A stretch of DNA of 51,308 bases, the filler included, from Sphacelaria rigidula (lineage: Eukaryota), in the NCBI GenBank assembly GCA_964200075.2. It is 2 parts of 2 records of this genome, joined end to end, with 100 filler letters (N's around TTAATTAATTAA, not from the genome) between each part and the next. Parts side by side here need not be neighbours in the genome. Positions count along the whole stretch, not along the records: positions 1 to 25,610 come from CAXNAA020000159.1; 1 more part is not named here. One strand, written 5' to 3'. Shown piece by piece: positions 1 through 51,308 of this stretch (position 1 is its first letter; each line of letters starts with the position of its first letter). The notes beneath the pieces are model-generated. The model had not been told where the DNA came from. It saw nothing but the letters and a program-made list of their open reading frames with translations, and did not search any database. A program made the position numbers and the translations under genes.

Positions 1-205
1 TGAAAAAATCGGCATAGGGCCTCGCATTTTGTTTTAGCACTCCTGTTCATACTAGAAAATATATAGGTGTGTATCACAAATGATGACGGATATCCCAGAG
101 AGTGCACTACCCATGCATATGCGTCATTACTCTTGACTCGCACCCCTACCTGATGCGCACCGTCTCTCTCCCCCCGCTGTCGCTGGCACCTTTTCCACGA
201 ACCAG

Positions 206-484
206 ACGAACCTCCCCGACGGAGACACGATCGAGCTCGACAAGGCCTTGGAGGATGTCGTGTCTAATGTCGCCGGAGTCGAGAGTGCCCAGCTGCTCGG
301 CATGATGAGTCCAAGTCTTTTCGATCGTGAGTACCCGCCTAGTGTTGAATGTGTCGGTATCGTCCTCGCGTGGTGCCAAGTAAATGGATACGTTTGGAAG
401 CATCATCCCCACACGGGACAAAAGGACGTCCTGTTTGCGCCAGTTTCTAATTTGAAGTTGTTGAAATTCGCCCAACTGTACTGA
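206..484 (+). CDS. Probable exon of an unknown gene that starts upstream of the window
   Basis: Pyrimidine-rich tract ends in ACCAG (201-205). The open frame TNLPDGDTIELDKALEDVVSNVAGVESAQLLGMMSPSLFD has GC3-rich codons. It either ends at a strong donor GATC|GTGAGT (326/327) or runs on to TGA at 484. No domain recognised. Confidence 0.35.
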   Translation, partial: TNLPDGDTIELDKALEDVVSNVAGVESAQLLGMMSPSLFDREYPPSVECVGIVLAWCQVNGYVWKHHPHTGQKDVLFAPVSNLKLLKFAQLY

Positions 485-1781
485 AGCGCCCGATTTATCG
501 ACTGTAACCTGCCCTATTAACCTCTGCGATCCCCCGTACCCTTCGCCGCTGCCCCCGATCAATCATTTTCGCAGGATCATGCAGAAGACGTGCAAGACGC
601 ATCTCTTCCATGTGTCGACGCTCGGCGTGACATCAAATTGCGCAGAGTCGGCGATTTGTGTAGGCCACGTACTGTCCCTCAGGGAGGAGAGCAGGGATGG
701 GGTGAGGTGGGGCAGGAGCGGTGGTCTTGGAGCCTACCGAGACCCAGCATCCGGTGTTCGTTGTACCGTTGATTGCTGTTCAGCACAGCATGGTGTTTTT
801 GTTTTGGTTAGCCAGTTCCAAGTGCTCCCGGTGTTTTGCAGCTGATTTGTTGATGCGGTAGTATTTGGTTTCCCGTGTTGATGGGCCGTGAGCTATTCTT
901 GATGAGTCCGTCGTCTCATGTTTCGAGTGCATTTTCGGAAATCCGATGCGGTTGGCGAGAGTCACTGGCAAAATCGATTTGCTGCAGCTCATAGACGGGA
1001 GGCGCTCCATTGGCTTCGTGCAAGAGAGTTTGTTATGATCCGTTGCCATCGAGGGTGAGATGATAGAACAGAATCCAGGGTCCCACCACATTTTGCGACT
1101 TTTCTCAGCACGAAAAGGCGGGATATCAGCAGTCATATCACACGCGATGACTTGCGCTTTAAAAACAAGGACGGCAACTGCGGCGAAATTTTTGAACAGA
1201 AAAGTGATTTCAAGATATCCACGAGCCCCAAGTCCACACGAATGGTGGCATCAACCGCAATTGCGAATGAATTCGGGCACAACCTGGCTAAATCGTATCT
1301 TTTACTCGAACCGCACGACTCACTACTATGGAGACCTCTTGAACGGTGCATTCTTCCACAAATGCGCGCCTGTGGTCCAGCGCGCAACATTGTCCAACAT
1401 TATTCTGCCATTTCATTCAGGCAACGGGTGGCAGGAATGTTCCAACATGCTACACATGTAAACTTTTCGTCTCATCATCGGAACCGGCGCAGCGAGACAT
1501 CCTATGAATAAAACCCCACTCTCGATCGTACTTTCAACGCTCGATTTCACGAAAACACTAATAGATTTGCCGGCAGGATTTTGCACCAATGTGCGAGGTA
1601 AGCGTTTTGTCAATTAATGATGCAGACACTCCCCGCCGCTGCCTACTCTCAATCGTATCGTAGATTCTCAATCTCACGAAAACATTGTTCCACCTATCGT
1701 CAACAAATTACGATTAAACAACGTTTTCGTGACATGAGAATAAAGCGTTTATTGAGAGTCACTTTGATCATTCGCTTCAAC

Positions 1782-2002
1782 GACGCTTTCTATGTCACGA
1801 AAAACATGGCCATACGGCGCCTGATGCTGGAGTTCAGGCCGCATGAAGCGCCTCATAGTGGCGATATTGGCTAAAACGAACCCAAGGGTGGGAATTTCCT
1901 GCTGCTCGTTGTGCTCGGCTTTTCCCATTTCGATTTATGGGAAGATTTTGCCTTCCCAAACCATGCAATTTTTTTTGGGGGGGGGCTATCGTAGAAAGTG
2001 TC
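1782..2002. mobile_element. MITE copy (GACAC-TIR family), left TIR partly deleted
   Basis: About 1790-2002 aligns by eye in inverted orientation with 20386-20595. Right end ...GGGGCTATCGTAGAAAGTGTC; left end GACGCTTTCTATG resembles the TIR start. Confidence 0.7.
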
Positions 2003-4601
2003 TCACGTAGCAATTTTTTCATTCCGTGTGTGCTTTCCATTGCCTTTGCCACCACGGGTGTGTGCTTACAGCTACACGTCGGTATGCTACTCAGGAATAT
2101 CAAGGGTATCGATGGTAAGCTACTACAGAGAGCATATATATCGGGCCTCGTGCAGGGGCAATTCGGAACTGAAACGAGGCACTCACTAATTGACCGCTTT
2201 TCACTTTCAATCGTATCCTCTACTCTCAATCTCACGAAAATATTGTTGATAGTTGAAATCACGACCTACCAGGTCGAAGCGCTCCTTTTCCACTGCACAT
2301 TTTCGACGGAGGAATAATGTGCCGAGACACGCCTCAACACCTCGACTGATCTGCTGCACCACAAACAAAAAAAATATCCCGAATAAACTAACACAGCTGC
2401 TGGAAACGTGGAACGTATCTTGGGAGAGGGTAAATCGTGAAACCTTTTTTACAGCAGAAGTTGAATCATTTTCTCGAAAGACACGTTTTCATTTTGCGCA
2501 TACGGAGAGGGGTGCAAATCTTCAAGTCAAGACTCTTGGCCGTCGTCGAGAGCGTTAACACGCCACGTGTTTTCATGCTTCTCGGAGCAAACTAGCTCTT
2601 TTAGGGATAAAAAGCAGCCAACCGTTGCTTCGAACGCGAAGATGATCGTCACTGGGTAGACACTTGATCTGAAAAGCGTGTCACTGTCACACACACATGC
2701 CGGCGAACGCTTCCGACTAGCATATAGATATATGTAACATAAATATATCCATGAGGGCATGAATAACCCCAAGGGGTAATAATAACTTTGTCCATGTGTA
2801 GCGCGCCACGAGTCTGCCTGTGGCTCAGGGCAATTCGCCATGCCTGCCATATGTGTACGCATGCGTGCAGGCGTCACTACTCTTTGCGGCTCTCACTCAG
2901 AGAAAGAGTGCGGTCGGTACAGCACACTTTCACTGGCGACCCATGTAATCGCACACAGGATCAAGGGTACGGCACAGACACGGCTATTCATTATGAAGTG
3001 TCCATTTTTCATGTGTCGGGGAGGTTTACACTCAGGGGATCCTGTCAAATACCCACTGTTTCTTTTACCAGTTCATACTAAGGGTGTACCCTGAAAATTT
3101 CACTGCTCCCGACAGTCAATACCCTAAATACTCTCAGAAGACAAAACCTGCGGTACCGTGCGCTACCTCGATCACGTTTATATTCTTGTCCCTTCATCGA
3201 ACCATGATCGTGGCTGGCCAAGCTAGCCCTTTCAGGCCATTATCCAACTTAACTATTGAAAGCATACGTGTCTCGAAACTTCCACGTCATAAGCAATCGC
3301 TCTTCCGCCACCGCTGCTAAAACCTCCAAGAACTGTTGTTCTAATTACTGCCTGGCCCATTGCTGCCATCTCATCACGGCCAAATTTTCTCGCACAGTAC
3401 TACAGTAGTCTAACCGTTCGGACGGCGGTCGCAAAAGCCCAACAAGCAAAAAACAGCATGACTCCGGTACATAAAACACGACACGCTCTCACCCACACGG
3501 TGCAAGATAGTCGTACAAAAGAGACCAATCTGTGGGGGTTGCGAAATTCCAAGTAAAAAAAGTGATACTTGTACGGCACACCATACATGGACCGCCTCGA
3601 CGGTGCTCTTCAAACCAATCACAACACGAGCAGATGGTGCCTTTTGGAACTACTTGACCTATGATGTACGCGTATAGCAAAACGATGACCGACTGTGAGT
3701 GGCTCAGTCACTGAAACTCTGCTCTCATTCATCTTACCATAACTGCCTCATCGCACGTGAACGAAAAACAACACGAATGGCAAGACAAACACAGAATCCA
3801 AACACTTGGAAACACACGACGTGACAACCTTGGGATCAAAACCGCTACCGGACTTGGGTGGAGTGTTGCTACCGTGTTGTACCTACCGTTGGCTCTTTGC
3901 CGACAAAACATGACGAGAAAAATCGAGAAGAGATGACCATCCAGGCTATCGCTATTGTCGACACAATACTCCAATAGAATGATGGTGGTGTGCACCGACA
4001 CTCCTCCTAAAACGCTACCTTGTGATCAACTGGACAGTTACTTCGTCGATCAAACCAACAAGAAAGCGCGTTATTCTATATCAGCAAGGGTCCCTTTTGA
4101 AATTATGTCGCTATGGTCAGCCATGTCACTGCAGGCAAGATATCAGAAATCACTCACTCCTGCGCAGACTGCGACCCGTACGCCATCACGTGTCCAGGAT
4201 TTCATGTTTGAGCTATCTGTCTAATCTCCCTTCCTCTTCTTGTTATCTCCAGCCACGATTACAGCGACTTCCCCCCCCCCCAACCGCCCGCCCGCCACCT
4301 TCGCAATGTGTCGGCATGTGGGTCAACAAATCGCTCACTGCTCGCCCATGGCAAGGGCGAACACGCCGAACAACAAGAACACTGCTCCTCCCGCAAGGTG
4401 TACTGTCTTCTCCGAGATTCTGATCGTTGAAGTCATAAATCATGGTCGAACATCAAATCAGCAAAAAGGAAACAAAAGAGGTTGGCGCCAACAATCGAGG
4501 TCGGGGGGAAGGGGGTTGGGAGAGAAGGATAATAACAACCCGAGACACCGGGGAACAGAGATGGCTCGATAATTTCAATACAGTAGTGGGCGGTCTAACT
4601 A

Positions 4602-5199
4602 CGAACTGGGCCAGCCAAGAACAGGAGTGAATCTCGCTCAGGCGACGCCCGGCGCGATATTAGGAGTTGGACGCTGAAATTTTGACAGCCGCTTCTCATG
4701 ATCGAAATGCAGAAGATTACGGGTCCAGCAAATGAAAAATAAAAAAATAAAAAGTTATGGGCATTTGAAATTTTCAGCAAAAACAAGATAATGTCATAAG
4801 TCCAGGGGAAAAAAAAGAGAATCTGCAGCTGGACTCGTGAAGTATCAGTTCCTTGGGTGCAGAAGGCCTTCCTGAAATTTCAGCTCAAGACTTGTTGAAT
4901 TGGGCCGTGCGTTCAACATTTTCCGTGACGTTGCTGCACCCCTATAAATCAAGTGATGGGAGACTCCAATTATGGAGATCATGAGGTCAAATCCCAACAG
5001 ATTCTCTTTTTTTTCGTCCGTGGTTAAGGTTATACATTATGTAGTACATGTTTTCCTTTTTTCTTCATTCAGCGGTGGTGCCGTGTGTCACCAGGTTGGT
5101 CTACACTTCACTGTGATATGCTTACATCGGGTTCATTCGGGAAACTGGGGAAGCTGTGATGCGAGCAACTTTTAGCAGCTTTTAAGTTGGCCCAGCTCG
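4602..5199. mobile_element. TA-flanked MITE of about 600 bp (Tc1/mariner-type inferred), copy 1
   Basis: TA|CGAACTGGGCCAGC at 4600 and GTTGGCCCAGCTCG|TA at 5186-5201 form TIRs with a TA duplication. A full-length inverted homologue lies at 48616-49303. Confidence 0.85.
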
Positions 5200-5950
5200 T
5201 AGGCGTTTTGAGTTGTGACAAAGGAATGATTCTGAACCCAAAAAGTGTAGTGTCTACCTCAGTCCACCAGCGGGAGGGTCGCTGTCTAAGGGTTAAGTGG
5301 CCCTGTATATTTCGTTTCTTGCCTACATATTCAAAACGTAGAAGCCACACAAGAGGGCGTACCCCTTTCCCTATCTCCCGCACGAGCAGCACGGGGTGTG
5401 AGGGGAACAAGCAAACCGCTGTGGTTCCATGCATGCTGCTTGTATGTATGTCAAGTTGTGCTCGTTCTGTTCAATTGGCTATGGCTATGGGGGGGGGGGG
5501 GGGGGTGTTTCCCGCATCACTTGGGCAAAAAGCCAAAAACAACCCCNNNNNNNNNNTGTGTCTGTTGGGCATTTGCTCCCGTGCTTTCCGTGGTTGTGGG
5601 GGGGGGGGGGGGGGGGGGGGATTTTCCCGCATACCTCGGGCACAAATCCAGAAACCATACCACCACACCTTATGCGGCGGCTACGGCAGGTACACCCCCC
5701 ACTGAAAAATGCCACGCTATTCACCCGCTCAGCGACAGCTGTGTGTATTGGTCATACATACCAGTAAAAGTTGTCTTTACACCGCAAAAAATTGCTGACC
5801 GTGGCGCAAGCACAAAAAACTATAATGCGCGGCACGTGCATGGCAGCAGCCTTTTCTATGTGCGCGCTGTCTCACAACCTCTTCAATTATTCCGAAGCCC
5901 CCCCCCCCAAATAGTTCGGGTTCGGTAAACTGGGGGTCCGGGCGCCGACT

Positions 5951-6402
5951 GCCGCTTCTTGTGGCAAACGAAAAAAGTCCTATAAAAGTGCCTCTGTGGT
6001 CCTTTTGTGTCGACTCACGCCCTAAGAGAGAGTTGGGCGGATTTGGACACCCTGGATGAGTTGCCTCACTCGTTGAAATGGTCTCAGGACACCTTTTCGT
6101 TTGCCGGCGGCCGTGGCTTTTTTTTCGCCAGACTTGCACTTTTGTCTAAGAACGGTCACTGACGGCCATGTGCAGAAGAAACTGCCAGCTCGTTTTGAGC
6201 TTGGTAGTCCTTGGGCAAAGTTTGGCCGGGAAAAGAACTGCGACCACCGGAAATCGCAAAGGTATCTTGAAACCGTGTCAACGAGTAGAGGAAGCCATTC
6301 CGAAGTATCAAAATCCGCCTACCCCTCTTTTAGGGCGTGAAACGACGCGCAAACACCAAAGAGGCAGTTTAATGTTTTTGTTTGTTTGCCATAAGAAGCG
6401 AC
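5951..6402. mobile_element. Fold-back element with long imperfect inverted arms (MITE-like)
   Basis: About 5953-6137 is the diverged reverse complement of about 6215-6400 (e.g. CGCTTCTTGTGGCAAAC vs GTTTGCCATAAGAAGCG; CACGCCCTAAGAGAG vs CTCTTTTAGGGCGTG). Spacer about 75 bp. Confidence 0.75.
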
Positions 6403-6638
6403 CTAAGGGATGAGAAAACGTCAACATACTCCCGGTTGTGAAAGACGTTTCGGGGTTGTAAACATAAGTCATCCTGTCAATCCTTATATCGCCTGAGTAT
6501 ATGCTTTCATCCGCTTATACTAGTCTCGCTCGATCCCCTATGCATGCACTTGCTGTTGCGTGATCCATCCCGCAGGTTGGGTCTTGTCTTATCCTCAATA
6601 TGTCAAAACAAGAGCTCGCCAGGTAATGCTACAGTCGA

Positions 6639-8140
6639 ATGGAAAAACCAGTAACCTGTAGCAGCACGCACCTAAGTCTACAAGTACCGACGATATCCGC
6701 TATGACTCCCTCGTCCACGTCGGCTGAGGCTATCAATCACCCGCCTGCCGCAGTCAGTTGCACCGTCGCGCTGCCGACAACAGCATCTAGCGTTACGCCA
6801 CGCTGGCGCCGCGAGCTCGTATTCCGCGCGCACAGCGCTCCCGCACTCGTGGCCGTCAGAGAAGATTGCGACGGTAGCAAGGGGAAAGAGGGAGCGTGTC
6901 TTTCTGGGGAAATAAGGACGGAGAATTGCCTGTCCGATCTTGACAGGTTCGTGTCACAAACGCCGCTGTACCGTGTTTCGAGAGATGATGATTGTGCTAC
7001 TACAACTCGTCGAGTTGAGACGCCTGAACTCTGTGTCTCTGGACCTGTGGCTGTGACTCCGTACGACGGCTCTTGGCAACGATGTCTCGAGACCACCACT
7101 ACGTCGAGCACAAAAGCAAGTACAAGGCAAGTTTGTCGCTTTCCCTGCCACCAACAGCTGCTTGAGCGACGCGATGCGGGTCTACCTCGTCCACGTCTAC
7201 TCCAATCACCACAACCACTGGTACTGGCCGCTGCACCAGCGCCGCCCTCAACGCCGCCGCCGCCGCCACCGGCGACCGTGGATACAGTTGAAAATATAGG
7301 GAATGTATCTCTTGCAGCCATTGAAGCATGGGAAGCAGCAGAAGCGTGGGCCTTCACCATGGCATCGGCGACCGCTGCAACAGTGGCAAACACAGAGTCG
7401 GACGACCACGCGACAGCAACCACAGAAAACGGGCCATTGGATTTGGCGAGATGTCGAGAGCGTTTGAATACTTCTCCCTCTTGTAGAGATTACAGTAGCT
7501 GTCGCCACGATCAGGAGGTCGTAGACTATCGTTACGTAAGCCGACATCGATCGGTCGTGACACCTGATTCAACAACAGCCAAGGTGTGCGCGGATGTTGC
7601 CGCTGCCGCCGTGCGCGACCGCGGTGTCACTCGGTGTTCGGCGATGATGGCAGGCTTCTCGTCGGATGTGCGCCACCCGCAACCGTCACCGCTGGCGCCA
7701 CCACTACGTGTCCACACAACACCACCGCAGGAGACGGGAAGGAGCAGAGCACCCTTCGAGTCCGCCGGGCGACGATTCCCCTCCTCCACAAACGCAGATC
7801 CTAAAACCCAGTTCGTACCATTGACGGGCGCCGCGATAGTAGTCCTGCAGAGAATCGAGGATGCGGAGCGAACGTGGAGAAGGCACGCACAGTGGATGGG
7901 GGTGGCCATGCTGAGAGCTCACTGCCTATGGTTGAAAGAGCTGAGAGCTATGCAAACCGCCTCCACAGTTCATTGGAAGCGCGTGTGCCTGAGACGGGGG
8001 CTTCGGGCTATCAAGGCAACGGCGCAGTGGGCAGGAAGGAGGCGCGAGACCGTGCGCACGGCCGCTGCAGCTTCTGCGGCGATAGCGCACTCATTTTATC
8101 GGGCACGACGGCATCAAAGGAGCATGACTATGATGAAGAG
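6639..8140 (+). CDS. Sfi1-like repeat protein, coding exon 1
   Basis: 501-aa ORF. ATG at 6639 has an in-frame TAA upstream at 6624. Ends AAG AG|GTGAGC (phase 2). The C-terminal part has Arg/Trp-rich repeats (ASTVHWKRVCLRRGLRAIK). The true start codon is uncertain. Confidence 0.7.
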
Positions 8141-8518
8141 GTGAGCGTGGTTTGTACATCCATTCATGATGCCGTGGGGTTAAAACGAGCGATACGTGAA
8201 TATTGAGAGCAAGATTCGAACTTCTTCGTGGCTACGAGGTTTCACTTGATCATACCAAAGCATACCCTGACAGTCTTGTGAACCAAAGCCCTGAGACACT
8301 CACCCATATTGCCATCCAGCGCCACCCTTTTTTTTTCTCCTCAACATTTTCGATAAACATACTCCATATTCATAATGGTACTTGGGTAGAAACCGAGCTG
8401 TCACGAAAAGCTTCACATAGCGCTTACACGTTCACCTTTTTAGTATGCTCACGAGTTAGCCAGCTGGTCACGTTTAAAATTAAGGCTTGAGAACCGCCAC
8501 CTGCCTTGTTTTGGTCAG

Positions 8519-8635
8519 GAACCGACAGGCACGTACGGCACTGCGTTCTCGGGATGATCTGGCGGAGTTACACCTTGCTGAACGTCGCGTGCCAGAAGCT
8601 GTTCGGGCTTGGGCGCGGAGGGCTGGAGATATCAA
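8519..8635 (+). CDS. Sfi1-like repeat protein, coding exon 2
   Basis: Acceptor ctgccttgttttggtcag|G, donor ATC AA|gtaaga, 117 nt, phase 2 to 2. Encodes NRQARTALRSRDDLAELHLAERRVPEAVRAWARRAGDI. Confidence 0.75.
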
Positions 8636-9003
8636 GTAAGAGCGGGCGAAGGATGCCTTTCGAAGTTTTGCCCTCGGCACATCTAGCTATGAAGCATCTG
8701 CGTTGTTTCCGATCTGCATTTCTCAGATATGTTTCTCTTCTTCATAGACGAGCTTCTGCTGTACCGCAGGGAGCTGAACCGAGGCTGCCGGCCACTAAGG
8801 CGGAGCTCCATTCTGCTTCGAGATAACTGTGACTTCCATGTATATCGGATTTTTTGTGTTTTCTTCTGTTTGCTCGTTCAAGGTGAATACACACGAGTAT
8901 CTACTTTGGAAACACGAAATGCTCAGCCAATCTTACACAGTCTAGCGTTTGTAAGTCCGTCTTAATTACCCTTCGCATACCATGCTCGCCTTTTTTACTC
9001 AAG

Positions 9004-12000
9004 GTGCTACCGACTAAATCATGATGCAGCCGCGAAGTTGTGGAAGTCACGGGTTCTTCCAGCTGCACTAGCGCAATGGGTAGTCGTGTCGCTCGGGGAT
9101 GGTGAGAGCCGCCGCCGCCGCCAGACTTGGCGACATGCGCTGTTGCAGTCATCGCTGTACACCAGCACTCACGTTCTTGGTGGTGAAGCTCTGGTGGAGG
9201 TAGACGCGGAGGAAGAGAAGTATCGACTGGATGAATTTCTGACTTCGGAGAGAGGTGGCTGCTGTACTGAAGCCCCATGCAGCCCGCGCGACGGAGGAGA
9301 ACACGGGCTGGGCGGTGACTGTATTCCGCCGCCGCAGGTGGCGACAGTAAGGGCAGATGCCTTCTCGGCGGCATCAGCAAACGCTACCAAACGGAATCTG
9401 GAGTGCGATGCAAGTGGTGGTAGCCATGAAGAAGAGGGCAATACGGCATCTGGGATGAACACAGCAGGTTTGGGACGATACAAGTCCACTGAAATAGACC
9501 TTGTTCCAGAGTCATCGGCCCTACCATGCAAATATGTGCACCGAGAGTCGGCCGGAGGGGTAGTTGTGGTCTGTAAGCCGGCGGTCTGGACAGAGGAAGC
9601 AGCTGTGCGGGGCTGGGGAGAATCCGAGATGGAAGACGGGAACGGAAAGTCAACGTTCACCGAGGCGGTAGACGCGAGACCAGGAGACGACCCAGCGCCT
9701 GATTTCAACGCCAGTCGGTGTGCCAGTGGACCAAGCGGCGCGGAACCTGAAAAGGGTGAAAGATGGAGGCGAGAAGGTAACTGTAACGTGAGCAAGACGC
9801 AACCAATACCAGTTGTGCCCTCGCAGGACGCTAGTGTAGCAGGCAGTGGACACGCAGTACCCGAGCCGACCGACGGTGGGCCAAACCCTTGGTGGAGTTC
9901 GCATGTTCAGGATTCGTCGACCTCGGGAGAAAATTCGTGCAGAAACAGAAATGTAGTCTGGCGCGAGCAGGACAACGACGGAAATATGTTCTTGCCGAAG
10001 CAGGCTCCATCTCTCGAGTCACCACAAGCTCGGCGATTGACAGAGAAAAACCCAGGCGTCGTACGTCGCATTCCATTGGCGTTGCAAGAGTGCGCAAGTG
10101 ACTCCCAGTTGGTAGTAGAATCTGCTGCGGCAGCGGCAGTAGAACGAGGAGTATCACCAGGACCGGGTGATGTAAAGGGGCGGATTGAAGATTCGAGCGA
10201 GCACTTCGACGGATCATACACCCAATACCACCGGAACGAAGGGAATAGCAACGGACGGGATGAGCACGGCAGCACGTACCATGGAATCACTGAAACGTTT
10301 GGGGGGTTCGGAGTAGAATGCCAGAAGAAGGAGAATAATACAGCACACGGGAGGGGCGGAGCCTCTGACCGCTTCGGAGATAACTGTGAGAGATTGTATC
10401 AACCGACGAGAACCACCTTATCGAAAAGGACCCCGCCAAGTGTCACACACACTGACGGGGCAGAAACGTGTAGTGTTCTAGTTGCTCGGGGAGAAGAGGT
10501 TTGCGTAACTTCAGGTACATGCAGCTCCGGCAGTGCAAATTCGACACTTGGACCATCTATTCCCCGCCAGATTCCACCGACTGATACCGGAAATGACCCT
10601 GCGTTGGTACATCTAGACGACACTGAGGTGACCTGTGCGCAATCGCTGAACATTGTACAAGATGCAGAGGTCCGGAGCACGGCGGAGTGCCACCGACACG
10701 GCCCAAACTTGACAAACGGATCTGATGGTGCCATCGCGCTGGCACAGTCAGGGAGTGATGTAGAGTTCGGATTACCGAAGCAACAGAGTCCGCCGGCCGA
10801 GTCACTAGAATCGAAAACGGTGCTACTCTGCCCTGTTGAGCAAGAGCAAGCGGCCGCGCTTGGTGTGCTTTCCCCACGAGAAGGCCGCGTGAGAAAGCAC
10901 GTCAGGGAGGTGAACGGCGGCCATCACTCTCTGGCGCAAGGCACCCGAGATGGCGTGAATCGCGGAGCAACAACGGCTGGCACCGGTCGTAATAGCGCCG
11001 TCATTCGTCCGTTTCTTGAAGGTGCGTCGCGATGCAGCATACAAGACAGCGACGCCATCGGAACTGCTGCATTGTTGTGTCGTACATCCCACATGGTGAA
11101 AAATGTCTCTGAATCTGTGGTTGATCAGCCGACAAACTTCACGTCAGACATAGATTACGCGCGACATACACTCTCCGTCTCACCCGGCAATGCACCAGGA
11201 GCAAGAGCCGGCGTGGAAGGCATCGATGCCAAAGTTGATGCGAAGGAGAAAGAGACGCTCGAGCGGCTAGCGGCAAATATGCCGCCGACGGGATCTATGG
11301 GATCGGCTGTGGACAGTGCCCGTTCTAGCGATACCCATGAGGTGGTGGTCAGTTTCGACCGAAACGCTCGCCTGGGGACGGGAGGAGAAAGATCCGAGGA
11401 ATCGAGACAAAGTGAAAGCGAGAGATGGGCACGACGTACAACTGGAGATGATGAGCGCGGGGAGCTTCAGACCTTGGTCGCAGAGGTAGTGCCAGCGTCT
11501 TCTGAACTTTCCAGCTCGCTCTCCAGTCTTGGACCACGTTTGGGACAGAGTGTCGCTCTCAAGGTTGCGTTCGACGCCAACGTGGACTGCGCTTCAGATA
11601 TCACGCGTTCACAGATTGCTTGTGGTTCTTCCAACAACGAGCGCGCTTTCCTATCTGGAACCAGCTCATTGGCGTACTCAGGGCGCCTCGTCCACGAACA
11701 AGTAGACCCGAGGAACACACGTTCGGTCAATCCTTCGACGATGTTGACGGTAGTCGGGAAGGATACAGAAGTGCTTGGAGCTGTGGCGTCAACGACAGAA
11801 ATGAACGCAAGAAACGGCGGTCGATTGTTTACGGCATATCCAGGACCGTCAACGCCACGAGAGACCATTTGTCAAGCGATGGGGTTATCTTCGTCGACCT
11901 TCCCCGGCTCAAGTGACAGTGGTGCGTTTTTTTTCCTGGATTATAGTCCAGATGCGTCACTGCATAAGGAAACTCACGCACCAATGGTGGCTTCTAACCA

Positions 12001-12645
12001 GCAGCATGCCCAAGAGCTGAAGCTGGGCCACGGGTTGCAGAGCCTGCAAAGCCTACAGCGTCTCCCCCCATCGTTTAGCTGCTTTGATGCTACCGGCGCT
12101 GTTGCTGCGAGACCTCAAGCAGTAGGCAATGATGGAGACGCTGTTGGACCAGTTGACGGTTGGCAAGGTTTCTCCAACGATTCTGCAGAAAAACCCGACT
12201 GCAGGGCAGCAGCAGCAACAGGAAGGGACGGGAGCAGAAGTCACCATAGATATCGTACCAACGGCGATCGTGGCGGGGGCAGGGGTGGGAACGTTCAAGG
12301 GGTCGTCTGTGTTGGGGGCAGTAGCAGAAGCAGCGGGAGCAACGACAACGACAACAACAGCAGCAGCAGCGGGAGCAGCAGTAGCAACAACAACAACAAC
12401 GACGACCACGACGACCACAACAGCAGCAACAACAGCAACAACAGCAACAACAGCAACAACAGCAACAGCAACAGCATCAGAGAGCAAGGCTTGAAACCTA
12501 TAGTGATCACTTCTTTAGCTACCGTGAACGACGCTCGTTGCAACAGTAAAGCAAAAAGCGGTAGCAGCCGGGGTAGCGCGACGCGGCTGAAACAACGTGT
12601 GTCGGAGGCGTTTTCGACACGGCGCCTCTGCAATATGGCTTTGCG
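9004..12645 (+). CDS. Sfi1-like repeat protein, coding exon 3 (3.6 kb, mostly low-complexity)
   Basis: Acceptor ttttttactcaag|G, donor TTG CG|gtgagc, phase 2 to 2. Contains the 1203-aa ORF. Starts with the repeat AAKLWKSRVLPAALAQW and ends leading into LCNMALRQW. Confidence 0.8.
12340..12476 (+). repeat. Coding trinucleotide microsatellite (AAC/AGC/GAC) encoding poly-N/S/D
   Basis: Direct reading; translates as NDNDNNSSSSGSSSSNNNNNDDHDDHNSSNNSNNSNN within exon 3. Confidence 0.9.
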
Positions 12646-12929
12646 GTGAGCCATTTGTCTGCATTATTTGCTCGTCCACTGGAGCGGGTTGCTTCATCCA
12701 CGGGGGGAAAGCTCGCCACATGTTTGTATCGGCCGCAACTGGTATGTCTATTTTTATCGATATAGCCGCCTCTTTCCATCATTTTTACGTTGGCATATTT
12801 CAAGTTTTAGTCATCTCGACCCTGAAATTGTGTCGACCTGTAGAAAGCTTCAAAATGCCACCACGATCTCTACACACCATTTTCGCTTGCACTCGAACCC
12901 CTTCTGCTCTGATCCCGAAACCATCGCAG

Positions 12930-13919
12930 GCAGTGGCACCTACGCGTCGCTTATAATAAAGCAAACCGTAGTTTCGCCCACAACGTCAGCGCCACGATCC
13001 TATCCTTGAGTAAGCGGGTGGCCCTTACCAAGTGGCGAGCTGCTCACGCTGGCCAATTGTCCCGCAAGGCGGCGGCAGCCACCCGACAATCTCGTCGACC
13101 CATGGCAGTATCTCGTCTATACCAAAACGGGTCTTCCTCGCGACTGATCTCAGCAGGAGTGGCGGCGAGGCGGGAGGCGGGAAGGAGGGCGGGGGCGGTC
13201 GTAGCGATTGTGGCCATCAGAACATGGCGCCGTCGTGCCGCGGGCTCGGCCATCCTGTCGAAGACGTTCGGTGCATGGGCCAACCGCGTGCAACGAAGTG
13301 CCGACGTGAACTCGCACCTCCGACATGCCTTCCTTAGAAGGGGCATCGAGCGGTGGCGAGTCGTTGCACGCGAATCAATGCGTCGGGTGAGTGGCGCGCA
13401 GAAAACTGCAGAGATTGCAGTTTCTCTTCTGCGAGGAAAGGGACGCAGGCGACTGCGAGCATGGCGCGAACGCCGACGACGACAGAGCGATGCGTACCGG
13501 ACAGCCGATGGCTTACCCCGACAACTCACGGGCTGTGGGGATGCTCAAGCAGTGGCCACAATTTTGCCGTGGATCCGGCGGCGTGTATGTAGTTCGCTCT
13601 TGCTGTGGGCGGCTGTAGCACGGGAGCGGACGGGGGCGCGCGCGGCACGCGCCCATCGGTGTAGCGCGTCGTTGGCTCTTGCCCGAAACAGCAACCGACG
13701 GCGTGGGATCAAGGTGTGGCACGAAAGCGCCGTAAAAAGCGGCCTCAGGAAGCGGCTAGTCGAGAGAGGAGAGGCATACGGTGTTCGGCGTCGGGCAATG
13801 CAGGGACTGCATGGTTTGCGTGTTGCTGCACGGAGGGGTGTGGGCGACCGAGCAGTGCTTGAAATGGCCGACATGCAGAGGAGACGGCGAGGGGCGATAT
13901 GGGTCCTGCGACGAGTGAG
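12930..13919 (+). CDS. Sfi1-like repeat protein, coding exon 4
   Basis: Acceptor ccatcgcag|G, donor GTG AG|gtaagg, 990 nt, phase 2 to 2. Contains the 305-aa ORF with repeated L/F-x2-W-R motifs (VALTKWR, TFGAWA, RGIERWR, RLRAWR). Confidence 0.82.
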
Positions 13920-14591
13920 GTAAGGGTGTGCGTGTAGCTAGAGTATCGGGGAGGAGGGTGTAGCGTGTGGTGTTGCCGTATGACCGGGCAGCTTTATTTT
14001 TCGGCGACTGGCGTCTTGAACGTTCTTTGGGAAATCGTCCCGCCACAGTTCTCGTCGACGTGTTGCGCTTAATTTATTTCAAAATGAAGGGTATATAAAG
14101 GTGTGCGTATACTTTATTTACTTCTTACCCTCATCCTCTCTTCTCAAAACACCCTTGCACGGATTTCGATGACAAACCATCCCCTTTCATACTCAAACGG
14201 TTAGTGCGTGACCCTACTGTCTCCCTGCTCGTAATTTTACGCTTGTTGTGTGTGTGTCCAGGCATAAATATACCGTTTTCGAGGCATCTGGATGTACTTC
14301 AAAAGCTCGTGCGGCATAGCACCCCAATACCCCAAACCAAATTCACAGTCTCCATTTACCCTTTCCCTTTTCGCCTATCGAACATACACCGTATTTGCTT
14401 TGCCAGTTACAAGTACCTGAAGATCGACAATCGCCGACCTCTCAGTGTACCCAGAAACCCACTTGGAATATTGTCATGCGTAGTACCGGGAGAGAGATGA
14501 CGAGTAGATTCCTTGAGGCCACGGACTCGTCCTCGTCCTGAGCAAAGGGGAAGGGTTGAAAGTGTGATGAGAGAGAGAGGGGGGAGGGGGG

Positions 14592-17500
14592 CGTGCTCGT
14601 TTGTTGCTTGCCTTAGTCGTTTGACCATTGACCACGCATCCCTTTCGAGACGGAGCACCGTTCCCGCTCCTAATAGAGACACCGCCAATATTTAGGTGCT
14701 CAGTGCGTTTTCTCTATGCGTTACACAAAAACATTTTACATATCTTATCCCCCCTTCTCTTCCGCCGTCTGTGGCCATCATCTATCTCCTAGTATAGTCA
14801 TCATTTTTTCCGTACTGCCTAATGCGATCAAACGATTTCATGCCACCTTCGTTCACGTCTCGCATTTCCCCCTCTAGCACATCCCGTTCCTCCTTGTATG
14901 GTTCACCTTCTGCCACCATATGAATTCTGCTGTCTGCTGCTTTGCCACAGGGGCAATTGTGTGCATCTATTTCCTCTTCCTTTTGACTACTAGTGTATGT
15001 CTTCCTTCTTTCTGGCAGGTCCAGCTCCCCCACCCGAAATGGAAGTTTCAGTTTCACATTTACTTCCTCCTCCTTTTGACTACTGGTGAATCGCTTTCTT
15101 CTTTCTGGCAGGTCCAAGTCCCCCGCCCTCAATGGCAGTTCCAAATTTTTCGCCGCGTCCATTGGGCCATGCCGGTATGCTTTCATCCCTATTCTCTCCT
15201 TCAACCCCTCGTATATCTTCAGGTGTTCTTCCTCGTCTACTTCGCCTCTCAGCGCTCCTTTTCCCCTCCCTTTCCATCATGTCTCTTCCTTGTGTTTTGT
15301 ACCCCGCACCCTCACCTTTGGACAGTATTTCGTCTTGGTTCCTCCCATCTCCTTCCATACTTTCTCGACTTCTCTATACCACCTTATTCCAGCCTGCCCT
15401 TTCGTTACTTTCTTCCATATAGCCCTATCAACTCTGTCTGCAATCTTGTCTGCAATCTCTTTCTCTGCATGTTCTTTGCGCTATATTGTCATCTCAATTT
15501 CCTCACGTTTGTTTCAAGTGAGTACATTCCCAACTCTGCTCTCAAAGCTGTATCAGTCGCCGTTTTCGAGTATCCAAGTATTTTCTTAGCTGCTGCCATC
15601 TGTACTGTTTTCAACTTCTCCACCAACTTCACGTTCCTCTCCCATGCTACTCCCGCATATTTCAGCTTTGGTACGATCACGTTCATTAGGATACATATCT
15701 TAGTCCTAGTGTCCAGGTGCGGGTCTCTGAGGATCACGTCGATTTCGCTCATCTGTGCCTTACCCTTTTATTTTACTCTGTTTATGTGTGCATCCCAAGA
15801 ACAGTTTTCTTATATCTCTATGCCAAGGTATGTATACTGGTCTACGATCGGTAGTTCCTCTTCTCGCAACTTCGATTTGAACTCTACCGGATTTTTCCTT
15901 ATCTTCGTTACAGACGAGTACCGCGTATTTGTTCACGTTCGCTGTCACTGTCCATTTCCTAGGGTATTCTAGCGCCTTGTCTATTTGTTTCTGTAATTCT
16001 TCTGGTGTTTCTGAAATCCCCACGAAATCATCCGCATCAATCGTGATACCATATTTTCCCGCAACTTGACTCGTTGTTTTGCTGCTTCTACTGCTATTAT
16101 CAGGCCATTCATGAATACTTGGAATGAAGTGGGTGATAACGTACATCCTTGTGCAACCCCTTGTAAAACATCAGAATATTTCGATATTTCCCCGCCCAGC
16201 ATCATGGCACTTTTGGCACATTCTGTCATCTTCTTTACCATTCTCACATCTTTCCTCTGATCCCAGCTTCCCACAACTTTTTCCACATCAAACTTCTCCA
16301 CGTTGTCATAGGTCTTTTGCACGTCCAGAAAGAAATAGTACATTGTCAGCCCGGTGTCTTTCCTACCTTGAATAATCTTACCTTGTGCGTACACATGGTC
16401 CATGCAAATACGGTTTGGTCTTAATCCTGCTTGTGCCTCGCTGATTTCGTGCTTCCTTTTCTAGCATCGTTCCTACTTTGTCGTTCAGAATTTTACAGAA
16501 TGTTTTCCCTACCGTGCTCAGTAGTGTTATCCCTCTATAATTCCCTGGGTCAGCCTTGTCTCCTTTCTTGCAAAGGTTGACTACTACTCCATCTCTCCAC
16601 CTCTTGGGTGCGCACTCGTTTCCCCCCCATATCCAGTTGTACAGCATAATCATCATGGTAGTCCTTCCCTTTCCCCCGTACTTTAGAATTTCGTTCACTA
16701 TTCCGTCTGCCCCTGCTGCCTTTCTGTTCTTGAATATAGCTATTCACTCACTTCACCTCTAGTAAACTCTCTCTTCAGTTCTTTGGAGCCACTATCCTCC
16801 CGTTTTGACGTCTCCACATTTGCCCCTGCCCACGTGTTGATTTCTTCTCAGGATTCCATGTCAAACTCCGTGGTTGTTCTTGGTGTTCCTAGGTTACGGT
16901 AGTGCTCGACCAGCACCTCTCTCTTCCCCTTCGATCAGTTTACCGCTCTGTGCCCATAGTGTGACTATCCCCTTGTCTATATTTCCGGCCTGGTCTGCTT
17001 TTATCCCATTTATCCCTCCCCACATTTGTTTCATTCCGCCATCGAAGTATTAATTTGTTCACTACATCTTCCCATACTTCTTTTTTTTTCGTCTCCATCA
17101 TTTTTTTACTCTCTTTCGAGCTTTAGTGTATTCCTCCCATCCTACCGTAGTTTTACTCGATATCCATCTTGCGTGGGCCTTTCTCCTTACTCTTATGGCC
17201 TCTTTTACTCCCTCATCCCACCATTTCACTGCTCTGTTGCATACGATCAGTTTCTTCTTTCTTCTCGCTGTGTTCTTGACCAACTGCTCCCATCCTTCTA
17301 TAATCTTCGCTCCTGCCCAATCCATTTCCATTTCGCTATCGACTGCACCTACGCTTTCCAACAGCTCGGGAAAATTCACTGTATTTTTGGCCATCTCTTC
17401 TTGGAACTCTTGCAATTTTTCTTCAATCTCTAGTGCATATATTCTCTATTTGTACAACTTCCTACCCCGCCCATTCCTTTAAGCCCTCGTCTGCTGGCTT

Positions 17501-17681
17501 TCTGTCCATATTAGGCAACGATCTGTAGTTCCGACATCCTCTGCACATACAGGTACGTCTATGTCCTCACTATTTCCGTGCTCTACCACTCTTTAGTCAA
17601 AAACTGAGCGTTCTCTCTCGCCTTTGCATTTTCTAGTCCATGTCCATTGCGCCTCTGGCTCTTGTGCTCTATCGTTCAGCG
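14592..17681 (-). mobile_element. Decayed non-LTR retrotransposon (APE endonuclease + RT LINE), intronic, 5'-truncated
   Basis: Frameshifted fragments on minus: WRDGVVVNLCKKGDKADPGNYRGITLLSTVGKTFCKIL (RT domains 0-1), YFFLDVQKTYD, GVAQGCTLSP, ADDFVG, and C-terminal CPCG...H followed by GCVVNGQTTKASNK. Many stops and frameshifts. Confidence 0.92.
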
Positions 17682-18018
17682 TGATGTCATCCCATCTATT
17701 CTGGATGCCAGTCTACACCTTTCGGTGTACGTGGGCGCATCAGCCGGGGTCACACACAAGGAAGGTCAACACAGGACTTCTATCTTGTTTTAGTACCCCA
17801 CCTTTCTTTTGCGGTGGCTGGCTTATCTTTTAGCGCGAGACGGGTTCAGCGGTCGTCGACCGCGAAGTCGAACTTTGTGTACCCACGACGCAATGCTCTC
17901 CACCGTTGGGCATAGGGTGAGAAAAAATCCAGGTCGCGTGACTTCACCGAGATTCGAACCCACGACCCAACCGTCAGAAGTTTTCGAGGATTTCAACTGA
18001 GCCACCGGAGCAACCGGC
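17681..18018 (-). mobile_element. tRNA-derived SINE
   Basis: Minus-strand 5' end has A-box TGGCTCAGTTGA (18004-17993) and B-box GGTTCGAATCT (17960-17950), then a ~260-bp non-tRNA body. The 3' ~70 nt recur at 31050-31125 and 32945-33015. Confidence 0.8.
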
Positions 18019-18039
18019 ATTTTAAAGTTCAAACTATTC

Positions 18040-18348
18040 CGACCGGCTATGAGTACTCGAATATTTTCCCGCTCTCACAAAACAAATCTTTGCTCAAATT
18101 AAAACGTTCCACTTTTCTTCTCGTTCTCTTTTTTTTTCAAGTTATTCCTCTTCTTTTAACTTCTACCCTTTTGTTTTTTTTCATTTTTTTTGTTTGTTTG
18201 CTTCCTTTTCTCGTTTTTATATTTCCACCTTTCCTTGAGATTACGTCATGTAGTCATTCTGTCAATTTACCTCGGATATGCCGTATCTAATGACCATGGC
18301 TGGGCTCGGGGCATATCGGTTCATGTTAATGTTAGACAATCAATCGTT
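18040..18348 (+). mobile_element. 3' end of a retroposon with a (CAAT)n tail
   Basis: T-rich body, then GACCATGGCTGG...GACAATCAATC. The same terminal motif appears inverted at about 21462 and 42026 and direct at about 50270. Confidence 0.5.
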
Positions 18349-18680
18349 CAATGGATCAAATGAAACAACATAAACTAAAAATCAACGAAACATATCGAAA
18401 CTGTACGTGCTTGATCTGATTTTTGGATGTACTTACTCCCTGTGCAGGTGCCTTCCTACGATCATTCTCAGGGCGTACATTGCCTGAGGTCTGCATACTC
18501 CTGGTTCCCCAACCCTTCCTTTTCGATGTTGGTATTGTCAGCACGATCCACAAGGGAAATTTACTCCGCCCCCCCGCCTTCCCAACCCTTCCCGCCGGCC
18601 CCGCCCTGCCGGCCCGCGCTGCGCCATTTTTTCGTTCTTCGCGGCATCGCTCCACCAACCAACGCGGCCGCTAAAAAAAG

Positions 18681-18905
18681 GCAAATGCTTGCGTCAAGGA
18701 GGAGGATTCTTCGGCGAGCTTGCGCCTTAAGGCTTCGCGTAACGGCTCGGGCAGGCCTGCGCCGATGGCGAAGCCTTGCGCTTGAAGCGGGGAGAAGAAT
18801 CGGACGCGCGCATGGCATCGCGGAGGGTTGGCTCCGGGAGCGTGCCCTCTTGGCCGGTTTTGCGGCGATGACCGCGGAGGCCGCTGGGCGGTTCATACTC
18901 AAGAG
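18681..18905 (+). CDS. Sfi1-like repeat protein, coding exon 5
   Basis: Acceptor ...aaaag|G CAA ATG, donor AAG AG|gtttga, 225 nt, phase 2 to 2. Encodes QMLASRRRILRRACALRLRVTARAGLRRWR...AEGWLRERALLAGFAAM. Confidence 0.72.
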
Positions 18906-18922
18906 GTTTGAATTGGAAGGAG

Positions 18923-19031
18923 TTCGTTGTTGTTGTTGTTGTTGTTGTCGTTGTCGTTGTTATTGTTGTTGCTCTTGTCTTATGTTGTTGTCGTTGTTGA
19001 CGTTGACGTTGTCATCGTTGTCGTTGTCGTT
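18923..19031. repeat. Intronic (GTT/GTC)n microsatellite
   Basis: Direct reading. Confidence 0.9.
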
Positions 19032-19105
19032 CGTGTTGTATACAAGTGTAATAAGACTTGAAGAGAGCGCGGGCCGTACTTTATCTCGTCGCTACGTGCA
19101 CTCAG

Positions 19106-19282
19106 GTCGATGCGAGCGGCGCAAGGACACCTCTCACACCGCGGTCTATCGCGTGCCCTAGCCTCGTGGCGTGCTTGGAGCCTCGGTCGAAGTGCGTCGG
19201 CAGACGTTTCAGCCGCGGCTGGGGATTTATACGCCACCCGGTTGTTGGCAGCGGGGTTGCGGGGTCTGGCTCGCGTGGCCAG
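19106..19282 (+). CDS. Sfi1-like repeat protein, coding exon 6 (missed by the ORF track)
   Basis: Acceptor gcactcag|G, donor GCC AG|gtgagc, 177 nt, phase 2 to 2. Encodes SMRAAQGHLSHRGLSRALASWRAW...AGDLYATRLLAAGLRGLAR. Confidence 0.82.
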
Positions 19283-20385
19283 GTGAGCAGAGATCCAAAA
19301 ATGCAGCTTCGACCGGGCGATGCTGATTGTATCACACATCAATTCGACGAATTGTGTTTCATCTTTCTCGGGGCAAGGCAGCTGATTAATCAATCGATAA
19401 TCGATCCTGCAAGTACCCATTCATCTGGTTCTAGAAGGTGAACGACTCTCGTGACTGATGGCGTTGGATGGACTGCCCCTACTTGTATGTGTAGAGGAAG
19501 TGGGGGCTCGGGGAATTTTGTTCGTCGTTGCTCATGGGGGGCTCATTTCGGCGTGTATACTGCACAGCGCATTGCTTTTTCGGTGGTTTGTGGCGACTAT
19601 GGATAACTCTTCCGTCCTTGTCAGCAACTTAAGAATACTATGCTTCCGCGGAAGACCGGCTACTGCGAGGGCAATGGTCATGCTCCAGTTGCAGAATCTG
19701 GGTTCGTGGATGTGGTGTGGAGCACAAGCAGGTTGATAGTCCCAGAGAGGGAGTCGGGACCAGATAGCCAGCACGATATTGAGTGTGGGCGATGACCTCT
19801 CGTGGATGTTATCTAGGGAACCCGAACAACGGATATCCAGAAACGCGAAGAACGTGCTCTCTACACTTTATGATCACGGCTGTATCCCTGGGGGTCGGTT
19901 CGAGTGCGACAATCAATCCCAAAAAGCAAAACACAAGGAGTACTAAAGATAGCATTAGAAGACGCAGGAACACGGTTCGGTCAACGCCTCTTGTTACGTC
20001 AGGATCGTCAGTCTAACCGTCGAGTATTTTTCATGTTGCTCATTACGCTCGTGCAGGGTTTTTGACTCGTTGTCGGTGGTCCACGTCTTCTTCTCCCTTT
20101 TCCAAGTTTCATCCGCTTGTGTTTTGTACCAAGGCGAGGCGATACTACTTCGAACGGTGATCGAATGCATGCCTTGTATGTAGGAGGTCAAGCATGCGAC
20201 CATCAGTTGGCGACGCATGTTTTCTACACGATTAAGAAGGATGCTTACCGTACACTTTTCACACCCTGGATGATGACAATAGATTCCATCGTCAAAAAGT
20301 GTTCTGGGTACAGCATCGACTATTGAGTCTATTGCAATAGACAATAGATTTCACACTGTGCACAGTATATATTTTTACAACGGGA

Positions 20386-20634
20386 GACACTTTCTACGAT
20401 AGCCCCCCCCAAAAAAGTGCGTGGTTTTGGGAGGCAAAATCTTGGCGTTATTCGAAACGGGAAAAGGTGAGCACAATGAGCAGCTGGGAATTCCCACGTT
20501 TGGGTTCGTTCTAGCCAATGTCGCCACTATGAGGCGCTTCATGCAGCCTGAACCCAAGCATTAGGCGCTGTATGGCCATTTTTTTCGTGACACTTTTGGG
20601 CCGCTTTTGGGGGAGGACTATCGTAGACAGTGTC
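20386..20634. mobile_element. Complete 249-bp MITE (GACAC-TIR family), intronic
   Basis: TIRs GACACTTTCTACGATAGCCCCCCCCAAAA and TTTTGGGGGAGGACTATCGTAGACAGTGTC. Flanks GGGA/GGAA (3-bp GGA, or 4-bp TSD with one mismatch). Relatives at 1782-2002 and 25711-25728. Confidence 0.85.
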
Positions 20635-20802
20635 GGAACCTATTGTCCAGGGTGTGACATTTTCAGTAAGGAACAGCCGCAGATTGTAACCGCCAATCTT
20701 CGACAAGGGAGAAAGCAGATACTTAGGCTGGTACACAAATGGCAGAAACAAAAACAATAGAGATATTTCCGCAAGTCCGCTGTTTGTTCACAATGAAAGC
20801 AG

Positions 20803-20962
20803 GGAGAGGCCAGCCCGGCGGCGAGACATGCACAGGGCGAAATTGCACCTGCTCCGTAGCGCCGGATTGGAACGATGGCTCGTTGCCGTGGCCGCTGCTC
20901 GACATAACAGGGCAATGAACTCGGCCGCGACGGTGCACTGGGCTAGGAGTCTTATGGCAAAA
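20803..20962 (+). CDS. Sfi1-like repeat protein, coding exon 7 (missed by the ORF track)
   Basis: Acceptor aagcag|G, donor GCA AAA|gtgagt, 160 nt, phase 2 to 0. Encodes ERPARRRDMHRAKLHLLRSAGLERWLVAVAAARHNRAMNSAATVHWARSLMAK. Confidence 0.8.
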
Positions 20963-23745
20963 GTGAGTCCGTCAGTACGACGGTGATAAGACAGCAGTGT
21001 AATGGCGTGGTCCTTCCTCAAAAATGCGGCACGGTGGGTACAGGCTGGTTCCAGCGAAGGATCTAAAAATGTGTCCCCGGTGATCTGTCGCTCGAGGTTT
21101 GAGAATCATCGCCGGAAACTGTAAAGAGAGGAGCGCATCGATCATTGGAAAGCATCCCATCCATTGGTGGTATTTCTTTTTCCTTTTCTTTTCTTTTTTC
21201 TCTCATCATTTCTTTTATTTTATTTTCGTTGTGAGTCAGGTCCACCGAGCAATTCTCTGAAGCAAGTCTTCAGTTTTATCTCCAGAATGAATTAGAGGAC
21301 TCTTTTGTGAATAAAAATCCCCAAGGAGGACCTTCGATCGAATGGTCGGTGCTCCCTTATCCTCAAAGCTTAGGACCCATCCCCTAAACCCCGAGAAAAA
21401 GTTTGAAGGTACTCCATGTACATTCCCAAGGGCCTCGAAGTCCCATGCGGCTTTTGTTCAATTGATTGATTGTCGCACATGAACTAACCACTGAGGAATA
21501 CAGTCGTGGTTATCATCCACAAAATGGATGTACCCGAGGTAAACAAAACGGAAACACCTGCTATTGTCTGTATTTTTCGAAGTATTTGTTTTGCCCTTAA
21601 ATTTTGAATTGCAACGACTCAGGAGCCAACATAGGTATCGTTGTGTCTGGCCTTGGTGTCAGCTATGCTTCCACCAACTCTCAGCGTAGTAGACGCAGAA
21701 TAAGGGTGCAATATCTTGAATTTTGCTCCAAACTGTCACCAACGGACACCGTCATCACGTCTTCACGTCGTATTTGGTTTCCCAGGATAGTCTGACACGG
21801 TGGCAATGCCCGGACGACCGATCAAGGCGCGCGGCTACGGGGAACCCTAACTGACGTATTGTGTTTCTCTATGCCGTCATTCGCCCTACTCGCGCCAGGG
21901 AGATTGTGATTAAGTAGTGGAATCGGCGTGTAATGATGGGTGGTGATGGTAGGTCATTTCGCAATAGTTTCAACGTAGGGTCATACTAGTTTTCCACGAA
22001 ATTTAAGCTGACGAGTGACGAGAGTAACCGAGCAGAAGACAAGGGCGTCGGAAGGCGATGGGTGTGGACATACTCTGGCTCGTGGCCCACCATTCCACGG
22101 GCAGCAGTACAATAGTACAGTACAGAAGTGAGCGATTGATACTTGTAGGTTAGCTGTTCAGAGGCCCGGATGTTTCTCACAAGAAATAGCTGTGGTCGAA
22201 GGTAATCCAGTCGCTGCCGTTCTCTGGCAGTTATAACGAGAAGTATGGAGGAAGACGAAATTTCGAGGACAGGAGCGTATCCGCAAGAGGACCTCGGCCA
22301 CTCAAATCCGGCCAAGTGCGGTGTATGTAGAGGGTTGGTTTGGAAGACTCCAAGACCCTGGTCGTTCGCGTTCCTTCGTCAACTGTTTTTCTGTCAGTGT
22401 GCTGGTGACTTATGGTTGACCCGGCTGAACATACGGTCCAGTGGGCATCGGTTCCTAAATAGGGAGGGGGGACTAGCAATTTGGTCGAGGGGTTCGGTCG
22501 CCCACGGCACTCACTGAGTTTTCGTCTATCGTTAGGTGTGGCTTGGTTTGAACACTGGTAAGAGGAGATGCGAGCTGGGGCGGTTGATGAATGTTGGTGT
22601 GTAAGTTTTTCATGATGCTTTTTAGACGTGTCCACAGGGGAAAGGCGGGGACGAAACTCCGCTCCCCCGCTAGTTTCATGCCACAAGCCTTTAGGCAACT
22701 TGCTGCATTTTTTAGAGCGCTATTTCCGTTTATGTGTCATTACAGCATCCAAAGCCCTCAATATCCGTCGTGAGCACCCTCAGGGACAGCGAGCTCACGC
22801 ATTTATGCACAGGGCTTTTAGGTGTGGCGCAGTATCAGGTTGGGCTGTGCGTTTAGAGCGCTGGTAACCGGCAGCTGCACTGAATTTCGGGTCGAGCATA
22901 TGTTCGACCATGAAGATGAATATCGTGAAAGTTCCAAGTCGAACACAAAACACGAAGCGTAACGCTTGTAACGACCACACATGTAATTGATATGAAAACT
23001 GTCGGAAGGCGCACGTTTCCACGGGCAACAAAAAACAGTTTTGAGGGTGAAAGGGTGCAAGAATGTATGGAAAAGCTGCAAACATGCAAAAATGTGCAGC
23101 AACGAAATTGCAACGCTGCCCTGAAATGAATGCCGACTCACCTTCGAGTTAACACTCGAGGGACCAATAATGCCTCCTAGATTAGTTAGGAATAATTGCG
23201 GAAATAGTAATAAGAGTGATATCCTCTTCACTAGCCTTGTGTGTACCATGCTGCTGAGCAGTGGCATCAGCCCACCAAGGAGCGGGTGATTTGCCCACGA
23301 GTTGTCAACAACCAGGTACATTGAAGGTCTCGGGAATAAACTAATTATACGTACGCACATTTGTGCGGACATATGAGTGACCCGTGTTCCCGTGAAGGTC
23401 ACGCATGAAGTCGCGGTATTTATTTTCTGTTTGTTTTTCAGATTCTTTTCTTTCACGATGGACTCGCCGCGGGAAAATGAGGTCAACTGGCCAGACTTGA
23501 AAAAAACACGCTTCATTTCATTTTCGCCGTAAGGGAAGAGAGGGAAGAAAAAAACGGCTTCTCTACATGAGAGAAAGGCTAGGATGGCGTGTTGGACCCT
23601 TTGGTCGCAATTTTTCGGGGATCTGTCTTACAATAATACTTTAGTAGGAGGATTAGCAGCACCGGCACTTCTTGTAGTCATAAAATGCTCCCTATATATT
23701 TATAGTGCGCTTGTTTATCGCTGTTCCATGTGCTGTTGTGTACAG

Positions 23746-23910
23746 ATGCTGCTGTCATGGGAGGCCGCAACCGTGCAGCGCTGGGCACGCTCGAGACAGG
23801 AGGATATTGCTGCGGACCACGACCGCCGGACGTGTCAGAAACGAGGGCTCAAAGTCTGGACTGCGGCGGCGGCTCGGGGCGGGATGGGGGGGGGGGGGGG
23901 ACCGTGCTGA
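23746..23910 (+). CDS. Sfi1-like repeat protein, probable last coding exon
   Basis: Acceptor tgtgtacag|ATG (phase 0). Encodes MLLSWEAATVQRWARSRQEDIAADHDRRTCQKRGLKVW, completing 33-aa spaced repeats. The stop follows a poly-G run, so the exact end is uncertain. Confidence 0.72.
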   Translation: MLLSWEAATVQRWARSRQEDIAADHDRRTCQKRGLKVWTAAAARGGMGGGGGPC

Positions 23911-25610
23911 CACTGGCGAGCCGTACATGTAGCACTGCCGGTAGATAGGGAGGGGGATAAGTTTGGTGACGCGCGCGGTCGAGGTTTAGCTTGATGCGCG
24001 CGCCATATGTGGTTGGCTGATCTGCTGACATCTGTGTATTGACCCTGTTCGAAGTACATATATTAAAAGGATCGTTGTGTGCGTAGTGCGGGATGACTCA
24101 TGTCGAGTCCGTGTAAGCAGGCTTGTCGTTCCCTCTATGGAGGCTCATTGCTGTGGTCTCTTGCCCCTTGTCAACACGCGAGCGGCTGTGTTGCATGTGT
24201 ATACTCGTGAAATGATTGAGGATTCAGTAGGTGCGTGCAAACGTAGTATCAATAGTACCTACCTTGTTAGACCAGTCCAGAAAGCCATCATTACTTCATT
24301 AAGCAGTGTGAAGTGGAGATTCGTTTGTGCCCGAGGGACTGTTTGCCGTGTTTCACGTTGTAAGATTGAAAACCAAGTGAGTCTAGCGAAAGCGCATGCT
24401 GTGTTGTTGTCCAATCTTGTGATGATGATGGCGATGAATAAGGCGGTTCCCTTTTTCAGGATCGCGCATCGCGTGTGATGGAGGTGTGTACCTTGTTTTG
24501 TACCTTGTCGTTGCTCATCAGGGTGGGGGAAGTGGCCGCGGTACCAATCAGAGCGCGTGGAGCACTTGATGTTGTCTATACGGTTGCAGAGAGCTTACCT
24601 GGGCTACTTTTTGCCGCTACCGTTTGCCATATTTACGCCGAAGACACTTTTGGGGGCCGAGTAGTGAGACTTTTACTTGTAGACCACTGCCCCATCAGGT
24701 ACCAGTACCGTTCTTTATAAGGTCTGCCAAAGGAAATCACACTTACCCATCTCCAAACAGGAGGGGCGGCAAAAGTGAAAAAAAAGAAGAAAAAAAAACA
24801 CACGACCATCTTCGAACCGGACACAATTACTTCACATGGTGGATGACTGGCGTAAAAATTGCACAGGGCCAAAAATATTGAACTGGTACAGAATCATGTA
24901 CGAGTGAAAAATACTACGTAGTACTAGAGATCCGCGTTCCCACCAAAAGAATGACGGAGCGGATATACTACGTTCAGGAACATAGAGGGATGGAGATTCG
25001 CGCAACCCGCAGATTAAAAATACTGGACAGCCGGATTATTCTCTGAATCCGGGTCGGTCGGAGTTATGCCTGGACGGAGTTGACAGATTCTGCGACCAAT
25101 ATTTCTATAGGGAGTGCTGTAGAGGTGTTTACGAGTACTAATCGGTATTCGGCGCGATTTTCTTCCACAAGGTCTACTCGCATGTATTTCCGTAGGCCAT
25201 GTGGCTCTGTGAGGGGAGCACGAGCATCGCGGCGAGGCTTATCGAGGCAATAGAACGACTAGATAGTCCACGAGAAACATGTATTACACCCGTATGATGA
25301 CCATAATCCAGCGAGAGCATCAGCGAGGACGTGGGAGAGGCGGGGGGTTGGGATTAAGCTCGAGCAAAGGGTAAGAGCGAAGTGTCCTACAGTATTCCCC
25401 CCTCCCCTCCCCCACCTGGTCTGGCGAGAACCCGGCGTGCTTCGTCCCGTCTCCGCAGGGGCGGACCCCCGATGGGGTTGGCGTCGGTTGGCGATGACGC
25501 AATCAAGCACGCCATTCGCTGCGTAAGCTAGGCAACCAGGTTACCGAATTGTTTCGCGCGCTTGCGTTTTTTTTTCGGTAACCATTGCGGCCGTCGGGGC
25601 TGGTCATGTT

Positions 25611-25710
25611 NNNNNNNNNNNNNNNNNNNNNNNNNNNNNNNNNNNNNNNNNNNNTTAATTAATTAANNNNNNNNNNNNNNNNNNNNNNNNNNNNNNNNNN
25701 NNNNNNNNNN
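25611..25710. other. Artificial 100-bp scaffold/contig spacer (N44-TTAATTAATTAA-N44)
   Basis: A palindromic 12-mer with stops in all six frames, centred in Ns. This is a standard contig-joining linker design. Confidence 0.92.
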
Positions 25711-26711
25711 GCTATCGTAGAAAGTGTCGTATTCATGGAAGGTATGAAGCGGGTACCTTCTACAGCACCACGCACGAGCTGAGAAGCTGTATAAATGACA
25801 AATGATGTACGAACCGTATGATTTATTCGTTGAAATGATGACTCTGAGTTGAATCGATCTTATTTTTGCGTCCTAACCGTGTTGTTGGGTCTGGACAAGG
25901 AAACCCCAAGTGGGTTCCGTCGAGGTCTGTTTTTATACAGCAATAATTGCCAACTACGGTGAACTGCCGCACACGACTGCGCAACTTTGTTCACGATGTT
26001 CAATTTACAATATCCTCGATGTTTCTTTCCTATACTATGGTACCGGCCACATCCCCTTCGTTGTCGGGTAGTCTGAAACACAGAAAAGTGAAAAGTGCTC
26101 CGTGTTGTACTCCCGGCACGGCGGAGCAATCCGCCATACAGGTGCTTTCGGTACATTATGGCGTGTTCCCTTCCTGTGATGTCCCAAAATAGCAACATAC
26201 GACCACGCCGTCGATGGTTCTTGGGGGAAACGCATCTTCCCACGATTACGCAGAGGTATCGCTCGTGCACGGTACTCAACAGCCGCGGCGAACTGCCGCG
26301 CATCCCTTGTACCTGCCGAGTGTGGTGTTATGTTGACTCCTCATGATGCGCAAGCAGTCATGCTGTGTAAACCGTTGGTCCGCTGAGTCGAGGGTGGATA
26401 ACACATATGCAGCGCAGTCATCTTGCGTACGGGCGCTCACCTCGAATGACTTGGTCGAGCAACTTGTACATGACGTTCCCGACTCATGGTGGTAAGAAGT
26501 GCGTGGCACGTACAATCGATGCATCCACATTTGCAATGCAGGGTTGACTATGTGCCCATTATCATGGAAGGTATAAAGCGGGCACCTTCGGGTTATACTG
26601 CACCACGCACGAGCTGAGAAGCTGTATGAATGACAAATGATGTGCGAACCGTATGATTTATTCGTTGAAATGATGACTCTGAATTGACTCACGAGATAAT
26701 GTTTCCTAACC

Positions 26712-29668
26712 ATGTACTGGTTCCAGAGCTACAAAGTTGCTCAAATCATCCATGATTACCAAAATGTATCAAAACCCAGCATCCTCCGACAAACCCTGGG
26801 AAGCTAACGGGCCACTCTCTCCCACGTGCAAGTCAAAATAAACGACTTCATTCGTTGCGGTCCCACGGACCGTTTCACCGAGCGGGCGGGGAACAACATC
26901 ATCCGCCCTCGAATCAGCGCAGTGAAGGCACTGGCGGACAAACTCGCGCACATGAGTTTCCATTCCCTGCCAAACACAAAATTCTTGCAAGCGCACGAGC
27001 GTCGCAGCCACACCGCGATGCCCGGCATCACGCATGTGCGCACAAATCATCAAACGCATGTGCAATTGTTCGTTGTAGCTGGGAATCCACAACACGTTTC
27101 GGCCACGCACATGCACACGAAGCAGATCTTCATTGTCCAAGATAGCAGTACCAACGTCCGGCTCGAAAGATTGCACATCCGCATCTTCGGCCCCAAGGTT
27201 TTTTCGTTGCGCTTGGCGGACAACAGATTTGGACGGCATCGAGTGATCAGGTTCACACGGACCACACACAGCCACAGCGCGCATAGGCATATGAATTTCA
27301 ACTGTAGGCACTTGCATGACCAAACTACCCCAATGGCACTCATATGCATCCGGAAACATTGACACCTGACAATTAGGATGAGAATAGAGCAGCGTCACGG
27401 CATGAGCCACCAGATCCTTCGCTGCCGCCCACATCTGCAGCCTGCCCTCCGTCCACGATGCAGCCTTCTTCGGAAACGCCATATTTGGACTGGACCACCC
27501 CGCCTGCGAATTCCGTCACACCAACCCGAGCGCCAAAAGAGCCGCCATGCACAACGCCAACCAACTCAACTTCACTGGATCGTACCGCCGCGGCTTCGTC
27601 TTCGCCACGGACGCCCCAGGTTTCGGCTGAACACGCATGGACTCCACGCGCGCAGGGGGATCACCCCGCAGCGCACGACGAAACGCGTTGACGCGGCAAT
27701 GCAATATGCCGCGCAGGCGCTCCGCTTTTGAGACGCTGAGGCTTTTCTCCCCAGCATCCGTCACGCTCTCCTCCAGCGCGACTTTCCAAGCGGACTCCTC
27801 TTCCGCCGGAATCATTATCACCTCCGGGCCGCGCTCTACTAAGCGTTCCATCACCGCATCCCGCTCCTCGGTCATCTGCCCTCCAGCCTCCTGGAAAGCA
27901 TCCACCGACAAGCTCACGCGACGACTGCCCAACAAAAGGCGGCCGTCTCCACGTGCGGACCAGGTGGAGACAGTCGCGTCTTGATGGAGTCTTTCAACAG
28001 CTTATACGGGTCGACTCCTAGATCCTGTAGCGTCGGCAGCCTCAGAAAAACAACGCCATCCGACCCTGGCATAATCGCAAACGACATCGGAGGCAACGGC
28101 GCCAGCCCCCAAGCAGTCTTGAGGGCTAGCTGCAACGGAACAGTACGCTCCGTGACTGAAACATGCTGACCTGACGCGGTGACTGCCTGCCGCGCCCCGA
28201 GCAAAAACGGAATGCGCAGCGGCACACCCGGGAGTTGACGCTACAGCATCTCAACCATCTGCACCGGCAGACTAGTGAAATGGGGGCCAGAATCTAACAC
28301 AGACCGAAGCACAATGACTCCACGCTGCCGTTGATTCGGAAGACATAACTCCGCCGGAATGTATCTGTCGGCAAGCTCCACGGTAACTTCTCCCGCTGAC
28401 CTATGAGCCACTAATCCCACTTGACGCCACGGCTGCGCAACCTGCGCAGGCGAAGACGTCCCGGCAGGTTCAAACGGCATCGCCGGCAGGTACGCCCCCC
28501 AGCCGGCAAACCAAGAATTTGCCGACCCTCCGACCAGCGCGTCAGCAGGCGTCGCGCCTGGCGCTGCTGCCGGTGTCGCCGCCGGCGCCACCACCGGCGC
28601 CGGCGCAGTGTTCGACTCTGTAGAAGTTGGGCCCACCTGCACCGCCCGCTGCGGAGCAACAGCATCTACGGCAGTGCCAGACCTAGAGCCAGGCCTATGC
28701 TGACGCCGCTGCCCCTGCTGCTGCTGATTCTGCTGCTGCTGCGGCTGCTGCTGAGGGCTCGTCTGCCACCCTCCATCACCAGAGGATCCGCTGCTGCCAC
28801 CACGATTACCTCGTCTTTTGCCCTTGTGCTGACGATGCTGATGGCGCGCGGCACTAGACTGCCCAGACTCTCCACCGGAAGACGTTGAGCAATCGCGTGC
28901 GTAATGGCCGACCTGGCCACAGCGGTGGCAAGTAATACTCGCGGCGCGACCAGCCGATTTCGAGCCATGGTTGCGCAAAGATTTCGGCGAAGAGGTGGAC
29001 TTCTGGCCGAACACCTCTATTTCCCGCCACTCCTTGGCCTCGGCCACGACGGTGCTCATCACCAGGAACGGGTCGTCCTTCCAATCTGTTTGGTGCTGTA
29101 GCTTGACAAGCACGGTTTGCTTGAAAATGTTCGGTGCCAACCCCTCCACCAAAGCCTCAGTGATTACTGCCGCCGGGCCGGGAATGAACTCACCATCGGG
29201 GGAACGATGTACTAGTTCTATGTTTGGATTTTCCGTGAAGTACTTCTCCAAATTGGCCAAGATGGGCTCCACACGCTCCAACATCGTTTTCCCCCGAGAA
29301 TCCATTGCGACAGCTTTCGCGACGGCCGCAGACGCTTGGGTCAGATCTACCTCGGCGCCCGCCGAGTGCCCAGCATGCTTTCTGATCGCCGCAACCAATT
29401 GCGGTGAAGTGAGAGTGCTCTCATTATGTTTCAAACGAACGAACACTCTCTGTACATGAGTCGGTACTTATTGAGCCATGGTCACCACCTGATGCCGCAC
29501 GGCACCCCCTGCATTAACGTGCTCCACACGCCTCTTGTATTCCAAATACCTCGTGTAAAAAGTGCGAGATGCACTCTCTGAGTACCTGTCCCCGTATTGG
29601 GGAGGTCGCAATTCTTCCCGCATGGCCATGGGTGTCACGGTGGACGTAACTCGTGAGCCGGTCGCCAT
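26712..29668 (-). mobile_element. Ty3/Gypsy LTR retrotransposon internal region, defective (gag-PR-[RT/RH deleted]-partial IN)
   Basis: Gag with zinc knuckle CHRCGQVGHYARDC (in-frame TAA at 29468-29470). Protease VLDSG. RT N-terminus ...PRRYDP...WSSPNMAFPKK. RT/RH connection WTE...K.LV..AV.L..P...FPDA...WG. Integrase HHCC (HMRDAGH...CLHC) and the first catalytic strand VYFDL...YILVIMDDLSNF. Domain order PR-RT-RH-IN is Gypsy-type. Confidence 0.92.
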
Positions 29669-29940
29669 AGCTCTAGTTGTAACCGGCTACCTGCGAACCT
29701 CTGCAGGCCAGCGGACCTTCGCAAATTGCACTTCCCTTGCTTCGTCGCCGCACAACACAGTCGTAGGACCCTCCAAGCTCCCGCTGCATGCAGCTTCAGC
29801 AAGTCTTCAGTCTGGATCAATCACAGGCCAGCCGCCTTTCTGCAGCTGCCTCCGCTGAAATCTTCTCCACGCGTCCGTGATGTATCAGGTTTCTACAGCT
29901 CCCAGACTCCTACCGAAACCCTTTCCAGTAGATTTCTAGC

Positions 29941-30010
29941 ACTAACACTAACACTAACACTAACACTAACACTAACACTAACACTAACACTAACACTACC
30001 ACTACCACTA
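29941..30010. repeat. (ACTAAC)n hexamer tandem repeat
   Basis: About 9 perfect ACTAAC units, then ACTACC variants, between gag and the candidate LTR. Confidence 0.95.
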
Positions 30011-30020
30011 ATATCAATAT

Positions 30021-30266
30021 TGTGACGCCAGCCAGTGGAAGCACTGTTGGATCACTGCTGTTGAGGAACCCAGTCTTACTGGCCTCAGTTTCAGTTGTCA
30101 GCCTTTACAACATTCTCATTATTCAGGAGTGCCCTCGTAGGCACAGCCTCCCAGACACGCCAGGGTATCAACCTAGTGTTCCCAGTCATTATCCAGATCA
30201 TCACCGCCAACGGTCATTATCCAGGTCATCACTACCAACTCAACGTAACGGCGAATTTTCGTCACA
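30021..30266 (-). repeat. Candidate 5' LTR (246 bp) of the Gypsy element
   Basis: Bounded by the perfect 7-bp inverted ends TGTGACG...CGTCACA (TG...CA rule) and lies upstream of gag on minus. No second copy in the window and no tRNA PBS seen. Confidence 0.55.
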
Positions 30267-30269
30267 GGT

Positions 30270-31300
30270 CCCCGCGACTCGTACACAGTACAGTTCATGA
30301 TAACCAGCGCATGTCGGTGGCGTTTATTTCATTCATATCCATTTTTGAACTGGTACGGTATACTAGTTCGTACAGCACGGAGCATGCGGCAGTACTAGAT
30401 CGAAAAACTGGTACACCACACCTCCAAGTGCAACAACAATTGACTCGTCGGCATTTCTTCTGCGTCCTTTCGAATAAAGCGTCATGTAACATGATGAGCA
30501 ATACCGTGACGGGCTGCCACAGGAGAGTACAACGCTGTAGTGCACAAAGCGCTGGCACGGTGTCAGCAACACGAAAACGCTAGCGCGCGTGCTGCTCGAA
30601 AGTAACGCGCTCCGCCCGTGCAATTTTATTCAGTGCATTTTATTATATTTCAATGCAGCGGTTACCCCTTGGGTGTGGAGCCGATACTATGTACCAACCG
30701 CGGCGTGACGCCTGCGGCGGGACTACCTGCTCACTGCACAGTGTCAGGGTTCAGGGTGACAAAGCACACCGCAGAACGTCGCATCCTTAGTCTGTCCCTG
30801 TCCTGCATTGACTTCGCGTTGTCGTATGCAATTCGCCACATCATTAGTGCAGCCGTTGTGTCGCAGCCAAGGTGTACGCAGGATGTACACCTCGCCACGC
30901 GCTATATTTTTACGTCACATTTTGTAAAGCTCTCCGTGTTGCAGCTACAGCGTGCTCTTGCCCCAGGTGGCGCACGCAGGAGTGAAAGGCCGCCTCTGCC
31001 GCTGCAATGGCTGCCTGTATCTTGGGCGAAACTGTATGGTAACAGCCGCGGCTGATGTGTCCACATAAACCGAAAGGTGGAGACGGGCATCCAGAACAGA
31101 TGGGACGACAACACACACAGCACACTCGACGTTGCGCAGTACACTTTCAACATCGTGTTCGTAATGTTTGTGGAATTTTTTGTCCACGGTTGGGCACATT
31201 TTTCATATAAACTGTAATGCAGGGGCCCATCACAACTTCGTCGGTTTCCCGCTCAGCCCGATTTAGGCATTTTATAGATCGCTCTGTGTCCAGGGCGCTT
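30270..31300 (+). repeat. ~1-kb dispersed repeat, copy A
   Basis: Aligns by eye with 31900-33550 (e.g. TACCGTGACGGGCTGCCACAGG, GCTAGCGCGCGTGCTGCTCGAAA, GTGGCGCACGCAGGAGTGAAAGGCCG). Confidence 0.88.
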
Positions 31301-31899
31301 CCAATTTCAAATTATTTCGGTGATTGTGATATAGTCTAATGTTGCGGTCCCGGATTTCGGCGGTCAAACCGGAATGGTCTCGGCTAGGCCCTTCTACTCT
31401 AAATTGAAAAGGTCTGCCCGTAACTTGTTGTGTAATTCACACGTGGTATCTATCTCCTACGGCTCGGACGAATCACCGCCGATTCGAATCACCAAATCCA
31501 CAATTTCTCAGGCCTGATTGCCCGAAAGAGAAACAAAGGTCGACCGCTGGTCAAACAGGTCTCCACGCAACTTTTGTGCCGTTCCACGTGCCTGGGCTAC
31601 GCAGACCTGGGTTGCAACGCTGAAAACAAAGCCTAAGGACTGATTCGTACCGTACGGATCAATTACACTAAGAATCGAATCATTTCCGGACGAATCATTG
31701 ATTCGTCCAACCCTTGCTATCTTCGTACGGAAGGTAGTGGAGGGACTGATGGACTCGTTTCGGTACCAAAACGCCCAGGTATTTATCATAATGTATTAAT
31801 GCAAATGCATATTCTTGTGTCTCGTTCGAATCACGCGTTTCATACTGCCTGTACTGCAGTATGGTTGCGCCCTAGCATTCCCTGACAAAAACTACGCTT

Positions 31900-33550
31900 C
31901 CTGCGCCTCGTACACAGTTCATGATAACCAGAGCATGCCGGTGGCGTATATATAATACATGCAGCATCCGTTTTCGAACTGGCACGGTATACTATTTGGT
32001 ACAACACGCAGCATGCGGGGGTTCTATCGAAAAACAACTGATTCACCACAATCCAAGTACAACAACGATGGACTCGCTGGCATCTCTTCTGCGTGTTTTC
32101 GAATAAAGCGTGATGAAACATGAGGAGCACTACCGTGACGGGCTGCCACAGGGGAGTACAGCGCTTTGGTGCACAAGCGCGCTGGCACGATGTCGACAAC
32201 ACGGAAAACGCTAGCGCGCGTGCTGCTCGAAAATAACGCTCTTCGCGTATGTAATTTAATTCAATTCGTTTTATTGAATTCAATGCAGAGGTTACCCGAG
32301 GGGTGTGGAGCCGACACTACTGTGTACCAACCGCATCGTGAGGCATTCGACGGTACTACCTGCTCACTGCACAGCGGTAGGGTGCAGGGTGGCAAAGCAC
32401 ACCGCAGGACGTGACATTCTTAGCCTATTCCTGTCCTGCATTGATTTCGCGTTGTCCTATGCAGTTCGCCACATCATGAACGCAGCTGCTTGTATCTGCG
32501 GCAAACGTGAGTGATGCTACGGTAGGGTTGCAGTTTTCGAGCGAAAATGTTTCTCGGGGTGTTGCAGGCATCATTTTGAGAATCGGCATCATTTTCACTT
32601 GAAAAAGACTGAAAATGATGCCGATTCACGGAAAGGCCCCTGTGTGCATCTCCATGTCCTGTCCCCGGACATTTGGGTTGCACTGTAAGCCCCATATATT
32701 TGGGCTCCTACAAAAACGAGACCCAGAAACAAAAAGTGCAACCCCTATCGTAGCATTGGTCACGTGTAGGCGGGATATCACGCCACGCGCTACAGTATAT
32801 CGCTACGTCACATTTTGCAAGGCTGCCCGTGTTGCAGCTACAGAGTGCGTTTTCCCCAAGTGGCGCACGCAGGAGTGAAAGGCCGTCTTCGCCACGGTAA
32901 CGGCTACCTGTATCTTGGGCGAACCTGAATGGTAACACAGCCGCGGCTGGTGCGCCCACATATACCGAAAGGTGGAGATGGGCGTCCAGAATAAATGGGA
33001 CGACACCACACACAACACACTGTATGCATTAAACTTCCAACATCGTGTTCGTACTGACTGTAGAAATCTTTTGTCCACGGTTTGGTACATTTCCATATAT
33101 AATGCAGGGTCTGGTACCATCTCGACTTATAATGTGACGGAGGGTCTGGTATGTTTCCACCTGTACATGTGTGTAACAATGTTCCTTGGTGATATCGAGA
33201 AAAAATCCACAACATCTGGGCGAACTGTAGGTGAGGCGCAATCGCCGAAATATTCACCTGCAAACTCTGCTCCAGTGCACTGTAAGTTGACATCACTAGA
33301 AGGATACTACCATAACCACCTTGCCGGCTGCCAGACTGACACAGGCTCTCAGGGCGCAGGATCCGCTAGCATTGCTACTGTCTGTACGGGGGTGTTGCCC
33401 CCTTGTCAGGTACGTTTTGGAGCATGATACTAGATGAAGATCACCCTTCCTTGTACATGGGCACAAAATGCTGGGCCCCTCACTCAAGACTTCGATTCGG
33501 AGGATGATACTAGGTAGGCAGCGGCAACTGCTGTGTGTCCAGGTGCCCCT
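31900..33550 (+). repeat. ~1-kb dispersed repeat, copy B, interrupted by insertions at 32509-32761 and about 33110-33465
   Basis: Direct homology to copy A on both sides of each insertion. Confidence 0.85.
32509..32761. mobile_element. 253-bp MITE with ACGT target duplication
   Basis: ACGT|GAGTGATGCTACGGTAGGGTTGCA ... TGCAACCCCTATCGTAGCATTGGTC|ACGT. Absent from the homologous position in copy A (about 30866-30876). Confidence 0.88.
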
Positions 33551-33578
33551 TGGAGCAGGATGCGCTTGGTGTCCGTTT

Positions 33579-35013
33579 GATGGAGTTATCCCCAAAACAC
33601 CGAAATCGATAGGGGTTTTAGACTGGAAAAATCTAGCAAAAAAACTATCGCAAGAATCCAATCGCAAGAATCAGGACGTAAAAACGGAGTCGCAAAAAAC
33701 CACTTCGTCGAATTTGGTTTACCCGCAGCAGGAACCAACTTCACTTTGTGAAATTGGAAAAAATGGCAGGATCCCTGGTCATACGGCTGACCTAGAACCG
33801 CCGCACTAGCATGAGAAACGTGCTGAGCGACCCTTGAGCACCCGCTTCTGATGAGGGTAAGGCTAACGTCTTGCAGGCATGGGGCATGCTCCTTCTTTGT
33901 TTACAAACCTTGCTCAATAACTTCGACTCTCGCTGGGGTAACGGGTCTAACTTCATGACGTACGAGGAGGGCGCGCGACGTCGTCCACAGGGCTTTCGTC
34001 CGGAACACGTGATGACGACCGCCCTCGACCCGCGGTGTAGAATGCCCTACGGCGTTCCAGACATCTAACACGACGACGTAGGTCGTGTGGTTGCGCAGGC
34101 CACCGCAAACATGGCAATGGCACAGCACGAGTAGCGGCAGTAGGAGCGTGAGGCCCGAGCGCGGCAGATTTCATTCACGCCGTCGCAGCATTCAAGTCAC
34201 GGAACCAGCAGCGGCAGGGGGGTCGGGAGAATCGAGCATGACATACTTCATCCGCCCCCTCGCGACGTCCGAGATCATGAAGGAGGACGGGTAAAAGCAA
34301 AACTGGCGCAAAGGGGCGATTTCAAGCGAATCCGCCAAGGCTTTGTGGCAACCTCTGAAGCGTAGACAACACCGGCTGCTTCGTTAACACCCGCTAGTCT
34401 GCCGGTGGATCTGAATCCTCATCGACGACGGGTGAAATCAGAGGTCAAGACATACCAGAAGCCCGCGATTGTGGCCCTTGAAGAGCAGCACGGGGGTGAT
34501 ACCGTTCGTTTCAACCTCCTCGACGCGTGGAAGGATAACTCCACCGACTTTTCTCCACTCTCAGCGTTTTTTTTACGCTTGCTCGCTATCCCAGCAACAC
34601 AGGCGCATTCCCAACGCACGCAATCAAGTACTCAAGAGATATCTATCAAGAAACGCAATAGATACGCAATAGACTGGACTCGGACAGCCTCGACCTCCTG
34701 GTATCGCTCAAGCAGTCAGATTGAACGTCGCCAGTGTCATAGATGTCCAAGCATGTGCTGTAAATTATAGTGTCGTTGCTTCAGAAACTTGGGACGCGTG
34801 CCGTACTGCATAACTCAACGTCCCCCGGGTTCCGAATCTCCGAGGTGTATCTTTGCAGGGCTCAGGTTTGTCGGGACGCACTACTCGGCGGGGTTCCAAA
34901 TGTTGAGCATTGGTACTTGCGTATGATTGCAGCTTTAGTGTTTCTGTCGATGTTGGTCGTATGTAGTGCTTGCGTTTTGGGCACTCGTCGACCTTGGGGG
35001 GGGATACTCCATC
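33579..35013 (+). mobile_element. Internally deleted hAT DNA transposon remnant
   Basis: Fragments with hAT motifs: TALDPR (about 34015-34035) and C-terminal dimerisation-domain-like AWK....FSPLS....RLLAIPATQAHSQR...KKRNR (34520-34665). Candidate TIRs GATGGAGTTATCCCC (33579) and GGGGATACTCCATC (35013). No 8-bp TSD visible. Confidence 0.75.
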
Positions 35014-38000
35014 GCCTCTTGCTATTGTCATTGAACCGTTGTCCACGCATCCCTTTCGAGACAGAGCACCATTGCTACGCCTAATAGGGATACCTCCAAC
35101 AGTTGGGCGCTCACGACGTTTCTTTCATACACTACACAAAATATTTTACGTACCTCATCCTTTTCCTTTTTTACCGCTTGTGGCCACCATCTTCTCGCCA
35201 CTACCTAGTGTACGAAGCAATTCCCTGCCACATTCGTTTCCAACATCTTCCCCTGAAACATGTCCAGTTCCTCTTTGTATAGTTTACATTCTCCCACTGT
35301 ATGGCCTCTACTCTCTATTGCTTTGCCATACGGAGCAATTCTGTGCATCTACTTACTTCTCCACCCGATTATTGACGTACATCTCCTCTTTTCTGGCATG
35401 CCCACGTTCCCCACCCTAAACCGCAGTTCCAACTTTTTCGCGTAGTCCATCGGACTGTGCAGATAATTCACATCCTCATCCCCCCTCCCTAACCGCCGTG
35501 TACCTTCAGGTGCTCTTTCTCATCTACTTTCCGTCTAAGCGATAGTTTCCCCTTATTTCAATTGAATCCCTTACCTTTTCCTTGTACTCCCCACACTCAC
35601 TTACAGACAGCATCTCGTCTTGATGTCCTGCCATGTCCTCCCGTGTCTTTTCATGCCTTCTCGACGTTTTACACCTTATTCAACCTTGCCCCTTCGTTAC
35701 TTTCTTCCATGCAGCCCTATCAACGACGGCTGGCAATCTCTTTCTTGGCATGTTCCTTACGCTGTTTTCCCTTTTAGATTTGCTGGTGACTCTATTTGAT
35801 TCAAGAGGGAACATTCCCAATTCTGCTTTCAAAACTGTATCACTCGTCGGCTGTGTGCATCCGAGTATTTCCTTAGCTGTTGTCATCTGTACTGTTGCCA
35901 GCTGCGTCACTAATTCGCGCTCGATTCCCATCTTTATCCTGCATATTCTTGCTTCGGTACAATCACATTCATTAGAATACACCTTTCAATCCCAGTATCG
36001 AGGTACGAGTCTCTTGAGATCACGTCCATGTTGCCCATCTATGCCCTATCCTTCCCTGTTACTGTACCAATTTTTTGTATCTCTAAATCTCTAAGTCGAG
36101 GTATGTATACTGGTCAACGATCGGTAGTTCCTCTTGTTCTCACTTCCACGTGAACGATATCCGGTTCTCCTTATCTTCGTTACATGCAACCACCGTATAC
36201 TATTTTATATTCGCTGTCGCTCTTCATCTCCAAGTGTATTCTAGGATCTTTTCATCCGTTTCTAATATCCTTCTGGCGTTTCTGATATCCCATAAAATCA
36301 TCCACGAACATCAACCCCGACACCGCATCTTACCCCACCCTGATTCCTTGCTTTGCTGCTTGTATTGTTACTGTGATGTCATCGATAAAGCACCTTGAGT
36401 AAAGTGAGTGATGACGTACATGTTTGTGCAACTCCACTGAAAGTGTTAAAACATTTCGATATTTCCCCGTCTAGCAACGCAGCACGTTTCGCACGTTCTG
36501 TTATCTTCTTCACCATTCTTCACACATTTTCTCTAATGTCAGATCCCCACATTCTCTCCCATAGCCCATTCCTCCATACTGTGACATGGGCCTTGTGTGC
36601 GCCAAGAAACCGTAAGTCCTTACGTCTTTCCTACTTCTGATAATCTTACCTCATGTATAGACATGATCTACGCATCTATGCTTGGTCTCAACCCTGCTCG
36701 ATCGTCTGTTCACTTCCTTCTCCCGGATCGTTCCCACTCTAGATGCGAAGTCGTATAAAACGTTTTGTCTACGGTGCTTAGTAGCTTCTCCCTAAATGAC
36801 TCCCTGGGTCAGCACTCTTTCCTTTCTTGAAAAGATTCACTGCTACTACTCTCGTTCATCTCACGAGCGTGTACTCGTTTTTGCAGATCCAATTGTACGG
36901 CATAAAATCATGATCACTCCCTCTCCACCGTTCTTCACAAATTCATCGGCTATTTCGTCTATCCTTACTGCCTTTGTACTCATGAGCTTAGCTGCACATT
37001 TATTTGCTGTCTTTCTTGCCAACTCTTTCTGCAGTTCTTCCAAATAATTATTTTCCCGTTTTGATGTCTCTGCATTCGCCTGTGCCCACGCGTTCATGTT
37101 TTTCTCGAATTTCGCATCGAACCTCCAACATGATGTTTCTAGTTTCGGTAGTGCTTTGCTAGTACCGTACTTCTCTTTTCCCTATCGAACTACTAACTAT
37201 TTCACCGTTCTATGCTCTATGTGGCTATTCTTGCGTCTGCCTCTCCTGGCTTTTTGCACAGTGTCCGTTTACCTCTAAGCACGTTTGCTCCATCCCGCCA
37301 TCGAAGCCTTCATTCGTTCGATTAACGAAATTCTTTTATTTTCCGTTTATTCTGTCCTTCATATATTTTACATACTTTCTAGCTTTAGCATACTCTGCCC
37401 ACCATACCGTAGTTTCACTCGATGTATATCTTGCGTGGACGTTGCTCCTCACTTTTATAAACTCTTTTACTCCTTCATCCGGCAATTTTACTGTTCTCTT
37501 CGATGCGATCAGGCTGATGCCGCAATAGCCCTCCTTTTGAGTGTTCAACTAGTCAAAACCCACACGTGGATCAAAATGACAAAAGTCAAACACGCCGAGC
37601 AGTTTGGAACTCCAAATAAATGTCGTCCATATGTGGCGCTTCATACAGTCTGAAACCAGCCATCATGCGCTGTATGACCGTTCTCTTCGTGACGGTTTCG
37701 GGGCCCCTTTTATTCGGGGGGAGGGGGGGGGGGGCTATCGCGGCATTGCTTATCAGCTATTCCCTATGAGTTTTAACTTGCTATGGTCTTCACCAATCGC
37801 TCCGACCCTTCCACAATATTCTCTTACCCCATCCCGTTATATTCCGGTACTTGCTGCACCTACGCTTTTCAACAGTTCGGGAATCCCCAATGCATTTTTG
37901 GTCATCTCTTGGAACTCTTGCTGCTTTTCTTCTATTCCTAGTTTGTCTAGTCTCTATTTGTTCAGCTTCCTTCCGCTATTTTTTGTAACTCTTGTCTGGT

Positions 38001-38460
38001 GGCTACCCGTCCACATGAGGCAGTGATTCGTAGTCCCCACGTCCGCTGCGCATGCACGTACATACGGTTCGTTACTACGTCCATATTCTACCCGACATAT
38101 TCACGAATGGAGCGTTAGCGCTATTGTATGCAAATTCTAGTCCATTGCGGATCTTGTTTTTTTCTTCACTGTTCAACGTCGTTATCTCGTTTTTGTCAAG
38201 AAACTTCGGCATCTCTACCCTGTCCGTATTCGTCTTCATTTACCCTCATTGCAATATGCTATATTCGGTTGATCTTCTCCTCCAAATTTGCATCAAATAA
38301 TTACCCACCAGCACTACTTCTCGTTGTCTTCAATGTATCTGTACAACTGCTGTTATCTCTCCGAAATAATTTTGTTTATTTGTTCCCGTAGTCTTCGACC
38401 CTGAGGTATGTAGATACTTCCTGAAGAAATATATTTCGTTCCCCGGTCTCCTGGTACCCT
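35014..38460 (-). mobile_element. Second, more decayed copy of the same LINE family
   Basis: Colinear homology with 14592-17681 (CCACGCATCCCTTTCGAGAC 3' end; VQMTTAKEILGC...DTVLKAELGMFPLE). It extends further 5' into endonuclease-like RVPGDRG...YIP sequence. Confidence 0.88.
37512..37751. mobile_element. 240-bp MITE inserted in the LINE, ATCA duplication
   Basis: ATCA|GGCTGATGCCGCAATAGCCC ... GGGCTATCGCGGCATTGCTT|ATCA. Absent in LINE copy 1. The internal GGCGCTTCATACAGTCTGAA...GCGCTGTATGACC segment matches 20533-20590. Confidence 0.75.
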
Positions 38461-41400
38461 TATCCATATGATCTCCTTAAAATGTTTGTACTTGATCGCA
38501 TCCATTTTGTCACACAGGTATTCCATGTCGACAGGCCTATTCCTGGGTCGAGCAGTGTCGAGACTTTGCGCACATCCGTGGAGCTCATCGCTCCGACGAT
38601 GATACTATTATCGTAGAGTACTTGGTAAAGCTTGATGCCTTCGTTCGCCAATCTTGGGCCAGCGCCTTTAATCTTACCCGTCATACCCAAGTTTCGCTCT
38701 TCGTATCTGTCGAAAAAATGCTCAATCATCTGTTGCATTTCCTCTTCGGAGTCCCCGGCCAGAAGGATATCCACATACGTCACGAGCACGTCGATCCCGC
38801 CCGTGCGCGGCAGCAGTGCGTGCACTCGCCGTGCCCCCTACTCTTTCATCTGCCGCCAAGAATCACGTTGCACAAATCCTTTTACTATTCAACAGACAAT
38901 TCTACAAAATGGGTTGTCGACAAAAATGAGGTTGATGCCTAAAAACAGTGCTTTCCCCACAATTCCGGTGACGGTGCCCGATGACTTTTTTGTCGGTCTA
39001 GTACCTTTCGATCGTGTAGATACTTTTTCAGCGCACTTTATCCACTCTGTGAGCTAACAGCGCTGAGCAAAACCCCCATTTACCCTGAAAACACCTCGTG
39101 AACCTCATTTTAGTCAACAACCCCGTTTCATGAAATTGTCTGTTATTCCACTTCCGGTTACTTTGAACCGCAGATAGTGTCGAGTGCGTTGGCGTTAATT
39201 CCACTAGGAAGCTCAGCCGTGTATCTCCCGAGAGTGCCGCATTCGAGCGCGTTCGCTGGATGTCTGGCGTCCAATTTTTCGCTGTTTGCACGGCGGAATG
39301 GCGAGGACAGCTCGCACTACATCGAAACCGATGACTGGATAAAATGCCTCGAAGAAGTTCACCTTGGGGGCATTGAGCAAAGCCTTTTACCAGAAGACGT
39401 ACCTTGTGTTGTTCGATGTCCCCACCCCCATTTGAATTTGGAAAGGAAGCGCGTCTTGATCGGTTTCATGTTCGATAGGGGTTGTTCGTACCAGAAAGTT
39501 CCATTCTCTCGATGACCTTTCGACTCTTCCTCAATAGCCGGACCCCACTCGTCCGTATCTGAAGCTCACAGAGCTTCTTTATGGTCGAAGATTTCCCTGG
39601 TTCAGCGCCAATATCGCCTGCGAGTCCCATCATGCAGAACGTATTTTGCTCGTTCTCGAGGAAGGCGCCAAGGAAGTTCTCATTCTCGGAATGCCTGTCG
39701 TTGTTGGAACTCTGGAATCGTTGATGTGTGTCGTTTGATTGACGCCCCCCGAACCATCATCATCGTCGACGTGTTCTTTTGATGTCTGTTCTATCTCCGG
39801 ATCGCCCACCCCGTCGTTTAGCTCGACAGCCTTGGTTTCGGATTCTCCCAGCCACACGTGCAAGCAAGGCGACGAGCAGTCATGCCAAACCACTCTCACG
39901 CGTTTTGCGTAAGGGTGAAAGTTGGGACCTGCACCTCGTTATTGCTGACGCTGTGGTACGAAACACCCGTTCCCCACACGTAGGGAAGATCGTAGTTGAA
40001 CGCCACCCTGGTCAGCTGCTTGTATAGGGTTTCTCCCACAAGACATTCGTGGGGCATTTCCGCTGTCTTGAATGCGGCATCCGCCACAGTGAAGACCCGA
40101 CAGTCCTCTCTTCTTCCTGCCATGGCGACTTAACTGCGTGCGGTCCTCATGAGCTGTTGCATTACCCTTTCAGCTATCCATCGGACTGTGGTGTCCGAGA
40201 CGGTAAATTCTCCACGTGGTTCTCCAACCTGCTCGAATACGTTGAAATCTCACGGATCTTCCGAGTTTACCAACACAGTCACCACTGCTGTACTTCATCG
40301 CCATCCCTTCCCGCAGCTTTCGTATATATAGTTGGCTGCTGCGTCCGTGACCTCACCCTTTGCCTTCACTCCTCGGACACGCCTGTCGCGGATGACTTCG
40401 TCCAGGAACGCTTGGAAGTACATTATGCCAATACCGTCTAGAAAGACACTTAGTTCCAAATTTGTGTGGATAAGCCCCTTGGAATTTGGGACCGCGGTCT
40501 CCCCTTCTTTACAACCGCGCTAGCGACGTGCACTCGCGGCACACCGTGCATCACATATCCGTTGCCACAGTCGTGTCGGTAGTTTCGATGAGACCACGTT
40601 TCCCTAGATGTTTGATGGTGACTGGATCAATATGACCCAAGACATCGTGCCATTATTTTCACGTCAGGCGTTGCTTCTTATTCGCAGTGATGAATGCACC
40701 GATGCCTAAGGGTTGCCTATCGTCCGCACAATTGTTAACAGCGTTGAAACCATTTTCTCGGTTAAAGGGATTTTCCATCCGTTCTTGCCGAATCGAGTCC
40801 AGGAATTATCCTCCGATCACGAACCAACCCGGTACTTAGGAGCCGGCAAAGTAGTCCCTGTACCCAAAGGACGTATTTCAGCATGATTTCCGTTAGTGCC
40901 TTTCCCCCCGAAACCTCACTCGTAGTGATATGTCTCCCATAGCCATGCCCGCAGCTTCCCTTTATTGCCAAATGTGCACTCCCGGTTGATCGTTCGTGTC
41001 CTGCTGATAGCATGTATACTCAAGGTCATACGGACGTTTGCCCCGGAGCCACAGTGGATCGAGACCTCTGTGCGACTGTCAGTCATCGCATTCGTTGTTA
41101 GTTATCACAGCTGTAGTGTATTTATTTATTTTCGACGACCACGTTTTAAATGACGCTCGTTTAAGTCTCCCACTTCTCGCGTTCGATGGAGGAATTCGGA
41201 ACTTCCTCGCTGGCTTCATGCTCGATGGTCGCTCGGCCGGAGGGTTGCCGTTCAGGTAGGAGCAGCATTTCCGCCGCCTGTGGTCTCCCTCGGAGCCGTG
41301 TGCATATTGAGCGCTATCGAGCCCCGCGTCAGCTGTGTTGCCGTCACTTTTCCTCTGCTTTGGCGAGTTCAAGTGCCTTGGATGCTTCCCCTATGGAGTT

Positions 41401-41600
41401 CAGTTTCACCGTAGAAGATGATGACTATTCTGCGAAATCGCGCGGGGAATCACGCAGTCTTCCTTTCAACGCAAGCAATTGCATAGGCCTCTCGGCCTGC
41501 AAATGTCCTCTGAGAATCTGTTCGAGCTCCAATTAGGCTTCCCTACGGTCGGGATTGCCGCTGTGCTCACATCGTGCGATCATTGCTGCTGCTGACACCC
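38460..41600 (-). mobile_element. Decayed Ty1/Copia LTR retrotransposon internal region
   Basis: In order on minus: protease-like GSGANVRMT (about 41050), LKYVLWVQGL..RLLSTG, pre-integrase WHDVLGH (about 40650), integrase-like FQAFLDE, RT start WGPAIEEE...NGTF, and RT VTYVDILLAG (YVDD-like, about 38780). PR-IN-RT order is Copia-type. LTRs not found; 5' boundary approximate. Confidence 0.85.
38891..39144. mobile_element. 254-bp MITE inserted in the Copia RT region, ATTC duplication
   Basis: ATTC|AACAGACAATTCTACAAAATGGGTTGTCGACAAAAATGAGGTT ... AACCTCATTTTAGTCAACAACCCCGTTTCATGAAATTGTCTGTT|ATTC, with imperfect TIRs of about 44 bp. Confidence 0.85.
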
Positions 41601-42025
41601 TCATGGCCTGTGCCAAGAAAACCACACAAGCCTTGTGCTTCGCGCTCGTGTGTTTCGTACGCCCTACGCTGATCCGCTGTTGTCGTCGCCGTCGGAACGC
41701 CCGGTGCGGCATAGCCTGGTCGTAGCAAAGAGAAGAGTTTATTGCCCTTTCCGTACCCTGCAATTGCGAATATCCATGCTTTTCACGTCTCTTGTGAGTG
41801 CTCATGAGCGCCCGTTCAAGCGGGCAGCTTGCATGGATGAGTCTTCATCTTCACCGAAGCTCACAATCTGTGCACTTGCGTGGCGATGAGTGGCCTAGGC
41901 GCGCCTGCTCGCGGTGCACCGTTTTGTGGAGCAAGAACGCTAGCGCGAGAGATCTTGATGGGGCTCACCAGACAACTGACCTGCTCGGGGCGTCGCTCGC
42001 TGTTGTTATCATTAGGTTTCTTGAT

Positions 42026-42450
42026 ATTGATTGATTGATTGATTGATCGTCGCACTTTTACTGATCCCCCAGGGGTCCAGCCGTGGTCTCATGATAGATG
42101 TACTCAAGAAAAACGAAACTGAAACGCGCTCTGAGAAAAAGAAGGAACAGAAAAAAAGGAGGGTCGAACAGAACGACATAGCAGACTAAGTAAGTCGTGA
42201 CAAAAAAAAAGTAATGAAAAAGTCAACACAAGCAAAGCACAGAAAGAAATGGCCGACCTAAAACAAGAAGAAAAGAAAAGAAGAGGAAAGTACAGAGCAA
42301 ATAAAATACAGTACAATGAAACGATGGAAAAAAAAGAAAAAAAAAGGAAAAGGCCCGAGGGATTCAGGGCAGCAGAGTAGATGCAGATACACACCAGTGG
42401 GTAACGCAGAGCCACCGACTAAGGACATACTCAACAACCGATATGAGCGG
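42026..42450 (-). mobile_element. 3' end of a retroposon with a (CAAT)n tail
   Basis: (ATTG)n at 42026-42047, followed on + by TCGCAC...CCAGCCGTGGTC and an A-rich tract. Same terminal motif as 18290-18348 and 21462-21530. Inner boundary approximate. Confidence 0.55.
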
Positions 42451-43199
42451 ATAGGATTTTCCTGTTGGCAGCTCTCGACGCAGCAGCCTCTCGCTTGTGA
42501 CGGCGGTCTGATTCTCGCTTGTCCGCGCGTCGCCTGAGAGAAACGACATTTTTCTATGGAACATCCGGAAAATACCCGCAGAATTTCCCGCCACCGTTCT
42601 GGCACCTATTGGAAATCTTCCGCACACTCATCCCCGATGACATCATCATGGTGATGATTCTGTCCGTATTCTACAGACAGTACTTGAATTCAATCTGCAG
42701 TGCACACTATGTCAAAGTCTGCACAAATATCCCCTCCCCCCCGGCCACAAAGTCCCCTCTTCCCCAAATTCAGCGACTATGTATTTGAATTGCCTATATG
42801 CCTTGAAATTTGGAATGCGGAACCCCCTGTACCGTCGCTAAGCTTTCCGTAGATCCAGAGGTATGCCTCATATGTTCAGTTCTGATTCACGGCTGTTTCG
42901 GCATTTTCGGGTATTTTTTCATCCGTGATGTTGGGAATGACCTAGTGTGATACATGGCTTGACGTCGATTAAACGCAGATGTTGCTCAAAAAGCCCGCAA
43001 CCGGTGCGTTCCGAAAGCGCCCGAGGCATTTTGGTACACGGTGCAGCGACAAAAATAGGTAGACAGTAACCAAGTTCTATCACATAAAAATTGAAGGAAC
43101 CACCCTCAAAAAGGGGTTGTAGGAGGCGGGGTGGTAGCTGCTTGACTGACCGCTGGATCTGTGTCCTACAGTGGAGGAGATGGACGGTGCGGCTACGGT

Positions 43200-45400
43200 G
43201 GTGATACTCCGCTGCAGATTAATGTATTGATGGGCATTTACAGTTTTCAAGCTGGAACAGCAGTCTGGTTTTCGCTCTTCCGCGCTGCTGTGCCATATGA
43301 CTCATGTATCATCGATTGCTAGTCTCATGGTAGAGTTTGCCACCAATATTGTGAGCCAGCGTTTGTTTGATGTGACAAATAAAACAAGACTTTTCAGAAC
43401 ACAACATTCTGGAAGTCCACACTCATATGAAACATACCAGCTTCCGAGACAAGCTCTGTCAGCTGTGGCTTCATGCAGTGTTGCGCCGACCATATAGAAT
43501 TTTGCTTACACTGGTTTGACCCTTTGAACCCCGGAGGTGGTTTATGTGAACCGCCATCATTTTCAGTCCTTTTCAGCTGAGAGTGGTACAGATTCGCAAA
43601 TTAACCACGTCCGGACTTGAAGGGTCGAACCCGCGTGAATTATCGCAGATGATGTTTAATATCGCGGGTATTCCACGTGGACGCTCCACACATTTCCCCC
43701 AACTTTCAGGCAGCATTATTGCCGACTGTAGAAAAATTAAAATATGTTGCGTATGTGCGGGGTTAAGTGCTATTGACACTGTGGGGCGAAAAGAGGCGAC
43801 GTGGGGCAAGGGAAGGCAGTGCCTGTCCCTGCCCTGGTGAAAATCACCCCTGGGATGGCACCAGCCCTATAGCAATGCAAAAGACTGCTATTCTCGGAAT
43901 TCATCGCCTCCTACATCTTCATGGCGGCGTGCATAACCTCGGGATCATCGGTGTTCTATCGCAAAAAGGTTCGGCGGTGCACGTCAACCTCGTCAGCTAA
44001 TCACTCGGGTTTGAAAACCCCACACGTGTCGGAAACATTGGCTCAAATTATCGCTTGACTTGACGTGACCTCAGTACGAACTGTGCCTAGGCAACCACGT
44101 TCTGGATACTGCTGTGCCGATAGCAGATGCAGACATGTCCTGCGCAACGTGGTTCATTTGAACAACAAAGATATTCATGTGATCTGTAGACTATCAGAAA
44201 TCTATTGAGAAGGTTTGACGAGATCTCATCCATGTTGCGAACTAAACAAAGCGACCAAAGGTGGACAACCTTACAAACACCGGATATTAGAGAGCTTACT
44301 TTACTTATCTCGAGTATACAGCCCATATCCAACACCAACTATGCAGTGTTGTTCTGGCTTCCGAACAAGAAAAAAAGCGGACGATGACTGTTTATTCGCA
44401 TGGCGACGACACCATGAAAGAAGCTGAGGAGACGCTGAAGGTATGGGCGGGAAATGCACAAAGTTAGGAGTATCTACTCACTGCGCATGTCGCTCAAAGC
44501 TCCCCAATTGATTCGGTACAGTCAGGTCCCACGGAACGAGGGTTTTCGCATAGTGGCCCAGAGATGACTCAGCATGGAACATACAAGCGAGAACGACTTA
44601 AATATCTCATGTTCCTCGAGGCTTCTTGGTCGGCGGCTGAGAAAAATGCTTGGTTCCCAGAAAAACGAGAAACCAGGAACGTTGACTGTGGGGCCGTGAC
44701 ATATTTTGCTGCGATTCCTGAGCTACACTTATGCAGGGGAAGACGGAGCAGACCATGCTGCTGACAGCGAAGCGCATCATCACTGGCGTTGGGTTATTGG
44801 TCTAACTCTCAGCATAGTTGAATGTAGCTTGGACTTGAGTTTATTTTTGCGCGGGGAAAACCGCGCTTGTATTCGTGGCGGTCTTTGGAGCACCGGTACC
44901 TGGGTAGATAACAGGTATTGCAGTGGATTATACACGCGAAATGTACTCCAGTGTTCTGCAACCCAAGGAAGTGCACGCGATATCATTTGAGGGAGCATCA
45001 AAGAGCATCTTCTTCCCTTCGTGCTGGTAGCTCGACATTCGTCAGCCATTTCATGCTCCCGATATCCGTCAAATATTGCAACCCGCGGACTTCTCCCGCT
45101 GAGGCTGTCCAAATCCGGAATCTACCCCGGAGCGTCTTTTGCCACGGATCACACATGTAGTAGTCATACACCCTTACCGTGAAGTAATAACCAGAGGTGG
45201 AGTCGAAAGCACAGCCATCGAATAGCACATTTACCCGTATGTCGGTGGTTCCATGCTCGATTGACTTCATCGACTCCGCCGTATATTGTTTCAGTGGGGG
45301 TGGTAACTAAGGTGGTCTTATCGCCGGCGGAACACTGCACCAATCTCCTTCCACCCGAGGCTACGATTTGAATTTTGGTATGTTTCATTTCTCTCCCACC
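43200..45400 (-). pseudogene. Heavily decayed coding-like remnant, possibly a KDZ/Zisupton-type transposase
   Basis: Broken minus-strand frames give VLFDGCAFDSTSGYYFTVRVYDYY, then P.ILNIICDNS, AVHINH and RNTA..S..QS.SRKL. These loosely recall, in order, the CxC-associated and IIYD..C / VD.FH..H / N...EQ motifs of KDZ transposases. Weak, by eye only. Confidence 0.25.
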
Positions 45401-46347
45401 TACCCCTTTCTACTCTTGCATCTACTCATTTTCCTTTAATAACTTTCACATATCAAGTGCGGGCAGGTGGCTGTCGTACACCCAACTCTAACCGATCATG
45501 ATCCTTGTAACTATCTGTGCGGCACTTATTTCATGTGAAGAAGTGGTAGTACTGGTATCGCCACCAACAACACGGACCGCATCTATTTCCCCGCTATCCC
45601 ATACCCCATGGCATATATTGTAGGTGGGTAGTGCTCGACATGATTCTCGTGGAGTGCAGTCCGTGGAGTAAGCTTGGGGCGCAAGTGGAGGCAGATCTCC
45701 GTGCTGAGGAACACGGTAAGTTCGAGTGTTTTCCAGGATGTTTCAAATTTGTTCCGAAACTCCAGGACATATGACATACAGTCGTACAATATCCAGGTCT
45801 ACCAGTATTTTTTGTGGGTACAGGTGTTATCTTAGAGTGGCACTGTGGTGAATCATGAGACACACCGGTCGTGTCAATATCTGTAGCGAACGATGAATGA
45901 TAGCGTGCTTCTCCTTTCCCCCTCCCCCCCCTGTATAGCACCTTCAATCACCGCGTGACCTCTTCTTTTGTACAGGATCAACCCGCTCTCTGAAGCACTG
46001 CTCGGCACCGTCGTAGCTCTTGCACGGCGCCATACACGGATGAAAACTGATCACGTCTGATGAAGCGGGAAGCCCTTAAGTCAACGAGTTTGGCCAGCGA
46101 AACTATCATAATTCCGGCGGTGCAAATCTTAGAAAGCTCCCGTAGATATCGTACTCAGAGGAACGAGTTGGGCAACGGCCTAGAAAAGGTATACCTTTTC
46201 GTATTTTGCCTAACTAAGAAAGGCACGAAAAATGACCAGAAACGCGAAACCAGCAAAACACACAATAAAGACCGATTTCGCTCCGAATTTTTCATGCACA
46301 GAAATCGGGGGGCTCCTCGGCACACGGGTCTCGAGAGAAAAAGCAGG

Positions 46348-46350
<3 letters not shown>

Positions 46351-46386
<36 letters not shown>
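46351..46386. repeat. (TA)18 microsatellite
   Basis: Direct reading. Confidence 0.97.
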
Positions 46387-46389
<3 letters not shown>

Positions 46390-48615
46390 CCCGCGAGAGA
46401 TGGCCATGCGCAGAAAGACGCCTCGCCTCCAGAAACCACTTCCCCTTTCTAAGCCAAATTTCGACCAAGTGTACGAGTATGTTTGATAGGGAAAAAATGA
46501 TGCGACACCCCTCACTACAGTTCAGACGTGATGATTTTACAAGTGAAGCAATTATTGAGGATGGATCTTGGAAGCCCATCAAAATCTGCTCCGAAACAAA
46601 ATGCAGACTGCGCTATCCGGCCGTGATGATGTGTGGCCTCGCTCATCCTGTCAAGAACAACCACCCGCACAACTCTTTAAATCCCGTGAATAATATATAA
46701 AAAAATATATATTGTTGCTACGAGTACATATTATTCGGAATCAACACGCTGTTTTACAAATTGCGGAAGGATTATATTGGGGGTGAGAGGGTCACACATC
46801 CCGACCGGAGGGTGCATTTACATTCTTATTTGTCGAAAATATTTCGATGTTTACAAAGGTTCCCTAGGCTTGTCCTCGATAAAAAAATCGTCCGGAATGA
46901 TTTGTAAAATCCCGTGTTTATTATAGCACTTGAAACCCTAGCTAGACAGAGTGTTACTACAGCACTTGAAATATTTTCCGTCGTTTTCTTGTTCACCTAT
47001 ATCCACGTTCGTAACCTCAACGAAGGACGCGGTCAACTGGTGCAAAGGTAGCAGGGCTGTTTGTAATAATAATTCCTGTCAGTCTGGTAATATGCTCAAT
47101 TAGCTCGAAACAATCATGCTGATCCTGAAAAACAAAGATGCAGAAGGGTGTTTGCCCTCTGTGCGTCTGGCGCTACACGGTAAGGTAGATCTCGTAACAA
47201 TATTTTCAGGATGATCATCTCTTAACAAACCAACCCCCTCTCCCGGTCATTGTGCAATCAATAGGGTGGTGTGTGTTCGGTAACCGTCGCCCCAAATATA
47301 TATCAAGCAAGGGGCTCTGTGCGGTGCTCGTCAGCTCTCAGCGGTCTACTATCTCTGAGAGCATCATGACAAAGGTATGCGCAACCATCGACACGTTGCT
47401 TCGCCTAGGATTGAAATGGAACATGTGCGGTCTACGGCGCCTGATGGTGCATAACACCCCCCTGAGGTACATGCTGTGCACACTCGATTTCGTCGAAAAA
47501 AGAGTGAGTGCCCCCTTTGCAGTTTCCATCGTATTCAACAGTCACCATAGCATGCTTATCATGTCATAACATTCGATGGTATGGCTGTGGCTATTCGAAA
47601 GATATCACGGATGTAGAACATTCCTGAGGGTGTTATACATCGTCACCTACAGCCCAGTGCACACTGATATTTAACGCGTATGTGTGACGTGAGTTGGGAA
47701 GCAATAGTATGCGCATTTGCTCAAGGGGGAAGCTATTTCCCACTAGTGCGCTGATTCATGTAGGGATCGATGAAGCGGTTGGAGAGAAGGAAGGGGAAAA
47801 ATGCGTGGTAATAACAGGCATGCTGATCACTGTTATCGCTGGTTCGCTGCTGCGTTGATCAGCTCGATTGTGGCAGTGTCCTGTTGACGGTTGTCTATAC
47901 AATATACAACAGTACAATACACAGGCAACAGTGTCTCCCGTTCTTCTGGTGAGATTCTTGGGAAACGACATTTACTGCGGTGACGGTGACCATACCCTGT
48001 ACCTTACTGTGACGGCAGTACTATCTTACGCTGTTCATTAATCTTCACTGCTTCGGTGTTGCGTATGCGATGCTCCACCGGGATCTGCATACAGCACGCA
48101 CTGATCTATGCCTCACAGTTGAAACAGCAAAGGAACACTCGCAGCTCGCATCCAGCAAACAAGGAAACTTTTGTGTTCCGAATGCGACTGGGTGGTGGAA
48201 CAGATTGTCAAACATGATGTTACCTACTCTGGGATGAAAAGAGGTCTATGTGTGACCGCTCCCGACTACATTCGCGGTCAAACTCTGGTTACGGTAAAAC
48301 AAGGTGTATTCGACGCCCGAATGGTGAGTTTCACGACTCGAAAGTTCTTCTACAAGGGGTGGTATTCACGAAATATTAATTAGGGGGTGATAAACCGCGT
48401 ATATGCGTACAGTGTAATGGTGGCCCCATCAGAGTGCAATAAAAACCAGTTGCCCCAAGTCCGGCCCGTATCGCCAATACTAATATCGCTTCGAAAAAAT
48501 TGTGCGGGATCCCCGTAGAGTGCGAGGACCCAGCATGGCGTGGCCATGCGAGGTCATATAACTACTTGGTCGATGAAGAACTTCCTTGAAAAATTGTTAT
48601 TTCGAACCAACGCTA

Positions 48616-49303
48616 CGAACTGGGCCAGCTTAACCCTTACACCGCGAGGGTAGTCTATCTGAATCATGCATACTTTTTTTCATCGAAATCGATGCCAATT
48701 CAGCACATGACCTACTGTCGCTGTCTCAGGGTTAACAGCGGCTAAAAGTTGCTCACACCACAGCTCTCCTAGTTTCCCGAATGAACCCGATGTAAGAACA
48801 TCACTGTGAAGTGCAAACCAACCTGGTAACACACGGCACCGCTGCTGAATGGGGGGGAAAAATGAAAGAAAATATATACTGCATATTATATGACCTTAAC
48901 GACGGACGGGAAAAAAAAAAAAAACTGTCGGGATTCGAACGCATGACCTCCATTATTGGAGCTTCCCACCACTTGTATTATAGGGGGGCAGCAGCGTCAC
49001 GCAAAATTTTGTAGGCAGGGCCCAATTCGGCGACTCTTGAGCTGAAATTCCAGGAAGACCTTCTGCACCCAAGTGATACATCACGTGAGCAGCTGCAGAT
49101 TCTCATTGACATTTTCTTGTTTCTGCTGAAATTTCAAACCCCCATAACTTCTTTTTTTTTTTCCTTGTTTTCTTCGCAGCTCACGTGATCTTCTGCATTT
49201 CGATCTTGAAAAGCTGCTGTCAACATTTCAGCGTCCAGCTCCTAATATCGCGCCGTGCGTCGCCTGAGCGAGGAAACCACCCATTGTTGGCTGGTCCAGC
49301 TCG
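48616..49303. mobile_element. TA-flanked MITE, copy 2 (inverted relative to 4602-5199), with a nested insert
   Basis: TA|CGAACTGGGCCAGC ... GCTGGTCCAGCTCG|TA. Colinear with the reverse complement of copy 1 once 48634-48735 is removed. Confidence 0.87.
48634..48731. mobile_element. 98-bp piggyBac-type mini-element
   Basis: TTAA|CCCTTACACCGCGAGGGTAG ... CTACTGTCGCTGTCTCAGGG|TTAA. The homologous site in copy 1 has a single TTAA (5182-5185). Confidence 0.85.
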
Positions 49304-49327
49304 TAACCCTAACCCTAACCCCAACCC
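49304..49327. repeat. Short interstitial telomere-like repeat (TAACCC)3 CAACCC
   Basis: Direct reading; equals (TTAGGG)n on minus. Confidence 0.8.
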
Positions 49328-49559
49328 GAGGCTTACCGAGAACCCTCGGGCATGGGGGATTCTAAGGACGCTCTAGGCGAAGGGTGCTTCGGTAGACCTC
49401 AAATCGGCGCCTATTGCGCCAATTTCAAGGAAAACGCTTGGAGCACTTGGGACTGTCAGCCCCGCCGAAGATCTGAACATCGGTGTTTACACTCAGATGA
49501 AGTGATATATTTCAGGAAAAGTTCTTATCGACCAAGTGGTGATATCTACCGGACCACGG

Positions 49560-50285
49560 CGAGGCTGGCGACTCGTCGCACCATGCTGGGACCCTCACCG
49601 TGAAGTACACACCAATTTATTTCTACCGAGATAACTGAAGGTTCTGAGTGCAATGGTCCAACTGTCGACGCTCTTGTAAGCAACACTCGTGCACGATGGG
49701 TGGGGTCCATCTGACACAGTACAGAGAGCGTGTAGTTTGTAGCGTCTCACTTGGTGTAGGGTGCACAGAGCGGGAAGGAACGCGACGTCGACTTTGACGG
49801 GGTAAGCCTTGCACAGGGCAGGGCTTAGTAGGATGAAGTATACTGAGATCGGTGGGCGCCAGAGACGACGCCCAAAGTGAGAAACATGACCACAGCCCGC
49901 ACTGGAGATTGGAGGATGACAATCCGGGTGTGGTTGATAGGCCCGAGTTATTCGGAAAGCGCGTCGAGTCATGCAGAGGTGATCACAGCTATGGGGCAAA
50001 AGACAGCTCAAAACTCATCACCCGGGGTAGTTGTTCGAGGAGGAGGTGAACTATGAAAGAGTGAGACACGCGATATTCTACGATACATACCCCTCTCTTA
50101 CTTTGCCACAGCTGTCGTTTCGCGGCCCTGTTTTTTCCCGAGCGAAGTGCCGCCCGTCCCTCAACCCTTCGACCTCGAAGCATCCATCTTAGTCAATGCA
50201 TACCAATGCCCCCTCTGTGTATTGATGGGAGTATTCCGTGGATATCATCAGTGTCCGTCAGGTAATGTGCGACAATCAATCAATC
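49560..50285 (+). mobile_element. Possible decayed LINE 3' end with a (CAAT)n tail
   Basis: RRTMLG...FISTEI...PTVDALVSNTRARWVGSI resembles the post-RT region of RTE-like LINEs. Ends ATGTGCGACAATCAATCAATC like the other tails. Confidence 0.4.
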
Positions 50286-51308
50286 CGACGTGTGGAGCGA
50301 ATAGTTATTAGTCTGCCACCGTTTGTGAACCCTCAGAAGCAACAGGCATAGCCGATGTCCCATTTTCCCTCTTCCGAGCCTAGCCCATGCAAAAGCTGCT
50401 GATGACACCCTCTGCTGCTGAAAGAACGTCCCGCATAGGTTGTGGCCTCAAGGACGTAACCAGATTCTGCAAAAAATGTCCGTTATCTGTCGTGATCCGA
50501 AGTCGTAGACCTTATGCCCTTGTGGGGGTCTCCTGTACCAGTTTGATGAACGGGTGCGGCGGTGTCATACAAAAAAAGTGGGATGCCTTGCCCAATTTCG
50601 GGAGTTTTGAGCCGAGTATTCATCCTCTACACGCAAGTTGATAGTTTCATGAAAGCAATCAACTTTTTTTTGTGCATCAAGTCACGACATTTTATTTTTT
50701 TAGCTGTAATACGAAATTTCTAGGAATGTGCACGTATAAAGAAAAATCCGCGGAGCGGGTTATTACGGTACGGTTTGTCAATCCGCACCGCTCCGTGGCA
50801 TTCGTAGGGGACCGGTGTCCGCTCCGTGACAATTTAAAAAAAAACGCTCCGCTCCGTATAGATTACAGGTGCGCGATTGGAACCGTGAAACGCGGTTTTC
50901 TACAGTGCGGTATTATCCACTCCGTAGGTGAGCCGTGCGTTCTCTGTGGCATAACTTACGGATCGAACCGCCGAAAAGCCACGGATTTCCATGGACAAAT
51001 TTGTTTCGAATGCCGGATAACTTGGAAAAATCGAAGTATTGAAATATCGTTCTGGATAAGCAATTCGCTGATACCCTTCGGAGAGAATTTGCCGCATGCA
51101 ACAAAGAGGGAAATGGCGACCCACCCCGACTACAAGGGGCTGTGTGGCATGGTGATGGGGACAAAAGTATCATCCAAACCCACAAGTGGCGGGCGGCCCG
51201 CCGGTCGCCGCATCCTGTTGGAAGCTCTTCACCACGACCCATACTGCCTTGGTGCTGCGCGGTTTGACCAAGAGTAGAGATTCTTCTTCGCGTGGCAATC
51301 TAACAAGA

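What the first reader, a model, noticed from the sequence alone, without database searches (positions are those of the whole stretch)
6639..23910. Giant ~2325-aa Sfi1-like centrin-binding protein with its repeat array split by a ~1150-aa low-complexity insert
Seen: eight GT-AG exons join in frame (1502+117+3642+990+225+177+160+165 = 6978 nt). Several repeats fit the Sfi1 consensus A-x7-LL-x3-F/L-x2-W at A1, L14 and W17 (AQGHLSHRGLSRALASW, ATVHWARSLMAKMLLSW, AAKLWKSRVLPAALAQW), and the last tryptophans are exactly 33 aa apart. Known: Sfi1 repeats bind centrin in spindle pole bodies and centrioles. Inferred: a short repeat block, a long S/G/D-rich likely disordered segment in one 3.6-kb exon, then a long repeat block is an unusual layout. 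It could be a lineage-specific centrin-fibre or basal-body scaffold of flagellated cells. Exons 2, 6 and 7 have no in-frame ORF in the supplied track.
Basis: partly seen in the sequence, partly recalled or inferred. Interest (0 to 1): 0.7.

Follow-up and report, generated by a model that had tools for sequence, protein, structure and literature searches.

The report
Giant Sfi1-like repeat protein, brown algae
This is a real, spliced gene for a roughly 2,300-residue protein found so far only in brown algae; its two very basic helical blocks carry evenly spaced tryptophan repeats that resemble the centrin-binding repeats of Sfi1, but binding to centrin has not been shown.

Summary
The eight-exon model holds. 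It joins in frame (6978 nt, 2325 aa). Spliced transcript-like contigs from public runs show or fit five junctions. Collinear full-length orthologues (Nemacystus, Pylaiella, Ectocarpus; 2558-2711 aa, unnamed, no Pfam domain) cover all seven.

The layout is conserved: a basic, proline-poor block A (pI 11.9), an acidic, fast-evolving linker of variable length (2.9% invariant), and a basic block B (pI 12.0).

Block B is a true repeat array:
- It has a 33-aa periodicity.
- A hydrophobic residue sits 3 before Trp in 16 of 19 cases, against 5.1 expected.
- The Trp residues are the best-conserved residues.
- Leave-one-out scoring shows the units resemble each other.
- AlphaFold2 gives long single helices, not hairpins.
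- The commonest residue type matches the Sfi1 consensus at A-16, L-8, [L/I]-3, W and basic +1.

Against membership:
- No Pfam Sfi1 hit, and no Sfi1 chain found by profile in the PDB.
- The strict consensus matches 0 times.
- Kilmartin's two scan patterns fall one hit short each.
- Block A fits weakly.

Centrin binding could not be tested. My reading is a brown-alga-restricted, two-part Sfi1-type scaffold for centrin or a similar EF-hand protein (confidence about 0.5). The scan had not noted this sequence before.

The parts
6574..6638 (+). Transcribed 5' leader of exon 1. It follows an AG acceptor at 6572-6573, so a further 5'UTR exon lies upstream. It holds an in-frame stop at 6624-6626, which makes ATG 6639 the first possible start.
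   Evidence: RNA-type contigs start to fit at 6574 with 146 more letters upstream; sequence read; ORF 6627..8144.
6639..8140 (+). Exon 1 coding part (aa 1-500): a P/T/S/A-rich N-terminal region, a conserved island at aa 215-254, and the start of basic block A.
   Evidence: (contig 6574..8138).
8519..8635 (+). Exon 2 (117 nt, aa 501-539), the best-conserved part of block A.
   Evidence: The 119-letter gap in the RNA contig equals 117+2, and bin depths of 2.05-2.09 fit 117 nt. It aligns without indels to the orthologues.
9004..12645 (+). Exon 3 (3642 nt, aa 540-1753): the end of block A, the acidic disordered linker, and the first residues of block B.
   Evidence: (contig 9004..12265).
12930..13919 (+). 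Exon 4 (aa 1754-2083): ten Trp residues, the core of repeat block B.
   Evidence: (12929..13917 joined to 18679).
18681..18905 (+). Exon 5 (aa 2084-2158).
   Evidence: RNA contigs join 13917 to 18679..18903 in X1, X2 and X8; orthologue alignment.
19106..19282 (+). Exon 6 (aa 2159-2217).
   Evidence: Bin depths of 4.21 and 3.5 equal contig depth x 177/667. The alignment is collinear across both of its junctions.
20803..20962 (+). Exon 7 (aa 2218-2271).
   Evidence: Contig-length arithmetic. The junctions fall inside the conserved stretches GLRxLxRVAR and ATVHWAxxLxxKxLxxW, which align without indels.
23746..23910 (+). Exon 8 coding part (aa 2272-2325 plus the stop). The last ~10 residues are uncertain because of the G run.
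23911..25456 (+). Probable 3'UTR.
   Evidence: RNA-type contigs lie on 23907..25116 and 25097..25456. This is inference; they could belong to another transcript.
7824..9154 (+). Block A (aa 396-590, spliced across introns 1 and 2): pI 11.9, 2 Pro in 195 aa, 9 Trp. Trp 532, 553, 565 and 582 are conserved, and 532 and 565 are 33 aa apart.
9155..12589 (+). Linker (aa 591-1735): S/G/A-rich, pI 5.2, 63 Pro, 2.9% invariant columns. The spacing between the flanking anchors varies from 1230 to 1669 aa among the four proteins.
12590..23907 (+). Block B (aa 1736-2325, spliced across introns 3-7): pI 12.0, 4 Pro in 575 aa. It has 19 Trp, 15 of them with L/I/V/F/M at -3, a 33-aa periodicity, and predicted long single helices.
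12385..12480 (+). Coding CAA/CAGCAA microsatellite (the N/S run at about aa 1667-1699).
   Evidence: translation. Assemblies break here.
23886..23901 (+). Run of 16 G inside the last codons. The reading frame of the C-terminal tip depends on its length.
   Evidence: The RNA contigs stop before it and resume at 23907.

Best explanation
The locus encodes one ~250-kDa protein of a family detected so far only in brown algae. Two strongly basic, proline-poor alpha-helical rods are joined by a long acidic, disordered, fast-evolving linker.

The C-terminal rod (block B, ~575 aa) is an array of about 13-17 degenerate ~33-residue units. Each centres on [G/A]-[L/I]-x-x-W-(R/K/H), with a hydrophobic residue at about -8 and Ala at about -16. 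In register and residue type this is the Sfi1 repeat.

Inferred mechanism: each unit offers the reversed hydrophobic triad (W, -3, -7/-8) on a basic helix to the C-lobe of an acidic EF-hand protein, most likely centrin. The rods would then become centrin-coated, calcium-sensitive filaments at centrioles or basal bodies, and the linker would tether the short N-terminal rod (2-4 sites) to the long one.

Shown here: the gene structure, conservation, repeat statistics and helical prediction. Inferred: the partner, the stoichiometry and the location.
For: Gene and family.
- The model is in frame, supported by spliced contigs and collinear with orthologues.
- An exhaustive phmmer search found only 13 proteins at E<=0.001 among 1.84 billion representatives. 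Two of them are 100%-identical fragments of this gene.
- The only full-length relatives are from Nemacystus, Pylaiella and Ectocarpus.

Repeats.
- Offset 33 has the highest mean autocorrelation of 120 offsets (z 3.1). It ranks first in 3 of 4 proteins, with echoes at 62-66 and 96.
- A hydrophobic residue at -3 occurs in 16 of 19 block-B Trp against 5.1 expected; 0 of 2000 shuffles reach this.
- h-x-x-W-[KRH] occurs 8 times against 0.9 expected.
- Among the 13-15 main units per protein, the commonest residue types are A at -17/-16, L at -8 (7-10 of 13-15), G/A at -4, L/I at -3 and basic at +1 (6-8). That matches 5 of the 6 positions of AX7LLX3[F/L]X2W[K/R] (PMC2173958, passages).
- Leave-one-out scoring, excluding W and -3: z 3.7, 2.5, 1.5 and 4.9 in the four proteins.

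Conservation.
- 18 of 19 block-B Trp are kept in Nemacystus, against 0 of 8 in the linker.
- 6 of the 14 invariant columns in 12 sequences are Trp.

Physical properties.
- pI is 12.0 with 4 Pro in 575 aa. Kilmartin notes that Sfi1 repeat regions have few prolines.
- AlphaFold2 predicts helices 2-53, 77-152, 156-199 and 205-328 in exon 4.

Weak lead. Among named Atlas clusters, an IQ cluster (0.78) and a cluster in which 12% of members carry Pfam Sfi1 (0.75) rank 4th and 5th.

Precedent. Glycine or alanine inside the repeat is reported for ciliate Sfi1 repeats, and there family assignment is by motif (bioRxiv 10.1101/2025.08.11.669701, passages).
Against: - No Pfam Sfi1 (PF08457) or IQ hit at E<=1 in any exon ORF or in the 13 proteins from the search. 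The precomputed Pfam field is empty for the Pylaiella and Ectocarpus proteins.
- Profile A1 finds no Sfi1 chain among 177,635 distinct PDB sequences; the only hit is SOS2 at E 1.5.
- Profile A1 against proteins of 719-2050 aa gave none at E<=1 among 8000 scored candidates, which is weak evidence.
- The strict consensus has 0 matches.
- Kilmartin's pattern 1 has 2 hits where 3 are required, and pattern 2 has 1 where 2 are required. In Nemacystus pattern 2 has 0.
- Beyond composition, several positions are only marginal in the window's protein: A-16 7/19 (P 0.054), h-8 8/19 (P 0.083), basic +1 8/19 (P 0.10), h-7 5/19 (P 0.43).
- Trp spacing is irregular: 3 to 67 aa, with secondary Trp between the main ones.
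- Block A has hydrophobic -3 in only 2 of 9 Trp, and 5 of its 9 Trp are not conserved.
- The AlphaFold2 model has modest confidence (pLDDT 65.5, pTM 0.21, 12-row alignment).
Confidence: 0.5

Rival explanations
1. The same basic Trp-repeat helices bind another EF-hand protein (calmodulin or a calmodulin-like or centrin-like light chain) rather than centrin. That would make it an IQ-like light-chain rod, not a centrin fibre.
For: Basic amphipathic helices with an R-G pair before a hydrophobic anchor recall IQ motifs (recalled, not tested). An IQ-rich Atlas cluster scores slightly above the Sfi1-containing one, 0.78 against 0.75. Kilmartin himself compares Sfi1 and IQ spacing (PMC2173958, passages).
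Against: No Pfam IQ hit at E<=1. The 33-aa period and Trp anchor fit Sfi1 better than the 23-26-aa IQ spacing quoted. The Atlas scores are below the level the tool treats as more than a lead.
Confidence: 0.12
2. It is a brown-alga-specific basic helical protein with no EF-hand partner, for example a nuclear or nucleolar nucleic-acid-binding or structural protein. The Trp residues would be conserved for other contacts and the likeness to Sfi1 would be convergent or superficial.
For: Arg makes up 19.8% of block B, with pI 12. There is no profile link to any known family. Most Sfi1 consensus positions are only marginally enriched over composition.
Against: The 33-aa periodicity, the near-universal hydrophobic residue at -3 and the agreement in register at -16, -8, -3, 0 and +1 are not expected of a generic Arg-rich helix. 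Trp is the most conserved residue type.
Confidence: 0.25
3. The ~33-36-aa units are helical-hairpin repeats of the TPR, HAT, PPR, OPR or HPR kind and form a solenoid, for example for RNA binding.
For: The repeat length is similar, and conserved aromatic and small residues are typical of such repeats (recalled).
Against: No Pfam repeat family is hit at E<=1. AlphaFold2 gives uninterrupted helices of 44-124 residues spanning several units, not ~15-residue helix pairs. Block B has only 4 Pro. Foldseek finds no solenoid; its best E-value is 5.2.
Confidence: 0.06
4. The model fuses two neighbouring genes, with block A plus the linker separate from block B.
For: No single RNA-type contig bridges 12266-12447.
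Against: The unbridged part is a microsatellite inside one uninterrupted open frame, 8966..12649. X1 record 2 carries 198 letters upstream of 12929, that is, from exon 3. Three independent orthologue predictions hold both blocks in one protein.
Confidence: 0.03

Closest known systems
Sfi1 (yeast Sfi1p, S. pombe Sfi1, human SFI1): centrin-binding helix of the spindle-pole-body half-bridge and of centrioles
   Same: Both have arrays of repeats centred on a conserved Trp with a hydrophobic residue at -3, Leu near -8, Ala near -16 and often a basic residue at +1. The 33-aa period is as in human SFI1 (PMC2173958, passages). The repeat region is proline-poor, basic and predicted as a continuous helix, and it is flanked by non-conserved regions.
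   Different: There is no detectable sequence-profile relationship. Position -7 is usually Ala or basic, not Leu, and G/A at -4 is conserved. Spacing is irregular, with extra Trp. The array is split by an acidic disordered segment of ~1150-1600 aa. The protein is about twice the size of human SFI1 (1242 aa).
Ciliate Sfi1-repeat giants (the 13 Tetrahymena Sfr proteins; Stentor and Spirostomum Sfi1-family myoneme scaffolds)
   Same: These are lineage-specific giant proteins assigned to the Sfi1 kind by motif (repeats ending in W[KR]) rather than by homology. They tolerate Gly/Ala in the repeat and have disordered ends (PMC5112337 and bioRxiv 10.1101/2025.08.11.669701, passages).
   Different: Ciliate arrays are long and very regular (for example 69-aa units, up to ~50 repeats). 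Here there are ~13-17 degenerate units of ~33 aa in two blocks. No contractile structure is known to be linked with this protein.
POC5 (centriolar centrin-binding protein with a few Sfi1-like repeats)
   Same: It has a small number of Sfi1-like repeats embedded in an otherwise unrelated protein (PMC2700515, abstract seen in the listing). This may be comparable to block A.
IQ-motif light-chain-binding helices (myosin necks, IQGAP)
   Same: Both have repeated basic amphipathic helix segments that bind EF-hand proteins.
   Different: There is no Pfam IQ match. The anchor residue is Trp, not the I-Q pair, and the period is 33 aa rather than the 23-26 quoted.

Membership tests
Sfi1 (Pfam PF08457 / Sfi1-repeat proteins) | Significant match to the Sfi1 sequence profile | tested here: not met
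   No PF08457 hit at E<=1 on the exon ORFs or on the 13 proteins from the search, including the full-length 2558-aa orthologue. The precomputed Pfam field is empty for P0018 and P0019. Profile A1 finds no Sfi1 chain in the PDB. How well this Pfam model detects non-fungal, non-animal Sfi1 proteins was not tested.
Sfi1 (Pfam PF08457 / Sfi1-repeat proteins) | Repeats matching AX7LLX3[F/L]X2W[K/R], or Kilmartin's ScanProsite criteria: at least 3 of A-x12-[FL]-x2-W-[KRH], or at least 2 of [FWL]-x2-W-[KRH]-x21-34-[FWL]-x2-W-[KRH] | tested here: not met
   The strict consensus has 0 matches. Pattern 1 has 2 hits and pattern 2 has 1 hit in the window's protein; the orthologues give 1-2 and 0-1. Both patterns are still enriched over shuffles in the window's protein: 0.3% and 0.35% of shuffles reach the observed counts.
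Sfi1 (Pfam PF08457 / Sfi1-repeat proteins) | Repeat consensus by residue type, in register: A-16, L-8/-7, F/L-3, W0, K/R+1 | tested here: inconclusive
   The commonest residue type agrees at -16, -8, -3, 0 and +1, but not at -7, in all four proteins. Against composition-matched shuffles only -3 is strongly enriched (16/19, 0 of 2000 shuffles). The other positions have P 0.05-0.43.
Sfi1 (Pfam PF08457 / Sfi1-repeat proteins) | Repeat spacing of about 23-36 aa (33 in human SFI1) | tested here: met
   The autocorrelation peak is at 33 aa, mean z 3.1, the top of 120 offsets. The main Trp series is spaced 33, 36, 36, 33, 33, with doubled gaps of 63-67 where a unit has lost its Trp.
Sfi1 (Pfam PF08457 / Sfi1-repeat proteins) | Proline-poor repeat region forming a continuous alpha-helix | tested here: met
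   There are 4 Pro in 575 aa and 2 in 195 aa. AlphaFold2 predicts helices of 52, 76, 44 and 124 residues at modest confidence, pLDDT 65.5.
Sfi1 (Pfam PF08457 / Sfi1-repeat proteins) | One centrin bound per repeat; location at the centriole, spindle pole body or centrin fibres | not testable with these tools
No complex prediction was run, and location needs experiment.
IQ calmodulin-binding motif (PF00612) | Match to the IQ profile | tested here: not met
   No hit at E<=1. There is only an Atlas feature lead at 0.78.
Helical-hairpin repeat solenoids (TPR, HAT, PPR, OPR) | Profile match and helix-turn-helix units | tested here: not met
   No such Pfam family is hit at E<=1. The predicted helices run through several units. 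Foldseek finds no match, best E 5.2.

The most novel reading that the evidence does not exclude
Brown algae carry a lineage-specific, two-part centrin scaffold. It would either be the extremely diverged Sfi1 orthologue of this lineage or an independent invention of Sfi1-type repeats. An acidic disordered tether of 1150-1600 residues links a short and a long centrin-coated basic rod. This design could work as an extensible, calcium-responsive link between centrioles or basal bodies and another structure in zoids, or be self-inhibited by the acidic linker folding back on the basic rods.
Probability: 0.25. Interest if true: 0.65.

Novelty: new variant of a known kind. Interest (0 to 1): 0.45.

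Why it matters
Centrin-Sfi1 filaments are among the few centrosome and basal-body parts shared across eukaryotes. I found no paper that treats an Sfi1-type protein in brown algae or other stramenopiles:
- Sfi1 + Ectocarpus gave 2 papers, both unrelated by title.
- 'Sfi1 repeat' + stramenopiles gave 0 papers.
- None of the 20 papers listed contains 'brown alga'.
- One search listed one review with both Sfi1 and stramenopile terms, which I did not read.

The orthologues are deposited as unnamed products without domains. For this genome the protein collection holds only fragments of the gene (P0001, 243 aa, and P0003, 94 aa).

If the repeats bind centrin, this gives a named candidate and a corrected gene model for the centrin-based structures of brown-algal centrosomes and flagellated cells. 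It would also be an example of an Sfi1-type array interrupted by a very long disordered acidic tether.

If they do not, it is an ordinary lineage-specific repeat protein.

Tried and rejected
- Sequencing runs: no RNA holder was listed. The 8 runs are on record as '?' or 'RNA? (a guess)'. I treated X1, X2 and X8 as transcript-derived only because their contigs are spliced.
- Own genome search: none is held.
- PDB by single sequence: only adenylosuccinate lyase at E 0.17, taken as chance.
- PDB by profile: only SOS2 at E 1.5.
- ESM Atlas: the best clusters are unnamed hypothetical proteins at 0.90-0.91, with recognition 1748, below the tool's threshold. The named-only search gave leads only.
- Profile search among proteins of 719-2050 aa: none at E<=1.
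- Block-A search among long proteins: only the same three orthologues.
- Foldseek against the PDB: 3 matches, best E 5.2, meaningless for extended helices.
- Pfam on 20 further ORFs of the window found no EF-hand or centrin gene, only retroelement domains.
Self-association was not tested.
- Earlier notes of this scan: none on this genome or sequence. The word search returned Trp-repeat giants of other genomes that are unrelated to this locus.
- The pooled four-species leave-one-out z of 8.5 overstates significance, because orthologues were permuted independently. I rely on the single-species values instead.

Full report
**Observation**

They encode 2325 residues with a single terminal stop, and every intron is GT..AG.

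No genome is held for the window. Public runs that share its sequence were found, and four were laid on 5600-25590. Contigs of the DNA-like run X5 read straight through introns 1 and 2 (5624..12314). Contigs of X1, X2 and X8 are spliced:
- One 5.1-kb contig lies on 6574..8138 and 9004..12265. The 119 letters between these equal the 117-nt exon 2 plus two bases.
- A second contig joins 13917 directly to 18679..18903 and carries 462-465 further letters. This is the sum expected for exons 6 and 7 plus about 125 nt of exon 8.
- Bin depths fit a 117-nt exon 2 and a 177-nt exon 6.

The splicing pattern is what makes these contigs transcript evidence.

An AG acceptor at 6572-6573 and 146 unplaced contig letters show a further 5'UTR exon upstream. 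An in-frame stop at 6624-6626 fixes ATG 6639 as the first possible start.

Two soft spots remain:
- No contig bridges the coding CAA microsatellite at 12266-12447, although it lies inside one open frame.
- A run of 16 G at 23886-23901 sits just before the stop. The last ~10 residues depend on its true length, but all frames stop within 16 codons.

**Relatives**

An exhaustive phmmer search with exon 4 (329 aa) against 1.84 billion representatives gave only 13 proteins at E<=0.001. Two are 100%-identical fragments of this same gene. Ten of these proteins were looked up: eight are known only from run assemblies, one comes from NCBI without a name, and one is a full-length 2558-aa protein of the brown alga Nemacystus decipiens.

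Searching with the C-terminal block of the Nemacystus protein found two more full-length proteins, from Pylaiella littoralis (2632 aa) and Ectocarpus sp. (2711 aa). Both are 'unnamed protein product' without Pfam domains. A search with block A found the same three.

The window's model aligns collinearly with these through every exon junction, including the two junctions not shown directly by contigs. The gene model and the two-block layout are therefore real and conserved.

**Anatomy**

| Region | Residues | pI | Pro | Invariant columns |
|---|---|---|---|---|
| N-terminal part | 1-395 | 6.8 | 40 | 7.1% |
| Block A | 396-590 | 11.9 | 2 | 32.3% |
| Middle (linker) | 591-1735 | 5.2 | 63 | 2.9% |
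| Block B | 1736-2310 | 12.0 | 4 | 27.0% |

- The N-terminal part is P/T/S/A-rich and holds one conserved island at aa 215-254.
- The middle region is S/G/A-rich. Its length between the flanking anchors varies from 1230 to 1669 aa among the four proteins.

Tryptophans are the most conserved feature. 18 of 19 in block B are kept in Nemacystus, against 0 of 8 in the middle, 4 of 9 in block A and 2 of 4 in the N-terminal part. 6 of the 14 invariant columns in a 12-sequence alignment of exon 4 are Trp.

**Is block B a repeat array, and of what kind?**

Residue-similarity autocorrelation peaks at an offset of 33 aa. The mean z is 3.1, the highest of 120 offsets. It ranks first in three of the four proteins, with echoes at 62-66 and 96.

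In the window's protein, a hydrophobic residue sits three before Trp in 16 of 19 cases against 5.1 expected (0 of 2000 shuffles). G/A sits at -4 in 10 of 19 (P 0.012). The other consensus positions are only marginal: A-16 7/19 (P 0.054), hydrophobic -8 8/19 (P 0.083), basic +1 8/19 (P 0.10), hydrophobic -7 5/19 (P 0.43).

When the 13-15 main units per protein are stacked, the commonest residue types are Ala at -17/-16, Leu at -8, basic at -6/-5, G/A at -4, L/I at -3, Trp, and basic at +1. Leave-one-out scoring that ignores Trp and -3 shows the units resemble one another: z 3.7, 2.5, 1.5 and 4.9 in the four proteins. The pooled value is inflated.

AlphaFold2 with the 12-row alignment predicts exon 4 as helices of 52, 76, 44 and 124 residues with no compact fold (pLDDT 65.5, pTM 0.21). 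These are long single helices running through several units, not hairpins.

**Comparison with Sfi1**

Kilmartin (PMC2173958, passages read) defined the repeat as AX7LLX3[F/L]X2W[K/R]. He reported gaps of 23-35 aa in yeast, very uniform 33-mers in human SFI1, and few prolines. The brown-algal units agree in register at -16, -8, -3, 0 and +1, in period and in proline poverty.

The formal tests fail:
- The strict consensus has 0 matches.
- His two ScanProsite patterns give 2 hits where 3 are needed and 1 where 2 are needed.
- Pfam Sfi1 gives nothing at E<=1 on the exons or on the 13 proteins from the search.
- A family profile finds no Sfi1 chain in the PDB.
- The same profile finds no protein of 719-2050 aa at E<=1 (weak evidence).

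In ciliates, Sfi1-family giants are assigned by motif (repeats ending in W[KR]), tolerate Gly/Ala in the repeat, and differ in spacing (passages of PMC5112337 and bioRxiv 10.1101/2025.08.11.669701). By that looser practice, block B qualifies as Sfi1-type.

Block A is weaker. Only Trp 532, 553, 565 and 582 are conserved, and hydrophobic -3 occurs in 2 of 9 Trp, although 532 and 565 are 33 aa apart.

**Mechanism (inferred)**

Each unit would present Trp, the -3 residue and the -7/-8 residue as the reversed hydrophobic triad. That triad is described for Sfi1-centrin in the abstract of PMC3871271, seen only in the listing. Displayed on a strongly basic helix, it would bind the acidic EF-hand protein centrin and give centrin-coated rods. 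The acidic disordered linker would tether the short and long rods.

None of this was testable here. No centrin sequence was available, so no complex prediction was run.

**Rivals**

- Another EF-hand partner, IQ-like (0.12).
- An Arg-rich helical protein with an unrelated role (0.25).
- A hairpin solenoid (0.06).
- A fused gene model (0.03).

**Novelty and verdict**

It works most like an Sfi1-type repeat scaffold, but membership of the Sfi1 family is not established, because the profile test and the strict-pattern test were not met.

No paper on an Sfi1-type protein in brown algae or stramenopiles turned up in my searches. I rate it a new variant of a known kind, of moderate interest: a conserved, brown-alga-restricted, two-part array with a very long acidic tether, currently unannotated.

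Noticed in passing
window 14271-18272, 20274-20940 and 24943-25590: High-copy repeats with summed contig depth in the thousands to over a million in all four runs. They lie inside introns 4 and 6 and beyond the probable 3'UTR, and are presumably transposable elements. The 364-aa ORF at 14878..15972 has no Pfam hit below E 0.42. This stretch also has strongly negative GC and AT skew.
   Followed up: partly
window 14964-15140: A 93-nt tandem repeat of 1.9 copies inside the repeat-rich intron 4.
   Followed up: no
window 18926-19039: A GTT microsatellite (~38 copies, 66% matches) starting 21 nt after the exon 5 donor. Assemblies break here.
   Followed up: no
window 21792-22474: Low-depth (3.6-5.9) transcript-like contigs inside intron 7, not part of the model. 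They may be retained intron, another small transcript or repeat-derived RNA. ORFs on the minus strand overlap them (21986..22378 and 22231..22719).
   Followed up: no
window 26769-29467 (minus strand): Remnants of a retroelement: an ORF with an integrase zinc-binding H2C2 domain (E 3.7e-11) and an ORF with a gag-type CCHC zinc knuckle (E 6.2e-07).
   Followed up: partly
window 5547-5556, 25611-25654 and 25667-25710: Runs of N (assembly gaps) flank the gene. The NCBI-sourced fragment P0001 is recorded on a contig of 25,610 bases.
   Followed up: no
window 12931-13917 (exon 4): For this genome the protein collection holds only fragments of the gene: P0001 (243 aa, 100% identical to exon-4 residues 88-329) and P0003 (94 aa, 100% identical to residues 1-71). 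The giant gene seems not to be annotated as a whole.
   Followed up: partly
window 7281-7400 (aa 215-254): A small acidic island, conserved in all four full-length proteins, with two Trp six residues apart (AIEAWEAAExWA). It lies outside both repeat blocks and its function is unknown.
   Followed up: no
window 6600-6626: A short upstream ORF (ATG at 6600, stop at 6624-6626) in the transcribed leader, in frame with and just before the main start codon.
   Followed up: no
P0018 (Pylaiella orthologue), linker region: The disordered linker of the Pylaiella protein contains about three tandem copies of a ~130-aa segment, seen by eye in the sequence. This suggests the linker grows by internal duplication.
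   Followed up: no
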